Shown: one piece after another, positions 1 through 64,000 of the stretch
Numbering within the stretch: the stretch's first letter is position 1
Layout: the number at the start of each line of letters is the position of its first letter
Assembly (NCBI GenBank): GCA_964386355.1
Contig: CAYLQQ010000001.1
Location: 76,256-140,255 of the forward strand
DNA from: an uncultured Pseudomonadales bacterium
GTDB taxonomy: Bacteria; Patescibacteriota; Microgenomatia; UBA1400; UBA1449
Reading direction: 5' to 3'
Length of the DNA stretch: 64,000 nt
The notes under the pieces: generated by a model
What the model was told of the DNA's origin: nothing
The model's database searches: none
Seen by the model: the letters and a program-made list of their open reading frames with translations, nothing else
Translations under genes and position numbers: made by a program

Positions 1-3000
1 AATAATCATAAGTAAACTTGCGACCTTGGTATTCTCCTGATTGAACTTCCAATCCGCTTCCTATTGAACCATTTTCACCCAGCGAAGGAGCATTTCCTTC
101 ATTCCAACTGGCTGCACCCCCGCCTGTAATAAAACTTTCCCCAGAAGGGAGTATACTTTGAATCGAAGCAGAACCTAAAGTCGTATCAGTATGTACATTA
201 CCAGACCCAATCTGCCACCAAGGAACAGCTGGGGTGGGTGGAGGAAAAGCGCTGACTCCAAAATCAGCTCTGCCTGAACCTGCAGATGACGCCCATGCAG
301 TCTTATGTGGTAGTTCTGATAATGTATAAGCTGTGGTTTGGTTGTAAGCTATTGCTGTCTTTGGACTTGTAGAATAATACGGACTTATACTTCTTACGTA
401 GGCACTATGATTTTCAAATAAATCAAATTTTAGATATACCTCATAGTTACCATATGATCCACTCGGAAGTGGTAAGACATAGTACCCACCATACCCAGTG
501 TGATCACTACTGATTCCACTATCCGTTGATAAGTAAAACTTCCATGAATCAGTATCGATTCTTTCATCTGCCTCGAAAGTTCCATTTTTATTAATGTCAA
601 CTTGGTAAGGCCAGCAACATTCTGACATCCCGCTATCCAAAGGATAGGACTTACAAGTTCCTATGGGATTTGTACCGCAATCACAACCACCTGTTGATCC
701 CCGACGGCAATCCTGGAAGCCATTCTGGTTTCGATCGTACCAGACGTAGCCGACAATTTGAGCTGGAGTTACCCCAACAGCTACATCCTTACTGATCTCA
801 CTAGCCGCACATCCTATCTTATCGACTTTAAGGGTAACTTTCTTTGTCCCTTCAGTACTGTACCGTTTAGAGCTATTTTGGGTTGTAGCATCCACTGTCC
901 CGTCCGTTTCAAAATCCCACCACCATTTCTCAGGCCCATTTGTCGAAGTATCAGTAAATATAAACGTAGTAGACGTAGTACCAGATGCAGATACAGGTTC
1001 GATGGAAAAATCAGCTACAGGACAAGCTATAGCCGAAGTTATAGCCATATCTTTTGTACACGTTGCTGTTAAGCCATTTGAAACTACATCAAGTGATATC
1101 GTCCACGTGCCTGTATTGGGGAAATTGACGTCAGTGAATGGATTGGCATTGTAGGTGGCTGGAGTTCCATAGGGGTTTTGCCAATTTAATATATATGTCC
1201 CATTACCTCCTCCAAGAATAGCATTAAAGGTGAATATTGTATTAGTGTTTCCTGATGACGGAGTACTGGTAATTTGACAATATGGGGCTTCTGCCACACA
1301 TGCAGTCCCAACTCGCTTGTATCCAAGTTTGCATCCATATTCACACTTTGCGCTTGTATCTGTATCTTGGTAATTCCATTGAGTTCCCTCTAGCACTGGT
1401 ACCGTATTCTCATCAGCACCATACACTTCATATGTGCCCTCAGCCTCACCATATTTTGGGAGAACACCTCCGCATGTAACCGGAACACACGCAGATCCGT
1501 CCCACAAGTAACCATCCAGACACTCGTATTCACACTTAGTAGTGGTACAGTCTGTTTTTACTGACCAGTTTGTTACTCCAGTGAGGCCGGTATCATCTCC
1601 ACTGCATTGCTGAGCATATGGGTCTGTAGACGGCGTCCCACCGCAGATGTACTTGTACTGGCATTTAGTGGCAGTATCAGATACTGATAATGTCCAATCT
1701 GTAGCTGAAGTCAGATCGTTTGATTCTTCAGTGTCATACGCCTGTGCTCCTGAGGGGATTGTCCCACCACAGACGTACTTGTACTGGCATTTAGTGGCAG
1801 TATCAGTAGCTGAGAATGTCCAGTCCGTGCCCAACGGAGGATCTTCAGACTCTTCGCGATCGTGAGCTTGCGCCCCCCAAGGGATCGTGTCACCGCACGT
1901 AGGAATGATACATGCAGACCCATCCCAAACGTACCCAGTTTTACACTTGAAATGCCACCATAGATCTACGTACCCTGATGCTGGGGTTGTAAAGGTAGCA
2001 CTGGAACTATTTACCAGATAAGGAGCATAATTAGTTTCAGTTGTTCCTCCATTACTATGACAAGCAATCGAATTATCCGGGCATTTACTATACCAAACGT
2101 CCATATTCAAGTTAGCAGGAACCGCAACTGAACACGTTGTAGATGAATTTGCTTTTAAGGTAGTGAACGCATAACTGTTGGCTGTAGAAGTAAGGCTGCT
2201 CGTACCATCCTCACACGTTACCGTTAATCCACTAATGGGAGAACCGCGATGTCCAATCGGATCACGCATCTGTTTGAAACCCTGAACAGTGATCGCGTTA
2301 ACACAGGTACATGTACAGTTGGGACTTACACAAGCTGTACCGTTCCAATACGGCGGACCCCCCGGTTCACATACCCCGCTTGCGATACCCTTTGCTCTGG
2401 TACACGCTATTGAACCAGCCCACATTTTACCAGCCCCACAAGAGCTTATAATCCCAGCACTTACCTGACTGTTGCAGTATAAGTTTATTGCATCTTTATT
2501 AGATTCAGTATAATTGCACGCATCACCACACCTGCGTACGTACTCACATTTTGCTGCTGTACAGGAAGTAACTTCAGTATAGTTTTTATCAGTGGTCACA
2601 TCAGTGGCGTCAGCTGTATCACCAGCATCCTTACACAGGACGTACTTAGCAGTATCTCCGGGCGGATTTTGACACGACGCCTCTCTCCCCATCGTAAATC
2701 CCAAGCCGAACATAATGTCATACGGACAGCCATCACATTGCTCATGTGTAAACGTTGCACTACACCCAGATCCACTTATGTCAGTATTCGTTTTGTAATT
2801 ATGTAAATTCCAGGTAGTATTTGAACAATGATACCCACATCCTGAGGGGATAGATAATGTAGCTGTAGTTTCACCGGTAAATTTATTACTCTCAAAGTAC
2901 GGCCCTTCTGAAGGTGTTTGCCAATTTACGCCTCCTTTCGTATGAGATATATTTACTCCTATTCTGTTTGCACAGCTTACCGTGCCGGGACCCCAGCGTA

Positions 3001-3449
3001 ACGTACCGGTGTTATATGCAAATACTGTACCGTTAAATGCTGTATCAACTAGTTTATTGTGCACCGCAACACCCTCGGCAAAGAAGGTTTTGTTTGAGTC
3101 AACTGAAATATTATAAACCTGGGTTGGTTTGAGAACTTTCTCTATAGATGTGACTATATCAGGGACAAGCGTTTTATCTTGCTGTATGTAGATCCGGTCG
3201 CCAATCAATATATTTTGTGCCTGGGTGAAGTTTGTATACTCTGATTCTACTTGTACCGAATTGGTTTGTGTGCGGTTTCCAATTAAACCAAGACCCACAA
3301 CAACAAACCCCGCAATGAATACTAAAGCGAGTATGATAAAACCTGGATTAACATGCGTACGGTTTTTATCCAACATAAGAGGTAGATTATGCTTGTTTGT
3401 TGAAGTTTGTCTCGTACTCATACTGGTCTTTTTGAGATTGGGTAGCATA
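1..3449 (-). CDS. Giant secreted Cys-rich surface protein, 5' partial (runs off window start); >1149 aa. N-terminal signal anchor, tandem ~47-aa Cys repeats (KCQYKYxCGG), PKD-like domain (WWDFETDGT), C-terminal domain paralogous to that of 6036..10823.
   Basis: Hand translation of the minus strand from ATG at 3449 stays open to position 1. The ORF track shows only short spurious plus-strand ORFs here. TM helix GFIILALVFIAGFVVVGLGLIG near the N-terminus. Motifs WWQIGSGNV and IQSILPSGESFITGGGAASWNEG match WWQVGIGNV and IQSIVPSGESLIESGGSATWNEG in the 1595-aa protein. Confidence 0.6.
1620..1870 (-). repeat. Intragenic tandem DNA repeat (2 near-identical ~140-bp units) encoding the repeated Cys module ...TDWT(F/L)S(A/V)(T/S)DTATKCQYKY(V/I)CGGT...
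   Basis: gtacttgtactggcatttagtggcagtatcag occurs at ~1651 and ~1783, with extended flanking similarity. Confidence 0.7.
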
Positions 3450-3572
3450 TTTTTTAGTCAATCAGCGATTGGGATGTGTTATCATATTATGTACCTGTTC
3501 CATATAAGCTCAAAATGGCAACAAAGCTGGTAATACCCCAGTTTCTGTCACAGCAAGATTTTTCAAATAGTA

Positions 3573-4232
3573 TTACCTCAACCCAATATCAATCTTAAAC
3601 TCTTTCCACCCATACTTCACATATGTCGTATAGCGATACCAAAGATTCTTAAGTTTTTGGGACATTGTTTTTGGAGGTTGGGGATTTGTACCGGTAAAAA
3701 TTGGGTGTTCCGCAGTAACGTTAATCTCTTTTCCTGAGGCAGTTTTGATAGTGAAGTATCCTTCGCTCGTAACAGAATATCGTTGTGTTACTGTATCAGC
3801 GCTTACTGAACCTGTTTTATCGTCAAAACTCATTACCTGATCTCCTATCTTTAATGCTTCAATCGCAAGCTCTCCACCCGGAGTTGCTACCTTGGTACCG
3901 GGGAGGAAACAACCACCGCCACAACAAGGAGCCCCTCCTGTATTAACATGCCAATAACGATATCTGCCCCAATGCCCTAACACGCCTCCTACAGAGCGTA
4001 GTTCACAAGGTCTATCCCAGAACATGTCTATGAGGGAATAAGCTGTCACTGACCCTGTGGGGTGTGCCATACAACCAGAATTATCATCTGCATAACACCT
4101 ATCTTCATCTGTAATTAGATTACATGTCTCTTGCGCATGTATAGCATGAACAAATTGATTGAAAAACCACAACCATAATATGACAATAAAACCAAAACGC
4201 AAACATTTACGTTTCATATTTATCAATATCAA
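3573..4232 (-). CDS. Secreted Hint/Hog-domain protein (Hedgehog/bacterial-intein-like autoprocessing domain). Signal peptide, ~80-aa 6-Cys N-terminal module, then a GGG|CFLPGTKV...TAEHPIFT Hint core.
   Basis: Hint motif A (G-CF-x-GT-x-V) and motif B (T-x-x-H-P-x-x-T) read directly. N-terminus MKRKCLRFGFIVILWLWFFNQFVHA is signal-like. The true start may be the M at 4217. Confidence 0.6.
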   Translation of the reverse strand: MILINMKRKCLRFGFIVILWLWFFNQFVHAIHAQETCNLITDEDRCYADDNSGCMAHPTGSVTAYSLIDMFWDRPCELRSVGGVLGHWGRYRYWHVNTGGAPCCGGGCFLPGTKVATPGGELAIEALKIGDQVMSFDDKTGSVSADTVTQRYSVTSEGYFTIKTASGKEINVTAEHPIFTGTNPQPPKTMSQKLKNLWYRYTTYVKYGWKEFKIDIGLR

Positions 4233-4243
4233 ATATTACTAAG

Positions 4244-4762
4244 CTATTTAGTTACGTAGTCAGTTATGAATTTACCATGTTCTTTACTAATCTGTGATAC
4301 TATTATGGAATCACCAATTTTAAAATCATCTAGAGTTAATTGTATTATCTTGTTCTTATAAGGCATATCCGGTTCCATTGATATACTACTCTCACTCTCT
4401 TCTGGGGGTTCATAAATCGAGGTGTTAAACTCCGTCTTATTTGTAACGTATACATCAATAAAATCATTAGGTGTCTCGAAGCTGCCTAATCTAATTCTCC
4501 CCGTCTTTAAATCAATATCAATAATGATTCCTTTTAAAATAGTATATATTCTATTATCTGTACCAATAGTAAATTGATATATTCTGCCATTTTTAATATT
4601 CTGGGTATTGACAGGACCGGTTTGAACCTCAACTCCGTTAATCGGTTGTGCATTATTTTTTGTACTATTTAAGCTAGTCACCATTTTATATCCAATATAA
4701 ATAAAAAATGTTATCGTAATTACTAGAAGTATTATAAAAATAGTAGATAAAAGATTTCTCAT
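4244..4762 (-). CDS. Membrane-anchored hypothetical protein (N-terminal TM, extracytoplasmic domain)
   Basis: 172-aa ORF. N-terminal hydrophobic helix IFIILLVITITFFIYIGY. Confidence 0.45.
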   Translation of the reverse strand: MRNLLSTIFIILLVITITFFIYIGYKMVTSLNSTKNNAQPINGVEVQTGPVNTQNIKNGRIYQFTIGTDNRIYTILKGIIIDIDLKTGRIRLGSFETPNDFIDVYVTNKTEFNTSIYEPPEESESSISMEPDMPYKNKIIQLTLDDFKIGDSIIVSQISKEHGKFITDYVTK

Positions 4763-4868
4763 TGATAAATAATCCTACGTTTTATATATAACATCCAGTA
4801 TACAATAATTAATACTTGGAAGTTCTATGAAGTTATAATGGAGCAATCAGCTATTAAACTAGCTCCTG

Positions 4869-5138
4869 TTATTGATAGACATTAATTGAAAGATTGCCTT
4901 CCAATTTAGATATTTCGTGGATTTCACCCATAATAAACTTACTTTCTGGCTTGTTTTTATCAAGCTGATATACCTGATTTTGGTCAATAAATTCCTGAAT
5001 TGTTTTTGAAGATTCTGATGTTTGCTCTGCTGATCTTGATTTAGAGCCAATCAATGTAAGGATAGTAATGGTCAGTACTATTCCCGCTATAAGAATAGCG
5101 ATCGCGGTCAATAGTTTCATGACACTATCGTAGCACAC
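4869..5138 (-). CDS. Small membrane-anchored hypothetical protein
   Basis: 89-aa ORF with TM LLTAIAILIAGIVLTITILTLIG. The overlapping ORF 4859..5050 in another frame is taken as spurious. Confidence 0.35.
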   Translation of the reverse strand: MCYDSVMKLLTAIAILIAGIVLTITILTLIGSKSRSAEQTSESSKTIQEFIDQNQVYQLDKNKPESKFIMGEIHEISKLEGNLSINVYQ

Positions 5139-5194
5139 TCACTGTATATTTTCTGGGTGGTTTATTGCATGCCCGGTGGGTCTTTTCCTTGAGA

Positions 5195-5779
5195 CTATCT
5201 ATTAGCTATCGCCAATTGAAGGGTACTTTCCAAACGGCACAAATTTCTTGCATCTACATTACGGGCATCTACATGTACCTGTTCAAAGACCCATTCTTTA
5301 CCCCGATTGACTTTACCAGTAAAATCAGCACTGGTTAAGCTTCGACTGGCAGCATCATACCTAAATTGACAGATCATAGTGCCATCTCTACCAAGAAACC
5401 TGCTCATATAATACTGCCCCATTGCGTCATTTCCTGTAGGTCCATCCATATAAGATACCGTTGTTTCTGATCCATCTTTCCTTACAACTCTAACGTCAGT
5501 AGGGAATTGTGAACCTGATTCTCCAGCTACAGTCACAGGCAAGAATTTTTCCTCTATTTGGGTACCATCAGAATCTACGACACATACCTGATACCCTAAA
5601 CTGGCGCCTCCTTTACCCCTTATAACTGAACAACTCACCCGCTCTTTCGTTCTGCCAGCCTCTGCATTCTTGGGTTCAGTCAAAGCGTTAAAACCTACAG
5701 CAGCCAAACTGGCTTTACAAGCTACCCGGCCAGCATCGATAAAAAATTGTCTTCTACTTTTTGCTTCTGTTTGTGACAT
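5195..5779 (-). CDS. Secreted hypothetical protein with twin-arginine (Tat)-like signal peptide
   Basis: N-terminus SRRQFFIDAGRVACKASLAAVGFNALTEPKNAEA: RRxFF motif, hydrophobic h-region, AxA-like site. Flanked by AT-rich intergenic DNA. Confidence 0.5.
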   Translation of the reverse strand: MSQTEAKSRRQFFIDAGRVACKASLAAVGFNALTEPKNAEAGRTKERVSCSVIRGKGGASLGYQVCVVDSDGTQIEEKFLPVTVAGESGSQFPTDVRVVRKDGSETTVSYMDGPTGNDAMGQYYMSRFLGRDGTMICQFRYDAASRSLTSADFTGKVNRGKEWVFEQVHVDARNVDARNLCRLESTLQLAIANR

Positions 5780-6035
5780 ATGGATAAATAATTTTTATAA
5801 CCTATATCATTGTCCTATATAAAGTATAGCACAAGCTGTCAAGAGTATACATACATATATGGATTCCATTAAATTAATCCATATTTATTAGTCTTTCTTC
5901 TATTATTGTTATTGTAAATATGCCATAACATCAAAATCATCTTAATCCGATAGTAAGTCAGTATGCACTTTTGATACAGAAAAGTATGGGAAAATTTATT
6001 TGCTTTTGTTGAATTAGAATTGTAATGGTTTTAGT

Positions 6036-9000
6036 TTAGTGGTTGACTTCACTCCAGACATACTGGTAGATTTTGAAGGCTTTGAGGTCTGACTCGGTAG
6101 TCTTGAGCGTATAGATCATATCTGCGTTGTGTTCAAACTTTTCCGCCGGTGTCTGGTTGTCAGCTCCCTGCATATGCCTCCAGAGATTCACCCCTCTCCA
6201 GCCGATCAACCCACCACGGATAAGTAGACGGTTGGCATCAACATCATCTTTGTATGAGCTTGTTGTAATATACTCATCCGCAATATAAAAGCCATCAAGT
6301 TGTGCTACTCCATCGCTTATGTAGATATTACCCTTCTGCCCTCCCGTACTATCCTGATTTCCCGATATAAGGACAAAGATGCCTCCTTTGTCAGTTATGA
6401 TGTCACCTAAGATATCCACCCTACCGCGGTACAGGATCGCTATTTGGCGAGAACCCAAATTAGTTACGCCGCTCGTGCTCCCGATTACCAGGGGAAATTG
6501 GTCAGCTTCAATCTCATAGATCCCGTTTGGCCACGATGCGATGTTTGCAACATCAGCTTTACTTTTCCCATACGTCGTATAGTCAGCCAGTTTATCCTGC
6601 CAAAACGCATAATTATAGGTATCCTTTTTGACATAGGTTCCTGCCTGAGCCTCCAGAGCATAGTCACCAAAATCTCCTCCCTGATCTGCATTATAATCTA
6701 TACCACCCTCGTTCCAGGTGGCTGATCCACCAGATTCAATCAGGCTCTCACCGCTGGGAACAATGCTCTGTATAGCCCTTTCTGTGCCTCCTCCGTAGTT
6801 TGAGAATACATTTCCGATACCAACCTGCCACCAAGCATCAGGGTAATTACCGCCGATAAGTTCAGAGTGGCAATTGTTAAAATTATATTCCCCGATAATC
6901 CTCCTGGTCATATAAAGGCTCAGGCCAGCTGCATCAAAATGGCAAACTTGTGTTTCAGAAGGTAAGTTTGGGTTGCCTTCAACTAATAGTTCCGGATTAG
7001 AACCGCTGCAGGTAAACCTCCGGTATTTTGTTTCTGATACATCAGCGTAGCCGGCAGCACTAAAACCAGTCACCATATCAGGAAAGGCAAATGTGACATC
7101 CAATGGATAGGTTTGCTCGGGTGGGCTGTACGTTTCTTCAGTATCACTATAGGGTGCTTGGTAAAAAATAAAGTTACAATTCTCTCCGCATCCAGACGCT
7201 TGTGATTGGTTTTCGTACTGCATTTTTTTATCCTGTGTTGCATCAGTTGCTGTTGTTAACAAGGGTTTCATATAGTAATTACCACCAATCTGTATGACAG
7301 CTCCACATACATCAGTCCCGGCATAGCTGTTGCTTTGGATACTGACTGAATATGATGAGCCTCCATTTATTGAGGTAGAGAAATACCCTGTATTATCAGT
7401 AATGAGTGGGGTAATTTTTATTGTATCATCTACAAGTACTGTAATACCCTCTATTCCGGGACCATCAGAGGAGTTACTTCGCACATAACCAGCTACAATA
7501 TAGGGTGTGACAAAGCCGATATTACAATTGGAAACTACAGGTGAAGATCGATAAACTGTTCCGCTTGCATCAGAAAAGTGCAAATTAGCTGTCAAGGGAA
7601 TCGTATAGTTTTTGTTCTCATTATATGTATGTGTTGCAATAACACTATCCATGCTAGGAGGTGGCGATACAGTTTGTGTGTCTGACCCATCTCCAAAATC
7701 AAGAGTAAGCGAGTAAACCTGTTCCCTACCGTTGACAGCCGCATTCTTAAATGTCGCGGCAAAGGGGAATGTGCTTGGAGAGATTGATACAAAATCGTTT
7801 ATACGGCAACTCGATTTTGGTAATGGGTACATTTGGAAATCACAACTGCTTGTGGCACATCCTCCAACTTGCGTTTGGTTGACATAACTCAATTTTCTGT
7901 CCAGATACGTTAAAGGAGGAAACTGGTAGCCCGATATTGACTGGCTGGGAATCGTGATTGAATAGGTATCACCTTCACATAAATCCAAAACCGTAGAATA
8001 GTTACCGCCACTGTCAGTCTTTAAACTGTACGTTTGTCCAGTTTTATCATGCTTGACCACAACATTTACATCTTTAATTACTGGTTTTGTCCCGACTAGT
8101 AACCCCTCTATATCATACCGACTACGAATATTACCTTTGATTTGCGTTTTTTGACATATAGTACCGACAGTAACTGCAGTATCACAGGTAGCTTGCCTGC
8201 CCCCATCATCGCTAACTGTAAGCACAGCTGATTTAATTCCTGAAGTTGTGTAGCTCGTTGTTACACTTGCACTAGTAAGGCTGCTATACCCTGTTGCTGA
8301 ACTATCTAATAGCCAATTAAAGCGTACAGTTCCTATTCCTCCCTGAGCGTCTCCCTGATGCGTAAAAATGTCGCTTCCAGTATTACCGCTTGTGGGATTT
8401 GAGCTTGCGTTACATGTCAAATTTGGAACAGTATTTACTGTGACTGTCGTATCACAACTGGCTTTTTTACCAGAGCTGTCTTGAATATTTAGGATTGCTT
8501 TTTTAGAACCGCCAGTTGAGTATTTTGTAGCTACACTAGAACTAGTCAGCACTCCACTCTCCAGGGCTGAATTATCAAGTGTCCAACTATACGTCACTGC
8601 GCCAATTTGGCCCGAAACCTCACTCAGGTGAGTAAATATGGTGTTGTTTGGATCACCGCTTAGTGGATTTGATGAGGCTTTGCAAGTCAATACTGCACCA
8701 TCAATCACAGTAACTGTCGTATCACAAGTAGCTTGCCGACCCAAGCTATCCCTGACTGTAAGGATGGCTTTTTTTGACCCTGAAGTTGAGTACTTTGTGC
8801 TTACATTGGATCCAGTTAGCGATCCTGGTTCTAATGCTGAACTATCAAGCGTCCAGTTATAGCTTACTGAACCAGACTGTCCTTGAACAGTGCCCTGGTG
8901 TATAAAAATTGTACTACCTGTAGTGCCTTCGATTTGATCAGAGGTGGCTGTACACGTTAATGCAGTTGCATTACACGATGAGCGTACTTCATTACTTTTT

Positions 9001-10823
9001 GTCACAAACCGGCTACATTCACCGCTTTTACCGCACACCCAAACCTGATAGTCGTATTCCTGCCCAAGACTAATAGTGGTGTCCGTATAGGTTACTGTAC
9101 TGCCAACTGCTCCTGTATATGAAACCGGAGAAAGTGAAGTATATGTAGCTGATCCAGCATTTTTTCGGTATACAACATAGCCACCTTTAGCATCAGCAGT
9201 GTGTGTCCAAGTGATAGATATTCTACTTGGATTAGATGCATCCGCTAACAAACACACAGCTGAAATAGTTATCCCCCTGGGAAGAATATCAATATCTTTC
9301 TCACACTTTTGACCAAACCACGCACCGACTTTGGGACTTTCGACAAGTGACCGCCAATACAATTTATAGGTGTTCCCAACTGTAGCAACATCAGTTGGAG
9401 CCAACATACTTACATTCCACGATACCGGATTGCCCGGCGAAATTGTCTGTGATGAAGTAAGCTCACGCCGCATTCCAGGCGAAGGAGTAAAGCAAAACAT
9501 TTGTGGCTGGCTGGAAACCCAGACACTTCCTTGCCAGCCTCCTGGAGTCCAGCCATTTCCTGTATCGCATGAAGCATTGCCCAGCTTATATCCTAACGCA
9601 CTTGTCCAATTAGATGGATTTGGAGCTCCTGAGCCTCCCGTATTGGTCAGACCAAGCGTCCCCGAAAAAATAGAGCCAAGCGTTACACTTGATGGAATCC
9701 CTGAGGAGTTACAGGTTGAGTTATCTACATTAAAATTTTCGTGACAATTGTAGTTGTAAACGGAACTATCAGGATTTGTTCCGGATGTATTTACCCCATA
9801 TTGATCTTGACCATATGCAGCTATAAGCATTTTGTTATTATTGGTAAGTGCAAAATCATAACAAGCCTTCGGAATTTGCCCTGTATAGCTAATGGTAACT
9901 GACTTAGCATTTAAACCTGTATTCGCGCTGTCTGGTATCGGAGTAAAATTGGAAACTGATGTTTGGCAGGAGAATTCACCTGAAGTAATGTTTGCTGTTG
10001 TTGAACTAAGTTGTGCTGTAAGAGTAATGGTTTGATTTGGATCAGTCCATGTAGATGGGCTGATAGATATACTTGTGTCTGTCTGATCCTCACCCACACA
10101 TACCGGAGGAGTAAATGGTTTCTTACATGTGAGAGTAAAATTGTCGGGCCGATCAGAACCATCCCACCATTTGATTAAGGATGAAGTGCTATCAACCGTA
10201 CCTGAACTATTTATCCCTTTTACTTTTGCTGTAAAACTGTGGGCAACATCATCCTGATACGAAGATGGCAGTTGCACCCGAAAGCGGTGATTAGAGTATC
10301 CGCCACAGGATACTGGTGATTCAAAATTATCATCAGCCAACACAGTACTTATAAGCTTCGCCCCTTCATATATCTCTACGCTGAGTGGCTGACTGTATTT
10401 ATCAGGATCGCACGTCCAACCAGATACGGTACAGTTGTTGGGATCTGCTTGTACCTCAAAATGGGCATCATTTCTGCCAACAGGGTTTTGTCCAGATGGC
10501 AGGCCGCTACAGTTTAAAATACCACTTCCATCATATACTGTAGTACAGGTCTTTGTACCACTGCAGCTTGGGTCACATCCGCAACTTTTTACCTCACCAC
10601 AAGTTAATCCTTCAGCCGGACAGTAGGCAGATTCAGCTGATTTGATTCCGCAGTTACTACTTGTTGGACTTGTACCACAGTCACAGGTACATGAACATGA
10701 ATACGCATACACATCTTGAGGATTTAACAGTTTGAATGTAAATAAACTTCCAATAAGTAAAATAAAACAAATGTTATTGAGTATGAAGTGATAAATAGAT
10801 TTCAAAGAATACATAGTATGCAC
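6036..10823 (-). CDS. Giant (1595 aa) secreted Cys-rich surface protein with three tandem PKD/Ig-like repeats, a PKD domain (LDFGDGSD), a carboxypeptidase-regulatory-like fold, and a C-terminal ~300-aa domain shared with the 1..3449 protein
   Basis: Long ORF. Signal anchor ICFILLIGSLFTF. N-terminal Cys cluster CSCTCDCGTSP...; three repeats ending ...ATCDTTVTV. Confidence 0.7.
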   Translation of the reverse strand: MHTMYSLKSIYHFILNNICFILLIGSLFTFKLLNPQDVYAYSCSCTCDCGTSPTSSNCGIKSAESAYCPAEGLTCGEVKSCGCDPSCSGTKTCTTVYDGSGILNCSGLPSGQNPVGRNDAHFEVQADPNNCTVSGWTCDPDKYSQPLSVEIYEGAKLISTVLADDNFESPVSCGGYSNHRFRVQLPSSYQDDVAHSFTAKVKGINSSGTVDSTSSLIKWWDGSDRPDNFTLTCKKPFTPPVCVGEDQTDTSISISPSTWTDPNQTITLTAQLSSTTANITSGEFSCQTSVSNFTPIPDSANTGLNAKSVTISYTGQIPKACYDFALTNNNKMLIAAYGQDQYGVNTSGTNPDSSVYNYNCHENFNVDNSTCNSSGIPSSVTLGSIFSGTLGLTNTGGSGAPNPSNWTSALGYKLGNASCDTGNGWTPGGWQGSVWVSSQPQMFCFTPSPGMRRELTSSQTISPGNPVSWNVSMLAPTDVATVGNTYKLYWRSLVESPKVGAWFGQKCEKDIDILPRGITISAVCLLADASNPSRISITWTHTADAKGGYVVYRKNAGSATYTSLSPVSYTGAVGSTVTYTDTTISLGQEYDYQVWVCGKSGECSRFVTKSNEVRSSCNATALTCTATSDQIEGTTGSTIFIHQGTVQGQSGSVSYNWTLDSSALEPGSLTGSNVSTKYSTSGSKKAILTVRDSLGRQATCDTTVTVIDGAVLTCKASSNPLSGDPNNTIFTHLSEVSGQIGAVTYSWTLDNSALESGVLTSSSVATKYSTGGSKKAILNIQDSSGKKASCDTTVTVNTVPNLTCNASSNPTSGNTGSDIFTHQGDAQGGIGTVRFNWLLDSSATGYSSLTSASVTTSYTTSGIKSAVLTVSDDGGRQATCDTAVTVGTICQKTQIKGNIRSRYDIEGLLVGTKPVIKDVNVVVKHDKTGQTYSLKTDSGGNYSTVLDLCEGDTYSITIPSQSISGYQFPPLTYLDRKLSYVNQTQVGGCATSSCDFQMYPLPKSSCRINDFVSISPSTFPFAATFKNAAVNGREQVYSLTLDFGDGSDTQTVSPPPSMDSVIATHTYNENKNYTIPLTANLHFSDASGTVYRSSPVVSNCNIGFVTPYIVAGYVRSNSSDGPGIEGITVLVDDTIKITPLITDNTGYFSTSINGGSSYSVSIQSNSYAGTDVCGAVIQIGGNYYMKPLLTTATDATQDKKMQYENQSQASGCGENCNFIFYQAPYSDTEETYSPPEQTYPLDVTFAFPDMVTGFSAAGYADVSETKYRRFTCSGSNPELLVEGNPNLPSETQVCHFDAAGLSLYMTRRIIGEYNFNNCHSELIGGNYPDAWWQVGIGNVFSNYGGGTERAIQSIVPSGESLIESGGSATWNEGGIDYNADQGGDFGDYALEAQAGTYVKKDTYNYAFWQDKLADYTTYGKSKADVANIASWPNGIYEIEADQFPLVIGSTSGVTNLGSRQIAILYRGRVDILGDIITDKGGIFVLISGNQDSTGGQKGNIYISDGVAQLDGFYIADEYITTSSYKDDVDANRLLIRGGLIGWRGVNLWRHMQGADNQTPAEKFEHNADMIYTLKTTESDLKAFKIYQYVWSEVNH
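8150..8990 (-). repeat. Three tandem ~280-bp intragenic repeats encoding PKD/Ig-like modules
   Basis: Repeated DNA blocks (gtcgtatcacaa... units). Protein repeats ...STKYSTSGSKKAILTVRDSLGRQATCDTTVTV occur x3. Confidence 0.65.
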
Positions 10824-10887
10824 AAATATTTATGTATTTACTATTATTGATTGGCAGAATTTTGTCAATAAGAATGCATAAATATTC

Positions 10888-11982
10888 CTAGCGCAGTCCC
10901 CCAACAACCTTTACCTTTGCAAGTAGTTTTTCATCATCTAAAACCTTACCACACCCGCGGACTACGCAGGTTAGTGGATCATCAGCCACCCATACAGGCA
11001 TTTTAGTCTCTTCTGCCAGGAGCTTATCCAAACCTGGAAGTAATGCTCCTCCGCCAGCAAGCACAATACCATTTTTAATGATATCGGCAACAAGCTCAGG
11101 TGGCGTTTCTTCCAAGGTTTCTTGTGTTGCTGAGATAATCTGGCTAACTATCGGGGCAATGGCTTCACGGATTTCCTCGCTATTAACCTTTATAGAGGAA
11201 GGCAGGCCTTTTTCCATAGATCTACCTCGAACGACATGTTGTTTTTCTTTATCAAATGGATACGCCGAACCGATAGCAAGTTTCACTTCTTCAGCTGTAA
11301 GCAATCCGATGATAAGGCCATATTTTAAGCGCATGTAGGCAATAATTGCCTCATCAAACTCATCTCCAGCAGTTCTCAAACAACGCTCAACAACGATGCC
11401 TCCCAGAGAAATAATTGAAATTTCGGTTGTACCGCCACCAATATCAATAATCAGCTGGCCTTGCGGGTCTGTGACTGCAATACCTGCTCCAATTGCTGCA
11501 GCCATTGGCTCCTCAATCAAATAAGCCTGCCGAGCACCAGCCGAAAGCGCGGCTGACTGAACAGCTCTTCGTTCAACTTCTGTCACACCAGATGGAATAC
11601 CAATCACCACCCGAGGCCGAAGGACTTTTGGAAAAACTGAGGGTATCTCGTGGATCTTGCGGATATAGTTCCTGACCATGGCAGATGTTGCATCAAAATC
11701 TGAGATCACCCCATCCCGCAAAGGCCTAACTGCTTCAATAGTTTGAGGTGTTTTGCCAAGCATTTTTTTAGCTTCGCTACCTATTGCAATAACTTTACCC
11801 ACATTACTACCTTGAACATTTACCTTTTTTTGGCGGGCTACTACTGAGGGTTCACGTATCATGATCCCCCTGCCTTTAATGTACACAAGAGTATTTGAGG
11901 TACCTAGATCGATACCCAGATCGTATGTAAAAAAATCCCAGAGATTATGTGACAAGTGTTGGGTACAAGTGGCGGGTAACAA
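10888..11982 (-). CDS. mreB: Rod-shape-determining protein MreB (actin-like ATPase), paralog 1
   Basis: GIDLGTSNTLVY phosphate-1 motif; DIGGGTTE; MreB-like length and gestalt. Confidence 0.85.
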   Translation of the reverse strand: MLPATCTQHLSHNLWDFFTYDLGIDLGTSNTLVYIKGRGIMIREPSVVARQKKVNVQGSNVGKVIAIGSEAKKMLGKTPQTIEAVRPLRDGVISDFDATSAMVRNYIRKIHEIPSVFPKVLRPRVVIGIPSGVTEVERRAVQSAALSAGARQAYLIEEPMAAAIGAGIAVTDPQGQLIIDIGGGTTEISIISLGGIVVERCLRTAGDEFDEAIIAYMRLKYGLIIGLLTAEEVKLAIGSAYPFDKEKQHVVRGRSMEKGLPSSIKVNSEEIREAIAPIVSQIISATQETLEETPPELVADIIKNGIVLAGGGALLPGLDKLLAEETKMPVWVADDPLTCVVRGCGKVLDDEKLLAKVKVVGGLR

Positions 11983-12068
11983 GATACACCGACCGTGTTT
12001 ACCCTGCCATTGTTTTACTATTCTACCATTTGGGATCTAAGTGGTGTGGGGTATACTAAAGAAATTGT

Positions 12069-14609
12069 TTGATGGTTACAAAGCGTTTATGTATAACTTT
12101 TACCATCAAGCGTCTATCCATGAAGACCTCATATATGCATCGACTGGAAAACAGTACCGAACATAATAATAGAACTGAGATTATTCCTACCCTCATCCAC
12201 TATTCGTATCTGCTCCTCTTTTTCTTAACACCTCTTCTGATCAGTCTTAAAAGTACCGAATTGTTTGAGTTTCCTAAAATGTTATTTGTATACGTCATGA
12301 CTGCATTCATAACAGGGCTATGGATACTTGATATTGGGATAAGCGGTAAGCTGGTTTGGAAAAGATCGTGGCTAGATAGTATCTTTGGTGCAGTTTTGTT
12401 AAGCCAACTGGTATCTTCTCTCTATACTATGGACCGCTATACAAGTTTTTTCGGTTATTATTCGAGGTTTCATGGAGGCTTCTGGTCAATCCTGAGTTAT
12501 ATCATTTTAGCTTGGATATTCAAGAATTATGGTAGTAAAAAATGGGTACAGGATGTCATCATAAGTATGCTGGGAAGCGCAAGTCTGGTCAGTCTGTATG
12601 CTATTGGAGAGCATTTTGGTATCGATGCCCATGTGTGGGTACAGGATGTCCAAAACCGTGTTTTTTCTACCCTGGGACAACCAAATTGGCTCGGTGCATG
12701 GCTTGGCGCTCTATTGCCATTTGCCTACCTGTGGTATTTACGACCACCAAAGTCATTTTGGCCAACGGTTATTAGCCTCAATGCTATCACCGTATCAATA
12801 GGCTATGCCCTTACATACCTTCTTACTAACAATCCTTTGCCTGTCGGAGGAGGTGACTTTCTGCTTTTTATAATCATATACGGGACTCTAAATGGACTCG
12901 TGATGTGGAAAGCTAAGTGGTTGCATGAGCGATTTGCAGGCTTGCAGCGGTTCAACTTTTTGTTTCTTATAATTCTTTTACAATTTGCGATTTTGTTTAC
13001 AAAATCCCGTTCGGGAATCATGGCATTAGCTATAAGTACCATACTATTTTTATTACATGAAGCTTTTTCAAACAAAAAAATTAAATTGCTGCTTCCTTTA
13101 TTACTTACTTCCTGCTTCCTAGTTTTGTTAATTGGTACGGAATGGACCCCATCTCTGTCAAAATTGTTAGGCAAGAGTAATCAGGTAATTAAAAATCCAT
13201 TGGTTACAACTACCAATACATTGGGTATCACAGACAGTACTGATATCCGTAAAGTGGTCTGGCAGGGAGCTACGACAGTTTGGCAAAACTATCCCCTGTT
13301 TGGCTCTGGTACAGAAACGTTTGCCTATAGCTATTACAATTTCCGCCCCAAAGAACATAACCTCAACTCAGAGTGGGACTTTTTATATAACAAAGCCCAC
13401 AATGAATATCTGAATTTGCTTGCAAATAATGGCTTGGTTGGGACTGCCGCTATGCTTTCTATAGTGGTTGCACTTGTATGGCTCTGCCTAAAATACAATA
13501 CAAGAACTTGGACATATCTCGCCCTATTTACAATGCTGTTTGCAGGTTTTGGCTACCTTTTATCCCCGCACACGATACAAACGATCATTAATAAACTTCT
13601 GATATACCCCCCGCTCATCCTACCGCTTGGCGCTAGTCTACTGGGAGCTGTGCTTCTGGTCTTTATAGCCCAAAGAATGCATACAAATGAGCAAAATGAT
13701 TCAAATAGCGGATTGGAAAGCGCTGTACTTGCTAGTATTGTCAGTATCGTCATTACAAATTTTTATGGATTTTCAGTCGTAACGGTTGCCCTTATCTTTT
13801 TTATGTTACCTGTTTTGCTTTTGTTGTATCAGCAAGAACCACTCCCCAGGCATGAACTTACCATCGCAAAGGCAAGTTCATTGGATAACCCCTCAGTCCT
13901 GTCCTGGATCGGTGGTGGAGTTGGGCTTGTGCTATTTGGCGTTGTATCAATCTATACAGTAAATTACTACAGAGCTGATCTTGCATACAACTACTCACAA
14001 AGCTATCTGCAAGCGGGGGACGTTTTACAAGCTGATACCCAAATCAGCACTGCCCTTAGGCTACACCCCGCCAATGCAAACTATTGGTTGCATAAGGGCT
14101 TAGTAGATGCCCAAACTGCATTTATGGTCAACTATAAAGATGCATCGGATAGTTCAGGACTTGTAACTCACTACACCAAATCTGCTGTTGAATTTACCCA
14201 GCAAGCACTCATACAGAATCCAGTTCATGTCAATCTCTATAAAAGCGCTGCCCGGGTATATATAACCCTTGGTTTGATCGACCCAACATATACCCAATTT
14301 GCTATCAAAACCTTAGAACTTGGCTCTAAACTATCACCTACTGATCCGCAACTTCCTACAAATACTGCACTCCTCTATCAGCAAAACGGAGACTATGATA
14401 AAGCTTTACAACTCTACCAGAAAGCTATCGAACTAAAACCGGATTATGGAATGGCTCGGTCACTTTTGGCTCAAATGTATGAAGAGAAAAAGGACTATCA
14501 AAAAGCTATCGAAGCATACCAAGAATTGTATGAAGTGATTAGACCCCAGGATCCTCGGGTGGCTTCACATGTGGCTGAATTGAGGAAGAAAATTACAAAT
14601 ACCCCTTAG
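12069..14609 (+). CDS. Polytopic membrane protein with O-antigen ligase-like (Wzy_C) domain and C-terminal TPR repeats
   Basis: Many TM helices; FTKSRSGIMALAISTILF (Wzy_C-like); C-terminal TPR-like ALQLYQKAIELKPDYGMARSLLAQMYEEKKDYQKAIEAYQ. True start may be downstream. Confidence 0.6.
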   Translation: MMVTKRLCITFTIKRLSMKTSYMHRLENSTEHNNRTEIIPTLIHYSYLLLFFLTPLLISLKSTELFEFPKMLFVYVMTAFITGLWILDIGISGKLVWKRSWLDSIFGAVLLSQLVSSLYTMDRYTSFFGYYSRFHGGFWSILSYIILAWIFKNYGSKKWVQDVIISMLGSASLVSLYAIGEHFGIDAHVWVQDVQNRVFSTLGQPNWLGAWLGALLPFAYLWYLRPPKSFWPTVISLNAITVSIGYALTYLLTNNPLPVGGGDFLLFIIIYGTLNGLVMWKAKWLHERFAGLQRFNFLFLIILLQFAILFTKSRSGIMALAISTILFLLHEAFSNKKIKLLLPLLLTSCFLVLLIGTEWTPSLSKLLGKSNQVIKNPLVTTTNTLGITDSTDIRKVVWQGATTVWQNYPLFGSGTETFAYSYYNFRPKEHNLNSEWDFLYNKAHNEYLNLLANNGLVGTAAMLSIVVALVWLCLKYNTRTWTYLALFTMLFAGFGYLLSPHTIQTIINKLLIYPPLILPLGASLLGAVLLVFIAQRMHTNEQNDSNSGLESAVLASIVSIVITNFYGFSVVTVALIFFMLPVLLLLYQQEPLPRHELTIAKASSLDNPSVLSWIGGGVGLVLFGVVSIYTVNYYRADLAYNYSQSYLQAGDVLQADTQISTALRLHPANANYWLHKGLVDAQTAFMVNYKDASDSSGLVTHYTKSAVEFTQQALIQNPVHVNLYKSAARVYITLGLIDPTYTQFAIKTLELGSKLSPTDPQLPTNTALLYQQNGDYDKALQLYQKAIELKPDYGMARSLLAQMYEEKKDYQKAIEAYQELYEVIRPQDPRVASHVAELRKKITNTP

Positions 14610-14658
14610 TATCCAGTGCCTGTACAGAATGCTATAGATATACGGTAGAGAAAATCAC

Positions 14659-14940
14659 CTATTTTGAAACTATTGGCTTCTTGGAGGGTTTTGCTGATTT
14701 TGTCAGTTCAGTTGCAGCGTACTGTTTGACCATGCGTAGGCATTTGGTACACAAAAGCATCTTAAGCGAACTGCCGTCAGCTTGTTTTATTTTGGCACTG
14801 TGCAGGTTTGGTTTAAAGGCTTTTGGGCTACGGTACAATAGCTCCTGACGAGCCCTAGCAACTTTGTTGCCCATCATAACACCTTTGCCACAGTTATCAC
14901 ATATTCTTGCCATAGGAATACCTTTATCGATTAAATACAA
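14659..14940 (-). CDS. rpmB: 50S ribosomal protein L28 (zinc-ribbon type)
   Basis: MARICDNCGKGVMMGNKV...PNLHS...CTKCLR matches the L28 pattern MAR-C-x-GK-x-GN-x-S...NLQ, with CxxC pairs. Confidence 0.65.
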   Translation of the reverse strand: MYLIDKGIPMARICDNCGKGVMMGNKVARARQELLYRSPKAFKPNLHSAKIKQADGSSLKMLLCTKCLRMVKQYAATELTKSAKPSKKPIVSK

Positions 14941-15063
14941 ATGAATATTTTACTAGAGAATTGAGATTTATCAATTGGTAAAACAGTATCAATGCCATGC
15001 TATACTCAATCATCACAGTATTTTCATGATTGTACAGTTTAATAAATAGACTAACTCGAAATT

Positions 15064-15678
15064 ATGTTGGAACTTTTATACCAAAACCCTACCCTATTCG
15101 TACTCTGGGCAATTTCACTTGTTGTGGCTGTAACTATCCATGAGTTTGCCCATGCATATGTAGCCGATAAGCTCGGAGACCCAACCCCAAGGGCTTACGG
15201 TAGGGTTACTTTAAATCCATTATCTCATCTTGACCCGCTGGGTACGATTGCAATTCTTGTGGCTAGCATTGGCTGGGGCAAACCTGTACCTGTTGATTCG
15301 TATAATTTTGAAAATCCCCGTAGAGATACGCTCTTGGTTTCGTTTGCAGGCCCAGGAAGTAACCTAATACTTGCAGGACTTTTAGCTATACTGATACGTA
15401 TCGTGCCTGCTATTACAATTTTTGCTATCCCTATGATCATTCTCAATGTTGGATTGGCAATATTTAACCTTCTACCAATCCCTCCCCTAGATGGTTCCAA
15501 GATTTTGCCAGGGCTAGTTTCAAAACAGGCTGCATATGCTTGGGAACAATTTATGGACCGGATCGGAGTTGTGGGGTTGATTTTCCTAGTATTACCACTT
15601 TTTGGTGGCAGATCTATCATTTCGATACTAATTTCTCCAATTATCTCAGCCCTAACAAGAATACTGATTTCCTCATAG
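15064..15678 (+). CDS. Site-2-protease-like M50 family zinc metalloprotease (membrane)
   Basis: HEFAH (HExxH) inside a TM segment; multiple TM helices; ~204 aa. Confidence 0.7.
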   Translation: MLELLYQNPTLFVLWAISLVVAVTIHEFAHAYVADKLGDPTPRAYGRVTLNPLSHLDPLGTIAILVASIGWGKPVPVDSYNFENPRRDTLLVSFAGPGSNLILAGLLAILIRIVPAITIFAIPMIILNVGLAIFNLLPIPPLDGSKILPGLVSKQAAYAWEQFMDRIGVVGLIFLVLPLFGGRSIISILISPIISALTRILISS

Positions 15679-16037
15679 TGTATATCATGTTTCTTTCATT
15701 AATCTTTCATGCCACCTAAGTACACTGTATGTACTGCTCTTCATACAACGGCATGTGCGGGAAACGATTTTCTCCACATACCAAATTGCTTTGGGAAACA
15801 GTAAACTTTCAGGCTGCTGAAAGTGTGTCTTTAGACCTGTGGGTTTTTTGACTAGTTTCCCCCCTAATTTATTGGGGAGCGCAAATCCCGTACAACCGTT
15901 TACATGAGGAGCAGTTTTTTTATGCTTTCTGCTTCCTCTACCTCTTTGTCTAGTTTTCCTGTAAAATATCCTGTGTTCTTTGATGCATCTTAAGGTAGTC
16001 CAGATTTTCTGGATCAGCTAGATAGAGCGCCTGTGGC

Positions 16038-16170
16038 GCTTGTCTCTTAAAATGCCGAGATGGCTCAGTGGTAGACCTGTCCACCGAAGTTTTCGACTTT
16101 TCAAATGACTTAATAGTCAAATTGAAAAGATCGGTAAACGCAGTGTGGAGCGCCTGTTTTGTCCTAAGCT
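16038..16170 (+). pseudogene. tRNA-derived fragments (tRNA 5'-half-like GCCGAGATGGCTCAGTGGTAGA plus a partial copy of the tRNA-Thr anticodon arm) without a matching 3' acceptor strand
   Basis: ggagcgcctgttttgt at ~16148 duplicates agagcgcctgttttgt of tRNA-Thr(TGT) at 16245. No TCTCGGC acceptor complement follows. Confidence 0.3.
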
Positions 16171-16220
16171 CTAGAAAAATTAAAAATTTTTCGTAGAGAT
16201 TGGGATACTGATATAAATTT

Positions 16221-16294
16221 GCCTTCCTAGCTCAGTTGGTTAGAGCGCCTGTTTTGTAAACAGGAGGTCCCGGGTTCGAATCCCGGGGAAGGCT
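16221..16294 (+). tRNA. tRNA-Thr (anticodon TGT)
   Basis: Cloverleaf by eye: acceptor GCCTTCC/GGAAGGC; D arm AGCTCAGTTGGTTAGAGC; anticodon loop TTTGTAA; T arm CCGGGTTCGAATCCCGG. Confidence 0.85.
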
Positions 16295-16419
16295 CAAATC
16301 AGGCAAATTTAATCAGTGTAAACACAGCCAAGGCATAACTCGGCTAGGGTGCCGAGTTCGGAGTCTCGGGGACAGCTCATATTATTGACTAGTTACCAAG
16401 GAGAATATATAGTGGGAAT

Positions 16420-17055
16420 ATGGAGGTTGATGAAGTCTCAAAATTGTACTTTCAAGAAGGACTAAGTTGTAGAGAAATTGGTGATAGATTACAGGTTTCA
16501 ATCTGGAAAGTTATCACGTTCATGAGAAAACATGATATCAAAAGAAGAAGTTTTAGTCAGACTCGAAATTTACAATACCAACGACAAGCCCTTTCATATA
16601 ATAAGAAAAATTCTTTAACATTATATGAACAGCAGTTATATATGGCTGGACTCATGATCTATTGGGGAGAAGGTGCTAAAGTTGATCATGGTGTGGTTGA
16701 TTTTGCTAATAGTGATAAACACATGGTTTTAATTTTTTTAGAAATGTTAAGAGTCATTTATAGAGTTAAACATGAACGTCTAAGAGTTTTACTGTATTGT
16801 TATGCAAATCAGAATAAAAGCAAATTACAAAATTATTGGATTGATTTACTGAGGATTCCCCGGGAACAATTTACCAAGCCATACGTTCGTTTTGATTATA
16901 ATTCTAGTAAGTTAGACAAAATGCCATATGGATTAGTTCATATTCGTTACAATGATAAAAAATTACTTAAACAGATCAAAGAAGATATTGTTATAATAGC
17001 AAGCAAACTAAATAGCGGTAAATGCTGGGGTGGTGGAGCGGTCAATCATACCTGA
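16420..17055 (+). CDS. Free-standing HTH plus LAGLIDADG-like (single-motif homing-endonuclease-like) protein; 3' end overlaps tRNA-Tyr by 32 nt
   Basis: N-terminal HTH-like GLSCREIGDRLQVSIWKVITFMRK. LYMAGLMIYWGEGAK resembles LAGLIDGDG, with E replacing D. The family call is tentative. Confidence 0.4.
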   Translation: MEVDEVSKLYFQEGLSCREIGDRLQVSIWKVITFMRKHDIKRRSFSQTRNLQYQRQALSYNKKNSLTLYEQQLYMAGLMIYWGEGAKVDHGVVDFANSDKHMVLIFLEMLRVIYRVKHERLRVLLYCYANQNKSKLQNYWIDLLRIPREQFTKPYVRFDYNSSKLDKMPYGLVHIRYNDKKLLKQIKEDIVIIASKLNSGKCWGGGAVNHT

Positions 17056-17106
17056 CTGTAAATCAGGCGCCTTCGGGCTTCGTAGGTTCGAATCCTACCC
17101 CCAGCA
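17024..17106 (+). tRNA. tRNA-Tyr (anticodon GTA), class II with long variable arm
   Basis: Acceptor GCTGGGG/CCCCAGC; anticodon loop CTGTAAA; long variable arm CGCCTTCGGGCTTCG; T arm GTAGGTTCGAATCCTAC. Confidence 0.85.
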
Positions 17107-17149
17107 CTCATATAAAAAAACGGGGTTCAAACTCTGTTTTTTTATATGC

Positions 17150-17240
17150 AAGGGTGGTGATGAAGAGAACCTATTCGAATCTCGTAGCGAACGAAGTGAG
17201 CGAAGATCCAGCTCTGCTGGACTTACCCCCAGCACTAGTT
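17150..17240 (+). repeat. Degenerate copy of the tRNA-Tyr 3' half (TTCGAATC ... TACCCCCAGCACT) interrupted by a ~40-nt GCGAAG-rich hairpin insert; member of the dispersed repeat family
   Basis: 13-mer tacccccagcact is identical at 17096..17108 and 17224..17236. cctattcgaatc resembles the T arm. Insert agcgaacgaagtgagcgaagatccagctctgctggac contains the hairpin GTCCAGC-TCT-GCTGGAC. Confidence 0.6.
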
Positions 17241-18254
17241 CGTAAACAGATATCCCCGCTTACGTACGGTATGAATCAGTTCCCGGTACAACCCTAAGTC
17301 ATGTAATTTTTTACGGATATTCTCAATCACCTTGGCAATTGCATACAATGAAAACTTATCTTCAGTAGCTTTACCCCACAAAGCCATTCCAATCTGGTCG
17401 TAATCAATAATCTCGTTTGGTTGGGTAATCATGAGGCTCAGCACCTGTTGCTCCTGAGCTGTCAAATAATTCTCCAAACCAGTACCATCTGATAACACCA
17501 GTCCTTTGGCAGTTAGTCTGATAGCAGGATCTAGGTCAAAACCCAGTTTTTTAAGATACGTACTACTATCTCTTGCAAGCGTTTCAATACTGATGGTTTT
17601 GGGCGTGGGTTCTGCTGGTGCCAAGGTTGAAAATACAGTATTGTGCATCAAAAATTCTATGGTCGCCATTTTATTGAGCCAGTGGTACTGATAAATTTCA
17701 GCCCGTTTCCTGGTTTGCCTTGTCCAGAAAGCCATCAGTAGCAATTCAATCAATCTAGATACGGTCGTATCTGACCTCATTACAATCATAAGTATCTCTC
17801 CTGAGCCTTCTTTTTTATAATCATAACTTCCGCTGGTGCCATAGGGACTGACATATAGTTCTATCCGCTGTAAGCTGGATATACACTCATGGAGGATCAA
17901 AAAGTCAAGACAGTAGCTAAAAAAACGGGCTTCAATCGCTTGCCACTGAGTTTGAAGATCTGCGTAATCTGTTTGCATGTTTGCCAAACGTTGGATAGCC
18001 TCTTGGACTGCTTTGGCAGGATAGGGTTTGCACAAATCCAGATTGCTTGTTTTTTTAATAATTCGCCAGTATTCGGGACTATACTCAAAATCCGGAAAAA
18101 AGACTGCCTTAACAACATCGGGTACCAGATACGGTAAAACCCAGTATCCGCCTTTTTGAAAGCCGCCCTGCTCTATGGTTTTAGCCAGAAAACACAGGTG
18201 CTGGGCTTGGATTGTTGAGTTTGGCTCAAGCCAGGTGATTGAAGGATATTTCAT
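17235..18254 (-). CDS. Orphan OmpR/PhoB-type winged-helix (trans_reg_C) DNA-binding regulator lacking a receiver domain
   Basis: C-terminal LTAQEQQVLSLMITQPNEIIDYDQIGMALWGKATEDKFSLYAIAKVIENIRKKL...IHTVRKRGYLF matches the OmpR C-terminal wHTH consensus. N-terminal 240 aa unassigned. Confidence 0.6.
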   Translation of the reverse strand: MKYPSITWLEPNSTIQAQHLCFLAKTIEQGGFQKGGYWVLPYLVPDVVKAVFFPDFEYSPEYWRIIKKTSNLDLCKPYPAKAVQEAIQRLANMQTDYADLQTQWQAIEARFFSYCLDFLILHECISSLQRIELYVSPYGTSGSYDYKKEGSGEILMIVMRSDTTVSRLIELLLMAFWTRQTRKRAEIYQYHWLNKMATIEFLMHNTVFSTLAPAEPTPKTISIETLARDSSTYLKKLGFDLDPAIRLTAKGLVLSDGTGLENYLTAQEQQVLSLMITQPNEIIDYDQIGMALWGKATEDKFSLYAIAKVIENIRKKLHDLGLYRELIHTVRKRGYLFTN

Positions 18255-18314
18255 AAAACATTACTTACATTTATCATAGCAAACTCCTGACTATTTGACC
18301 TAGCTACTATCCCC

Positions 18315-18333
18315 ACTCAAACTAAACTCAAGA
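18315..18333 (+). promoter_or_regulatory. Conserved 19-bp box ACTCAAACTAAACTCAAGA (direct repeat ACTCAA-N5-ACTCAA) 34 bp upstream of the 18367 start; candidate operator for the adjacent OmpR-type regulator
   Basis: Identical 19-mer recurs at 19339..19357 upstream of the next gene. The 11-bp repeat periodicity is typical of winged-helix response-regulator sites. Confidence 0.45.
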
Positions 18334-18366
18334 TAATTATTATAGGTCTATTATCCTATTTTAATT

Positions 18367-19323
18367 ATGTGTTGTCCAGAAAGTCCCTTATCTAACCCAA
18401 TTATTAGACTGCCCACATATGCAGGAATGCATCCGGCTAGTCCTAATTCTGAGAGTAACAGGGCAAGAGACGGTATTCAATGGTATGACACTTCCTTAAC
18501 CATCCCATATCCGTTGGCAGAAAAAATCCATATATCTCGCTTTCCTGTTCCCAATAATACGACTGATAAAGAATTTATTTCAAAATATGCCAAAGCACTT
18601 GGTATAGCTTTTGATATGCAAGGCAGGGACTGGCACAGCCAAATAAACCCAATCCAAGATGTTTTAGTCTATGGGGTGGGATCAGGTTTGGATGCCGGAT
18701 ATTTATATGGAGTATGGGGTAGACATAATCAGACTTTTCACATGACAGGAACTCAAGCCAGTAATGAAGAATGGGATATGCTCGATCGGCGGTTCCCAGA
18801 ATTTGCTGCCCAGTTTCATCGAGAAGTTGGAGGACTTGAATGCATGGAACGCTTATATAAAGAAGGTTCAACATTTGACATCATCTCTGCAATGCGGGGG
18901 GTCAGTGGTATCTGGACGGGGACAGCAAGTGATGGTAATAGATACACTCTCAATGATGCCCTATATTATTTTCATAAACTTTCAAAACCAGGCACCATCC
19001 TTATTATGGATGTATTTACGGAAGGCATGGAACAGGTGATGCGCAGGCTTCATGGCCTCTTAGATGAACGATTACCGTTTGAGTTCTACTCTTTCACTCA
19101 AGGAAATAAAGGAGATAAGACAATTACTGGACTAACGGTGTATGAGCTTTTGAACGCTCACAATTTTTTTGTTTTTGACGCTCTACCCTATTGCCACGGT
19201 AGAGCGATGAGAGAGTATATAAATCAAACTGTACCTGAATATGAAGATATGGATGAAATTGTCACTCACTACATCATAACAGCCGTGAAATCACCTCGGA
19301 GACTGCCAAAACTGCCTGACTGA
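18367..19323 (+). CDS. Hypothetical protein, possible class I SAM-dependent methyltransferase fold
   Basis: DVLVYGVGSGLDAGY (motif I-like GxGxG) and ILIMDVF (motif II-like). Weak call. Confidence 0.45.
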   Translation: MCCPESPLSNPIIRLPTYAGMHPASPNSESNRARDGIQWYDTSLTIPYPLAEKIHISRFPVPNNTTDKEFISKYAKALGIAFDMQGRDWHSQINPIQDVLVYGVGSGLDAGYLYGVWGRHNQTFHMTGTQASNEEWDMLDRRFPEFAAQFHREVGGLECMERLYKEGSTFDIISAMRGVSGIWTGTASDGNRYTLNDALYYFHKLSKPGTILIMDVFTEGMEQVMRRLHGLLDERLPFEFYSFTQGNKGDKTITGLTVYELLNAHNFFVFDALPYCHGRAMREYINQTVPEYEDMDEIVTHYIITAVKSPRRLPKLPD

Positions 19324-19338
19324 TAACTTTAGAAATAT

Positions 19339-19357
19339 ACTCAAACTAAACTCAAGA
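19339..19357 (+). promoter_or_regulatory. Second copy of the ACTCAAACTAAACTCAAGA box, 58 bp upstream of the 19415 start
   Basis: Exact 19/19 match to 18315..18333. A weaker third variant cttcaaacaagaactcg lies at ~19977 upstream of 20016. Confidence 0.45.
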
Positions 19358-19414
19358 ATAATATTTATTAAGTAATAAAATTCATTTTTATTGAAGTAAC
19401 ATAATAACTATTTT

Positions 19415-19918
19415 ATGACTCGAGAACGGACTGAACCTAATTTGTTTGTAGATCCATCTCAGTGTAGTGTTGCTATTCGTGAATGGATTACTCAAACTAC
19501 AAAAGGCAAGCAAAGAGAAAGCTTTGAAGTATTATTGGGCTTGACTGATCCTGGAATAGTCATAGCAGCTCTAGGAAGGCTTAAACCAGGAACAACTAAC
19601 TTATTACTAAGTGGTGATATAAGTCTTCAACAGCACTTTGCAACACAACTAGCAAGGAGAATTCTGTTGGTCGGTATGGAAAACAGAGGCATTGTATTAC
19701 CAGGGACTAATGACCCATTGGTAGATAAAGATAGATGCGGAATATGGTTAAATGCGATAGATAGAAGAATTAATAATCGTGAAGAATATTACGAAAAAAT
19801 AAAACATTTTTTAGAATATTTATCTTTCACTCAATTGCCAAATACAAGGAATGTTGATGAATTAAATTTCATGGATTTTTTACAGAAATTAGGATCAAAC
19901 ATTGCTAAGGAAGATTAA
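19415..19918 (+). CDS. Hypothetical protein (167 aa)
   Basis: ORF with AT-rich upstream region carrying the conserved box. No recognisable motif. Confidence 0.45.
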   Translation: MTRERTEPNLFVDPSQCSVAIREWITQTTKGKQRESFEVLLGLTDPGIVIAALGRLKPGTTNLLLSGDISLQQHFATQLARRILLVGMENRGIVLPGTNDPLVDKDRCGIWLNAIDRRINNREEYYEKIKHFLEYLSFTQLPNTRNVDELNFMDFLQKLGSNIAKED

Positions 19919-20015
19919 TATATATTTTTTAAGATAAAACAAAATGATTAGTGAGTAAATAACTGTTAAATTCTAACTTCAAACAAGAACTCGTTACTAA
20001 TTATTTATAAAAAAT

Positions 20016-20351
20016 ATGCCAAATTGCAAAAAAAAAGGGTGTAGCACGTATACATATAGGTTAGTTTTGCCTAAAAAGTTCGTTGAGAATGCTGCTCAAA
20101 ACAGAAGATATAGACTTGATAACAATTTGCCGACACAAATAAGACTATCAGAACTACCCATATATTTATTAGATGCAATGAAAGTACCTGAAGTTGTCCG
20201 CCAGTGTGAGGGTGGTGAGAAATGTTTAGTTAGGCAAATTAAAGAAGGTACTTATCCGTTAGATTCGGATGAATACCTCGCTCAGAATTGTAATAATGGT
20301 GAGCATGTATTTGGACACGAAGCCCCTCGTTCTGATTTTGCAGATCCCTAA
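20016..20351 (+). CDS. Hypothetical protein (111 aa)
   Basis: ORF only. The 3' end would overlap the extended zupT ORF; the zupT start is taken downstream instead. Confidence 0.3.
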   Translation: MPNCKKKGCSTYTYRLVLPKKFVENAAQNRRYRLDNNLPTQIRLSELPIYLLDAMKVPEVVRQCEGGEKCLVRQIKEGTYPLDSDEYLAQNCNNGEHVFGHEAPRSDFADP

Positions 20352-20385
20352 TGCTAGTTTAGTTAGCAGTGTTATAATATCCTCC

Positions 20386-21132
20386 ATGCATGAGTTATTT
20401 TTCATCCTTTTGGCAACGATAAGCGTCAGCTTGTTATCTCTTATCGGCGCCCTCACTACTTCTTTTAACCACAAATCTCTCGACAGATTTTTGCACCTGC
20501 TGGTAGCCTTGGCTGCCGGGACTCTCTTGGGAAATGCTTTTTTTCACCTCCTGCCGGAGGGTCTGGAGCACTCCCCTTCTGTGGAGACCTTTACCCTGAC
20601 TGTCGTGCTGGCGTACTGTGCCTTTTTCCTCATGGAAAAAATCCTGCACTGGCGTCACTGCCATACCCATAACTGCGATACCCACCAGTATGGGACCCTG
20701 AGCCTTGTCGGTGACTCTATTCATAATTTTTTAGACGGCATGATCATCGCTGCAGCCTTTTTACAAAGCCCCAGTTTGGGGGTAGGTACAACGCTGGCAA
20801 TTGCCCTGCACGAACTGCCTCAGGAGATCGGAGATTTTGCCGTTTTACTGCACGCCGGCTACTCGCGCAGCAAAGCCATCCTAGCCAATCTCACAGTGGC
20901 TGCTACGGCCATCCTGGGAGGCTTGATCGGTTATCTTGTCGGAACAGTATCAGATCAATTTAATAGCATCCTGATCGCCCTAGCTTTGGGAGGCTTTATC
21001 TATATTTCAACCTCTGACTTAATTCCTGAAATCCGTAAAGAACCATCTCTTAAAAAATGGCTGACCTCGTTTGGGATGTTTATTGTGGGACTTGGGATTA
21101 TGTGGGGGTCAAAGGTGATAAGTGAACATTAG
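20386..21132 (+). CDS. zupT: ZIP-family metal transporter ZupT
   Basis: HNFLDG and HELPQEIGDFAVLLHAG signature; 8 TM helices. Start chosen at MHELFF to avoid the upstream overlap; the ORF track opens at 20269. Confidence 0.75.
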   Translation: MHELFFILLATISVSLLSLIGALTTSFNHKSLDRFLHLLVALAAGTLLGNAFFHLLPEGLEHSPSVETFTLTVVLAYCAFFLMEKILHWRHCHTHNCDTHQYGTLSLVGDSIHNFLDGMIIAAAFLQSPSLGVGTTLAIALHELPQEIGDFAVLLHAGYSRSKAILANLTVAATAILGGLIGYLVGTVSDQFNSILIALALGGFIYISTSDLIPEIRKEPSLKKWLTSFGMFIVGLGIMWGSKVISEH

Positions 21133-21203
21133 ATTGTGACTTGCTTCCCCATCCTTTGACAGTATAAAATACCTTGTTCTTTATCATGAAGTCACAATTG
21201 TTA

Positions 21204-21460
21204 ATAGCCCGGTAGCTTAAGCGTTAGCGAAATCCAGTAAGCGTAGCGCACTGGGTCAGTTGACGCGAAGCGAAAAGTCTTAGTTTTAAAATATAATATA
21301 GTAGAAAAAAGTCTACTTAATGCCCGGTAGCTTGAGCGTAAGCGAAGTCCAGCTCTGCTGGACAAGCGTAGCGACGTACTTAAGATACAATCTTAAGTAT
21401 CAGTTGGTTCCGAAGTTGAGCATAGCGAAATCCAGTGAATGGAATGAACTGGAGAAAATA
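21204..21460 (+). repeat. Tandem degenerate partial copies of the tRNA-Thr(GGT) 5' end (GCCCGGTAGCT...) fused to AGCGTAGCGAA..TCCAG-type repeat units with hairpins
   Basis: aatagcccggtagcttaagcgttagcgaaatccag at 21204 and aatgcccggtagcttgagcgtaagcgaagtccagctctgctggac at 21318, compared with the tRNA start gcccggatagctcag at 21508. Hairpin TACTTAAGAT-aca-ATCTTAAGTA. Confidence 0.6.
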
Positions 21461-21507
21461 TAAATATTGACAAGGCGATACAAAGGAAGTAATAGTTTGA
21501 GATTATT

Positions 21508-21583
21508 GCCCGGATAGCTCAGTTGGTAGAGCGCATTCTTGGTAAGAATGAGGTCTTGGGTTCGATTCCCAATTCGGGCTCCA
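21508..21583 (+). tRNA. tRNA-Thr (anticodon GGT), CCA encoded
   Basis: Acceptor GCCCGGA/TTCGGGC; anticodon stem-loop CATTC-TTGGTAA-GAATG; T loop GGTTCGATTCC; 3' CCA present. Confidence 0.85.
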
Positions 21584-21647
21584 ATTACCTGCTTAATAGG
21601 GACGAATACTATTCGCCTCTACAAGCCCCCTTTGCTATACTATTTCC

Positions 21648-22955
21648 ATGCCCACCAATCTGCTCACCGATCCCCATACCCTGATTATCTTTACCACCGC
21701 CCCAGCGGGCTTAGGCCATCTGCGGGTTACTCAAGCACTTTGGGAAGGTCTGCCAAAGGGATCACATAGTTTTATTCTGGGCTTACATGACAAAGCCATT
21801 TCTTCTATTCACAGGGCTCTCAGTAATAATCGATTCCTGTTCAATACCCAGCTCTTTGTCCAGCATAACCATAAAGCCGAATCCGTTTTTACCAATCTAT
21901 ATCGAGATAGCTTGAGAAAGCAGTCGCAGGACGTATATGACCAGTTGTACACTCTTATCACCAGCCATCAACCAAAACTAAAAGAGGTTATTATCGTGGC
22001 CACTCACTTTGGCCTGGCTCATCAGATAGCAGAGATCAGGCATCATTTGATCGGAACAACCGGTGTCCATATCAGCCTCCATGTCATTGTGACTGATGAT
22101 ACATTTCAACCCATATGGGCAGTTGAGAATGCCAACAGGCTTTGTGTCCCGAGCCAAAAAATGGCTGACCTATACAAAACATATTTTGAAGATGAAAAGA
22201 TGCGTGTACCAAAAATCGATGTTCAAGCCTACCCTGTATCACCGCAACTAGCTGTATCCAAGCCTGATGTACTCATCAAACGGCGTAAACAGTTGGATTC
22301 TCAAAAAATTCCCACTAGAATATCTATCCCCATCAGTGGTGCATCTACCCAACTCGACTACCTGATGATGTTTGTTCATCACATCACTCAAGATGATACT
22401 GGAAAGTTCCAGGTCAATGCAATCGCTTCACAAAACCCCCTGACTTCATCGTTTGGAAATATTGTCAAACACCTGCCCAATACCCGTATTGCATTTGGAG
22501 CAACAAATCAGGAAACAGTAGAAAAATATACTCAGATGCTGACTGAAGATGAACCGATCACTATTGAAGTCACCAAACCGTCTGAACAAGCCTACAAATG
22601 CCTGTACACACCCAAACAACGAGGTGGCCTACTACTCCTCTTCACTCCCCCTGTTGGCAAACAGGAGGAAGATAACCTGCAATTTCTTAGTAGGCATAAT
22701 CTACTTCCCAACCCCCAGCTATCACAGCAACTCGCGCGTCTTGGAAAACTTACTAAACTAGAAATACATAGTCTTCTCATTGACGCAAAAAAGTGGCGGG
22801 CAATCTGTCTACCCAAACATCCTAGAGAGGCTGCCTCCCAGGTTTACATGCTCAAATCGAGCGGAATACTAAAGGCAATGCTGGAATACAAACGCCCGAA
22901 AGATCTTGAACTGTCTGACAAGGGTGTAGAGATGTTCTGGAAAGGAATATGTTAA
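21648..22955 (+). CDS. Putative GT28-type glycosyltransferase (MGDG-synthase/MurG-like N-terminal G-loop)
   Basis: IIFTTAPAGLGHLRVTQAL resembles the MGDG synthase/MurG N-terminal motif. Tentative. Confidence 0.4.
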   Translation: MPTNLLTDPHTLIIFTTAPAGLGHLRVTQALWEGLPKGSHSFILGLHDKAISSIHRALSNNRFLFNTQLFVQHNHKAESVFTNLYRDSLRKQSQDVYDQLYTLITSHQPKLKEVIIVATHFGLAHQIAEIRHHLIGTTGVHISLHVIVTDDTFQPIWAVENANRLCVPSQKMADLYKTYFEDEKMRVPKIDVQAYPVSPQLAVSKPDVLIKRRKQLDSQKIPTRISIPISGASTQLDYLMMFVHHITQDDTGKFQVNAIASQNPLTSSFGNIVKHLPNTRIAFGATNQETVEKYTQMLTEDEPITIEVTKPSEQAYKCLYTPKQRGGLLLLFTPPVGKQEEDNLQFLSRHNLLPNPQLSQQLARLGKLTKLEIHSLLIDAKKWRAICLPKHPREAASQVYMLKSSGILKAMLEYKRPKDLELSDKGVEMFWKGIC

Positions 22956-22959
22956 GTGT

Positions 22960-23712
22960 ATGTTTAGTCTTTCTCATATTTACATTACCTCACAAGTAAC
23001 TAGATCCAATGATAACTTGCTCCTGTTAGGAAGTATTTTGCCGGATGCAGCTTGGGTTGGACCAGAAGGTCAGGATTTACGTCCGCTACATAGTTCTCCC
23101 ATGGATTTCTACCACTATGTTGAGAAAGAGCATCCTGACATGCTTAATATGGCAGTTGGGTTTGTTTTGCACAGCGATTTTGAAAAAGGGGCTGACTTTT
23201 TCAGTCATGATGAGACTACAGGTTACGCAATGACAGAGGGAGCCATTCTTAGACCTCAGATCGAGCTCGTATCCCATATTCATGATCAAAAGGAGTTGCG
23301 TGTTATTGGTCATACATGTATTGAAATTGCTGTTGATCTCCATCTGAACAAATCTCAACCTTCTGTACTGGATACATACCGCCAACTTATAAAAGGTGCT
23401 AATATTCACAAAATTGCCCAACTATTCAGTGATTTTTTCCAAAAAGATAATTCAATTTATGCTACAGCATTAGAGAAGCTGTTTTCTTATACAAACCCTC
23501 TTCATTTTCAATCAGTTGATAATGCAGTTCTAGGTATGCTTATTCCCTATTTTGATTTTAAGTATGGTAAAAAACTTACCGTAGAACTAACTACTCCCAT
23601 CATTGAAGCTGCTCTGGATATTACCCATCCAACTTGGCAAGTATTTTTAGGAGATACCATCGAATCCATCCGCAAAAGCCATGCTGAACTTATAAAACTC
23701 ATATCCGTATAG
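22960..23712 (+). CDS. Hypothetical protein (250 aa), possible metal-dependent hydrolase; likely co-transcribed with 21648..22955
   Basis: ORF 5 bp downstream of the preceding gene. LLGSILPD and His-rich patches. No firm family. Confidence 0.45.
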   Translation: MFSLSHIYITSQVTRSNDNLLLLGSILPDAAWVGPEGQDLRPLHSSPMDFYHYVEKEHPDMLNMAVGFVLHSDFEKGADFFSHDETTGYAMTEGAILRPQIELVSHIHDQKELRVIGHTCIEIAVDLHLNKSQPSVLDTYRQLIKGANIHKIAQLFSDFFQKDNSIYATALEKLFSYTNPLHFQSVDNAVLGMLIPYFDFKYGKKLTVELTTPIIEAALDITHPTWQVFLGDTIESIRKSHAELIKLISV

Positions 23713-23843
23713 ACTATCGCAGCATTGGCTGGTAAAATAACATCTTGTTTTAAATATCAGAATATATTTTTATTGGAGTAATATTTAAAAACATCCAGAT
23801 CCTCATTGGATTTTGGATTTGTTATTTTGAATTTACTGATTTT

Positions 23844-24020
23844 ATGGCAAAAAAAGGCGGAGCGCGGGTTATGGTTGGCCTGCAATGTACCAAATGCAAA
23901 TCCAGAAACTATGTAACTGAGCGAAACAAGCTCAATACTGAAGAAAAGTTAAAGCTTGAGAAGTACTGTGCTCAATGCAAAGCTAAAACAGCACATAAGG
24001 AGGTAGCAAAATTAAAATAA
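23844..24020 (+). CDS. rpmG: 50S ribosomal protein L33
   Basis: Not in the ORF track (58 aa). Hand translation MAKKGGARVMVGLQCTKCKSRNYVTERNKLNTEEKLKLEKYCAQCKAKTAHKEVAKLK matches the L33 zinc-ribbon pattern (CTKC...RNY...KYCxxC..H.E). Confidence 0.8.
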   Translation: MAKKGGARVMVGLQCTKCKSRNYVTERNKLNTEEKLKLEKYCAQCKAKTAHKEVAKLK

Positions 24021-24035
24021 TACAATTATTTTAAT

Positions 24036-24200
24036 TTTGCATCCCGAGTATCCCTTTGATCTTCAAGATCCTATATACGAGGGATCGTCATCATTAAAAA
24101 TAGAATTTTAATTTAGCACCCTGAGTGTAACCTTGTTTATTCAAGATAATAATCATACGAAGGGTCGCATTATTGGAGCTTAATAAACCTAAGATATTGC
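24036..24200 (+). repeat. Two tandem diverged ~80-bp hairpin-containing units downstream of rpmG (candidate structured RNA or repeat element)
   Basis: ttaattttgcatcccgagtatccc...atacgagggatcgtcatcatt and ttaatttagcaccctgagtgtaacc...atacgaagggtcgcattatt. Internal stems ATCCC...GGGAT and GATCTT-c-AAGATC. Confidence 0.4.
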
Positions 24201-24381
24201 TAGGTCATTTGTTCTGATACACAATCGCAGGTATGAAGTCCAAACTCCCACCCCAACTCCAGCAAAAAATCAAACAGTTCAAGCAAAACAATCCCAAGCA
24301 GAACTTCAATAAATCTTTTGGGATGCAGTCTCGTGTGGGAATCATGCAAAATATCCAGAGAGCATCAGGTCGTAGGGGAAA

Positions 24382-25101
24382 TTAAATCTGCATGTGATTG
24401 ATCAAATCCATCCGCTTAACATTTATCTTTTTATCCCGAGTCAACATAAACGTAATCGCCTCAACTGACTCCTGGGGATCAAACATCCATGGCTCATGAA
24501 CTTTGTATTCTAAACCCGCCTTTTTAAATAGATCTGTTTCCATACCTCCCGGATAGTAACCCATAACCCGAATATTCTTGTTTTCGAACTCTTTGGCCAT
24601 TGCTTCACTAAATGCCTGAACTCCAAATTTGGTTGCAGAATATATGGTATGGAAGAAACCTGAAGGAATCTCAACTCCTGCAATACTGCTCACATTTAGT
24701 ATTTGAGCAAAAGGAGCTTTTATTAAAGTTGGTATTAGTGTTCGGGTTACCAGTAGTGGGGCTAGGAGGTTGACATGAACCAACTCCTCAATTTTGGAAT
24801 CTGTGGCTTCAATCGTATCTCCTTCAAGCCATACACCTGCATTGTTTACCAAGACATCCAGATGAGTTATAGCTTTAAATGCACTAGCAATGGTTTTAGG
24901 TTGATTTAGATCACATATAATTGCTTGAACTGAAACGGCCGGATACTTGCTTGTAAGCATGTTTAGTATCTCGGCTACTTTTTTCTCATCACGACCATGC
25001 ACGATGGGATTAGCACCCTGCTTTGCCAACTCAAATACTAGCTTTTTTCCTAATCCATCGGTTGAACCTGTAACTAGCACGTATTTGTTTTTTAGAATCA
25101 T
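24382..25101 (-). CDS. Short-chain dehydrogenase/reductase (SDR) family oxidoreductase
   Basis: KYVLVTGSTDGLGKKL (TGxxxGxG Rossmann motif). Start set at the internal M (MILKNK) to avoid overlapping the stop of the MFS gene. Confidence 0.8.
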   Translation of the reverse strand: MILKNKYVLVTGSTDGLGKKLVFELAKQGANPIVHGRDEKKVAEILNMLTSKYPAVSVQAIICDLNQPKTIASAFKAITHLDVLVNNAGVWLEGDTIEATDSKIEELVHVNLLAPLLVTRTLIPTLIKAPFAQILNVSSIAGVEIPSGFFHTIYSATKFGVQAFSEAMAKEFENKNIRVMGYYPGGMETDLFKKAGLEYKVHEPWMFDPQESVEAITFMLTRDKKINVKRMDLINHMQI

Positions 25102-25127
25102 CATATATCTATATAATAAACATAAGA

Positions 25128-26357
25128 TTATATATTGTAGTACCTCTTCACCCAAAACCCCACCCCCACCATTCCATACAGTACCCCCAAAATCGCAAAA
25201 GCCGGACCATATCCTCCCAATATTGTCACCAGTAAGCCAGTTAAACCCGCTCCTATCATAAAACCGCCATTGTAGATCATACCGCTCTCCCCCTCTGCCT
25301 CTGTTTCCTGGCTGTGGTGTTTTTCGACATATTTGCCCATCTCAGCCTCGAGTGCTGGTACATATAGACTGTACCCAATACCAATCAGAAATGATCCAGC
25401 AATAGCTACTAATGGATTTGTGGTAAACCCAAAGAAGAATAAGGCTACAGCTGAAAGCAGGAGGCCAAAGACTATAAACCGCTGTCTACCCAGACGGTCT
25501 GCCAAAGACCCGAAATATCCACTGACAAATGCGGTCGGCAAAGATAATCCGGCTACAATAAAACCACCATAGATCTTAAGTTCACTAGTAACGGCTACAA
25601 ATATCGGCACAAAACTGGTCAAAACCCCGTCTGCCACTCCTCTGACAAAATAGACCCACAGGTATGCAGACATGGTTTTGCCTATAGCTGACCAGATACG
25701 GATGTGCTCTGTCAGAGTCCTGCGTCTGATTTTGGCAATCTGCGGTTTGGGTAGTTTGTTCTGCCACAGCTGCAGCCAGAACAGAACCAACATACAAATT
25801 GAAAAGAACAAACCGGTGAAAATAGCTAAATCGCGGCTCTCAACCAGAGCCAGTCCAATCATGACCGGAGCCAGAGCAAAACCAAGACTGCGGAAATTGC
25901 TGATCAGGCCAAAATGCCCTGCCCTATCTGTTTCTGTAGAAGTTTTAACCACAAAGTCAAAACTGGCAAAGGTAAACAGCTCGGTATACACCCCCCATAA
26001 AACCGTAGCAATAATCAAGGTCACCGTATGCAAATGTAACCCGATCATGGCAAACAAAGCGAACATGATCATCCCCACCACCTGTGTCAAACGACGGTAC
26101 GACGGATTGAGCCGAGTCATACCAAGTATAAAATCAGTGGTGATATTCCAAACAGAAGATGAAGCAAGTATCAGACCCACAATAGTCAGAGATGAAACTG
26201 TTTCTTCTAAGAATACGGGTAGTAAAAAGCTGACCATACCATTTACTAGAGAATAGAGAAACACCACCATGGCATAGCGGTAGAGATAGTGGTCAGCATG
26301 TTTCCAGTGTTTGAAGATGTGATACAAAAGCTGCAAAATGCAAAGATGAAAGATCAA
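25128..26357 (-). CDS. MFS transporter
   Basis: About 12 TM helices; the GRxxDRxGR-like loop LADRLGRQR; 409 aa. Confidence 0.8.
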   Translation of the reverse strand: MIFHLCILQLLYHIFKHWKHADHYLYRYAMVVFLYSLVNGMVSFLLPVFLEETVSSLTIVGLILASSSVWNITTDFILGMTRLNPSYRRLTQVVGMIMFALFAMIGLHLHTVTLIIATVLWGVYTELFTFASFDFVVKTSTETDRAGHFGLISNFRSLGFALAPVMIGLALVESRDLAIFTGLFFSICMLVLFWLQLWQNKLPKPQIAKIRRRTLTEHIRIWSAIGKTMSAYLWVYFVRGVADGVLTSFVPIFVAVTSELKIYGGFIVAGLSLPTAFVSGYFGSLADRLGRQRFIVFGLLLSAVALFFFGFTTNPLVAIAGSFLIGIGYSLYVPALEAEMGKYVEKHHSQETEAEGESGMIYNGGFMIGAGLTGLLVTILGGYGPAFAILGVLYGMVGVGFWVKRYYNI

Positions 26358-26539
26358 AATGCAAAACCTAAAAAAATCAAAAATTGTACAATTTACTACT
26401 TATTACCTATAAATTAGGTTTTGGTCTTTGGCTTTTGCTCTTTGCACTAAAATATCATATCCAATTCTCTACCCTTTTGGCTAGCATGGAAAAGTTTGGT
26501 ATTGGAATACTGGCGGGATTTTTATATAATCATCTGGTT

Positions 26540-26640
26540 AAAGATGGGCCCGCTGAAGCATAGCGACGTCCCTTGAGTGTAACGAAAGGGATAGCCGAGC
26601 GAGTAAAACGAGCGAAGTACTTACCATTTCATGGTAAGTA
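26540..26640 (+). repeat. Repeat-family element (partial tRNA-Ala 5' copy GGGCCCGCTGAAGCATAGCGAC plus hairpins) ~145 bp upstream of tRNA-Ala
   Basis: gggcccgctgaagcatagcg compared with the tRNA start gggcccgtagctcac. Hairpins CCCTT..AAGGG and TACTTACCAT-ttc-ATGGTAAGTA. gagcgagtaaaacgagcgaag. Confidence 0.55.
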
Positions 26641-26697
26641 TCACTTTAATCAGTAACTTTGCAAACTAGTAGGGCTTTGAAATTTACAATCAAACTT

Positions 26698-26770
26698 GGG
26701 CCCGTAGCTCACTTGGTAGAGCGCTTGTATGGCATACAAGAGGTAAGGAGTTCGATCCTCCTCGGGTCCA
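26698..26770 (+). tRNA. tRNA-Ala (anticodon GGC) with G3:U70
   Basis: Acceptor GGGCCCG/CGGGTCC giving G3-U70; anticodon loop ATGGCAT; T arm AGGAGTTCGATCCTCCT. Confidence 0.85.
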
Positions 26771-26851
26771 CAAATGACACCATTTTAAAGAATGGTCTCC
26801 AATTTCACATTAAGCTATTTTTGAGTTTAAATTATTGATACTATATATTTA

Positions 26852-27907
26852 ATGAATAGTTCTGATGTGATAATACCACCCTTTAATGAAGATAGCTCTG
26901 AATCTTCAAATGCCCAAACTGATGTTTATGTAACGGCTGATGGTACGATGTATCCCCTAAAACAATCATTTTTAACCAAACATAAAATTGCAATCATGGG
27001 AAGCTTACTTGTTCTGGTTACGACCAGCACTGGCACGCTAGCTTATAAAGGCGTTATATTCTCACCTAAGATTACCAAGGATGCAACCGTATATTCTCCT
27101 AACCCAGCTATAAATAATGATAATCCTTCGGCAACAATTTCAACCACTCCAATTGCCTTTATACAACCCTCGCTGAAAACAGATGAGGCTAACCCAAAAC
27201 CCACAAAAACTACTGTATTTACTAACTCCAATCCTAAACCAACTCTTGCTCCAACACCTCAACCACGGATACCTAATCCTCCTCAAGTTAGTATTTATCA
27301 TCCCTACATAGGTGAGCAGTTTAACTTGACTGGAGACAGATACTTTACGATTAATGATCAGTTCTCGGGTAATAGTTCAGGGGGAATAAAACGTAAATAC
27401 AGACTAAATGACGGTAATTGGTCCGATTATTCAGAAGCTAATGAACTATCTCGTATTTTCCCATCAGAAGGCAATAATATCCTGCAGGTGAGATACAAGA
27501 ATCGTGACGGCGACGAGTCGCAAATCTATACAATATCTTTTAGTGCACATTTTATACAGGTTTTAGATATAACAATAAATGGTGAAATATATGAAGATAA
27601 GAACTGCAATAATATAAAGGACTATAATGAGGGCAATACAACAGTACCTGCAACAGTTAACCTTATTCAACTTCCAGAATATTCACTAATGAAAACCGTA
27701 TCTTCAGATACAAACGGACGGTACACAACAACCTTTCAGATGCTTGAATCAGAAACAAAGACTATTACAGCTAGCATAGTTGCTCCCGACGGTTATAAGA
27801 TTGTGCATACATCCGAACAACAAGTGTTGTTCAGCAAAGACTCACAGAGTTTCACATTTATTTCAAATATTACCTCCATACCTGATCTAAATCAATGTCA
27901 GCTCTAG
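26852..27907 (+). CDS. Secreted/membrane-anchored hypothetical protein with Pro/Thr-rich linker
   Basis: TM IAIMGSLLVLVTTSTGTLAY after a ~45-aa N-terminal segment; PT-rich segment; 351 aa. Confidence 0.55.
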   Translation: MNSSDVIIPPFNEDSSESSNAQTDVYVTADGTMYPLKQSFLTKHKIAIMGSLLVLVTTSTGTLAYKGVIFSPKITKDATVYSPNPAINNDNPSATISTTPIAFIQPSLKTDEANPKPTKTTVFTNSNPKPTLAPTPQPRIPNPPQVSIYHPYIGEQFNLTGDRYFTINDQFSGNSSGGIKRKYRLNDGNWSDYSEANELSRIFPSEGNNILQVRYKNRDGDESQIYTISFSAHFIQVLDITINGEIYEDKNCNNIKDYNEGNTTVPATVNLIQLPEYSLMKTVSSDTNGRYTTTFQMLESETKTITASIVAPDGYKIVHTSEQQVLFSKDSQSFTFISNITSIPDLNQCQL

Positions 27908-28002
27908 TGGTTTAAAATTTCAACAAGCATATCTCTATATATAGAGTGGATATAAAGGGTGCTTTAGAATCCCCTATTGTAATGTTAAAATATCTAACTG
28001 AT

Positions 28003-28074
28003 AGGGCTATGATGTCAACGGTAGCATGGGGGTCTCCAAAACCTCTCGTCCAGGTTCGAATCCTGGTAGCCCTG
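28003..28074 (+). tRNA. tRNA-Trp (anticodon CCA)
   Basis: Starts with A1 as in bacterial tRNA-Trp: AGGGCTA/TAGCCCT acceptor; anticodon loop CTCCAAA; T arm CCAGGTTCGAATCCTGG; discriminator G. Confidence 0.8.
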
Positions 28075-28167
28075 CAACAATTGTTATATATTCTCCTTTA
28101 ATATATTTTTAATTATCAGTAATGGCATAGAACGTGATTATTTTAATCTAAAACCCAACTCTATTAC

Positions 28168-28605
28168 TTACCATATCCGCGCAAGTTCTTTTAGAAACAA
28201 CATTGAAAATACCACCAACACATAAAACAGGTACGCTCCACTTGAATAACCCAAGTAATGGATAAACAGTATTGCTTCTTTTGACCGGAAATAACCCATG
28301 TCGCTTTTAAAGAACTTAAATAGCATAAATTTTGTAAGTTCGTATCCAAAACCCAAACAAAAAATACTTATAAGACTCGTTTCAAACGGTTCAAAGTTTT
28401 CAGCAATTGCTTTGTTGGCAAATATGGTACCTCTGTATAGTTGAAAAGATAAATATAAAAATATACTTAGAGCAGTAGCAAAGACTATTTTATCAATCTT
28501 TTCTTTGCCCACATATAACTTGAGCATACGGTACACATCAAAACTAGTTCTTAAAAAAATGAACGCAATCGGTAACAGATTAAAAATTGTATGTTCCATA
28601 TCCAA
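28168..28605 (-). CDS. Hypothetical 4-TM membrane protein
   Basis: 145-aa ORF with four hydrophobic helices. Confidence 0.45.
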   Translation of the reverse strand: MDMEHTIFNLLPIAFIFLRTSFDVYRMLKLYVGKEKIDKIVFATALSIFLYLSFQLYRGTIFANKAIAENFEPFETSLISIFCLGFGYELTKFMLFKFFKSDMGYFRSKEAILFIHYLGYSSGAYLFYVLVVFSMLFLKELARIW

Positions 28606-28936
28606 ATCTCTATTAATATATTATATAAAGCACTGAATGAACCTCAAGTATTAAGTATTTAAAACGTATTCCATTCATAGTATTTATATTTAAATAACTA
28701 TTCAGACCATTCTCATGATAATAGATCAACGGTATGCAGCGTTAATTATATTTATATACTAGTATAGAGTTTGTAATTTATATTGTCTGGCAGCTTTTCT
28801 CTGTTGTAAATATATACATTCTCACATCTTTAACTATTCCTTCCTCTTCAAGCTTGAAAATAAAGCATATAGAACTATACTACTCCATTAGTGTGATTAT
28901 TCTGCATACATCTCATCATTACCATAATTCATTACA

Positions 28937-29446
28937 TTGCCTGAAAAAGTACTAATTATGGAACCAATCATTTTAAGCAAAGTAACCATACGAATAGCTA
29001 CTGCCAAAGACTGTGAAGAGCTTATTAATTTATTTGACGAGATCACGACATCAATACAAAACGTCGGAGGAAAATGGGAGAATTACACAAACAACTCTAC
29101 ATTTCTTCAAAAGAAAAAAGTACTCAATGATATTCTTCTAAGTGACAGTAAGGTATTTATTGCCGAATATTTGGGCAAGATTATCGGAGCTATAAATTTG
29201 CAAATTATTAATAACATTAGGCATGGATGGAAAAGAGCCCACCTGGAGGAAGTGATTATTGAAAATAATTATAGAGGAAAAGGTGTGGGTAGTATGCTTA
29301 TGCTGCACATAAAAGACTACTGCCAAATGAATAACATAAAATCAATAAAGTTGATGTGTGGTAAACAGCTTGTAAATTCCCAAGAATTTTACGAAAAAAA
29401 TGGATTTATATTTACAGATAAGGGATATCGTTTTGAACTTACATAA
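28937..29446 (+). CDS. GNAT family N-acetyltransferase
   Basis: Motif A NYRGKGVGSMLMLHI (R-x-x-G-x-G); ~165 aa. Confidence 0.75.
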   Translation: MPEKVLIMEPIILSKVTIRIATAKDCEELINLFDEITTSIQNVGGKWENYTNNSTFLQKKKVLNDILLSDSKVFIAEYLGKIIGAINLQIINNIRHGWKRAHLEEVIIENNYRGKGVGSMLMLHIKDYCQMNNIKSIKLMCGKQLVNSQEFYEKNGFIFTDKGYRFELT

Positions 29447-29496
29447 CTCTTCGTTTTATATACAAATCTATGCAAAAGCTTAGATTTCCCAATACA

Positions 29497-30351
29497 TTAG
29501 ACTAGAAAATACACTCCGACTAATGCCAAACATCCTGCAACTAGTTTTCTGATTAGGTTATCTCTCTCCTTAAGAACAAATATTCCAGCAATAATTATAA
29601 ACAATGTTGATGTTTGCATCAGTGGCATCGCTTGGGTAACTTCTGTAAGCGTAAAGGCTTTAAGTGAAAAAAGGTAGCCTAGCACATTTAGGGCTGCTAT
29701 GAGTACTATTTTCCATGATCCTATCCTTATAGCTTGCTGTAAGTCAGAGATTTTAACTGAAGGGAATATTATTACCACAAGAGGCAGCACCCAAACAAAA
29801 ATACTGTATGTTTCGGGAGAAAAATAGAGCGCTCCCCGTTTATCCAGTACTTGAGCCAAGCCAAGTGCTGTACTAATGAGGATACCGATTGCCAGTCCCT
29901 TGACCGAAATCTTGTTTGTTCCCCTTTTTACATAAGAAACAATACATAAGGCTGACATGATAAAAAATACTCCTAGGATTTTTTGCATGGTTACGGTTTC
30001 AGAATACAAAACCAAAGAACCGAGTAAAGCAATAACCAGACTAATGTTAAAGACAGTTGTGAGCACTGAAGCCTCCAGTAGTTTGGCTGCATAAAACCTT
30101 CCCCTTTCAAACAGGCCATAGCACACAACTGCCATCCCCATTGAAATCCAGGCAACATAATTGGTGGGAAATATTAGATTTGAAGTTTTCCCGCTCAGAA
30201 CAAATATGGTCAATGCAATCAGGGCAGCAGTAGCATTAAAAACCACGGCAGTAGCTCTTGGATTTGTACTCTCTACTGCCAACACACGCTGCAGCAAGCC
30301 AAGCATGGTAAAACAGAAAACGGAAAGTAATGCAAATAAAATCCAATCCAT
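29497..30351 (-). CDS. EamA/DMT family transporter
   Basis: 10 TM helices in two 5-TM halves; 284 aa. Confidence 0.7.
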   Translation of the reverse strand: MDWILFALLSVFCFTMLGLLQRVLAVESTNPRATAVVFNATAALIALTIFVLSGKTSNLIFPTNYVAWISMGMAVVCYGLFERGRFYAAKLLEASVLTTVFNISLVIALLGSLVLYSETVTMQKILGVFFIMSALCIVSYVKRGTNKISVKGLAIGILISTALGLAQVLDKRGALYFSPETYSIFVWVLPLVVIIFPSVKISDLQQAIRIGSWKIVLIAALNVLGYLFSLKAFTLTEVTQAMPLMQTSTLFIIIAGIFVLKERDNLIRKLVAGCLALVGVYFLV

Positions 30352-30630
30352 TATAAAAGTATAGCAATATTGAGAACCAAAGTAGTGTTGTCATACAGAT
30401 AAAGAAACTTTAGCCAAAGGTGAGGCCTGTTTCATATTTTCTCCCAATCCCCAAAAAAAACCTAGCAACCAAATCTTTAATTTTTTAAAGGACTAATTAT
30501 TAAATAAATATCTGTACTACTAAATTTATAGTACTACACAATGAAATAACAGGGCTTTTCCCAAAGTTTTCCTTATAATCTCTTACCATTTACCTGGCGT
30601 TTTCTTGAATAGGTACTCTACAAATATCTT

Positions 30631-31164
30631 ATGAAATCAAATAGTGGTGCAGTATTGCCATGGCTCATTATCATTGGTGCAATTGTGATCATACTTATCG
30701 GTTTCTGGGGGTGGCGGGGGGTTGTTGGCTCAACGCAAGTAGCTCCCTCAACGACTGTAGCTCCCCAGCTGCAAGGCCAAAGCCCTTCTGCTGTCCTATC
30801 AATAGCTGCCGTAACCCAAGACTTTAATATTTTCCTGGATAAAACAGTATCGCTACGAGGATCCCTATCTGAATGGGTGACTGACAGGTCATTTACCATA
30901 TCAGATGTGCAAAGTGGCTGGCTACCCAGCACTAGTCAAGGAATTCTTGTTTTATCATCGAATCAGTTCGATGTACCCCTGCAAACTCCAGATGATCAGA
31001 TCGCCTTAGGTGAAAAACCCCAAGTATTTGTCAGGGGACCTATACAGATATTTAATGCAGATGAGTTTGCCAACCAGTTTAATTTACGCCTAGAAGATAG
31101 AAATGAGTTAGAGGCATACGATGGCCGAGCAGTAATAGTAGCCGAACAGCTCCAAAAAGAATAA
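30631..31164 (+). CDS. Membrane-anchored hypothetical protein
   Basis: N-terminal TM LPWLIIIGAIVIILIGFWGW; 177 aa. Confidence 0.5.
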   Translation: MKSNSGAVLPWLIIIGAIVIILIGFWGWRGVVGSTQVAPSTTVAPQLQGQSPSAVLSIAAVTQDFNIFLDKTVSLRGSLSEWVTDRSFTISDVQSGWLPSTSQGILVLSSNQFDVPLQTPDDQIALGEKPQVFVRGPIQIFNADEFANQFNLRLEDRNELEAYDGRAVIVAEQLQKE

Positions 31165-31395
31165 TTCAGCTCCTTACCCATAAAAATTCATACTATATTA
31201 ATCCAGGTATAATACTATTACATGGTAAGTCCCGCAGCGGAAGAGTTGTTCTTTAAATAGTAGTATCCGCTGCGAAGGTCGGAATGGAATCGGTTGTCAG
31301 CCACCCATGAAAAAGTCCGCTATCCGGTAATCCGACTGCTTACTCTTAAAGATATGCGAGAAGTAAATATATTCCATTACTAATTAATAAGTTAT

Positions 31396-32175
31396 ATGCC
31401 TCAACTTATCAAATTAATTTCTCTTAATCTTTGGGAAGGTGGTATTTTATTTCCAAAAATTGTTGACTATCTTATTCACGAACAAGCTGATTTGTTGCTT
31501 CTCCAAGAAGTATATGACGGAGCCGATTCATCTTTGGATATCCGTTTTAGAGCCAAGTCTGCTCTTGGGCAACATTTGGGGTATAAATATATGCATTTTG
31601 CCCCAACCTTTATGGAGTCTGTAGGAGAAACTGAAATATTGCAGGGAAATCTCATTCTCAGCCAGTTCCCTCTCACGGAAATGTCTATCCGATTTTATGA
31701 TGTCCCGTTTGGAAAGCGAATAGATCATCCTGACAACTACCATCAATCGCCTCGAAATCTGCAACATGTAATTGCTTTGGTAGGAAAAACGAATCTGCAC
31801 CTGCTTAATACCCAGGGGATCTGGGGTACTGACGGAGAAGATTCAGATCGGCGGATTGAGATGAGCCAGATAATATTAGATGAAATCGGCAACCATCATC
31901 CCCTTGTATTAGCTGGAGATTTCAATGTCCGCCCTCATACCAAAACTATGAGTCAAATAAGAGAAAAATTGACTGATGTGTTTTATAAAGAAATTCCGAC
32001 AACATTTAATCTAAAACGAAAGGATCTGAAAAAATTTCCTGAATTTGCCGATGCGATTGTGGATATGATGTTTGTCAGCCATGATATTGAGATATATGAA
32101 AAGTCTATTCCACAGGTTGATATCTCTGATCATTTACCATTGGTGTCTGGGATTAAAATAAACACAAAAGAGTGA
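31396..32175 (+). CDS. Endonuclease/exonuclease/phosphatase (EEP) family protein
   Basis: LLLLQEV, AGDFNVRPHT, ISDHLPL catalytic motifs. Confidence 0.75.
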   Translation: MPQLIKLISLNLWEGGILFPKIVDYLIHEQADLLLLQEVYDGADSSLDIRFRAKSALGQHLGYKYMHFAPTFMESVGETEILQGNLILSQFPLTEMSIRFYDVPFGKRIDHPDNYHQSPRNLQHVIALVGKTNLHLLNTQGIWGTDGEDSDRRIEMSQIILDEIGNHHPLVLAGDFNVRPHTKTMSQIREKLTDVFYKEIPTTFNLKRKDLKKFPEFADAIVDMMFVSHDIEIYEKSIPQVDISDHLPLVSGIKINTKE

Positions 32176-32207
32176 TTACTATTCGCCACAAAATACTTTA
32201 GGATTTT

Positions 32208-34157
32208 TTACCGAGCAATATGTATCGTAATTTCCTTCTCCCCTATCACATTTCCATTCTTATCCTTGGCTACAAACTTGATTTTGTATGGACCAGTACC
32301 GTTCCATGTCCATGGTCCCACATCAACCCAAGACTCTTTGTGAGGATAGTCCTGCTGAGAATCTCCCATTTCATTCAAATTTCCTCCATCGACCTGCCAG
32401 TACATCTTGTAGTCACCTAAGCTCAAAGCATATATAACGGCTTTAAACGGTTGAGTACCCGAAACACTTACCCCATCGCCCGGCCACCAGACATCTATTG
32501 TTTGATTGGTTGAAGGAGGATTGGAAGGATTCCCCGTTGGGGAAGGAGTTGGAGTCGGGCTTACCGTTGGACTCACCGTTGGAGAGGGTGTGGGAGTTAC
32601 AGTAGGTAAAGGCGTGGTTGTTGGTGTCGGGCTTGGAGTCACTGTTGGTTGCGCCGTAGGCGTAGGTGAAGGACTAACTGTCGGTGTGGGAGTTGGTGCA
32701 ACTACATTCTGCACAGTGAAGGTGAAATCCTGATTCCAGACCAAATTGCTTGACCAGTTCGATGTAAATATACCCACCGCAAACATATAGTTTCCGGTTT
32801 GGGTTGGAGTATACATCTGACTGTACTGCTTGGTTTGGTTAGCTGAGAAGTTCTCGTTCTCATAATAGTGCTGAAACACTTTTTGCCCGTCTTTATAGAC
32901 CTCAAGGTCAATAATGTAGCCATTTTGCTGACCTATTGTGTTATTTTTGACAGATGCTTGTAAAGTAATAGTCTTGTTGACCGCAACAGGATCAGGTGTA
33001 ACTGATGGAGTCACTGTGAAACTGGCTGGCACTACAGGCACTGACGTGGGTGTCGGTGATGGGCTTGGAGTGGGGGTTGGACTACCAGATGGTGTTGGGG
33101 TCGGTGAGGGATTGCCATTAAAATATGATGCCAGTACTCCCTCTGCGATCTTGTTCTGGGGTGTATAGCCTGTATCACCTGCTCCACCAGCATTAGGATT
33201 GACACTCCAGTCCCAAATGTGTAAACCTCCAAAATATCCTTTGTCCTGCCAGTATGAGAGTAAGGCCTCATATGCCATAGCCTGGTCTTCCTGACTGACT
33301 GCCCCGCCAGAACCATAGTCCCAGGGACGATTGTATGAATTATCTACACTTCTGTAGCCTATCTCAGTAAATACCAACGGTTTGTTGTACTGAGCTTGCC
33401 ACCAGGATAGGTACGTCGTATTTATGTAGTCCCACTTGTCTTTGAGTTCGGCAACGGTATTCCCCTGCAAATTGTAATATCCAGATACTCCTAATATGTC
33501 CAGATCATTCCAAAACTGAATATTCTCCATCTCAGCTTCCCATCCCCCACCCTCATTCCGCTGAGCCGAATATGTTAATTTTCCACTATATACTTGCCGT
33601 ACTCCCCCAATGATATTTTGCCAGTTTGTCGTATTGGTCGGGTTCCAAGTGCCTGAAGCCATTTTGATCAACTCTGCACCCAATGTCATTTCCTCGGCAT
33701 TGCCAGCAGCAGCCACTACCGCAAAACGCTGGACATGGGAATTGTAATTATTAAACCAGGTCATTCTGTCAGAAGGATCAATATGGGCCCGCCACTCTCC
33801 GGTATAAGACTCAACATGCATCTTGACGTTAACTCCCATTCCCTGCGAGTGAGCGTAAGCAATACCGTCAGCCAAACTCTGCTCTGTCGGCGTATTCCAG
33901 CCTGAATGTACATCAGTAGAATAAAGATTTGACTGATATACAGGTACAATAAGAGTTACGTAGTTAACTCCAATGGCTTTGGCGTCCTGTATTGACTGCT
34001 TAAAAGAGTTGGAAGAAAAATCAGTGGTTGAGTTGGGGACAACTGATATTGACTTGGTCCAGGTAGATATCTCTGCTCGTGCCCCCGATATTGGGATGAG
34101 AGCAAAGATAAACAGAATTATAAAAAGGGTAAAAGAGATGTGCAATGTGTGTTTCAT
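32208..34157 (-). CDS. Secreted clan GH-A glycoside hydrolase (GH5/GH26/GH113-like, possibly mannanase) with Pro/Thr linkers and C-terminal beta-sandwich domains
   Basis: Signal peptide MKHTLHISFTLFIILFIFALIPISGARA; catalytic-like QRNEGG (acid/base) and VFTEIGY (nucleophile); PSPTPTPSGSPTPTPSPSPTPTS linkers. Start placed at MKHTL (34157). Confidence 0.65.
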   Translation of the reverse strand: MKHTLHISFTLFIILFIFALIPISGARAEISTWTKSISVVPNSTTDFSSNSFKQSIQDAKAIGVNYVTLIVPVYQSNLYSTDVHSGWNTPTEQSLADGIAYAHSQGMGVNVKMHVESYTGEWRAHIDPSDRMTWFNNYNSHVQRFAVVAAAGNAEEMTLGAELIKMASGTWNPTNTTNWQNIIGGVRQVYSGKLTYSAQRNEGGGWEAEMENIQFWNDLDILGVSGYYNLQGNTVAELKDKWDYINTTYLSWWQAQYNKPLVFTEIGYRSVDNSYNRPWDYGSGGAVSQEDQAMAYEALLSYWQDKGYFGGLHIWDWSVNPNAGGAGDTGYTPQNKIAEGVLASYFNGNPSPTPTPSGSPTPTPSPSPTPTSVPVVPASFTVTPSVTPDPVAVNKTITLQASVKNNTIGQQNGYIIDLEVYKDGQKVFQHYYENENFSANQTKQYSQMYTPTQTGNYMFAVGIFTSNWSSNLVWNQDFTFTVQNVVAPTPTPTVSPSPTPTAQPTVTPSPTPTTTPLPTVTPTPSPTVSPTVSPTPTPSPTGNPSNPPSTNQTIDVWWPGDGVSVSGTQPFKAVIYALSLGDYKMYWQVDGGNLNEMGDSQQDYPHKESWVDVGPWTWNGTGPYKIKFVAKDKNGNVIGEKEITIHIAR

Positions 34158-34238
34158 AGTAGAACCAGAGTAGAGTTCCAGTACGAAAACCACACACGAG
34201 TTACTTAAGAGAAGAATGATAGATATTGAAGAGTTACA

Positions 34239-35120
34239 TTAAATTTTACTTTTTTGTACTAACTTAGTTAGATCAGATAGTGATGCTGATAGTAACAGTA
34301 GTAAACTGCCGATAACAAACTGGATAGTTACCAGCTCTCCAAATAGTACAATCCCAAACAAAGCCGCAAAGATTACTTCCAAAAGCCCCAAAACGCCACC
34401 AATACTTGGCTCCAGGTATTTAAAGCCGGCAATCACCAAGGCATTGGCAGTAACCAAAGATAGTGAGTATGTTACTTCGGCTGCCCAAGGGATTACTAAA
34501 GAGAAGCTCGGCACAACTTCTCCAAATGCCATGCTTAAGGGAACGTTTACCACCAGCATGGCAAGCATGATAGCGGTCAAAATTTGTGTCTCACTATAGA
34601 TAGACGATAATTTCTTTGAGAAAACTACTGCACCTGCACCCATAAGCCCTGCCAGCATGGTCAAAAATGCCGGAACGATTTGGTTTGCACTCAGCGTAAA
34701 CTGGTAAATCACAAAAAGACCCAATACCGCTAGCCCCAATGCCATATATTTTATTTTGGTGATCGTTTCATTAAAAAACAGTTTTCCTATAACGTACGAG
34801 CCTACAGTCAGCGTGAGATAAAACAAGAGTGTAGCTGTACCAACAGGCAAGTGCTTGAAGCCAAAGAAATACGGAGCCTGATTAAATCCTCCACACAGGG
34901 CAATGATCAGAAACCACTTGAAGTCAGTTTTAGTAATTTTTGTATAGCCTCTAGTAATAAAACCAAACGGCACAAGCAAACCAAGTAGTATCAGCGCCCT
35001 CACCCATGCCTGGTTAAACTCACCAAAACTACCGCTCATTAGTTTCGACCAAATCCCGTAGGTCCCGAAAAATAGAGCGGAAGTAGTTATAAGGATAGAA
35101 CCCCGAAGATTATTGTTCAT
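34239..35120 (-). CDS. EamA/DMT family transporter
   Basis: 10 TM helices. Start placed at MNNNLRGS to avoid overlap with the divergent TrmB gene; the ORF track extends to 35180. Confidence 0.65.
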   Translation of the reverse strand: MNNNLRGSILITTSALFFGTYGIWSKLMSGSFGEFNQAWVRALILLGLLVPFGFITRGYTKITKTDFKWFLIIALCGGFNQAPYFFGFKHLPVGTATLLFYLTLTVGSYVIGKLFFNETITKIKYMALGLAVLGLFVIYQFTLSANQIVPAFLTMLAGLMGAGAVVFSKKLSSIYSETQILTAIMLAMLVVNVPLSMAFGEVVPSFSLVIPWAAEVTYSLSLVTANALVIAGFKYLEPSIGGVLGLLEVIFAALFGIVLFGELVTIQFVIGSLLLLLSASLSDLTKLVQKSKI

Positions 35121-35160
35121 ATATCGAAAGTGTACGCCTACTCTGCTATAATACAAGCTG

Positions 35161-35973
35161 ATGTCCGAACAAACAGACAATATTACTAATCTATTATTAC
35201 CCTATGGTTTGTCCACTGATGAGAGCAGGGTATATTTGTTTCTCTTAACACACTCTAGCAGTACTGCCCTATCTATAAGTAGAGAGCTAAAAGTGGGAAG
35301 AACTAAAGTATACAGGTGCTTAGACAAACTCAAACATGCACAGCTCGTCCAGTTCCAACTAGATAGCCGTGGTTTGCGTTTTCTGGCTACCCATCCCGCC
35401 AAATTGGAACAGCTAGTCATTGATAAAGAGCAAGAAGTATTGTCTCTTAAAAAGTCCCTGCCCTCACTCATTCAACATCTGACTAAAATTTCGAGCCAGT
35501 CATCTAATATAGGTTCCAAGGTACTGTACTATGAGGGAATTGAGGGTCTGCAACAGGTCAGTTGGAACTGCCTCAAGGCTAAAAAGGAAATCAGGGTATT
35601 TGAGAAGGAACATATATCAGACTTTTTACCTTTAGACTTTTCAGAAAGATTCAGAACTGAGCTAGTGCAACGAAAAATTACGACGCTTGATCTGACAAAT
35701 AAACCTAAATTTGATGGTTTCACTGATGTAACTGAGCTTATAGAACAATTTAGCTTGTTCCGCTATATCGATCCTGACAAACTGCGAATCGATTTTGAGG
35801 CGTTAATATACGATGACGTCTATGCCACTTACACCTATCATGGAAGTGAGGTGTTTTGTGTTGAGATCCACAATGCACAGCTAGCACACATGCAGAGGCA
35901 GCTGTTTGATTTTATCTGGAATGAGGCTGTACCGATGAAGTTTACTGATAAACGAGGGGGAGCAAGTATTTAA
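35161..35973 (+). CDS. TrmB-family winged-helix transcriptional regulator
   Basis: N-terminal LGLSTDESRVYLFLL...ISRELKVGRTKVYRCLDKLKHAQLV matches the TrmB HTH pattern; ~270 aa. Confidence 0.65.
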   Translation: MSEQTDNITNLLLPYGLSTDESRVYLFLLTHSSSTALSISRELKVGRTKVYRCLDKLKHAQLVQFQLDSRGLRFLATHPAKLEQLVIDKEQEVLSLKKSLPSLIQHLTKISSQSSNIGSKVLYYEGIEGLQQVSWNCLKAKKEIRVFEKEHISDFLPLDFSERFRTELVQRKITTLDLTNKPKFDGFTDVTELIEQFSLFRYIDPDKLRIDFEALIYDDVYATYTYHGSEVFCVEIHNAQLAHMQRQLFDFIWNEAVPMKFTDKRGGASI

Positions 35974-35977
35974 TGCG

Positions 35978-36763
35978 TTATGCTACCTTTACATCATCAG
36001 GTTTTAGTGCCTGACTCCACACCATCTCAAACAGACTTTTCATGAGATTGACATAGCCCTGGTTAATGATTTCAATACCCGAGACTTCATCTGGTGTAAT
36101 ACTGTAGATATAAAAAGCATCCGGAGATATGACAAGCTCATTCTCGATCGGAAATTTGTCTTTTGAAATGTAGCGCTCCTGATACAGGCTTTCCAAACCC
36201 GTTACTTGTGTCCATTCACCCGTGATGTACTTTTCTTTATTTAAAATTTCTCTCAGATGAATGTTCTGCTCTATATGCCGCTGCCTGATTTTTTCTGCCG
36301 TCTCATGTCCGATAACGCGCCACCATTCATCAATCCCAAACACCAATAACTCGCTATTCGATTGCCTGGCCATTTTCCACTCTATTGCTTCAATACCTTT
36401 AGCTCCCCTATAAAAATGTACACCAGTAGATGAAGGGTCAATCTGTGTTAAAAGCGTTAGTTGAGAGACAAGGTTACTCAAACTTTTGCGCATATCCAGC
36501 GCTTTTTGTTCCTGCCGTGTAACAAGACTTTCAAAAACTGAAGGGTCAGCGGCTTTATAGTAAGTTGTTTTATCATCAACTTTCATCTCCACCAAACCCT
36601 TTATCATCAAGGAGTCGATGACACGATAAAGACTGCTGCGTTTGATCGAGCTTTTCTTAGAAATAGTTAAAACTGTTGACCATGGATACTTTAGCAATAA
36701 CAAGTAAGTTTCCTGTTCATGATGACTAAGAGAAAAGGTTTCAAGAAGTGAAGTAAGGATCAT
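35978..36763 (-). CDS. TrmB-family transcriptional regulator (divergent paralog, convergent with 35161..35973)
   Basis: LSHHEQETYLLLL...ISKKSSIKRSSLYRVIDSLMIKGLV. Confidence 0.6.
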   Translation of the reverse strand: MILTSLLETFSLSHHEQETYLLLLKYPWSTVLTISKKSSIKRSSLYRVIDSLMIKGLVEMKVDDKTTYYKAADPSVFESLVTRQEQKALDMRKSLSNLVSQLTLLTQIDPSSTGVHFYRGAKGIEAIEWKMARQSNSELLVFGIDEWWRVIGHETAEKIRQRHIEQNIHLREILNKEKYITGEWTQVTGLESLYQERYISKDKFPIENELVISPDAFYIYSITPDEVSGIEIINQGYVNLMKSLFEMVWSQALKPDDVKVA

Positions 36764-36835
36764 ATATTATATGTTGTCATTTTTGGACAACTAATTTACA
36801 TATTATATATCTGTATTTATGATTGTGCAATATTC

Positions 36836-37798
36836 TTGTCCATTTTTATGAACAATTATCTTTGTTTACTTAGCCCAAAAGATGAGTTTAGCAAAGCTCA
36901 AATAAATCAACTTGAAAAAGTCGGTGCGCTTAAGTTTGTTCCATCAAGAGATGAATTGCCAATCGATAAACTTATTCAGATAGCTAAACATGCTACCGTA
37001 CTAGGTGTAGATCCTGACTGCCTTGGCGGTTTTGAGAAAGCACCAATGGTTTTAATGAAACTCATCCCTACCCTACGATATTTAAAAGGTATCGCATTAG
37101 ATACGACTGCATATCACTATATAGACTTGGATTATTGCTCAAAACATCATATTCACGTCACTAACACTCCTCACTACTCGACTGAATCAGTGGCTGAGCA
37201 TACGTTTGGGTTCCTACTTGGAGCAGCAAAACGAATCTTTGTGTCCGACCGTCTGACTCAAAAAGGTGCGTACAAACTCATTGAAGGCATTGAGCTCAAA
37301 GGGAAAACGCTTGGGATTATTGGGCTTGGATCGATCGGGACTCGTCTGTCAGAGATTGCCTATGCCTTTGGGATGAAGGTTATTGCCTACAACCGAACAC
37401 CAAAACAGATTACCCATGTGCAAATGCTAGATTTGGATAAGCTTTTAGAGACAAGTGACGCAATTTCAATTCACCTAGCATTAAACAGTGAAACAAGAAA
37501 CTTTATTTCTAAAGAAAAGATAGAGCTTATAAAACAAGGAGCTATTATTGTAAACACTGCAGACAGAGAGCTTGTGGATGAAAAGGTTATGGCTAAGGCT
37601 TTGGCAACAGATGTGGTTGACAGTTATGTTCTTGAGGCAGAGGACCTCACCCAAACTCCCCTTGCCGTACAAACTAATGCTTTTTTGTTTAAAGGCTTTG
37701 GCTGGTTTACAAAGGAAGCCCTCGAGCGGAATAAGCAGATGTGGGTGGAGAGTATAATCGGGTTAACTTCTGGAAAATCGGGTTATCACGTCGTATAA
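36836..37798 (+). CDS. D-isomer-specific 2-hydroxyacid dehydrogenase family (NAD-binding)
   Basis: GKTLGIIGLGSIGTRLSEIAYAFGMKVIAYNR (GxGxxG plus acidic residue); ~320 aa. Confidence 0.8.
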   Translation: MSIFMNNYLCLLSPKDEFSKAQINQLEKVGALKFVPSRDELPIDKLIQIAKHATVLGVDPDCLGGFEKAPMVLMKLIPTLRYLKGIALDTTAYHYIDLDYCSKHHIHVTNTPHYSTESVAEHTFGFLLGAAKRIFVSDRLTQKGAYKLIEGIELKGKTLGIIGLGSIGTRLSEIAYAFGMKVIAYNRTPKQITHVQMLDLDKLLETSDAISIHLALNSETRNFISKEKIELIKQGAIIVNTADRELVDEKVMAKALATDVVDSYVLEAEDLTQTPLAVQTNAFLFKGFGWFTKEALERNKQMWVESIIGLTSGKSGYHVV

Positions 37799-37877
37799 CT
37801 TGAATAATTAAGCTTCTAATTAAATTGTCTGCAAATGCTAGTGTTCTTTCTAGCTAGTTCTCATACAATAGTCAGGT

Positions 37878-39512
37878 ATGCCAGTAATTGATTCAGAGAT
37901 AGTAAAACAACAACGTATCAGTGAGCTTCCGGCCTTAGAAGCCAAAAATTCATGGAACCCTGTATATGCGCCGGAAAAGATTGATATCAGCAAACCTCCT
38001 GAAAATTTGACCTCAGCAAAAGTTCAGGCTCATTTACGTGATTTGGAGCAGCAACAACCAGACCGTTATAAAGAAGTAATTCGAGGTCACGAGTCTTTGC
38101 TTTTTGAAGTATTGATGATGACAGATGAGCTTGGCAGACCTTACCCTGTTGATATACCTTCTTTAAGAGCAATACTTAATGCAGTTGATACAAAACACCC
38201 AAACAAATGGCTTCAGAGTGGAACTTTCACCAGAGCAATTCATGGACTATACAATAGGTTAAATTCAGGCTTAAGAGACGATCGTTCGTCCCAATATTAT
38301 CAAAATCGTGTTAAAGAACATATTGAGCACCATCATGGGTTTTATAAAGATGGGTCATATAGTCTTGCTACTTTTATCCATTTTGGGGGTCCCCGTTTTG
38401 AAAACGCTAACCAACCCGATCGATATGTAACCATGTTCAATGGCAGAGCCCAAGATGCCGAAAAGTTGAGACGACTTAGTCCGCTCTTACCCCCAAGAGA
38501 TCCTGATGAATGGTACGGTTACATTTCTGAAACAATCTCGACACCACACATTGTTCATCCAGAATCAGTATCAACCTTGCATGATGCAGAAATACAAGCC
38601 GGAGGAGAACTCTTTGTTGAGCTTGAAGATATATATGGGATAACAGATGATGAAAAAAGGCACGATAATCTTTTAATTTGTGTTGATATGAGAGATCTTC
38701 CATTTTATATTACACTAGAAAATTCAAGTATTCATAGACATTCAGGAATCCCAGGAGAGACAATAAAATACGATATTTCTAAAGATCTACCTGACAGGTA
38801 TCATTTTTGTTTACAAATTGCCCGAATGTGTCAACTAACGCCTGATCAACAACCCAAAGAGTTGGCTGCTTGGGTATCAACTCTTGTTGAACTAATAACT
38901 GAGGATCCTAAACAGCTTGATGATAGATTACAAGACGTAATTGAATGGGTAGCCTATGAGGGTGGGGATGATGATGTACCTTCTTGGTTTTTTAAAGCGC
39001 ATGAAAATAGAGTTTCGGAATCTCCCACGGTTGCTCTAGTACAATCTGGCGAACGCCCAATTTATCAATATTTTACAGAACAGTTTCCCATAAAACCCAA
39101 TAGAAGTATATACTACCTAGAAAATATCCAAGCACTACCCAATCCAGAAGATCCCGAATTTACCAAGATAATACAAATGATGTTAGAAAATAATAAATTA
39201 AGATTTCTACCTTTAACCAATATCGAGGTATTAAATGAAACACTTAATGATATTTTTACTAACCCAACAGATAATACCCACGTTGGTGAAACTACGGCTA
39301 ATGCTCTTCCTAAACTTGCACAATATGATTGGGACACAATCATAACTCGCTCTCCAAGTATTAATGAACTACATAAAATTCCACCATGGACTAGAAAATT
39401 CATCGCATCAAAGAGAAGAGTTGGTATATGTGGCGTGGCTAAAAAAATTAATGGTGATGAGATATTGATTATTACTCCACTCTTTAAAAAAGATGTAAGA
39501 AGATCAGATTAA
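37878..39512 (+). CDS. Large cytoplasmic hypothetical protein (544 aa)
   Basis: Long ORF with no signal peptide and no recognised motif. Confidence 0.5.
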   Translation: MPVIDSEIVKQQRISELPALEAKNSWNPVYAPEKIDISKPPENLTSAKVQAHLRDLEQQQPDRYKEVIRGHESLLFEVLMMTDELGRPYPVDIPSLRAILNAVDTKHPNKWLQSGTFTRAIHGLYNRLNSGLRDDRSSQYYQNRVKEHIEHHHGFYKDGSYSLATFIHFGGPRFENANQPDRYVTMFNGRAQDAEKLRRLSPLLPPRDPDEWYGYISETISTPHIVHPESVSTLHDAEIQAGGELFVELEDIYGITDDEKRHDNLLICVDMRDLPFYITLENSSIHRHSGIPGETIKYDISKDLPDRYHFCLQIARMCQLTPDQQPKELAAWVSTLVELITEDPKQLDDRLQDVIEWVAYEGGDDDVPSWFFKAHENRVSESPTVALVQSGERPIYQYFTEQFPIKPNRSIYYLENIQALPNPEDPEFTKIIQMMLENNKLRFLPLTNIEVLNETLNDIFTNPTDNTHVGETTANALPKLAQYDWDTIITRSPSINELHKIPPWTRKFIASKRRVGICGVAKKINGDEILIITPLFKKDVRRSD

Positions 39513-39547
39513 ATATAGCAACTATCTCTTCACAAAATATAATTGTA

Positions 39548-40792
39548 TTGGACATTACCCCCACGCGTTCTGACTTTGTACCTTCATCAAGACAGCCCAA
39601 TCTTCATAACCTAAATTACATAAGTTTTATTGCTCTCATTTCATTAAACTCAATAAGATTGCCCTTCCATAGTACAATTACCAGTATGACTAGCCCAGAA
39701 GAACACAGACATTTGTTGAATATAATAGAATCTCAGCACGTAGTCAGTCTTGAGAGGGGTAAGACTGCCAAAGTAACGACAGTCACCTTCCCGCCTACAT
39801 CGAGAATTTCACTCGTTTGGGATGAGGCTTTGACCGAGCATGGTATAAAAACTGAGCCGGGAAGCTTGCTCATTGATCAAAAAGCTACTGCAACACTGAT
39901 TGGCCGTCCTGCCGGTATACATCCCAGTACTGCTATGACTGAATACGAAAATTCCTATGTTTTCCCAGGTAATCACTTTGGATGGCAGTATGGGGCGTAT
40001 TTTATAAATGATGGGCACTTGATTGGCTTACCAGATGATCCTACAAATAGAATCCTCAATTTTCTTATCCGCAACCAGCAGGGTGAGTGGGATGACAGAC
40101 ATCTCGAGCTCCGGAATGGTTCTCTAGCTAGAGAAACTGATATATCAGATATCGCACATGGATTAAGCGGCCCATTTATTGTCAGAAATGGTGAAGAGCA
40201 ACCTGTCAGAGAGTTGTTGAGTAATCCCCGCCTGTTAGCTGATCCCCGCAATGTGCTTGATTTTTCCAACACTAACCAGTTTAATTTTGTTAATGCTGAG
40301 GAAAAGCGAGAGTTTTGGCAACTGATCCGAAAAGCTTTACCATACAACCCTTCCCTGTTGAGTTGGCTTTGGGATAGAGAAATACCAGTTGAGTATAATC
40401 TTCAGAGTATCAGTGATGTTGAGTATGCAAAGCTGCGGTACCTAATTGCCAAGTCAAGAATGGATCACCTAACTCTGGATAGAGATGATGAGCAAATACT
40501 TATGGAGATAAGTCGTACTCTACCTTATCAACGCATGCCTCTCATGGCTATCGGAATAAATAAAGATAACTCTTGGTTTGTCATAGCTGCAGACGGAAGA
40601 TCATCGGATAGTGCAGGGCTGACTATCACAGAATTAGCACAGCAATGTGTCTTAAAAGGAGCTTATCATGCCATATTAACTGCGGGTGGTGGAGATGTAT
40701 TTATTGGAAATAAAACGAAAGGAAAATTTAAAACAGTAAACTCTCCATCTAATCAGTTACGACCGTATCCATTGTGGATAAAAGTATATTAA
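39548..40792 (+). CDS. Phosphodiester glycosidase (NAGPA/DUF2233)-domain protein
   Basis: C-terminal AIGINKDNSWFVIAADGRSSDSAGLTITELAQQCVLKGAYHAILTAGGGDVFIG. Probable start at the internal MTSPEE (~39686). Confidence 0.5.
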   Translation: MDITPTRSDFVPSSRQPNLHNLNYISFIALISLNSIRLPFHSTITSMTSPEEHRHLLNIIESQHVVSLERGKTAKVTTVTFPPTSRISLVWDEALTEHGIKTEPGSLLIDQKATATLIGRPAGIHPSTAMTEYENSYVFPGNHFGWQYGAYFINDGHLIGLPDDPTNRILNFLIRNQQGEWDDRHLELRNGSLARETDISDIAHGLSGPFIVRNGEEQPVRELLSNPRLLADPRNVLDFSNTNQFNFVNAEEKREFWQLIRKALPYNPSLLSWLWDREIPVEYNLQSISDVEYAKLRYLIAKSRMDHLTLDRDDEQILMEISRTLPYQRMPLMAIGINKDNSWFVIAADGRSSDSAGLTITELAQQCVLKGAYHAILTAGGGDVFIGNKTKGKFKTVNSPSNQLRPYPLWIKVY

Positions 40793-40813
40793 TGCAATTA
40801 ATACATTACAGGA

Positions 40814-42055
40814 TTACCTCCTAACAAATAAAATTGCATTAGGAATTGCCCTGCCCGGACCGGCTTTATATCCCCCGTACCACAGAGCGGTTGAGCCACC
40901 GCTATCCAAATTCAAGGCGTCTTCAAACCCAAGTGCCTTGTGGGCATACGCAGCCTCGGCAACCGTGGCATTGTAAACCACCCCAATATAGACAGTGTTT
41001 CCCTTGTGGGAAACAAAACTGCGGGTGCCTTTACTTCCTTTTTTGGGGTCTCCATCGCCCCCAAATGCAATATTTCCTCCCGATAGCGTCATCGGCTGGT
41101 TGGCGATCATACTATCAATGCCAGTATCTCTGCCCCAGTCTAAAGATCTACCGACAAACCGTACCCATGAACCGCCAAATACAACCGCCGGAACTGTACT
41201 ATAGACATTATTATCTGAGTTGAAGTAGGCTTTATTTTTGTTCATCAACAAGGTATCAAACGAGTTGGTCTTACCCGCACAAGAGGGGTATGAAGCCGGG
41301 CAAAAGTATGATCCGTTTATGCCTGCATATGCTCCATTTCTCGATACGTAATCACCAAGCGCTAGCACAGGACAATTATCCCTACAGTCGGAATCTGAAG
41401 CTGTATCTACGATTACCTTAGTTGAGCTCAAATCGCCTGCCACCATCGAAACCAGAAATTCGCCCACTTCCGTGCTCACTTTTTGGCTGGAATAGCCTGA
41501 TCCGGGAGGTGTATTTGAACTGGGAGCTGATGCCGGGATGTTGAAGCTGGCTACCAGCCTATCCTGTTCAGTCTGAATTTTTTTAGATAAATTAGTCAGC
41601 TCAGCTGATGCAGTAGAGTAGTCACGTTTTGCAAGTATTGTCAATGTTTTACTAAATGCTGCATCCAATTCCGCGGTTTTTGATGTCCCCTCTCTCAGTT
41701 TAACCAGCTTTTCGTAGACTGTAACCGCCTGCTGATACGTATTTTCAATTTCTGTGATAGTTGACTGTAGCTTGTCATTACGTATTTTCTGATCCTCATT
41801 CTCAAGTATTTCAAGCTGGGCAGATACTGAGGCGATTTGCGCTGACATTGAGGCAATCTGCAGTTGTAATATACCCTTATCCTCAGTAAGCTGCTTGACC
41901 TGTAGGTAGTTACGCATTATTTCCTTCTGTTGAGACCTTCCAAGAAACAACACATAATATGACCCAAATCCAAGCAGCATGGTTACTGCCAATATCGAAA
42001 TTGCAAAGATAAGATGATTTCGTATTGCATGTGCTATGGGCAGCGAAAGCTTCAT
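40814..42055 (-). CDS. Membrane-anchored coiled-coil protein with C-terminal phosphodiester glycosidase (NAGPA-like) domain
   Basis: TM LIFAISILAVTMLLGFGSYYVLFL; heptad-rich segment; C-terminal ALNLDSGGSTALWYGGY. Confidence 0.55.
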   Translation of the reverse strand: MKLSLPIAHAIRNHLIFAISILAVTMLLGFGSYYVLFLGRSQQKEIMRNYLQVKQLTEDKGILQLQIASMSAQIASVSAQLEILENEDQKIRNDKLQSTITEIENTYQQAVTVYEKLVKLREGTSKTAELDAAFSKTLTILAKRDYSTASAELTNLSKKIQTEQDRLVASFNIPASAPSSNTPPGSGYSSQKVSTEVGEFLVSMVAGDLSSTKVIVDTASDSDCRDNCPVLALGDYVSRNGAYAGINGSYFCPASYPSCAGKTNSFDTLLMNKNKAYFNSDNNVYSTVPAVVFGGSWVRFVGRSLDWGRDTGIDSMIANQPMTLSGGNIAFGGDGDPKKGSKGTRSFVSHKGNTVYIGVVYNATVAEAAYAHKALGFEDALNLDSGGSTALWYGGYKAGPGRAIPNAILFVRR

Positions 42056-42175
42056 ATAACGAACCAAAGTAGAGTACGTTTGTTTTATTTATTAAATGTA
42101 GCATATTTTTAATCAGTTTCTGTGTTATACTCTTGGCCATGTATAAATAATATTAATTAAAATTTAATTGTATAT

Positions 42176-42883
42176 ATGAAAAAAACCAGTTCTAAACCTT
42201 CAAAAGCCACTAAAACTAACGTAACAACACCCGTCACAGATACCCCAGTAGAGACTACAGAAGTTGTACAGGAACAAAGCTCAACAGCCACCCTTGTCGG
42301 CAAACCATCTGTCAAAAACTCAAGATATATTGTGCTGGGTATTTTACTGATTGCCTTAGCTACCCTTTTATACTACTTCAGGGCTAGTTTTATCGCTGCT
42401 ACCGTCAATGGTCAACCCATCTGGAGAAAAACAGTAAATGAAAAGCTCTACAAACAGTATGGCCAGCAAACAGTGGATATGCTCATCACTGAGGCTCTTA
42501 TTGAGCAGCAAGCCAAAGTCAATGGAGTAGATATTACTCCGGATAAAGTTGCATCCGAAACAGCTAAGATCGACGAAACCTTAAAAGCTCAGGGCCAATC
42601 GCTTGACCAGGTTCTTCTTTTGCAGGGCATGGACCGAGCCGAGCTGGAACGCCAGCTGAAACTAAACCTTATGGTCGAACAATTAGCCGGCGCTGCAGCC
42701 AGCCCGAGTGCTCAGGAAATACAGGCTTACATCACTGCTAACGAAGAGGTTTTACCTGCCGATCTCAAAGGCGACCAGCTCAATGCGTATGTAACTGAAA
42801 TGCTAACCAGCCAGAAAAAGAATGAATCAATCCAGAGCTGGCTTGGTAATCTCAAGCAAGGAGCAAAAATCCAAACCTTCTAA
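42176..42883 (+). CDS. Membrane-anchored SurA/PrsA N-terminal-domain-like chaperone protein
   Basis: TM YIVLGILLIALATLLYYF followed by a SurA_N-like helical segment. Confidence 0.5.
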   Translation: MKKTSSKPSKATKTNVTTPVTDTPVETTEVVQEQSSTATLVGKPSVKNSRYIVLGILLIALATLLYYFRASFIAATVNGQPIWRKTVNEKLYKQYGQQTVDMLITEALIEQQAKVNGVDITPDKVASETAKIDETLKAQGQSLDQVLLLQGMDRAELERQLKLNLMVEQLAGAAASPSAQEIQAYITANEEVLPADLKGDQLNAYVTEMLTSQKKNESIQSWLGNLKQGAKIQTF

Positions 42884-42911
42884 TATATTTTGCAATCCTA
42901 AGAACAATAAA

Positions 42912-42938
42912 GGGCGCATCATCGATGCGCCCTTTTTA
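42912..42938 (+). terminator. Rho-independent terminator
   Basis: GGGCGCATC..GATGCGCCC stem followed by TTTTT. Confidence 0.8.
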
Positions 42939-43432
42939 TTAAACTTATCTTTAGCAGTACTATATGTAATGTCCTATTTTACCTAATCCCCATACTCGCC
43001 ATCCAGACAATTAGCAAATCTCTTACTCCTTGTAGTGTTGTTTCGTGCTTATGCGAAGCCATTTTTAAATGCTCTGTTGGATCAGCTGATACAACAAATA
43101 TGCCCCTTGAAAAATCTGACTCAAGAGCATCATACCTTATTGTTGGTTCTTGTGAACCTTGAGATCCATGGTTTAGTTCAGGATGCATCATACTTGATAT
43201 CTAATTTTATAACAAAACGTGAATTGTACTCATCTTTACTATGCAGTCAATATGCATAAAAAATATCCTTTCTTGACTTCACTCCCCTGTCCTGCTTGAA
43301 TGAGTATACTCACATTTTTAAATATGAATAAAAATACTTAGCATAGCTTTGATTTTAATACGCATAAGTTGATTCCTGTCCATTTAAAAATCAAAGCCAG
43401 GCAAGTACAATTACAAAATATCAATAGTACAT

Positions 43433-43789
43433 ATGCTGAAAAAAATTTTCAAGGGTTTTGTACATGCCTTTGCCGGCATTGGCTCAGCTTTTAGATCCCA
43501 GCTCAATTTCCAGATCCACATTTTAGCTGTTACCTTTGTAACTCTGGTTTCTTGGCTGCTCAACCTGTCGCTGACAGACTTTTTTATTGTACTGCTTCTC
43601 TTTGCTATGGTAATTGCAGCGGAATTGTTTAATACCTGTATTGAAGAACTGGCAAATTTTATCCGGGATCTGCATAAGCTCAACTACAAGGCCACAAAAA
43701 ATGTACGGGATATGGCAGCAGGAGCGGTCCTGGTCAATGCAATCATTGCAGCCGTTATAGGAATTCTAATCTTTTTGAAATATATATAA
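43433..43789 (+). CDS. dgkA: Diacylglycerol/undecaprenol kinase (DgkA family)
   Basis: 3 TM helices; AAELFNTCIEELANFI...KNVRDMAAGAVLVNA matches the DgkA signature. Confidence 0.8.
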   Translation: MLKKIFKGFVHAFAGIGSAFRSQLNFQIHILAVTFVTLVSWLLNLSLTDFFIVLLLFAMVIAAELFNTCIEELANFIRDLHKLNYKATKNVRDMAAGAVLVNAIIAAVIGILIFLKYI

Positions 43790-43818
43790 AAAAGGTGAGC
43801 CTTGACCCACCTTTTTAA
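43788..43818. terminator. Bidirectional hairpin terminator between dgkA (+) and galU (-)
   Basis: AAAAAAGGTG-agccttgac-CCACCTTTTT. Confidence 0.55.
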
Positions 43819-43839
43819 ACCTATCTGTTTTTTTCAGAA

Positions 43840-44730
43840 TTAGAACGGAAGTCCCTGGAGGTACTTCTTAAAGTCCTCTCCCATCTCCTCATTGCGCAAT
43901 CCAAACTCAACAACCGTTTTTAAGTACTCAAGCTTGTTCCCTGTATCGTAGTATTTGCCGTCTTTGATCTCAGCTGCTAAAACCCGCTTTTTATCCCGCA
44001 ACATGAGCTTGAGCGCATCATTATAATATAGTTCACCTCCGGGAGATAAATTTGCCTGTACCTCATCCAGGTAGTCAAAGATATCGGGAGTCATGATAAA
44101 ACCGGATACATTTGCCAAGTTGGAAGGAGCTTTAGCTTTTCCTGGTTTTTCAATGATCGTATCGCAGTCAATAATCCCAGGCTCAATTTCTTTTCCGCCT
44201 GCAACTCCGTACCGATCATACTCTTCGTCTTTGGTCAGTCTGATAGAGGCCAGAACTGAACAGTTGTACTTTTCATATATAGCTAATAGCTGTTTAAAGC
44301 GGGAAGGTGTTGCATAAATAAAATCATCGCTCCACGTGTAAATAAAGGGCTCATCGCCAATAATCGAACGGACATTGATCAGCGGTGTTCCATTACCATA
44401 GGGGCCCTTTTGGCGTACGTACACAAAATTTGCCATGTTTGAGATCTTTTCTACTTGTTCAAGAAGCGGTTTCTTTTTCTCTCCTCCCATGCGTAAGTTC
44501 TCAATCAGGTCCAGATTAGGTGCGTCAAAGTGATCTTCAATGGTTCGTTTATGATATCCAGTTACTAGGATAATATCTTTAATACCTGCATCCACCAGTT
44601 CTTCAACTATGTACTGAATAATAGGCTTGTCTACAATTGGTAGCATTTCCTTGGGCATTGCCTTCGTTTGGGGTAAAAAGCGGGTACCGAAACCTGCTGC
44701 AGGAATAACTGCCTTGGTGATTTTTTTCAT
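43840..44730 (-). CDS. galU: UTP--glucose-1-phosphate uridylyltransferase
   Basis: KAVIPAAGFGTRFLPQTKAMPKEMLPIVDKP is a canonical GalU N-terminus. Start at MKKITKAV. Confidence 0.85.
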   Translation of the reverse strand: MKKITKAVIPAAGFGTRFLPQTKAMPKEMLPIVDKPIIQYIVEELVDAGIKDIILVTGYHKRTIEDHFDAPNLDLIENLRMGGEKKKPLLEQVEKISNMANFVYVRQKGPYGNGTPLINVRSIIGDEPFIYTWSDDFIYATPSRFKQLLAIYEKYNCSVLASIRLTKDEEYDRYGVAGGKEIEPGIIDCDTIIEKPGKAKAPSNLANVSGFIMTPDIFDYLDEVQANLSPGGELYYNDALKLMLRDKKRVLAAEIKDGKYYDTGNKLEYLKTVVEFGLRNEEMGEDFKKYLQGLPF

Positions 44731-44847
44731 AAACTCAACTCCTTTCACTTTGTGGATTTTAATTATGTAGTAATTTACAGGCAAATATACATCTTAATCG
44801 TACGCATAAAAACCCCTAAGTTTCGATTTTATTCTTTTTTCCCTTAC

Positions 44848-44876
44848 TTGCAAAGAGCCTGAAAATACCGTATAAT
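44848..44876 (+). promoter_or_regulatory. Sigma70-like promoter (TTGCAA-17-TATAAT) followed 10 nt later by a hairpin plus T-run (44888..44910); possible leader/attenuator upstream of secE-nusG
   Basis: ttgcaaagagcctgaaaataccgtataat, then accgctatcatagcggtttttt. Confidence 0.45.
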
Positions 44877-45007
44877 ACTTGACATAGACCGCTATCATAG
44901 CGGTTTTTTCATTTAGTACACTGGTGTACTAATGACTTAAAAATACAGTATACTAGAGCATTACTCTGCAAGCAAAGAAAGGCCGACAAGGCTTTTCCTA
45001 AAAACAA

Positions 45008-45220
45008 ATGGCTGAATTTACCTTTACCACCCCAGATTTTGGCTCAAGCCCTAAACAATATCTGCAGGAGGTGAAGGCAGAGCTTAAAAAAGTTTCATGG
45101 CCATCCAGAGAAACTCTGACTCGGTCAACAACGCTGGTTATTATCATAAGCGTAGCCGTAGGTCTATTCTTAGGAGGCTTGGATTACCTTTTTACAAGTT
45201 TGCTCTCTGCAATATTGTAA
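45008..45220 (+). CDS. secE: Preprotein translocase subunit SecE
   Basis: AELKKVSWPSRETLTRSTTLVIIISVAVGLFLGGLD matches the SecE C-terminal TM pattern. Directly upstream of nusG. Confidence 0.85.
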   Translation: MAEFTFTTPDFGSSPKQYLQEVKAELKKVSWPSRETLTRSTTLVIIISVAVGLFLGGLDYLFTSLLSAIL

Positions 45221-45291
45221 GTATCCTTTTATTAAGAAATGGTTAAAAACGGCATATAATCTCAATAGAAGCCCGTCTTTAACTCAAAATC

Positions 45292-45975
45292 ATGGCAAAA
45301 AAAGCAGACAAAACACCGAAAGTAAAAAAAGTAAAAGATGTTGAGGAAGCACCTCAAGCCTCCCCGACTCACGTAGCCATCGAGTCAGCTGCTGATTTGA
45401 TCGAAAAGCCGGTTGAAGGCAATCATGTAGTCATATCAAAAACTGAAGATTCCCGTGCTCGCTGGTACGTTGTCCATACCTACTCAGGTCACGAGAATAA
45501 GGTTGCAGCAGCCCTCAAACAAAGAGTTGAATCAATGGATCAGACTGATTTGATTTTTGAAATCCTGATCCCCACTCAAAACAAAATCAAGATTACTAAA
45601 GGTAAAAAACAAACCATCGCTGAAAAGATATTCCCAGGATATATCATCGTCAAAATGATTTTAACTGATGAATCATGGTTAACGGTCAGGACTACGAGCG
45701 GAGTTACAGCCTTTATCGGTGTAGGCAACAAGCCAACACCAATCTCTGAAAAAGAAGTTGAAGTTATCATGAAATTCATGCAGCAGGCTGCACCCAAGTA
45801 CAAAGCCACCTTTACCCCAGGAGAGGCTGTCAAAATTGTTGACGGTCCATTTAATGATTTCTTGGGAACGATTGAGTCCATCGATCAGGATAAAGGAAAA
45901 GTCCGCGTGCTGGTTTCAATTTTTGGTCGGGAAACACCGGTAGAACTGGATTTCCTGCAGGTAGCCAAGATATAA
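45292..45975 (+). CDS. nusG: Transcription termination/antitermination factor NusG with ~55-aa Lys-rich N-terminal extension
   Basis: NGN domain WYVVHTYSGHENKV; KOW GEAVKIVDGPFNDFLGTIESID; conserved operon position. Confidence 0.9.
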   Translation: MAKKADKTPKVKKVKDVEEAPQASPTHVAIESAADLIEKPVEGNHVVISKTEDSRARWYVVHTYSGHENKVAAALKQRVESMDQTDLIFEILIPTQNKIKITKGKKQTIAEKIFPGYIIVKMILTDESWLTVRTTSGVTAFIGVGNKPTPISEKEVEVIMKFMQQAAPKYKATFTPGEAVKIVDGPFNDFLGTIESIDQDKGKVRVLVSIFGRETPVELDFLQVAKI

Positions 45976-46069
45976 ATTATGAAGATCGTGCTTTAGCATG
46001 GTCGTCAGAATTTATTCCTGGCAATCCCAACCGAAGGTTGTGGATAGCAAAGATCTGACTTATCAGACT

Positions 46070-46110
46070 ATGGCCCTAACGGCTTAAGCGTAGCGAACGG
46101 GATAACAAAG
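46070..46110 (+). repeat. Repeat-family element (ggcttaagcgtagcgaacggg) between nusG and rplK
   Basis: Shares cttaagcg(t)tagcgaa with 21216. Confidence 0.45.
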
Positions 46111-46233
46111 ATTTAGGTTTCCTAAATCTAGGAATGATAGATTGGGGAGACTATACTGTATCTTGTAAGCAGAATCGGATTGAATATCATTTATATTTAG
46201 GTATAATAGCAGTTTGTTATTAGTCTTAATCAT

Positions 46234-46659
46234 ATGGCAAAAAAAGTAAAAATTATTCTCAAACTAAATATTGCAGGTGGCAAAGCTAATCCTACACCCC
46301 CTATCGGACCAGCTCTTGGTCAGCATGGGGTGGCTATCATGGAGTTTTGCAAACAATACAACGAAGCCACAAAAGACCGCATGGGTGAAGTCATCCCCGC
46401 TCTTGTAACGATATACGAAGATCGTACGTTTACATTTGTCCTTAAAAAGCCACCTGTATCAGAATTGATTAAAAAAGCGCTGAAAGTTGACAAAGGCTCT
46501 GGTAAAGCGGGTAAAGAGATGCTTAAAGTTACATTAAGCCAGGAACAGGCAGAAGCAATTGCTAAAGATAAAATGGAAGATCTTAATACCAAAGATATTG
46601 AGGCAGCCAAAAAAATTGTTTTCGGTACTGCCCGATCAATGGGAATAAAAAGTGCATAA
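46234..46659 (+). CDS. rplK: 50S ribosomal protein L11
   Basis: [43 protein letters not shown] is a canonical L11. Confidence 0.95.
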
Positions 46660-46668
46660 AGGAAACAT

Positions 46669-47496
46669 ATGGGTAAAAAACGTAATATAACCATGGACGA
46701 AAATCAGGAACAGATGGTACAGCAAGGTTCCTATAACAAGTATTCACAACGATCTTCAGATCCATTTGATTTACCAGAAGAGTTTGCAATGATTGCAGCC
46801 CAAGATGAGGCTCGCAAGCAGGCAGCCAAACTTGCAGATGGTGAGATGCCCTCTACAGATGAAACTTCAGATAAAAAAGTTAAGGTTCGTGTGGCTAAGG
46901 TTAGATCCAAGCATTATAAGAGTCTTAAATCTAAAACCGATCCCAAACAAAAACTAAACCTTACAGATGCTGTAAATAAAGTACTTGAACTTTCTAAAGA
47001 AAAGTTTGACTCTTCTGTTGAATTGAATATTGTGAGTAAAAAAGATGCTCTTTCCGGATCCATAGACCTTCCCCACGGCACCGGTAAACAAAAAAAGGTT
47101 GTCATTTTTTCAGATGAAATATTAAAACAAATTGAGAATAAACAAATTGAATTTGATGTATTAATTGCCAAACCTGAAGACATGGGCAAGCTCGCTAAAC
47201 ATGCCAAACTACTTGGTCCCCGCGGTCTCATGCCAAATCCTAAAAACGGTACAGTCACCAAAGATACAGAGAAGGCGGCCAAAGATCTAGGTGGAAACAA
47301 ACTACAGTATAAAACAGAGAAAAAAGCTCCCCTGATTCATCTTACAGTGGGTAAACGCTCATTTGGTGAAGCTAAGCTTGTCGAAAATCTTAAAGCAGTA
47401 ATGAAAGCTATAGATCCACGCATAATCCGCTCCGCTACATTGTGTACGTCTATGAGTCCTACTGTCAAACTCGACATTGAACACTTAGGATTGTAA
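46669..47496 (+). CDS. rplA: 50S ribosomal protein L1 with ~60-75-aa N-terminal extension
   Basis: Core LPHGTGKQKKVVIF...LGPRGLMPNPKNGTVT. ATG at 46669 has an AAGGAA RBS 9 nt after the rplK stop. The alternative internal start MPSTDE would give a canonical-length L1. Confidence 0.9.
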   Translation: MGKKRNITMDENQEQMVQQGSYNKYSQRSSDPFDLPEEFAMIAAQDEARKQAAKLADGEMPSTDETSDKKVKVRVAKVRSKHYKSLKSKTDPKQKLNLTDAVNKVLELSKEKFDSSVELNIVSKKDALSGSIDLPHGTGKQKKVVIFSDEILKQIENKQIEFDVLIAKPEDMGKLAKHAKLLGPRGLMPNPKNGTVTKDTEKAAKDLGGNKLQYKTEKKAPLIHLTVGKRSFGEAKLVENLKAVMKAIDPRIIRSATLCTSMSPTVKLDIEHLGL

Positions 47497-48995
47497 GTCT
47501 CTATCCTTCCTATTTCTATTGTGCATATTCCAGCGAATTCTGTATTTATGTTCATTTTCCTTATCATTCTTTGATATATTTATTTACTCATTTTACGTTT
47601 CTTAGTATATTAAATTTTTTAATTAGAGGTATTGATACCCAGTAGCTTCTTACCACTCGTATTATCAGTTATTGCTTTCACTAGGCTCTTATGTCTTTCT
47701 TTATACTGTATTTATATGGTTTTCCTCATTAATATTATTTTATATGACTGTATTCTTACTATCATAATCTCAATATTTTTCCATAATTTCTTTACTATAT
47801 GAAATAAAAGATTCTAATATATGGTTCTTTTTAGTATGTATGATCTACTACCATGGTTTTAATGTGATGTATAACCTAAATAAATAAAGAACCTGTATTT
47901 TCTATTTATAAACGTATGTTTACATACCTTTATTTATTTTTTTGTATACCACCGTCTTCATAGGCATTGATTATGTAAAAGTCGTAATGTTTCACGAACT
48001 ATATATTTTCGTAATATTTCCTTAACTTTATATAGTTGAATTATATTTCTTATCTTCCACCACTTATTGTTCTTTGTCTGTTTTATTGTTGGTGTCTTAT
48101 TATTATTCCACATTTGCTATCATTTATATTATCAAAACATGCTCATATTTGCCAATTTCAATCTCATTCAAAATGACGTTATCTGATGTAACAATCAACA
48201 ATAACTATACTATGTCGTTTATTTTTTAATAGAAAATATAATAATTTATGTCTACTCATTTGTAGCTAGCACTATGTGTAACAGTTTGCTTTTGTTATGT
48301 ATTAGGTGCCATTCAATAATCCTCTATGTATTACTATTAGGATTACATTTTTAGATTAGTTATTATATTCTTACATTCGTTGTAGGTAGACCTAAGGGTA
48401 ATGTGTTAAATTTAAACCTAACGCGTTCTATAGAGGTATTAAAATGCTTTCAGTGACTAGCAAATCAAAGTAATATTTGCCAGCCTATGTAAGGTTATGG
48501 TTATAGATTGATTAAACAGTAATAATAGCATCATAACTAATTAGCACATAAATTCTCATGTATAAATAAAATTTATGAATAATTGGCTATTACTATCTAT
48601 GGATCTATATACACAGATAACGACTTAGAGATACATTAATATGTAATGTCATCAGTCGTAAAGAGGAATATTAATAACTGTTGGTGACGTATAACTGTGA
48701 CACCAGTATAAACAATACTAAACTTAATGAATTTAACTATTTATATTCTATTTATGGATTATCCAGTTGAAATAGATATAAAAAATTATGAAGAAGGTAT
48801 TAATGCACATTTATAAATAGACTATAGGAATAACTATCATATAGCATACCTTTTGAAGACAATTATTAGCCAATAATTATGCATTGACTATAATTAATCA
48901 AAAACTATTGACACGTAAATCATGATTATTACTATCAATGTATGAAGGTAGACTCTTGCAATTTCATATGTATATTGTATACTAAGCTGTTTCCA
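47497..48995. other. ~1.5-kb AT-rich (~25-30% GC) ORF-free spacer separating rplA from the rplJ leader
   Basis: No ORF of 60 aa or more in any frame. Base composition is sharply lower than the flanking genes. Confidence 0.6.
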
Positions 48996-48997
48996 TA

Positions 48998-49175
48998 GAC
49001 AGTGTGGCCGTGTCGAGTGATTTGCAAAATTCACACGACCATCTCAATCAAGTCACAAGACCTGATTGAGATGTGAAATCGACATGTAAGACCCACCGAG
49101 GAGCAAAACAAGTTGAGATATAGTCTTGTATTATGTTAGCTTGTTATATGCGCCTCTAGATAGGCGCTTTTTTAT
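48998..49175 (+). promoter_or_regulatory. Structured rplJ leader (long nested inverted repeats) ending in an attenuator-like hairpin plus T-run; candidate L10(L12)-binding autoregulatory leader
   Basis: CTCAATCA..TGATTGAG 8-bp stem; GTCGAGTGA..GAAATCGAC; terminator gcgcctctagataggcgctttttt at 49150..49175, ~115 nt before the rplJ ATG. Confidence 0.4.
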
Positions 49176-49289
49176 TTTTAAATATAGAAAATAAAGTTAG
49201 TGAATGTAAAAATACTTCGTTACAGGCTCTGTATATATAGTCAGAGATAATAAGGATAGAGGTAACTTACATCTATTAACCAATCCGCT

Positions 49290-49802
49290 ATGCCAAGTAA
49301 AAAGAACATTGTAGATCTTACAGACTTACAGACAAAACGAGATAACTCTAAAGCAGTTGTTTTTGCCCATTACCACGGCTTAAAATCTAACCAAATCAAT
49401 CAGCTGCGCGATAAAGTACGCGATGCAGGTGGTGAGATGGTTGTAGCTAAAAACACACTACTCCGCATTGCCTTTGGTAAATCAGACGAAATAAACTCAA
49501 CCCTAACTGGACCGACTGCTGCCATATTTGCATATGAAGACGAGATTGCACCCTTGAAAGTAGTGTCAGAATTTGCAAAAGAAAACGAATTACCTAAGTT
49601 AACTGCTGGCTTTTTTAATAATCAGGTTATCAACGCTGATCAGGTTACCAAGCTTTCAGCACTACCTGGAAAAAAAGAGCTCAGAGGTCAGGTGGTTGGT
49701 ACATTGTCAGCACCTTTGTATGGGTTAGTGAATGTCATGCAGGGAAATCTTAGAAACTTGGTATACGCTCTTAAGGCAATTGGTGACAAAAAGTCCGAAT
49801 AA
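49290..49802 (+). CDS. rplJ: 50S ribosomal protein L10
   Basis: L10 gestalt (KAVVFAHYHGLKSNQINQLRDKVRDAGGEMVVAKNTLL); precedes rplL. Confidence 0.9.
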   Translation: MPSKKNIVDLTDLQTKRDNSKAVVFAHYHGLKSNQINQLRDKVRDAGGEMVVAKNTLLRIAFGKSDEINSTLTGPTAAIFAYEDEIAPLKVVSEFAKENELPKLTAGFFNNQVINADQVTKLSALPGKKELRGQVVGTLSAPLYGLVNVMQGNLRNLVYALKAIGDKKSE

Positions 49803-49930
49803 ACATTATTAACAGAGGTAACATTAATCTTAGGCTTAGTAAGCGATTATAAACACAGTTCATAACAAGTAACTACATCTTTTGTTATTTGTTTACTGAA
49901 TTTTGAACAATTTAAAGGAGGTGAGCAATC

Positions 49931-50338
49931 ATGGCAGACGAACAAGTAAAAGTAAGTGAAAAACTTACAAAAATCATGGAGTCAATCGAAACATTAACTG
50001 TTTTGGAACTCGCAGATCTGGTTAAAGCATTGGAAGACAAATTTGGTGTCAGTGCTGCCGCCCCAGTTGCCGTGGCTGCCGCCCCGGTCGCAGGTGCCGC
50101 CAGTGCTGCTCCAGTTGAAGAAAAAACAGAGTTTGACGTCATCCTGACTGCTGCTGGTGCTAATAAAATTGGCGTCATTAAAGCAGTTCGTACACTCAAA
50201 CCTGATCTTGGTTTGAAAGAAGCTAAGGACTTAGTCGAAGGCGCTCCCAAACCAGTGTTGGAAGCTGCTAAGAAAGAAGATGCTGAAAAAGCAAAAGCTA
50301 TCTTAGTTGAAGCCGGCGCACAAGTCGAGCTTAAATAA
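49931..50338 (+). CDS. rplL: 50S ribosomal protein L7/L12
   Basis: Ala-rich hinge; C-terminal [52 protein letters not shown]. Confidence 0.95.
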
Positions 50339-50830
50339 GCTTTAGATTTGCTATAAACCTAAAACCTTGGGAGCAATCTCAAGGTTTTTTGTAGAGTAAC
50401 TGCTTGACCTGTAAGTCCAGTCGAGTAAGACCGCATAGTTAGATTAAAATAGAAATATAACTTGTGGCCCTAAAAAGGTAAAAGTTATAGACTGGGCGCA
50501 CAAGTCGAATTGAAATAATTCGACCTGTAAGTACTGAGTAGCGCAAGCTACTCATGTAAGCGCAAGTTGAGTTGAAGTAATATTCTCTCATATGCAAAGA
50601 CAAAACCCTAGGTATCCCCTAGGGTTTTTTGTAAGGATGCCTATACTCAACTGGCCATCCCATCAAAGCATTAATTAATAAACAAAAATACGTGTGGAAT
50701 TCAACTTACGACCCTAATATGATATAAAGCTACCGATGGGGCGCGCAAGTTGAACTTAAGTTAGCTTTAGATTTGCTATAAACCTAAAACCTCTGGACTT
50801 TCAGTTTCGGGGTTTTTTGTTGGCAATAAA
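50320..50830 (+). repeat. Three degenerate copies of the rplL 3' end (GAQVELK-stop) each followed by a hairpin terminator; mosaic repeats
   Basis: ggcgcacaagtcgagcttaaataa (50320), gggcgcacaagtcgaattgaaataa (50495), gggcgcgcaagttgaacttaagttag (50742). Shared agctttagatttgctataaacctaaaacc at 50344 and 50768. Terminators ccttggg..ctcaaggtttttt and ccctagg..cctagggtttttt. Confidence 0.7.
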
Positions 50831-51077
50831 GTTCTTTATTTATCATTACCATTTCTGAATAACATCAGGAACGGGTAATTATTTTGAAAAAATACTATAA
50901 TTGTAGTCTTCTAGCTATACCTGTTATGTAAAGCATGCTACATGCATAGGATCCCTCATTCTTGATTCCCATTCAGAAAAGGAGATAGCAAACAGAAAGC
51001 CATACTTGACACACTACACATCTTTTTGTTATTTTGAGTAGTAGTAATGTAGTATTTGTATCACAAGGAGGTACTCT

Positions 51078-51320
51078 ATGATGGATCTTAATATATCAAA
51101 CAATAAACTTAGTGATAAAAAAAGGGTAAAGATGGATGATCTACCTGACCTTCTCACCGTTAAAGAAGTAGCAGAACTTCTCAGGGTTGCTCCGCTCACC
51201 ATAAAACGCTGGGGTAAAAGAGGCAAGCTCCCTCCTATCCGTATCAATGCCCGAGGTGATCGTCGCTATAAAAAAGAGTCAGTACTATGGCTTCTGGGTA
51301 TCACGCCGAAAGAGAATTAG
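51078..51320 (+). CDS. Excisionase-family (MerR-like HTH_17) DNA-binding protein, orphan
   Basis: LLTVKEVAELLRVAPLTIKRWGKRGKLPPIRI..RGDRRYKKESVLWL is the classic Xis/HTH_17 pattern. Strong RBS AAGGAGG. Confidence 0.6.
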   Translation: MMDLNISNNKLSDKKRVKMDDLPDLLTVKEVAELLRVAPLTIKRWGKRGKLPPIRINARGDRRYKKESVLWLLGITPKEN

Positions 51321-52051
51321 TTCTTAGTTCTTAGTATTCTCCACACAAACTCTACTAATTTGAGTTGACGCTTCCAACGTGATGGTTCTTGGATTAGGCG
51401 GTATAGCCACTCCAAGTTTAGCTTTTGCAACCACAATGGCGGCCGACTTAAATTGCCCGCATAAACATCAAACGCTCCACCAACTCCTATTGCCAATCTT
51501 ACATGTGGCATTTTATTGAGATACTTTGATATAAATAGTTCTTGTTTTGGAGCACCCAAAGCTACAAAGAGTATCTCCACTTTCTCATCCTGTATTTTTT
51601 GGACAATCTCTGTATCCGCTTTACCATATTCATAGTATGGCAAAGCAATAATATCTACATTTGGAATCAGTTTGCGAAGTCTGTCAGCAGCTTTTGAAGC
51701 TACCCCATCAAGACCACCTAACAAACCTACTTTCATATGTGCGCCATACGTTTTACAAAGATACAGCATCAAGTCTATACCTGTTACGCGCTCTATTGGT
51801 CTGAATACGCCCTGTTTGGCTAGGATTCTTTTTGCTGCCCAAACCAAACCTATCCCGTCAGGTACGTTAAGGTCGGTATGTTGTAGAACAGTAAAATAAT
51901 TGTGTTGCTTTTGAGCGAGTATGATGTGTTCAGGATTGGGGGTAGCAATAAATACCTGTTTTTTTTCTTCAAGCAAGCGCAAAACGGCACTATCAATGCT
52001 TTTCCAGGTAACACAATCTATTGGTATTCCTAACACAGTAATCTTATCCAT
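51317..52051 (-). CDS. WecB/TagA/CpsF family glycosyltransferase (N-acetylmannosaminyltransferase-like)
   Basis: TPNPEHI, VPDGIGLVWA, GAPKQE, GVGGAFD, LEWLYRLIQEPSRWKR. Start at MDKITVLGIPID. Confidence 0.8.
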   Translation of the reverse strand: MDKITVLGIPIDCVTWKSIDSAVLRLLEEKKQVFIATPNPEHIILAQKQHNYFTVLQHTDLNVPDGIGLVWAAKRILAKQGVFRPIERVTGIDLMLYLCKTYGAHMKVGLLGGLDGVASKAADRLRKLIPNVDIIALPYYEYGKADTEIVQKIQDEKVEILFVALGAPKQELFISKYLNKMPHVRLAIGVGGAFDVYAGNLSRPPLWLQKLNLEWLYRLIQEPSRWKRQLKLVEFVWRILRTKN

Positions 52052-52056
52052 AGAAA

Positions 52057-52797
52057 TTATGGTAACGGATTTTGGCACGCAATTTTTGAGCGCAAATCTT
52101 CCTCAAATCGCAAAATCTGTGCAAAGCCTCGCTTATAGAGCTTTACAGCTGATTTGGTATAGAGAGGATCCACCTCCACGCCTGTATTTTTTTGCTTGTT
52201 AGTTCCATAATACCAGTCGTTGAAAAAACTCACTTTCTCAAGTGCTAGTTCAAGTTTACCTTCCCGCTCAAGCTGGGTAAGCAGTTGAGGCAGTCCTTTT
52301 CTTGCTTTTTCGATCGTAAATACGGGATCAAGCTTAGTAACATGCAAATACGAAAGCATTGTGTAAATGCCGATGGGATTAAGACCCGCACCCCGATCAG
52401 CATCAACTAATAATCTTCCGACAATATTATCAGAATGCAGCAGTTGTGGTTTGTTATGCTCCCGTACAGCCTGCAACACCTTGTATATGCCTTCACGGCC
52501 TAATTGTTTTTGAAAGGGGGCTACTATTGATTTACTTTTCTGATAAGAGATTTCTGCATGATTTGACTTAGTAAATTCCAACCCTGTCTCCTCACCTACC
52601 CTACCAATATCGTGTAACCAGCATGCAATTTCAACAAGTACAGTATTTAATGAACTTAAGTGTTCTTTTTTCGATAATAACCTGCCATTTTTTACAACCC
52701 GCCGAATGTGGTGAATATCATGAACCCAGTCAGTAATTTGACTGTACTGTGCAATGCATTGGTGTTTGATCTGGTCAATAATCAGTGAACGAGTCAA
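52057..52797 (-). CDS. HD-domain phosphohydrolase
   Basis: HDIHHIRRV ... LHDIGR (H...HD...D pattern). Confidence 0.6.
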   Translation of the reverse strand: MTRSLIIDQIKHQCIAQYSQITDWVHDIHHIRRVVKNGRLLSKKEHLSSLNTVLVEIACWLHDIGRVGEETGLEFTKSNHAEISYQKSKSIVAPFQKQLGREGIYKVLQAVREHNKPQLLHSDNIVGRLLVDADRGAGLNPIGIYTMLSYLHVTKLDPVFTIEKARKGLPQLLTQLEREGKLELALEKVSFFNDWYYGTNKQKNTGVEVDPLYTKSAVKLYKRGFAQILRFEEDLRSKIACQNPLP

Positions 52798-52931
52798 TAG
52801 AATTAATGGTCAATTTACAATTATCAATTTCCAATATATGTTTTACTGTTTATTTTCACTATGTACACGTTAGATCATACTAGTTCATTGAAAATTGTAT
52901 TTTGAAAATTAGTTTCTATTATACCAATTAT

Positions 52932-53939
52932 TTATCTCCTCGATAAACTCTTTTTATACATATCCAAGTGTTCTAAAACCACACCTGTTCCTTTGGCAAC
53001 GCAGAAAAGCGCATCTTCAGCTACATAACAGGGAATTCCCGTCTCTTGGGATAAGAGAGAGTCAAAATTTGCCAACATGCTTGTCCCCCCTGTCATAACT
53101 AATCCCTTATCAATAATATCTGAAGCAAGTTCCGGGGGAACTTCCTCAAGAACTTTCTTTACCATTGTTACTATTTGAGAAAGTGGATGGCTAAACGCTT
53201 CAACAACATCATTGCTGCTTATCTGGAGGCGCTTAGGTAAGCCGGATACTACATCCCTACCTTTAACCATCATTGTTTTTTCCTGTTTCAATTTCAGGGC
53301 TGAACCGATACGTAATTTAACTTCTTCTGCAGTTGTTTCTCCAATGATCAGACCATAACGCTTGCGTACCCATGCTATAAGGCCATCATCAAGCCTGCTT
53401 CCTGCTACACGCACTGAGCGATGAACAACTACTCCTCCTAGAGAAATGACTGCAGATTCTGCTGCTCCACCACCAATATCTAAAACCATATTTCCTGAAG
53501 GTTCGCCAATGGGTACCCCTGCGCCTATAGCAGCAGCTAATGGCTCCTGAATAATGTAAACCGATGATGCCCCGGCAGCTATGGTGGCATCCTCTACAGA
53601 CCGTTTCTCAACTTGTGTTGCTCCAGCAGGTATGCAAATGAGCACCTCAGGTCTAAAAAACATAGATCGCCCTACTGCTTTTTGGATAAAGTAACGCAGC
53701 ATTGCCTCAGTTATAGAGTAATCGGCAATGACTCCATCGCGCATCGGACGCTTTGCAAGAATATTTCCCGGTGTTCTACCGAGCATTTCTTTAGCTTCAT
53801 GACCAACTGCAACCACTTTCTTATCGTATACAGACACAGCTACAACTGTCGGTTCATTGAGGACAATACCTTTACCCGCCACATATACAAGCGAATTTGC
53901 AGTTCCTAAATCGATGCCAATACGAGAGCGAAAAGACAT
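52932..53939 (-). CDS. mreB: Rod-shape-determining protein MreB, paralog 2
   Basis: IGIDLGTANSLVYV, DIGGGAAE. Start at MSFRSRIGIDLG. Confidence 0.85.
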   Translation of the reverse strand: MSFRSRIGIDLGTANSLVYVAGKGIVLNEPTVVAVSVYDKKVVAVGHEAKEMLGRTPGNILAKRPMRDGVIADYSITEAMLRYFIQKAVGRSMFFRPEVLICIPAGATQVEKRSVEDATIAAGASSVYIIQEPLAAAIGAGVPIGEPSGNMVLDIGGGAAESAVISLGGVVVHRSVRVAGSRLDDGLIAWVRKRYGLIIGETTAEEVKLRIGSALKLKQEKTMMVKGRDVVSGLPKRLQISSNDVVEAFSHPLSQIVTMVKKVLEEVPPELASDIIDKGLVMTGGTSMLANFDSLLSQETGIPCYVAEDALFCVAKGTGVVLEHLDMYKKSLSRR

Positions 53940-54183
53940 TATAAATGTACCAATTTCCAATGATCAATTTATAATTAGCCCTTAAATATGCTATTTTAAA
54001 AATAAATATAAGCCTCACGAACTACATTGAGAATTGGTTTTGTAAATTATGTTTTTCCTATACAAACCCATCTTTAGGCATTATAATCTACCCATATCGG
54101 GAAAACAAAACAAAATGGAATAGTTTTCTCTCTCTGTTCACTACGGAAACTATACTATAATAATTTTAAATATAAATTAAAAC

Positions 54184-55560
54184 ATGAATCAACGGCTTCT
54201 CATTACTTTAGCTATTGCCATTTTCCTTGTTGGGGGAACTATTTTTGCAATCCGGTGGGCTCAAGGGTATCGATATAATGTAAAAAACCAAACTCTTGAG
54301 GGAAATGGCTTATTGGTAGTTAATTCCCTACCCAAGGGAGCAACCGTATACATTGATGATGAACTTTCTACTGCCACCGATGATACGCTACATATGTCAC
54401 CGGGTGAGTATGCAATCCGCATAGAAAAAGACGGATATAATACTTGGAATAAAAAGTTAAAACTTGAAAAAGAGCTTGTTACCCAAACTAATGCCCGCCT
54501 ATTTCCCTCTGTTCCGAACCTGGCAGCACTCACTGTTAATGGAGCAAGTAATATAACACCTTCTCCAAATGGACAAATGCTTGCTTTCCAAATTGCCACA
54601 GGCTCAGCCCAAATAAAGTACGGTATTTGGGTGCTCAATATGAGCGAAGGTATGCTGCGCGGTGGGGGTAGTGCTGTGCAGGTTATCAAAGATACTGCTA
54701 ACTTGGAATTTTCGAAAGCGCGACTCTTCTGGAATCCAAACTCAAGTGAAATTTTAGCCTACTTTTCCGAAACACAAAGCTATCTTTTGCCTACAAACGC
54801 AGAACAGAAACCCCAAAACCTAATCAATGTTGCACTTCAGTTGCCCCTTATCATTGAAGATTGGCAAAAACAGATAGCCTTGCAGCAGCAAAAACGCTTA
54901 GCGAAACTACCTATACAGATGCAAGAGATCGCAACCCAGTCTGCTACCCTCCTCTATTTCTCACCAAATGAGAAAAAGCTACTCTACGTTGCTACACAGT
55001 CTGCCCAACTTGATGAAAATCTTATTCCGCCCCTACCAGCAATCAACTGCCAACCACAGGAACGCACCCTACATACCGGAACTGTCTATTTGTATGACAG
55101 TGAAGAAGATACTAATTTTGCGATAGCCCGTGATATGTTTGACCAAACACAACTACTTCAGATTGTGGATCAGTTTATGCTTCCTACTGTAACAGATGAT
55201 GAGATTGCAAATTTTCCCTCTACCAGCCCGTCACCCAGAATACCCACTAAAAAAACAGTTACCACCAAACAGTCGCCAACCAGTTTACAATTATTAACGA
55301 ACATTCATACCCATTATTCGCCAGTATATAGTCCCCTGACCTATCAGTGGTTCCCTGATTCATACCACTTAATATTGACTGGTAAAGACAAAGTAAGTTT
55401 GGTTGAATATGATGGGTCAAATGAAACTGAAGTCTACGGTGGTATGTTCCTTGAAGGTTTCTCCTATCCGTGGCCTAACGGTCAGAAGCTGGTCATTCTA
55501 ACATCTTTAACTACCAACCCCCTTACCTTTGCAAATCTGTACGGACTCAATCTAGAGTAG
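54184..55560 (+). CDS. Membrane-anchored PEGA-domain protein with a large C-terminal extracytoplasmic region (beta-propeller-like)
   Basis: TM LLITLAIAIFLVGGTIFAI. PEGA-like LPKGATVYIDDELSTATDDTLHMSPGEYAIRIEKDGYNTWNKKLKLEKE. Confidence 0.6.
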   Translation: MNQRLLITLAIAIFLVGGTIFAIRWAQGYRYNVKNQTLEGNGLLVVNSLPKGATVYIDDELSTATDDTLHMSPGEYAIRIEKDGYNTWNKKLKLEKELVTQTNARLFPSVPNLAALTVNGASNITPSPNGQMLAFQIATGSAQIKYGIWVLNMSEGMLRGGGSAVQVIKDTANLEFSKARLFWNPNSSEILAYFSETQSYLLPTNAEQKPQNLINVALQLPLIIEDWQKQIALQQQKRLAKLPIQMQEIATQSATLLYFSPNEKKLLYVATQSAQLDENLIPPLPAINCQPQERTLHTGTVYLYDSEEDTNFAIARDMFDQTQLLQIVDQFMLPTVTDDEIANFPSTSPSPRIPTKKTVTTKQSPTSLQLLTNIHTHYSPVYSPLTYQWFPDSYHLILTGKDKVSLVEYDGSNETEVYGGMFLEGFSYPWPNGQKLVILTSLTTNPLTFANLYGLNLE

Positions 55561-55568
55561 TATGTTTG

Positions 55569-55640
55569 TGCCCCCAGGGGGAATTGAACCACCATTTAAG
55601 GTTTAGGAAACCTCCGTTCTATCCGTTGAACTATGAGGGC
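55569..55640 (-). tRNA. tRNA-Arg (anticodon CCT)
   Basis: Reverse-complement cloverleaf: acceptor GCCCTCA/TGGGGGC; anticodon loop TTCCTAA; T loop TTCAATT. Confidence 0.65.
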
Positions 55641-55771
55641 AATAGCAATTTTCAAATTCCAATTTTCAATCAATTAGAGTAAAATTCTATCGTATTGTAG
55701 CAAAAGAATTGGCTTTTCGGGATGTTGTGTGGTCATATACATGCAGGAAACAAGCGATTCCTTTTTTATTT

Positions 55772-55842
55772 CGGGGTATGGTCTAGTGGTATGATACGCG
55801 GTTCGGGATCGCGTGACGCCAGTCCGATTCTGGCTACCCCGA
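55772..55842 (+). tRNA. tRNA-Pro (anticodon CGG) with non-canonical T loop (C at position 55) and short D stem
   Basis: Acceptor CGGGGTA/TACCCCG; anticodon loop TTCGGGA (as in E. coli proK); T arm GCCAG-TCCGATT-CTGGC. Confidence 0.5.
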
Positions 55843-55849
55843 CAAATAG

Positions 55850-55935
55850 TACTGGGCAATTGTAACGGCGTACCAGTCCTCCCTTTCGCTTCGCTCAAGG
55901 GATTTCGCTCCTAACGTCGCTCAAGATTCTGATTA
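55850..55935 (-). repeat. Repeat-family elements in reverse orientation (gagcgaagcgaaaggg, gagcgaaatccc, tgagcgacg) downstream of tRNA-Pro
   Basis: Plus strand reads ctttcgcttcgctcaagggatttcgctcctaacgtcgctcaag. Confidence 0.5.
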
Positions 55936-55993
55936 CCCTGACAAATATAAAAGGCAAGCTAAGAAGCTCGCCTTTTAATTATCAGATAAAAAT

Positions 55994-56461
55994 CTACAAC
56001 CCCCGCTCCTCCTCAGAATATACCTGTAAATAATCGTCTTTATCATACTCGAATATTTCAGAAGGTTGGAACACAAGGTCCCGCTCTTTTTTAGCACTTT
56101 CCGTGCTATCTGAGGCGTGTATAAGGTTGTTGGACTGGCTCATAGCAAAGTCACCACGAATCGATCCAAGTTCAGCCTCACGGCCTTTAGTGATACCTAC
56201 AATTTTACGAACAGTATCGACACACTCCACACCATCCCAAAGCATTGCCACAATTGGAGAGCTTTCCATAAATTTTTTCAAATTACCAAAAAACGGCTTT
56301 TCCTTATGATGTGCGTACCAGTTATCCAAAATCTCATCGTTGAGATACATCATCTTCAGACCAACTAACTTTAAACCTTTACGTTCAAAACGGTGGATGA
56401 TCTCACCTATTAAACCCCTCTGTACTCCATCCGGCTTGACCAAAACGACACTATATTGCAT
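55994..56461 (-). CDS. ndk: Nucleoside diphosphate kinase
   Basis: VVLVKPDGVQRGLIGEII; NLIHASDS active-site region (H of the NxxH motif). Confidence 0.9.
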   Translation of the reverse strand: MQYSVVLVKPDGVQRGLIGEIIHRFERKGLKLVGLKMMYLNDEILDNWYAHHKEKPFFGNLKKFMESSPIVAMLWDGVECVDTVRKIVGITKGREAELGSIRGDFAMSQSNNLIHASDSTESAKKERDLVFQPSEIFEYDKDDYLQVYSEEERGL

Positions 56462-56584
56462 AAGGATAATTCGTAACCCCTACCGACTTAGTAAACAACT
56501 AAACGTGTAGGCATTACTGATTTAATACATAATTATTTTAGAACTAACGCTACAGAAGCCATTTTATATCAACATAAATATTTA

Positions 56585-57850
56585 TTATAATGCGAGTTTG
56601 CTTACCCATTTATCCGGACCAATTGCAGCTAAATTCTCGGCTTTAGGTTCAAATAGCTGGATAGCCAAGCGTTTTACATCTTCACTTGTAACCGCATCTA
56701 TACCCGTGATTACTTGGGAAATTGACCTGGTTTTACCCTCCAAAAGCATATCTTCCCCATAAAAACTGGCAACCTCGCTTGAGTCTTCCAAGCCTAAGAG
56801 CAAGTGCCCTTTCAGGTACTCTTTACCTTTATCAAGTTCTTTATCAGAAATGCTTTTTTGCTTGAGCTTATCAAACTCAGCTTGAGCCAGTTTGACTACT
56901 TCAGAGGCTGATTCTGGCTTGGTTCCCGCACGCATAATAAAATACCCTGTTTCTGTAAAGGCATCTGCCATGGAGCCCACGTAGTAAGCAAGTCCCCGTT
57001 TTTCTCTGATCTCAGTAAATAATCTTGAGCTCATTCCACCACCTAAAACCGCATTTAACACAGATAGTACGTAGCGGTCCTTATTTCCTTTACCAAACGA
57101 CCTAAAGCCATAGACAAGATGACACTGTTCTGTATCTTTAGAAATTTGGCGTACAATTGGCTTTGTTTGCTCATAGGTATAGGTTACTGGATCAAACTCA
57201 GTTCTCTGGTGAACACTACCAAAGCTATTTGCAATTTTTGTATCCAAATCGTGTATATGATTAATACCTCCCGCTACTGCAAGCACCATCCTGTTGGGTG
57301 TGTACAAATAGCTATAATAATCCATAAAATCATCCCGCTTTAGTTTACGAACAATATCGCTTTTCCCAAGTGTATCCCATCCAAGGGTGCTCTTAAAAAA
57401 CATCAGGTTAAAAAATTCCCGGATTACTTTGTTTTGCGGCTGGTCTTCATACATCCGAATCTCTTCCAATATTACACCCCGCTCAATTTCCAGCTCAGCC
57501 TCAGGTATCGTAGGGTGAAACATAAGCTGGGAAACAACTTCAAAAGCAACGTCAGCTGATTCAACTGAGGATTTTACGTAATACCCGGTATATTCTTTAT
57601 CAGTAAAGGCATTTAGTACACCCCCGACTTGGTCAACGGTAGCTGAAATATCCATGGCGGTCTTGTACTTTTGGGTTCCTTTAAACACCATGTGCTCTAA
57701 AAAGTGGGAAATACCGTTATTAACCCGTGTCTCATAGCGGGTTCCTGCTTTGACAAGACCTAATACGGTCACTGATTGCAATCCTTCAACAGGAACAAGG
57801 ACGCACGTTAAACCATTTGATAATTGGGTGATTTTGGGAGGGTTATTCAT
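56585..57850 (-). CDS. M16 family (pitrilysin/insulinase-like) zinc peptidase
   Basis: HFLEHMVFKGT (inverted HxxEH zinc motif); ~420 aa. Confidence 0.8.
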   Translation of the reverse strand: MNNPPKITQLSNGLTCVLVPVEGLQSVTVLGLVKAGTRYETRVNNGISHFLEHMVFKGTQKYKTAMDISATVDQVGGVLNAFTDKEYTGYYVKSSVESADVAFEVVSQLMFHPTIPEAELEIERGVILEEIRMYEDQPQNKVIREFFNLMFFKSTLGWDTLGKSDIVRKLKRDDFMDYYSYLYTPNRMVLAVAGGINHIHDLDTKIANSFGSVHQRTEFDPVTYTYEQTKPIVRQISKDTEQCHLVYGFRSFGKGNKDRYVLSVLNAVLGGGMSSRLFTEIREKRGLAYYVGSMADAFTETGYFIMRAGTKPESASEVVKLAQAEFDKLKQKSISDKELDKGKEYLKGHLLLGLEDSSEVASFYGEDMLLEGKTRSISQVITGIDAVTSEDVKRLAIQLFEPKAENLAAIGPDKWVSKLAL

Positions 57851-57941
57851 AACCTGAGATTATAGCTAATCAAGTGTAAGATAGGAATTAGGAAATTAAA
57901 AAAAGCAAGCCTAAAAAATAAGTACAGACAGTATTGGGCTG

Positions 57942-58586
57942 TTATTTTATAAATAAACTCCTGATCCAGTTAATAACTCGACTAAAGAAGTTTTTTTCGT
58001 TCAGTGCTTCTGTAGTCATCGCAGGTTCAGTAGTTGCGTGTGGACTGCTTATTTGCCCGAAACTGTCATAAGTTCCTGATACGGTAGGCTCTGTCGGATT
58101 ATGTACCCTACTTATGAGCCTAATGGAAAATAAGTCAGTTCTACCTTGAGAGACTGTAATGCTTCCACCCTGTATCAGAGGTATGTATGCAACTGCAGCT
58201 GTCCCGGTGGAAGGATTGATGCTTTGAACAGGAGAAAGGCTATGATTGCCCTGCCTGAGGCCATACGCTTGGTCAAAATCGTACTGAACCGGATCCCAAG
58301 TGATCTTAGCCGCCATTGTTTGCGTAGTACCGCCCTGAGACTCCATGACTACCGTTACTATTGTTCCGCTTTTGGCCACCAACGTAGAGGATGCTGGGTT
58401 ACTAATAAGTGAGAATACTGGATTATTTTGGTTTTTATCAACATAGTTTATTGCCTGAACTTCTCTGTCAATAAGAAGTAATCCACCAGTACCCATACCT
58501 AAAGCAATAATTATTAGAGCCAGAAAATTCAATTTGTACAGAAATTGCTTGGGAAATTTAAAAATACAGTTTCGAGCAAGTTTCAT
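57942..58586 (-). CDS. Membrane-anchored surface protein with one cohesin-like beta-sandwich module
   Basis: TM FLALIIIALGMGTGGLLLI. Module ...KITWDPVQYDFDQAYGLRQGNHSLSPVQSINPSTGTAAVAYIPLIQGGSITV... is homologous to the repeats in 60043..62118. Confidence 0.55.
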   Translation of the reverse strand: MKLARNCIFKFPKQFLYKLNFLALIIIALGMGTGGLLLIDREVQAINYVDKNQNNPVFSLISNPASSTLVAKSGTIVTVVMESQGGTTQTMAAKITWDPVQYDFDQAYGLRQGNHSLSPVQSINPSTGTAAVAYIPLIQGGSITVSQGRTDLFSIRLISRVHNPTEPTVSGTYDSFGQISSPHATTEPAMTTEALNEKNFFSRVINWIRSLFIK

Positions 58587-58591
58587 AAGGA

Positions 58592-60022
58592 TTACTGCCT
58601 AAATGGCGGTGCCAAAGGATCTTGTGGCGACTGCTGTGGTTCTTGCGGCTGCACATATCCCTGCATGTCTTGTGGCGCTTGCGGAACCTGCGGATCTTGG
58701 ACCATTTGCTCACCTTCTGCATTAAAATTTTGCTGAAGAGGCGGTAGTTCCTGATCATTTCCACCTCTAATAAATCTAACAAGCATAATACCTAAGATCA
58801 CCAGGACTACAAGTCCAATCCATGGCAGTATCTTGGCTAAGGTGAGCAGCAAACTCCCACCTCCTTGCTCGCTTGGCGCAATGGTAGCAACAGGCTCAAC
58901 TGTAGGTGTTGGCTGATTCCAGCTTTCTGTATCCCAATCATCATACAAACCAGAAGAAGTGGCCTGCGGTGGGGTTTCAAGAATAAAGGGTGTAGAAGTT
59001 GGAGCGAGCGTAGCTCGTGGAGCAACTGTTGGACGAGGAGTAGTACGTACTGTTGAGCCAGTACCACCGGAATATGTGGCTTTACCCGCAACTGCCTTTG
59101 CACCGTCTGAATATCCCGAAGACGCACAATCATTTACGGAAGTAACTACAAAATAGTACAAGACACCAGGTCTTAATCCTGTGACGAGAAACTGGTCAGT
59201 ATTGCCTATATTGGGACTGCCGTATTTAAAATCCATCCATTTTTCTCCAAATGTAACGGTGTAATGTGTCGTATTTTCTGTCCTAGTCCAGGTCAGTTTG
59301 ACCGTGCCCGGTTTTACTCCGGTTGTAGCAACCAGGTTAGTTGGTCTAGATGGATATTCTTTTGTACACCAGGGACCCCGGTATGGTTCTGATCCGGTGG
59401 TTGGTATGCTTGGACTACCTCCACCTGTACCGTCAGATATGTTTGTGTATAACGCCCCTTCTGAACCGCGACAAGTAAATACATTATCACCTCGCTTGTA
59501 AATACCACTGTTTGCACAATCAATCGTGAACTGGATCTCGTCTTTACTAAGAGGTGTAAACTCAATATTGGCAAAGTACCCAGTCCCGTTATACGTTTGC
59601 TCTAAACTGGTAAACAAACCGCTGACCCGGATAATCCCGTTAGAATTGTCTGCATAGGTATTTACGTATTTGTTAAAAACCACTCCATCAGTTTTTGGAT
59701 TTCCATCTACTCTAACCCGATTTTTATCATACTTAATCACAATATCAGCAGAATCAACAGCGTGACTGGCTGTATTTATCTCAATTCTAAATGTACTTTT
59801 TGTATCTTTTCGTAAAGCAGTTTCATTTTGTATGAGCCTAAATATTGCATTTGCTGTTTCTCCCACAAACACCTCAGGTATTGCATCTGATGAGGTAGTC
59901 ACATCCCGCTTGTCAGGCACACCGTATATAGATATTCCTATAATCACTATCCCAAAAAGCAGAAGTAACGCCATGGATATAAACGAAATAAGCCGGGAAT
60001 GTTTGTTAGCAGCAGGTTTCAT
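58592..60022 (-). CDS. Type I membrane surface protein: N-terminal signal anchor, cohesin-like module, FN3 domain, Pro-rich linker, C-terminal TM plus Pro/Gln-rich cytoplasmic tail
   Basis: DIVIKYDKNRVRV...ANIEFTPLSKDEIQFTID (cohesin-like); TVKLTWTRTENTTHYTVTF...LRPGVLYYFVVTSV (FN3); C-terminal TM LPWIGLVVLVILGIMLV. Confidence 0.6.
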   Translation of the reverse strand: MKPAANKHSRLISFISMALLLLFGIVIIGISIYGVPDKRDVTTSSDAIPEVFVGETANAIFRLIQNETALRKDTKSTFRIEINTASHAVDSADIVIKYDKNRVRVDGNPKTDGVVFNKYVNTYADNSNGIIRVSGLFTSLEQTYNGTGYFANIEFTPLSKDEIQFTIDCANSGIYKRGDNVFTCRGSEGALYTNISDGTGGGSPSIPTTGSEPYRGPWCTKEYPSRPTNLVATTGVKPGTVKLTWTRTENTTHYTVTFGEKWMDFKYGSPNIGNTDQFLVTGLRPGVLYYFVVTSVNDCASSGYSDGAKAVAGKATYSGGTGSTVRTTPRPTVAPRATLAPTSTPFILETPPQATSSGLYDDWDTESWNQPTPTVEPVATIAPSEQGGGSLLLTLAKILPWIGLVVLVILGIMLVRFIRGGNDQELPPLQQNFNAEGEQMVQDPQVPQAPQDMQGYVQPQEPQQSPQDPLAPPFRQ

Positions 60023-60042
60023 ATCAAACTTTTGATCAATAC

Positions 60043-62118
60043 TTAATTATCATCAGGCCTGCTCAGCAGAACCTCACGGACGATTGAGTAGTCCAATAAA
60101 TTGACCACTCCATCATAGTTCACATCAGCAATATTAAGCTTGGATGCTTCGGGAGCTGTCAAAGAGGTGATATTGTTGAATATGGCTGAAAGATCATATT
60201 CGTTAGCCAAACCATCCTGAGCTGTCTGATTCCATGGCAGATCTCCGGGCATAAGCGGATAGGCAGTAAGGTCAATATTTGTGTTTGTACCTGGAATACT
60301 ATTCACCCTTCTTCTCAGGTGTTTTGGACCTTTGATACGAATAGCCAAATCTCCAGTATAATTTCCCAGGTCAAAAACAATAGGACCTGCAGTAAAGGTT
60401 CCACTAGTTACCGTTCCGCTGCGGAATACACCATTTGTATCAGATTCAAATGTTACAGTTTTTGTTTGTAAAGGAGTATTCCCACCGGAAGGAAGAACAT
60501 CAACTACAGCCTGAATAGACACACCCGGCTTGCTAACTTTGTAGAGCTTTGCCTTGATATTCAATCCTTGGGATGGGTCAGGATCGGTGCTAGACGTTAC
60601 TTGAATGGAATTTACGTAGCTGCAAGCACCACTAACAGATCCAAGTGTTGTAAGAATACGGTACTTAGGAGTAAATGTACCTGTTTGAGTGTATGTATGC
60701 GTAATATATCCATTGGGGGATGGATCAAAATAATCAGTATCCCAAGTCCCATCACCCTCAAAATCAACCTGGTACCCTTGTATTCCGCCTGTACCATCCA
60801 CTCCTCCACCAACATAGATGTATGCAGAAAGTGGCGCCGCACCGACAACTGTTTCCCGGTACTCATATTCTCCTTTGGAAATATAAATATTAGCTGAGCA
60901 TCTTGGAACTGAATTTACACATCTTCCATCTACACACCCTTGTCCGGTACCACAGGTAACGTTGCTACATGCATCACTTGTTTTACATGTCTTTGAAGTA
61001 GCATCCCAGCACCCGTTAGGACAGTCACAGCTCGTAGTAAACGCTTGGGTGCATGCTGATCCCCTATTGCAGAGATCTGCACAGCCATCACTAAACTCTC
61101 TCCAAGTTCCACCTGCAGCAGCACATGCTTGCTGTTCACTAGGGTTGGTATCACCAACATATTCAATTTGGCCAGTACCTACAGGCATGCTTGGATTGGA
61201 AACCTTACTGATTAGTTTAATAGAAAAAAGGTCAATGTTACCTGAAACTACAGTTATATCTCCACCCTGGACCATGGGAATGTAAGCTACTGAGGCAAAG
61301 CCTTCACTGGTATTGATAGTCTGTACGGGATTGAAACCGTGCGAAGCCTGCCGTAACCCATAGGTCTGGTCAAAGGTGTACTTGGCTGGGTCCCAGCTGA
61401 TTTTAGCAGCTATGGTTTGTGCCTTGCCTGCTGTGCTGCTCATTTTCATGGTGACCACCGTGCTGGCATTGGCTGCTATGCTTGTAGCTGTAGGATTTGT
61501 GGAAATTGAAAAGGCAGAAGACTGCTCACAATCCACTGCACAGCTGGTAGCTGTCTCTCCACTCTCACAAACGTTGTTGCCACAGCTTGAGCTAGCTACA
61601 AAGCCATCATAGGTCCCTGTTGCAGCAGGGGTTGTGGGGTTAGCTACTTTGGCAGTCAGCTTAATGGTAAACAGGTCTACATTTCCTCCAGGCAGAGTTA
61701 TATCTCCACCCTGGACCATGGGAATGTAAGCTACTGAGGCAAAGCCTTCACTGGTATTGATAGTCTGTACGGGATTGAAACCGTGCGAAGCCTGCCGTAA
61801 CCCATAGGTCTGGTCAAAGGTGTACTTGGCTGGGTCCCAGCTGATTTTAGCAGCTATGGTTTGCACTGTACCAACACCACTAGACATTTTCATATTGACC
61901 ACAGTACTAGCGTTAGCTGATAGAGTAGTTGCCGAGGGGTTAGACGAGAGAGAGAAAGTAGGCTCACCAGTGGTCCCTCCGACAAATATATCGGGTTGAG
62001 TTTGCTGCTTATGCTGAATAAGATACTGTATTACCAGAGATAAGGGAGCTAAAATCATAATCGCAACTGCGATTATGATTTTAGAATTTACTTGAGTGGT
62101 TTTGGGTGTCTGTTTCAT
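60043..62118 (-). CDS. Secreted surface protein with two near-identical cohesin-like modules, Cys-rich CExGET..C..DC linker, beta-sandwich region and C-terminal dockerin-like Ca-binding loop
   Basis: Signal anchor; repeats ...KISWDPAKYTFDQTYGLRQASHGFNPVQTINTSEGFASVAYIPMVQGGDIT... x2. C-terminal DVNYDGVVNLLDYSIV (D-x-N-x-D-G-x-x-N-x-x-D). Confidence 0.65.
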   Translation of the reverse strand: MKQTPKTTQVNSKIIIAVAIMILAPLSLVIQYLIQHKQQTQPDIFVGGTTGEPTFSLSSNPSATTLSANASTVVNMKMSSGVGTVQTIAAKISWDPAKYTFDQTYGLRQASHGFNPVQTINTSEGFASVAYIPMVQGGDITLPGGNVDLFTIKLTAKVANPTTPAATGTYDGFVASSSCGNNVCESGETATSCAVDCEQSSAFSISTNPTATSIAANASTVVTMKMSSTAGKAQTIAAKISWDPAKYTFDQTYGLRQASHGFNPVQTINTSEGFASVAYIPMVQGGDITVVSGNIDLFSIKLISKVSNPSMPVGTGQIEYVGDTNPSEQQACAAAGGTWREFSDGCADLCNRGSACTQAFTTSCDCPNGCWDATSKTCKTSDACSNVTCGTGQGCVDGRCVNSVPRCSANIYISKGEYEYRETVVGAAPLSAYIYVGGGVDGTGGIQGYQVDFEGDGTWDTDYFDPSPNGYITHTYTQTGTFTPKYRILTTLGSVSGACSYVNSIQVTSSTDPDPSQGLNIKAKLYKVSKPGVSIQAVVDVLPSGGNTPLQTKTVTFESDTNGVFRSGTVTSGTFTAGPIVFDLGNYTGDLAIRIKGPKHLRRRVNSIPGTNTNIDLTAYPLMPGDLPWNQTAQDGLANEYDLSAIFNNITSLTAPEASKLNIADVNYDGVVNLLDYSIVREVLLSRPDDN
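61254..61869 (-). repeat. Recent intragenic duplication: ~165-bp identical blocks at ~61254..61419 and ~61706..61869 encoding the cohesin-like module core
   Basis: atatctccaccctggaccatgggaatgtaagctactgaggcaaagccttcactgg...cagctatggtttg is identical in both places. Confidence 0.8.
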
Positions 62119-62138
62119 GATTCAGAATAGCAAATTTG

Positions 62139-63890
62139 TTACCACTGCATTGTATTAAGTACGATTATGATGGCCGGACCAATCTGAGCATCGGTAAACT
62201 CTGTCCCCCATTTATTGAGGATATATACAATATCCTGTATCGTTACCGTGCCATTCCGGTCGTAGTCGCCCTTGATCTGACACGTGTTTGCATGCCACAT
62301 GCAGTCAGTTCTACCAGTGCAGGTAGTTTGAGATGTGACCCCAGAACACGTTGTTCCTCCACAGTCTGCTGCACAGTTTGCTGTTGTTTCACCTGCTTCA
62401 CAATAGCCGTTTAGTTCACACTTACTTACGGGGGTTATACAAGCAGAACCATTCCAGCATTTCCCGATTCCACACTGACAACTGTACTTTGTCAAATCTA
62501 CTACATCAATATTTGTTGATCCGGCACATAAGCTTGCAGCCAAAGTTTGACGTGTTGAATATTTGGCAGGCTCTCCTCCCTGCTCTCGGCAGGTCGTGCC
62601 ACCCTGGATATTTGTTAAAGGAATACAACTGCTTACATCCCAGAAACAGTCATTACGGGCTTGACAATTAGTTTGACTTAAGCCTGGGCATGACAGCGAG
62701 CTAACGGTAAATGTGCCTGGTCCAAATAGATTATTTTCATCAGACTCCATAACAGTATTAGTTGAATCAACTAATACATACATCTTATGCTCACCTACGC
62801 TAAGTGTATTTGCAGCAAACGTATGGGTCGCTTCAGCAGTACCACCAGGGTTAAGAGTCGCGCTGGTAAAGGTTTTAGTACTGGCTGTTGAGTTGGTTGG
62901 TGGAACAGTAGCCGGATCTACAAATAGCTTGTACGTGAATCCATTGGCTGATGCATCACCTATATTTTTGACTGTAACTTTTATCGAGACTGTGTCAGTG
63001 GTTTTGGGCTGTGTTGGAGTAACTACCACTGAATGTGAGATCAGGTTGGGCTTATTTGTACCAGGAGGGTTAACGCAGGCTGTTCGTGCATCATTGAGCA
63101 CCATTCCGGCCGGACAACAGTCATAAATATTGTCAATAGCAGATTTGGAAAGACATTTTATTGTATTAGGATCAGCATTCTGTAAAGATTTAAATGTACA
63201 GGATCTTCCGCTTGGACACAAAGGATTATTGCATGTATTAGGATCAAATTTGCCATATGAATTACAATATTGAAGAGCTGGAGTGCTACCTGCTAATGTA
63301 AAATCATTTGCCAGAGCTACCTGATTAGCTGATGAGTCTTCAAGGGATATAACGTTATTGGGGCTGATAGCTACAAGCTTAGTTTCATTAGTATTCTTTC
63401 GGAAAAATTTAAATGTATACAGTTTTAAAGGAGTTGTGCCCGTCTGCTGCAAAGCTGCAGTGGCATTTGATGCTAAAAATGACATGGTTATTTTACCTGT
63501 CGTGTACGACTGTGTCCTAACGGTACCTCCATCAGGGACATCCGTCATAATATTTGTAATTGCATCACCACGAGTAAAGCCTCTCAACTCAAGATCTGCA
63601 GTCGGAAACGAGTAATCAATATCAATACCAACTATTTTTTTAGTCGCAGTACCAGTTTTTTGCTTGATCATAAGATCCAGAACCTGTAGACCTGTATTAT
63701 CAACACCGCCATTTACAAAGTACAGTTCCATCTGTGCGCTTGTTGGGCCTTCCTGTACGAACTGTTCTGACCCCTTTTGTACAGGAGCCATTGATTTTGT
63801 ACGTACTAAAATGAGAGATCCGATAATAACTAAGGCTAAAACACTCAGCATTGATATGATATATATTTTATGAAGGGACGTTTGGTTCAT
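62139..63890 (-). CDS. Secreted surface protein: cohesin-like module, CARDB domain, multiple Cys-rich modules, C-terminal dockerin-like loop
   Basis: Signal anchor. CARDB-like VSIKVTVKNIGDASANGFTYKLFVD...VLVDSTNTVMESDENNLF. CELNGYCEAGETTANCAADCGG. C-terminal GDYDRNGTVTIQDIVYIL. Confidence 0.6.
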   Translation of the reverse strand: MNQTSLHKIYIISMLSVLALVIIGSLILVRTKSMAPVQKGSEQFVQEGPTSAQMELYFVNGGVDNTGLQVLDLMIKQKTGTATKKIVGIDIDYSFPTADLELRGFTRGDAITNIMTDVPDGGTVRTQSYTTGKITMSFLASNATAALQQTGTTPLKLYTFKFFRKNTNETKLVAISPNNVISLEDSSANQVALANDFTLAGSTPALQYCNSYGKFDPNTCNNPLCPSGRSCTFKSLQNADPNTIKCLSKSAIDNIYDCCPAGMVLNDARTACVNPPGTNKPNLISHSVVVTPTQPKTTDTVSIKVTVKNIGDASANGFTYKLFVDPATVPPTNSTASTKTFTSATLNPGGTAEATHTFAANTLSVGEHKMYVLVDSTNTVMESDENNLFGPGTFTVSSLSCPGLSQTNCQARNDCFWDVSSCIPLTNIQGGTTCREQGGEPAKYSTRQTLAASLCAGSTNIDVVDLTKYSCQCGIGKCWNGSACITPVSKCELNGYCEAGETTANCAADCGGTTCSGVTSQTTCTGRTDCMWHANTCQIKGDYDRNGTVTIQDIVYILNKWGTEFTDAQIGPAIIIVLNTMQW

Positions 63891-63904
63891 ATAGGTACCT
63901 CTAG

Positions 63905-64000
63905 TTATTTAGTATATTCAAATACAGCTTTTTTAAGTTCTCTGTAGTCAAGAGCATTAATTTTCTCATCTTTATTAAAATCTTTGCTGGCATCAAATGT
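63905..64000 (-). CDS. 3' end of a further surface-protein gene (runs off window) ending in a dockerin-like loop
   Basis: Hand translation ...TFDASKDFNKDEKINALDYRELKKAVFEYTK-stop; DFNKDEKINALD fits D-x-N-x-D-x-x-x-N-x-x-D. Confidence 0.45.
   Translation of the reverse strand, partial: TFDASKDFNKDEKINALDYRELKKAVFEYTK

Follow-up and report, generated by a model that had tools for sequence, protein, structure and literature searches.

In a 64,000-nt stretch of a Patescibacteria/Microgenomates genome (the window), the last 18-24 nt of rplL, coding for AQVELK and the stop codon, are present four times: once as the functional end of the gene and three more times downstream as fossil copies. Of about 32 related lineages, about 6 have similar arrays, and near-identical strains differ in theirs. 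We give a probability of about 0.5 to the explanation that these are allelic rplL ends, stacked by homology-anchored, out-of-register recombination with diverged relatives. Under this explanation, the array would have no dedicated function beyond supplying three tandem terminators ahead of the HTH gene that follows it. The features of the region are these:

49931..50338, + strand: rplL (L7/L12, 135 aa), from Pfam Ribosomal_L12 and L12_N.
50315-50338, + strand: A1, the functional end, last 24 nt of rplL, GGCGCACAAGTCGAGCTTAAATAA, reference copy of the 24-nt repeat family.
50321..50350, + strand: predicted stop-codon-spanning hairpin, CAAGTCGAGCTT (last rplL codons) pairing with AAGCTTTAGATTTG (start of box B1); RNA fold -9.7 kcal/mol, z -2.7.
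50339..50392, + strand: box B1 (50339-50367) and intrinsic terminator T1 (50361-50392; stem 50361-50388, then a U-run); T1 fold -16.4 kcal/mol, z -4.2.
50393..50494, + strand: spacer C, containing GACCTGTAAGT at 50406-50416, from the repeat search.
50495..50518, + strand: fossil A2, GGCGCACAAGTCGAATTGAAATAA, GAQVELK-stop, from the repeat search, the codon-pattern search and the match to L087.
50500..50558, + strand: D module, made of hairpin 1 (50500-50528), motif CCTGTAAGT and hairpin 2 (50532-50558, GCAA loop); fold -30.7 kcal/mol, z -4.8.
50560..50580, + strand: fossil A3, GCGCAAGTTGAGTTGAAGTAA, AQVELK-stop, from the repeat and codon-pattern searches.
50581..50739, + strand: spacer E with intrinsic terminator T3 (50600-50633); T3 fold -15.8 kcal/mol.
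50740..50763, + strand: fossil A4, GGCGCGCAAGTTGAACTTAAGTTA, GAQVELK with the stop mutated to TTA, from the repeat and codon-pattern searches.
50764..50820, + strand: box B4 and intrinsic terminator T4 (50786-50818), from the terminator scan; fold -13.3 kcal/mol.
51006..51035, + strand: predicted sigma-70-type promoter of the HTH gene (TTGACA, 18 nt, TG, TATTTT), from the promoter scan.
51078..51320, + strand: gene for a predicted 80-aa BldC-like MerR/HTH_17 DNA-binding protein, from domain matches and synteny.

The degenerate codon pattern GCNCARGTNGARYTNAAR has exactly four matches in the 64 kb, at 50318 (functional), 50498, 50560 and 50743, compared with 0.00 expected in shuffled sequence, and the repeat search places the 24-nt family at 50315, 50495, 50557 and 50740, with spacings of 180, 62 and 183 nt. 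All 12 nucleotide differences from the functional copy are synonymous and no indels are found (P about 1.5e-8 under random substitution), so each copy was formerly the working end of an rplL allele. Homology between copies stops at the stop codon. The identical blocks that they share are short, 14 nt between A1 and A2 and 11 nt between A3 and A4; the longest identical run between A2 and A3 is 5 nt, and the L087 pair shares no identical core. Decay grows with distance from rplL: the fourth copy of the window has lost its stop codon (TAA to TTA), indels are present in copy 3 of L171, and the sequence GQVELK without a stop is found in the distal copy of L087 and in the middle copy of L171. A4 is the oldest and most decayed fossil of the array. 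In spacer C, two heavily decayed end copies are also possible, GTAGAGTAA at 50391-50399 and CAGTCGAGTAA at 50418-50428, both recognised by inspection only.

The segments between copies are about 38-159 nt long (156, 41 and 159 nt), contain no ORFs and consist of terminators and hairpins. Canonical intrinsic terminators, with a GC-rich stem-loop and a U-run, are located downstream of copies 1, 3 and 4 (T1, T3 and T4), and the two hairpins after copy 2 lack a U-run; in the first of them the A2 codons pair with AATTCGACCTGT. Blocks are also repeated between the segments: the 29 nt at 50339-50367 are 100% identical to those at 50764-50792, GACCTGTAAGT is present at both 50406 and 50522, and A4 with B4 forms a 58-nt unit 88% identical to A1 with B1. 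Furthermore, units K1 (50339-50518) and K3 (50581-50763) are homologous, spacers C and E are homologous in their 3' parts (local alignment p = 0.023), and, in general, the cassettes of one array are homologous to each other (within-array p 0.000-0.023). The similarity of the A1+B1 and A4+B4 units, this within-array homology and a B-like box found after the single rplL end of L088 together indicate that the inserted units are rplL 3' flanks and not element DNA. The original prediction had described an rplL end recurring twice more, each copy with its own terminator, and mosaic blocks shared among them. The repeats are real, although the extra copies are three and not two; the terminators were three-quarters right, failing for copy 2; and the mosaic blocks exist, at coordinates that differ by up to 6 nt from those first given.

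Comparison with relatives provides the allelic counterparts of these fossils. A2 has the same sequence as the working rplL end of L087, where homology begins exactly at GGGCGCAC, and copy 2 together with the D module matches the native L087 end at 56 of 62 nt (90%), the first 36 being identical. Between the window and L087, identity is 81% for rplL, 73% for rplJ and 75% for the HTH gene, so that the non-coding D unit is more conserved than the genes flanking it. Spacer E is homologous to the stretch downstream of the second copy of L087. In L171, copy 3, located downstream of the D module, equals the functional end of L171 itself, though the D module is common to several lineages.

Strain comparisons show the arrays changing by recombination. 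A BLAST comparison of the window with L003 gives 0 differences in rplJ, 8 in rplL from position 50008 on, then a divergent array, and again 0 differences after 50785; this is the pattern of a recombination tract, with divergence bounded by identical flanks and one boundary inside a conserved gene. L194 and L196 are identical until 37 nt before the rplL end, where 9 synonymous changes begin, and fossil 2 of L194 with its flank is a 79% homologue of the functional end and flank of L196. In the group L181-L186, rplJ and rplL are mosaic and L185 carries a hybrid gene end. L181 has an extra 161-nt unit flanked by a 29-nt repeat, and its junction (GGGGGGCG|AAGAAAAAACTT) lies 45-48 nt before the stop, with only GCG shared, and is out of register with an older junction. 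No other junction is so clearly illegitimate, and exchange in register within the A box would explain the rest equally well. Left junctions cluster, most of them lying 19-24 nt ahead of the last base of the stop codon, and one at 48 nt is common to two independent lineages (L147 and L181). The left crossovers of the array tracts are variable. Among these comparisons there is no duplication-creating event with both parents known. Taken together, the strain comparisons favour homologous plus illegitimate recombination over site-specific excision. A scan of genome contigs with L7/L12 returned distant phyla only (67% identity or less), which were used as a background set.

We suggest that the resident rplL end would have been replaced several times by an allelic end together with its 3' flank, the incoming flank consisting of box B, a terminator and a stop-codon hairpin in some cases and of the double-hairpin D module in others. 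Diverged relatives would be the donors, and the exchange would be anchored by homology inside the conserved rplL gene. The distal join would be made out of register, at short homology within the final 20-50 nt of the resident rplL, close to the base of the stop-codon hairpin, so that the previous end and its terminator would survive each event as non-coding DNA a short way downstream. With two copies in place, recombination between them, or with donors that already bear an array, could add, remove and shuffle units. As to the enzymology, we infer a RecA-type exchange combined with a join that is illegitimate or unequal, possibly following DNA uptake; the hairpin may also act as a hotspot for breaks or template switching.

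Homology-anchored recombination with one illegitimate end exists, and the same type of experiment yields partial duplications of the anchor locus (PMC3240628); tandem duplications can also arise by transformation (PMC3784515). Homology-facilitated illegitimate recombination resembles the present case in that a conserved gene anchors one end and the other end is joined over short homology or none, and the divergence tracts of the window, bounded by identical flanks, fit this scheme; it differs in that those are laboratory events at arbitrary loci of model bacteria, whereas ours are deduced from sequences (PMC3240628; PMC3784515). If stacking of allelic ends is the correct explanation, fossil-end ladders would be a readable record of repeated allelic exchange at a conserved ribosomal operon boundary, direct sequence evidence of rplL-locus exchange between diverged lineages, and a usable strain-typing marker. 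To our knowledge, Patescibacteria are not culturable and their recombination biology is known by inference only, and we know of no description of a natural recurrent stack of ends at one gene.

Other observations count against stacking by general recombination. Such recombination should leave scars at other operon-terminal conserved genes too, and the phenomenon is strongly biased toward rplL: only one other duplicated end, at an ABC transporter (L135), was found among the about 2,570 open frames of the fetched loci, a biased sample in which every locus had been fetched through rplL or the HTH gene. The clustered left junctions look more site-specific than random illegitimate joining would.

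The bias toward rplL and the clustering of junctions would be expected if the copies were decayed att scars. Small elements carrying a tyrosine or serine integrase would have entered an attB site formed by the last ~20 nt of rplL repeatedly, each bringing a substitute end, and their bodies would later have been deleted, leaving CIME-like remnants, flanked by att sites and lacking recombination genes. This is the main rival explanation, which we consider unlikely; it has precedents. In Streptococcus, integrases are proven to target the 3' end of rplL, an observation that counts against the recombination explanation, and the att repeats of the ICESa2603/89K family resemble the array in gene and position, in comprising exactly the last 15-24 nt including the stop, and in preserving the frame (PMC4735348, PMC4701971). 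At the cryptic prophage e14 of E. coli K-12, incoming DNA likewise gives the housekeeping gene icd a substitute 3' end while the old end stays downstream as the pseudogene fragment icdC, and excision of e14 alters icd mostly synonymously (PMC13626634, citing Hill et al. 1989). The identical blocks of A1/A2 and A3/A4 may count for this explanation, copy 2 and the next 12 nt have an 11+6+11 inverted-repeat layout resembling a recombinase core site, and repeats of the gene 3' end, as expected of an integrative element, are present in four copies. If integrases were responsible, integration at the rplL 3' end, known in Streptococcus, would also occur in a phylum very distant from it.

The array differs from these precedents in several respects. 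Unlike the ICESa2603/89K elements (PMC4735348, PMC4701971), it contains no integrase, excisionase, conjugation genes or cargo, and its repeats vary at synonymous sites where theirs are identical cores. Between the ends of icd and icdC lies a 15-kb prophage with its own integrase, and a single fossil is left there, compared with three fossils within 450 nt and no element here (PMC13626634). The scan of 47 window ORFs revealed no domain of an integrase, recombinase or transposase, which agrees with the original prediction of no integrase nearby; among the 57 ORFs that reach 120 aa, 54 were covered, as scanned or as overlapping antisense frames. Serial integration at tRNA and tmRNA genes leaves a ladder of 3' fragments with the youngest nearest the gene. 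Such ladders resemble ours in recording serial events at one conserved gene end, but there they delimit integrase-carrying islands, while here the target is protein-coding and the 'islands' are empty: no element cargo was found in any of the three inter-copy segments. The comparison with strains that had been proposed in search of an element after rplL gave no integrase, and no other recombinase, among the variable genes in about 32 related rplL-HTH spacers, the genes present there being of toxin-antitoxin, kinase-like, HD and glycosidase types. Scans of viral contigs for GAQVELK-stop, for the D motif and for box B gave 0 matches each.

The repeats themselves also argue against att scars. The DNA between copies is only 38-159 nt long and homologous to native rplL flanks, and native-type flanks are two (B1/T1 and B4/T4) where one is expected. 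A2 and A3 have no identical core above 5 nt, the junction in L181 does not keep the register of an older one, the arrays travel as ordinary recombination tracts with variable left crossovers, and the covariation of the inverted repeat fits nucleic-acid pairing rather than protein binding. The claim that the region carries footprints of integration and excision at a conserved gene end can be kept only in part: repeated insertion or replacement is supported by the synonymous-only variation, the decay gradient and the difference in copy number between near-identical strains, but a site-specific excisable element is not. Duplicated gene ends alone should not be taken as proof of an integrated element.

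The gene supposed to encode the excisionase of such an element is a core gene. Its protein had been predicted as an 80-aa Xis/HTH_17 protein with a strong ribosome-binding site, and both the AAGGAGG site and the Pfam HTH_17 match are present (41 bits, cut-off 27). The Xis identity is not supported: MerR_1 scores higher than HTH_17, the match to TIGR01764 'excise' reaches 28.7 bits with a cut-off of 28.8, the top NCBIfam family is HTH_BldC (44.7 bits, below its 77-bit cut-off), and Xis-type HTH_17 domains are related at the fold or family level only. The best PDB matches, 6AMA and 6AMK ('Putative DNA-binding protein'; E about 1e-8, residues 19-78), are what we take to be BldC-DNA complexes. BldC is a 68-residue MerR-like developmental regulator of Streptomyces (PMC5859096). 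The HTH protein is equally minimal, with a MerR-type HTH and no dimerisation or effector domains, but it comes from another phylum, and its HTH_BldC score is below cut-off. It has 5,545 homologues, the top ones 70-89% identical and found in Microgenomates.

Nor is the gene an orphan excisionase linked to the repeats, as had been proposed. The order rplJ-rplL-HTH-WecG-HD-mreB is kept in every syntenic relative examined (L084-L090, L171-L178, L181-L186), and the HTH gene directly follows rplL also where only one rplL end is present, as in L084 and L088. Upstream of it, TTGACA and TGTTAT motifs are conserved in L087, L084, L088, L171 and L182. Judged from its sequence and surroundings, the gene is a conserved core BldC-like MerR-type regulator, predicted to be independently transcribed and not to be part of the array. 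According to the original prediction, a MerR-type regulator conserved in all relatives, with the repeats absent from them, would speak against an integration scar; the gene is conserved, but repeats are still present in some of the relatives. 'Excisionase-family' HTH genes in these genomes should be annotated with caution, since they are usually core BldC-like regulators. Binding of the direct repeats by the BldC-like protein was rejected on the 62-183-nt spacing, on the distance of about 270 nt from the nearest copy to the promoter, and because repeat-free relatives keep the gene.

Another unlikely possibility is that the last ~20 nt of rplL and the stop-codon hairpin form a dedicated recombination joint, on which a recombinase that acts on hairpin DNA, encoded by the host or not yet recognised, would stack, exchange and spread small non-coding cassettes (the D unit and the terminator units). 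This would amount to an element-free 'mini-cassette platform' in candidate-phyla bacteria. In a weaker version, the D unit may be a new structured RNA or a mobile mini-element specific to the rplL 3' end.

The structure of the D module also argues for a selected 3'-UTR or insulator, in which the hairpins and three tandem terminators would be kept for 3'-end formation or stability of the rplJL mRNA, or for shielding of the HTH promoter, and the rplL-like boxes would be retained parts of the RNA. Hairpins 1 and 2 fold far better than shuffles (z -4.0 to -4.9) and covary in five sequences from four lineages (window, L087, L171, L194 and L003), with 82% of cells paired compared with 25-40% when the partner is slid, and 5 pairs changed on both sides. 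In unrelated phyla, too, the last rplL codons frequently form a hairpin with the sequence that follows (for example 16-bp stems in L066 and L024), and the 90% conservation of the D unit between the window and L087, above that of the flanking genes, points the same way. We nevertheless find this explanation improbable. RNA structure accounts for the hairpins but not for the extra ends, whose period-3, synonymous-only pattern is a coding signature; distal copies decay by stop loss and indels; many relatives manage with one end and one terminator (L084, L088, L192); and near-identical strains differ in copy number. Rfam 15 covariance models gave no match at E <= 1 within 50300-51100, and the sole Rfam match was a weak L10 leader upstream of rplJ.

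In-situ tandem duplication of a ~180-nt unit (end, terminator and spacer) by slippage, followed by divergence within the lineage, would explain the 180/62/183-nt spacing and the homology of K1 and K3, but is very improbable. Neutral fossils formed in place should change at all codon positions, in contrast with the 12 of 12 synonymous differences and the lack of indels; copy 2 and the D module are 90% identical to the functional end of another lineage; and the divergence between units (about 65%) is far above that between strains differing in copy number.

An assembly artefact that strung together the rplL ends of different strains can practically be set aside, even though the sources are metagenome assemblies of mixed strains and chimeric L7/L12 proteins with internal duplications occur in public protein sets (P0125, P0132). 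The 739-nt spacer of the window is reproduced exactly in the independent Logan assembly L001, and related arrays were recovered from 8 and 5 samples assembled independently, the L171 type being identical in 8 samples and the L182 type in 4 of the 6 contigs examined; the array is thus not an artefact of assembly. Furthermore, at 14 nt or less the blocks common to copies fall below the k-mer length of assemblers, and chimeras are not expected to give a decay gradient or hairpin covariation.

Several other candidates were rejected. Translation of the fossils as mini-ORFs is suggested by ATG-TGC-AQVELK-stop in L087, but no start codon is conserved elsewhere. A longer decayed rplL copy upstream of each fossil (-50 to -24) is suggested by eye, with a shared 7-nt gap, yet p ranges from 0.015 to 0.68, and for a conserved 'element right end' upstream of the fossils the similarity across lineages is weak (best p = 0.028, uncorrected for multiple tests). 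A MITE or insertion sequence that duplicated its target site would give copies that start identical, with the non-functional one decaying at all codon positions. A diversity-generating retroelement, with its template/variable repeat pair, does not fit: the changes are not specific to adenines, no reverse transcriptase is present, and the target does not belong to the variable proteins. Integron attC-like sites (RYYYAAC / GTTRRRY, around 50701 and 50748) were discarded because the functional copy and copy 2 do not fit GTTRRRY and the 'cassettes' are gene-free; GTTRRRY does fit some of the rplL-end copies.

The rplL gene lies in a region where nusG, rplK and rplA are present and are followed by a 1.8-kb AT-rich gap before rplJ. 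The features from rplJ onwards are as follows.

Features of the rplJ-HTH region (window positions)
49290-49802: rplJ
49931-50338: rplL
Between rplL and the HTH gene, 739 nt: rplL-HTH spacer
51078-51320: HTH gene, 80 aa
Beyond the HTH gene, opposite strand: genes for a WecG-family glycosyltransferase, an HD-domain protein and MreB

The named best matches of both L7/L12 and the HTH protein are from Candidatus Beckwithbacteria, Microgenomates and the Patescibacteria group. The rplA-rplJ gap (47500-49290) is devoid of ORFs, and about 1.5 kb of it has 26% GC against about 40% in the flanks; its sole RNA match, to the L10 leader at 48975-49182, stays below threshold (30.3 bits; gathering score 44). 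The same spacer is very variable in length in relatives, from about 300 to 1,640 nt.

The last 18-24 nt of rplL are present three extra times inside the rplL-HTH spacer. A degenerate codon pattern for AQVELK matches at 50318, 50498, 50560 and 50743 only in the 64 kb (0.00 expected), and these four copies, of which copy 1 is the functional end, form a 24-nt repeat family with steps of 180, 62 and 183 nt. The repeats noticed in the original prediction are real, with three extra copies instead of two and with corrected coordinates; its further statement, that each copy carries its own terminator, holds for copies 1, 3 and 4, which are followed by canonical intrinsic terminators, and fails for copy 2, whose two downstream hairpins lack a U-run. 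Copies 1 and 4 have a 58-nt unit in common, containing a 29-nt block (box B) identical at 50339-50367 and 50764-50792. The entire spacer is identical base for base in an independent assembly (L001), and rplL is the sole gene with such end copies among the 81-127 open frames of the window.

The three extra copies show 12 nucleotide differences from the functional end in total; every one is synonymous, and all four copies translate to AQVELK. The synonymous share of single substitutions in these codons is 22%, and the chance of an all-synonymous pattern is about 1.5e-8. A 48-nt second copy in the related locus L147 has nine differences, every one at a third codon position, and synonymous-type variation of the extra ends is likewise found in L021, L095, L087 and L194. 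A plain duplication whose copies then diverged neutrally where they lie could not yield this pattern; every copy must once have been the end of a working rplL allele that was later displaced. Decay is greater with distance from the gene: copy 4 of the window lacks a stop codon, copy 3 of L171 has indels, and in the third copy of L087 and the second of L171 Ala is changed to Gly and the stop is gone.

The units between copies are rplL 3' flanks belonging to two allele classes. The first is made up of a gene end with box B and a terminator; RNA folding pairs box B with the last rplL codons in a hairpin spanning the stop codon, and a B-like box follows the single rplL end of L088. In the second class (D) the gene end comes with hairpin 1, the CCTG(A/T)AAGT motif and hairpin 2, where the QVEL codons pair in hairpin 1 with sequence beginning inside the stop codon. 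The D module follows the native end in L087 and a fossil end in the window, L171 and L194, is partial in L003, and runs into another gene-end copy in every case. Both D hairpins covary, one pair of hairpin 1 being seen as C-G, A-U, G-C and U-G, and 82% of cells are paired, against 25-40% with partners slid by one to three columns. Copy 2 of the window and its D module are 90% identical to the functional end and D module of L087, a homology that starts exactly at GGGCGCAC, whereas the flanking genes are just 73-81% identical. Stop-codon-spanning hairpins at rplL seem widespread. Since similar hairpins between the last codons and downstream sequence, with stems of at most 16 bp, occur at rplL in Alphaproteobacteria and other groups, those described here are probably an RNA-level feature of the rplL 3' end and not recombinase sites. 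At four Alphaproteobacteria-type loci (L066, L024, L052 and L075) the last rplL codons and the stop lie in 10-16-bp hairpins with adjoining downstream DNA, an example being GGAATTGAAGTAA...TTATTTCAATTCC.

Of the lineages that have the HTH gene adjacent to rplL (about 32), six have extra rplL ends (the window and L003; L087; L171-L178; L095 and L181-L186; L147; L194), as does one of 80 species representatives, mostly of other phyla (L021). Across lineages the rplL-HTH spacer ranges from 15 to 1,875 nt, and in some of them it is occupied by small genes of no relation, coding for a toxin-antitoxin pair (MazE/PIN), a kinase-like ATPase, a glycosidase-like protein and an HD protein. In L162 (1317-1640), rplL is truncated near residue 119 (...PKPVLEGVT-stop) and an unrelated 244-aa minus-strand ORF follows directly, which could reflect a disrupted gene end or an assembly join. 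Two public L7/L12 entries of 198-216 aa (P0125 and P0132), with most of the protein duplicated internally, are probably strain-mixture assembly chimeras.

Three strain-level comparisons show recombination tracts. L003, from another sample, matches the window at 100% identity in rplJ and the HTH gene, and carries only two copies, in a spacer of 443 nt; rplL has eight differences, from 50008 on, the array is strongly divergent, and no difference is found between 50785 and the contig end. L194 and L196 are identical until 37 nt before the rplL end, after which L194 has nine synonymous changes, a new end and two fossils, the second of which, with its flank, is a 79% homologue of the functional end and flank of L196. 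The L181-L186 group has mosaic rplJ and rplL, with a hybrid gene end in L185 and, in L181, an additional unit of 161 nt that brings a new end, ATVELK, and has a 29-nt repeat on its flanks; the L181 junction, 45-48 nt before the stop, is out of register with an older junction (about 21 nt) and has only GCG in common with its target. Although D is shared between lineages, the copy 3' of it matches the host lineage's own allele (exactly in L171 but for two indels and the stop), and therefore the gene-end box behaves like the joint where exchanges resolve.

The reading that we favour, with a probability of about 0.5, is that recombination with diverged alleles has serially displaced the rplL end. 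Exchange would be anchored by homology within rplL, with an unequal or illegitimate distal join in the final 20-50 nt of the resident rplL, where the stop-codon hairpin has its foot, and units would afterwards be gained, lost and shuffled by copy-to-copy recombination; the enzymology, and any role of DNA uptake, we infer. Homology-anchored recombination with one illegitimate end is documented, and the experiments concerned also yielded partial duplications of that locus (PMC3240628); tandem duplications generated by transformation are documented too (PMC3784515).

The main rival, decayed att scars of integrase-driven elements, we consider unlikely. The exact 3' end of rplL is the att site of ICESa2603-family elements in Streptococcus (PMC4735348, PMC4701971), where that end is likewise repeated, and e14 leaves a comparable displaced end in icd (PMC13626634). 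Junctions are also clustered, and the bias to rplL is strong, the only other duplicated gene end in about 2,570 open frames scanned being that of an ABC-transporter gene in L135. However, unlike those elements, neither recombinase nor cargo was found anywhere examined: no integrase, recombinase or transposase domain occurs in the 47 window ORFs scanned, as the original prediction had remarked of integrases nearby, and no recombinase gene in the rplL-HTH spacers of the roughly 32 lineages. Moreover, the array has two native-type flanks, no core is shared by copies 2 and 3, the L181 junction falls out of register, and arrays move as tracts with variable crossovers. The integration footprint of the original prediction is apt only if taken broadly, as repeated replacement at a gene end. 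A selected RNA function of the array would account for the hairpins but leaves the coding-type variation of the extra ends unexplained. The array most likely consists of displaced gene-end fossils and recombination scars, both of known kinds, here in an uncultured phylum; the probability that it involves a dedicated recombination joint associated with hairpins, or a new structured element, is low. The L135 case (2760-3260, minus strand) is a duplication, with synonymous differences, of the last ~30 nt of the gene (FWNLQIKLD-stop), on either side of an inserted 120-aa ORF without a Pfam match.

The HTH gene had been taken for an element's excisionase, which is contradicted by its conserved synteny. 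Its product matches MerR_1, HTH_17 and MerR; the top NCBIfam model is HTH_BldC (44.7 bits, under the 77-bit cut-off), and the 'excise' domain model scores just under its own threshold. The nearest solved structures, 6AMA and 6AMK (E about 1e-8), deposited as 'Putative DNA-binding protein', we take to be BldC-DNA complexes. There are 5,545 homologues, the top ones 70-89% identical and spread across Microgenomates, and the order rplJ-rplL-HTH-WecG-(HD)-mreB is kept in every relative with fetched context and intact synteny, also where rplL has one end only (L084 and L088, for example); L179 has a more distant homologue at a different site, yet in chromosomal context. In the window and relatives alike, the gene has a TTGACA/TGTTAT promoter and an AAGGAGG ribosome-binding site upstream of it.

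The promoter-like block ACTACA..TCTTTTGTTATTT, whose exact core is 11 nt long, is common to 49868-49892 (5' of rplL) and 51008-51036 (5' of the HTH gene); its presence upstream of both genes suggests that rplL has its own promoter within the rplJ-rplL spacer. A 7-nt microsatellite, TTAGTTC, lies exactly where the HTH and convergent WecG genes end (51317-51335), and is length-variable, since the sister strain L003 has at least four copies (3243-3274) against 2.7 in the window. A 24-nt exact repeat (61262-61285 and 61706-61729, 444 nt apart) within the gene for a 691-aa dockerin-like surface protein (60043-62118, minus strand) is probably part of a repeated protein domain. Two MreB paralogues lie within 42 kb (10888-11982 and 52932-53960), and genes for a Hint-domain protein (3573-4232) and a 1,595-aa PKD-repeat protein (6036-10823) are found close to the window start.

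Follow-up and report, generated by a model that had tools for sequence, protein, structure and literature searches.

A five-gene cluster on the minus strand

The stretch of DNA that we analysed (64 kb, hereafter the window) carries a minus-strand cluster at positions 57942-64000, in which we observed four co-directional genes in full (A-D, 57942-63890) and, of a fifth gene (E), the 3' end, as the earlier note had described (Table 1). Gaps between neighbouring genes measure 5-20 nt. Syntenic loci occur in at least four related metagenomic lineages, where the cluster keeps its position between ArgRS and an M16 peptidase.

Table 1. Coordinates of the genes, domains and other features discussed in the text.
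Feature	Position	Strand	Description
Gene A	57942..58586	-	214 aa; N-terminal hydrophobic helix, one divergent cohesin-like module, short C-terminal tail
Cohesin-like module of A, type-1 family	58047..58433	-	residues ~52-180; HMM domain E 8.8e-71; 48-51% identity to C modules
Gene B	58592..60022	-	476 aa; N-terminal helix, cohesin, FN3, Pro/Thr linker, transmembrane helix, Pro/Gln-rich cytoplasmic tail; candidate anchoring protein
C-terminal transmembrane helix of B	58778..58852	-	residues 391-415; hydropathy 2.55 over 19 residues
FN3 domain of B	59108..59350	-	residues 225-305; Pfam fn3 E 6.7e-8; PDB FN3 matches
Cohesin domain of B	59429..59878	-	residues ~49-198; Pfam PF00963
Gene C	60043..62118	-	691 aa; N-terminal helix, two cohesin-like modules, Cys-rich region, PKD-like domain, beta domain, dockerin; candidate adaptor
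Dockerin of C	60058..60249	-	residues ~624-687; first loop degenerate QTAQDGLANEYD, second canonical DVNYDGVVNLLD
Beta domain of C	60247..60603	-	residues ~506-624; directly ahead of dockerin
PKD-like domain of C	60628..60831	-	residues 430-497; weak matches only
Cohesin-like module 2 of C	61144..61530	-	residues ~197-325; HMM E 4.7e-72; 71% identity to module 1
Cohesin-like module 1 of C	61591..61971	-	residues ~50-176
16-bp perfect hairpin	62049..62084	-	within codons 12-23 of gene C
Gene D	62139..63890	-	583 aa; N-terminal helix, cohesin-like domain, Cys-rich region, CARDB, Cys-rich region, dockerin-like tail
Dockerin-like tail of D	62142..62276	-	last 45 residues; canonical Ca-type loop DYDRNGTVTIQD and helix, then loop-less hydrophobic helix
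CARDB domain of D	62730..63050	-	residues 281-387; Pfam PF07705 E 1.1e-13
N-terminal cohesin-like domain of D	63276..63773	-	residues ~40-205
Gene E, 3' end	63905..64000	-	last 31 codons and stop (63905-63907); dockerin second repeat DFNKDEKINALD
GH113+CARDB protein	32208-34193		24 kb from cluster; no dockerin

The five gene products are extracytoplasmic, Cys-rich proteins of modular build. Each of the proteins A-D has one N-terminal hydrophobic helix, closely followed by a cohesin-type beta-sandwich; the N-terminus of E lies outside the window. Contig L002, which is 100% identical over 2167 nt, provides 620 aa of E and identifies it as a large, Cys-rich/EGF-like protein ending in a complete two-repeat dockerin. 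Proteins C-E contain 18-34 cysteines, and the motif C-x-x-G-E-T-x3-C-x2-D-C has one copy in C and one in D, the only two in the window. The Cys modules, together with the FN3 domain of B and the CARDB domain of D, had been recognized correctly from the sequence. By hydropathy, a further hydrophobic helix close to the C-terminus sets B apart from all other proteins of the cluster, in agreement with the previous suggestion that one protein carries a C-terminal membrane anchor. Compared with the ortholog in L001, 27 amino acids of this transmembrane region are identical although 26 of the 81 nucleotides differ.

Protein A is annotated with 184 aa by NCBI and 214 aa by Logan, and its C-terminal tail FFSRVINWIRSLFIK is hydrophobic/amphipathic and kept in the ortholog fragment P0004. 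Gene C contains, near its start, a hairpin with an RNA fold of -20.7 kcal/mol (z -8.3) that is kept in L001 with one compensatory change, U-A to C-G, and that may be part of operon regulation. The PKD-like domain of C matched the ColH PKD domain (4jgu_A, E 0.0099) and, under the cut-off, Pfam PKD_4 (E 0.054). The beta domain that follows it had no match in Pfam; in relatives it always accompanies a dockerin, and the beta domain and dockerin of C are 100% identical in two L001 genes. We take this pairing to be reminiscent of X-module–dockerin dyads.

Cohesin-type domains and dockerins

By fold or family, we recognized five cohesin-type domains (one each in A, B and D, two in C), belonging to three sequence families. 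The earlier note had lumped these together as a single module, with six copies across four proteins. Its quoted motif, in a module of ~125 aa, is in fact present in three copies in two proteins, once in A and twice in C, with 48-71% pairwise identity (BLASTP E 1e-42 to 1e-47; HMM domain E ~1e-71). The motif is absent from the N-terminal domains of B and D, and single-sequence comparison found no similarity between these domains and the A/C module.

The B domain, scanned alone, scored 27.2 bits against Pfam PF00963 (Cohesin; cut-off 24.1 bits), and its ortholog in L012 reached 46.4 bits (E 6e-12). When the PDB was searched with a profile of three B-cohesin orthologs, the four matches were all cohesins (best E 0.029). 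Neither the A/C module nor the N-terminal domain of D reached any family in Pfam. The A/C family profile nevertheless aligned with the B-cohesin profile (hhalign 77%, E 2e-5), and the confident structure model of the module placed cohesins first in fold matching with two programs. Foldseek listed 26 cohesins ahead of any other fold, rather than the unrelated fold that had been considered, and the best structural match was the ScaC cohesin solved with the ScaB dockerin (4uyp/4uyq). The structure model of D is of moderate confidence (pLDDT 63).

Could these domains instead be of the CnaB/pilin type, forming a covalent pilus-like or isopeptide-stabilised fibre? We consider this extremely improbable, as no protein of the cluster has a C-terminal LPXTG-type sorting motif, no sortase gene is adjacent, and the sole invariant Lys of the type-1 module is replaced by Ser or Asn in type-2 modules, leaving no conserved isopeptide Lys. 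With cohesins first in Foldseek, the same features set the module apart from the CnaB- and DEv-IgG-type domains of Gram-positive pilins and MSCRAMMs.

The C-terminal loops DVNYDGVVNLLD, DYDRNGTVTIQD and DFNKDEKINALD are the sole loops of their type among the long open reading frames of the window. All three had been noticed before as single Ca-type loops; their presence holds, and 'single' is correct for D only, since in C and E the loop forms the second of two repeats in a full dockerin. Against Pfam Dockerin_1 (cut-off 22.9 bits), the C dockerin scored 25.0 bits, covering profile positions 6-56 of 57, and the E dockerin 28.7 bits when the tail was scanned by itself and 23.9 bits within the whole fragment. 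A joint profile of both matched solved type I dockerins in the PDB across both repeats (E 2.6e-8). In the first Ca loop of either dockerin, positions 1 and 3 are not occupied by the usual acidic residues. The D tail had no dockerin match in Pfam. Its profile found the ScaB dockerin as best PDB match (4uyq_B, E 0.0038), weakly and with the first repeat only; the D tail resembles a dockerin repeat and lacks the second loop. All cohesin-type and dockerin modules of the window lie inside this one operon. With B passing the Pfam threshold for cohesins and the tails of C and E that for dockerins, the cohesin–dockerin reading proposed before is upheld; judged from these comparisons of sequence, the modules are genuine but very divergent.

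Co-variation across related loci

Comparing the syntenic loci, we observed for each dockerin that it varies together with the cohesin-type module encoded by the following gene, in a set of few lineages and two 'types' in which the pattern is confounded because dockerin-coding 3' ends abut the cohesin-coding 5' end of the next gene. L001 and L003 share 85% identity in the E-dockerin and 78% in the D-cohesin, against 45-51% and 32-33%, respectively, between either of them and the window. The window and L001 are in turn alike in the D-tail (96%) and C-module (69%), and this group is set apart from L003/L012 by identities of 36-38% in the D-tail and 18-26% in the C-module. The middle part of D is equidistant among lineages (49-60% identity). 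In every locus where both are readable, the two D-tail types are strictly paired with two module types. Further along, a hypervariable C-dockerin (33-46%) and B-cohesin (29-35%) lie beside a conserved FN3 domain (74-81%). This co-variation suggests a chain that would run from E to D, from D to C (and A), and from C through B to the membrane.

Relative to the L001 ortholog, the D tail shows 24 codons with synonymous-only changes and two with non-synonymous ones. Judged by these codons it is under very strong purifying selection, which points to a constrained interface and not to recent transfer.

As both kinds of module, cohesin-type and dockerin, are united on one polypeptide in C and likewise in D, these two proteins could also self-polymerise head-to-tail into fibres instead of forming a hetero-chain. 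However, the D protein of L001 joins an L003-like cohesin domain (78%) to a window-like tail (96%), and L012 and L013 differ in the C module (69% identical) while their C dockerins are 100% identical. The tail thus does not co-vary with its own protein's module, and we regard homopolymers as highly improbable.

A proposed surface assembly

Our model suggests, with a probability of about 60%, that the operon encodes a non-enzymatic cell-surface assembly of the cohesin–dockerin kind. Ca2+-structured dockerins would plug into the cohesin-type modules of other subunits to build a hierarchical complex. Gene order and co-variation agree best with a wiring in which the E dockerin would bind the cohesin-like domain of D, the D tail the modules of A and C, and the C dockerin the cohesin of B. 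B would then act as an anchoring, scaffoldin-like protein through its C-terminal transmembrane helix and cytoplasmic tail, and A, with its module and hydrophobic tail, could offer a second, small docking site. The large E protein and the CARDB, PKD and FN3 modules would be displayed outward.

The clustered sca genes of Acetivibrio cellulolyticus (ScaA/ScaB/ScaC) and Ruminococcus flavefaciens (scaC-scaA-scaB-cttA-scaE) likewise encode products with cohesins and a C-terminal dockerin, and their adaptor tiers, ending on a cell-anchored cohesin protein, resemble the tiers that we predict from the genes. In contrast to these systems, there are no dockerin-bearing enzymes and no CBM here, anchoring would occur by a transmembrane helix and not by SLH domains or sortase, two of the three cohesin-type families are unrecognised by Pfam, each dockerin has one canonical Ca loop, and every subunit has an N-terminal hydrophobic helix.

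A true cellulosome-type complex, with A, B, C and D as scaffoldins for glycoside hydrolases that bear dockerins and have their genes elsewhere in the genome, would account for the scaffoldin-like architecture, in which C has a tandem pair of cohesin-like modules and B a membrane-anchored cohesin, and the window also encodes a GH113 enzyme and two NAGPA-type glycosidases. Searched across the window, however, these enzymes have neither a dockerin loop nor a Pfam dockerin, and the secreted glycoside hydrolase that the earlier note placed near the cluster, the GH113+CARDB protein, proved to be 24 kb away. The three dockerin bearers (C, D and E) carry adhesion-type modules only, and no catalytic or carbohydrate-binding module was found on them. 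The earlier label 'cellulosome-like' and the tie to the glycoside hydrolase are thus not borne out, and we judge such a complex very unlikely. Without enzymes on the cohesin and dockerin proteins, the five proteins most likely form an adhesion-type, membrane-anchored complex rather than a cellulose-degrading machine.

Cohesin and dockerin modules also occur outside cellulolytic organisms, often on non-cellulase proteins, and dockerins without cohesin partners are common, according to Peer et al. (2009, FEMS Microbiol Lett 291:1) as cited in PMC6487960. Non-cellulosomal structures appeared among our fold matches, namely 2xdh, a cohesin from Archaeoglobus fulgidus, and 2vo8, 2w1n and 2jh2, cohesin/dockerin modules of Clostridium perfringens glycosidases. 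Unlike these, the operon holds a self-contained set of five cohesin-type modules, three dockerins and a membrane anchor, with gene order mirroring the proposed wiring; and whereas the C. perfringens system joins enzymes and toxins, only adhesion-type modules are present here. Another envelope protein with a dockerin domain is SEML1_0315, for which a role in adhesion was proposed; it belongs to Southlakia epibionticum, a Saccharibacterium of uncultured type that depends on a host (Wang et al. 2023, PMC10633639). For this protein no cohesin partner or multi-gene system is described (PMC10633639), unlike the operon here.

These precedents bear on a possible, though rather doubtful, reading in which the proteins are independent surface adhesins or envelope proteins with generic Ig-like spacers, whose Ca2+-stabilised tails bind glycans, the host surface or the cell wall and form no network. 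Orphan dockerins would fit it, as would the Saccharibacterium protein, proposed to target host glycans (PMC10633639), the failure of the A/C module and the D domain to reach Pfam Cohesin, and the N-terminal hydrophobic helix on every protein; if these helices are uncleaved anchors, subunits would be retained without docking, which counts against an assembly. Opposed to it are the Pfam-level cohesin of B, the 26 cohesins that lead the Foldseek matches, the restriction of five cohesin-type and three dockerin modules to one operon, the co-variation blocks that cross gene junctions, and the extreme constraint on the D tail.

Our verdict on the assembly is that, as far as its sequences indicate, it would be a new, lineage-restricted, non-cellulosomal type of cohesin–dockerin system. 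It is likely to serve in adhesion, whether to a substrate, to a sibling cell or to a host, or in the architecture of the envelope, and not in polysaccharide hydrolysis.

Organization of the gene cluster

The cluster comprises four complete minus-strand genes, A to D, and the 3' end of a fifth, E (see table). The genes are only 5-20 nt apart, and within the cluster no minus-strand terminator is convincing; thus, A to E read as an operon. A metagenomic Logan contig (L002), 100% identical over 2167 nt, extends the window and adds 620 aa of E. Hydropathy analysis revealed exactly one strongly hydrophobic N-terminal helix in each complete protein. B alone has another such helix, spanning residues 391-415, and behind it a Pro/Gln-rich tail. 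These are extracytoplasmic proteins, and B is the single cohesin protein anchored at its C-terminus. C, D and E contain 18, 26 and 34 cysteines, respectively. The NCBI gene call for A, of 184 aa, lacks the N-terminal hydrophobic helix present in the 214-aa call.

Logan contigs from this organism break inside C or E. Three independent assemblies (L002, L014 and L015) end inside C, at window position ~61800, which is consistent with assembly collapse at its two 71%-identical modules. The window also encodes two MreB paralogs and a PEGA-domain membrane protein, and the downstream gene order M16-NDK-PEGA-MreB-HD-WecG is kept in L011 and L014. For the M16 peptidase neighbouring the cluster, the best GTDB match (44% identity) is to a MAG with an unreliable label.

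Coordinates of the cluster genes and of other features in the window and in syntenic loci (L001, L003, L005, L013)
Feature	Sequence	Coordinates	Strand	Remarks
Gene A	window	57942-58586	minus	214 aa, complete ORF
Gene B	window	58592-60022	minus	476 aa, complete ORF
Gene C	window	60043-62118	minus	691 aa, complete ORF
Gene D	window	62139-63890	minus	583 aa, complete ORF
Gene E, last 31 codons	window	stop 63905-63907, up to window edge	minus	incomplete in window
Transmembrane helix of B	window	58778-58852
Hairpin in C	window	62049-62084		codons 12-23 of C
MreB paralogs	window	10888-11982; 52932-53960
PEGA-domain membrane protein	window	54184-55560
Secreted-looking proteins	window	32208-34193; 39548-42067; 6036-10823
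C ortholog	L001	6390-8549
Hairpin in C ortholog	L001	6424-6459
Extra gene (P0003)	L001	10001-11932
A ortholog, frameshifted	L001	13994-14591
Leader-bearing genes	L001	732-4166; 11939-13435
Leader-bearing gene	L003	6172-9987
Leader-bearing gene (P0007)	L005	10001-11386
D tail, frameshifted	L013	~1-330

Two further features were observed within the coding sequences. The start of C contains a perfect 16-bp hairpin with a 4-nt loop, coding for KIIIAVAIMIL (RNA fold -20.7 kcal/mol, z -8.3). The hairpin is kept in the L001 ortholog, where one U-A pair has become C-G and one mismatch has been gained; this conservation with a compensatory change suggests selection on RNA structure. In B, a 27-aa stretch at the transmembrane helix is identical in L001 despite 26/81 nucleotide differences, and the cytoplasmic tail retains the LPP.QQNFNAEG and QDPLAPPF motifs. 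For a membrane anchor this constraint is unusually strong, a hint that B has a specific partner within the membrane or in the cytoplasm.

Cohesin-type domains, dockerin tails and the absence of enzymes

The earlier note had described six copies of a cohesin-like module in four proteins. BLASTP and HMM searches of the whole window recovered three, one in A and two in C, sharing the motif …KI[ST]WDP..Y.FDQ.YGLRQ…VAYIP..QGG.IT… (48-71% identity, BLASTP E 1e-42 to 1e-47, HMM domain E about 1e-71), and no further copy anywhere in the window. B and D do not carry this module, and single-sequence hhalign comparisons of it with the B and D domains were negative. In total, the cluster holds five cohesin-type domains from three sequence families: one assigned at the family level (B), three at the fold level with good support and one at the fold level with moderate support.

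The proposed cohesin identity held for the B domain, which passes Pfam Cohesin (PF00963) when scanned alone, with 27.2 bits against a gathering score of 24.1. Its ortholog in L012 reaches 46.4 bits (E 6e-12, profile positions 9-135 of 139), the one in L001 has no Pfam Cohesin match, and a profile built from three B-domain orthologs matched four PDB chains, all of them cohesins. The A/C module and the N-terminal domain of D match neither Pfam Cohesin, even at E 10, nor any PDB entry by sequence. The sole indirect sequence link of the module to cohesins is an hhalign match between the module-family and B-cohesin profiles (77%, E 2e-5, 58 columns), and a three-sequence profile of the D domain still gave no such link. 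The modelled A/C module and D domain are predicted to adopt an elongated beta-sandwich (jelly-roll) fold superposable on solved cohesins. Whole-protein Pfam scans miss the B cohesin and under-score the dockerin, and domain-wise scans reveal both. Pfam also found the fn3 domain in B and the CARDB domain in D that had been anticipated, and C carries a weak PKD-like domain. The Cys motif C..GET...C..DC is present, with just one copy each in C and D.

All three Asp/Asn loops noticed previously at the C-termini exist, and the loops of the cluster are the only ones of this kind in long ORFs of the window. Their description as single loops applies to D only, as those noticed in C and E are the canonical second loop of two repeats. 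Type I dockerins consist of two segments of ~22 residues in tandem; each segment contains a Ca2+ loop of 12 residues, with Asp/Asn at positions 1, 3, 5, 9 and 12, and then a helix. C and E have both segments: the second loop is canonical, and the first conforms at positions 5, 9 and 12 and departs from the pattern at 1 and 3. Against a Dockerin_1 (PF00404) cut-off of 22.9, the dockerin of C reaches 25.0 bits and that of E 28.7 bits (23.9 when the whole fragment is scanned), with both repeats covered (profile positions 4-56 of 57) by the last ~65 residues of C and the last ~55 of E. Moreover, a joint C+E profile matches solved type I dockerins in the PDB across both repeats (E 2.6e-8).

The D tail consists of one canonical loop and helix, then a loop-less hydrophobic helix. 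It has no Pfam dockerin match, and its best PDB matches are dockerin repeats (E 0.0038, one repeat). A C-terminal sorting signal was considered for this tail and rejected, as the hydrophobic stretch is too short and has no basic end. An unrelated metagenomic protein of 940 aa (P0008), with CARDB repeats, also terminates in a single dockerin-like repeat (YDVNKDGKLDVGDLVLLI); thus, one-repeat dockerin-like tails on CARDB proteins may be more widespread.

None of the dockerin bearers is an enzyme: C, D and E carry only PKD-like, CARDB, Cys-rich and EGF-like modules, with no catalytic subunit. Complex cellulosomes have adaptor and anchoring tiers that resemble how the A-E system would work. However, the features that define a cellulosome, namely dockerin-bearing enzymes, CBM, and SLH or sortase anchoring, are absent from the cluster: Pfam and NCBIfam detected no CBM or SLH in its proteins (the NCBIfam scan gave nothing useful), no protein has a C-terminal LPXTG, and B is attached through a transmembrane helix, whereas cellulosomes use SLH domains or sortase. 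Neither the GH113 protein nor the NAGPA proteins of the window carry a dockerin, and a cellulosome is therefore rejected within the window. A sortase-assembled pilin with isopeptide bonds was likewise rejected, because terminal LPXTG motifs are missing and the module Lys is not conserved in the more distant type-2 modules of other loci. The secreted-looking proteins of the window (a GH113 protein with CARDB, two NAGPA-type phosphodiester glycosidases and a 1595-aa PKD/CarboxypepD_reg protein) have no dockerin loop.

Syntenic loci and co-variation across gene junctions

Members of the module family are extremely rare: among 1.84 billion cluster representatives, an exhaustive profile search found four proteins, A and C themselves being two of them, and no relatives were found in GTDB representative genomes, in viral contigs or in JGI metagenome contigs (pattern search). 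A word-indexed homolog search returned only A itself for A and nothing for the B domain. Syntenic loci were instead recovered through exact-protein look-ups. Their gene orders are ArgRS-E'-D'-C'-B'-X'-Y'-…-A'(frameshifted)-M16 in L001, LeuRS-ComEA-ComEC-ArgRS-E''-D''-C''… in L003/L005 and D-C-B-M16-NDK-PEGA-MreB… in L011-L013. The conserved core therefore has two genes: C, encoding the module, beta domain and dockerin, and after it B, encoding the cohesin, FN3 and transmembrane helix. The type-2 modules of L003 and L011-L013 have about 25% identity to those of the window and are longer at the C-terminus, but are still homologous to them (hhalign 85%).

The syntenic loci also carry rearranged genes. 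The extra L001 gene, encoding P0003, combines a module, an unclassified domain, FN3, a beta domain and a dockerin; its last ~160 residues (beta domain and dockerin) are 100% identical to the neighbouring C ortholog, which suggests that the beta-dockerin unit was duplicated or underwent gene conversion recently. E orthologs, a 498-aa L001 protein and the metagenomic protein P0007 share a conserved N-terminal leader of ~130 aa (MVSAHTA…, with one transmembrane helix and an FSW.PF motif), which may serve as an extended signal or as an anchor module. P0007 itself resembles a fusion of E and D in which most of each gene has been lost. In L001 the A ortholog, and in L013 the D tail, is interrupted by a frameshift, which reflects either a pseudogene or an assembly error.

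Between these loci, sequence affinities differ along the genes.

Identity between the window and two syntenic loci, by region
Region	window–L001	window–L003	L001–L003
E dockerin	51%	45%	85%
D cohesin-like domain	33%	32%	78%
D middle	54%	49%	60%
D tail	96%	36%	36%
C module 1	69%	25%	26%

These values reveal that affinities switch inside gene D. Each block of co-variation crosses a gene junction, linking a dockerin with the cohesin-type module of the next gene. Between L012 and L013, the C module is 69% identical, and the C beta domain, C dockerin and B cohesin are 97-100% identical. The C dockerin (33-46%) and B cohesin (29-35%) are hypervariable, while the adjacent FN3 is conserved (74-81%). 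When the D tail was compared with its L001 ortholog, 24 codons had synonymous changes and 2 non-synonymous ones, indicating strong purifying selection and not recent transfer.

At the sequence level, this co-variation supports three putative pairs: the E dockerin with the D cohesin, the D tail with the A/C module, and the C dockerin with the B cohesin. The blocks would be explained equally well by the coding segments lying physically next to each other, and only two "types" are sampled.

A candidate enzyme-free surface assembly

Cellulosomes are held together by cohesin–dockerin pairs, which are best known from this role and as a tool of protein engineering. To our knowledge, their role outside cellulolytic bacteria is largely untested. 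The mechanism that we infer for A to E is Ca2+-dependent docking. It would build a hierarchical complex with B as its anchor and A as an additional, small docking site, and this complex would present adhesion-type modules together with the large Cys-rich protein E. Cleavage or retention of the N-terminal helices would decide whether the complex is secreted and then docked or forms a surface lattice with lateral cross-links. A more far-reaching model, to which we give a probability of roughly one in four, is that A to E encode a four-tier, enzyme-free "adhesosome" in which each dockerin binds the N-terminal cohesin-type module of the next product: E would dock onto D, D onto C (or A) and C onto B, which sits in the membrane. 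This model also proposes that interacting pairs, encoded back-to-back across gene junctions, could be inherited and exchanged as a single recombination cassette, and such exchange would switch specificity without breaking the chain. In a host-dependent ultrasmall bacterium, the complex could be an attachment organelle with the giant Cys-rich E at its tip.

Among known systems, A-E belongs with the non-cellulosomal cohesin and dockerin modules catalogued by Peer et al. 2009, as that catalogue is cited in PMC6487960. PMC10633639 reports an essential envelope protein of a Saccharibacterium that contains a dockerin domain, and describes no cohesin partner for it. The literature searched, of incomplete coverage, contained no description of a self-contained, enzyme-free multi-tier operon of this kind.

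The locus offers a compact test case, with five cohesin-type modules from three very divergent families, three dockerins, a membrane anchor and no enzymes in one operon, and it predicts concretely how plugs and sockets are matched. Specific binding of these pairs would make new orthogonal cohesin–dockerin specificities available for synthetic scaffolds and would exemplify co-inheritance of interacting modules across gene junctions. Should the organism be a bacterium that is host-dependent and ultrasmall, the cluster would be a candidate attachment apparatus.
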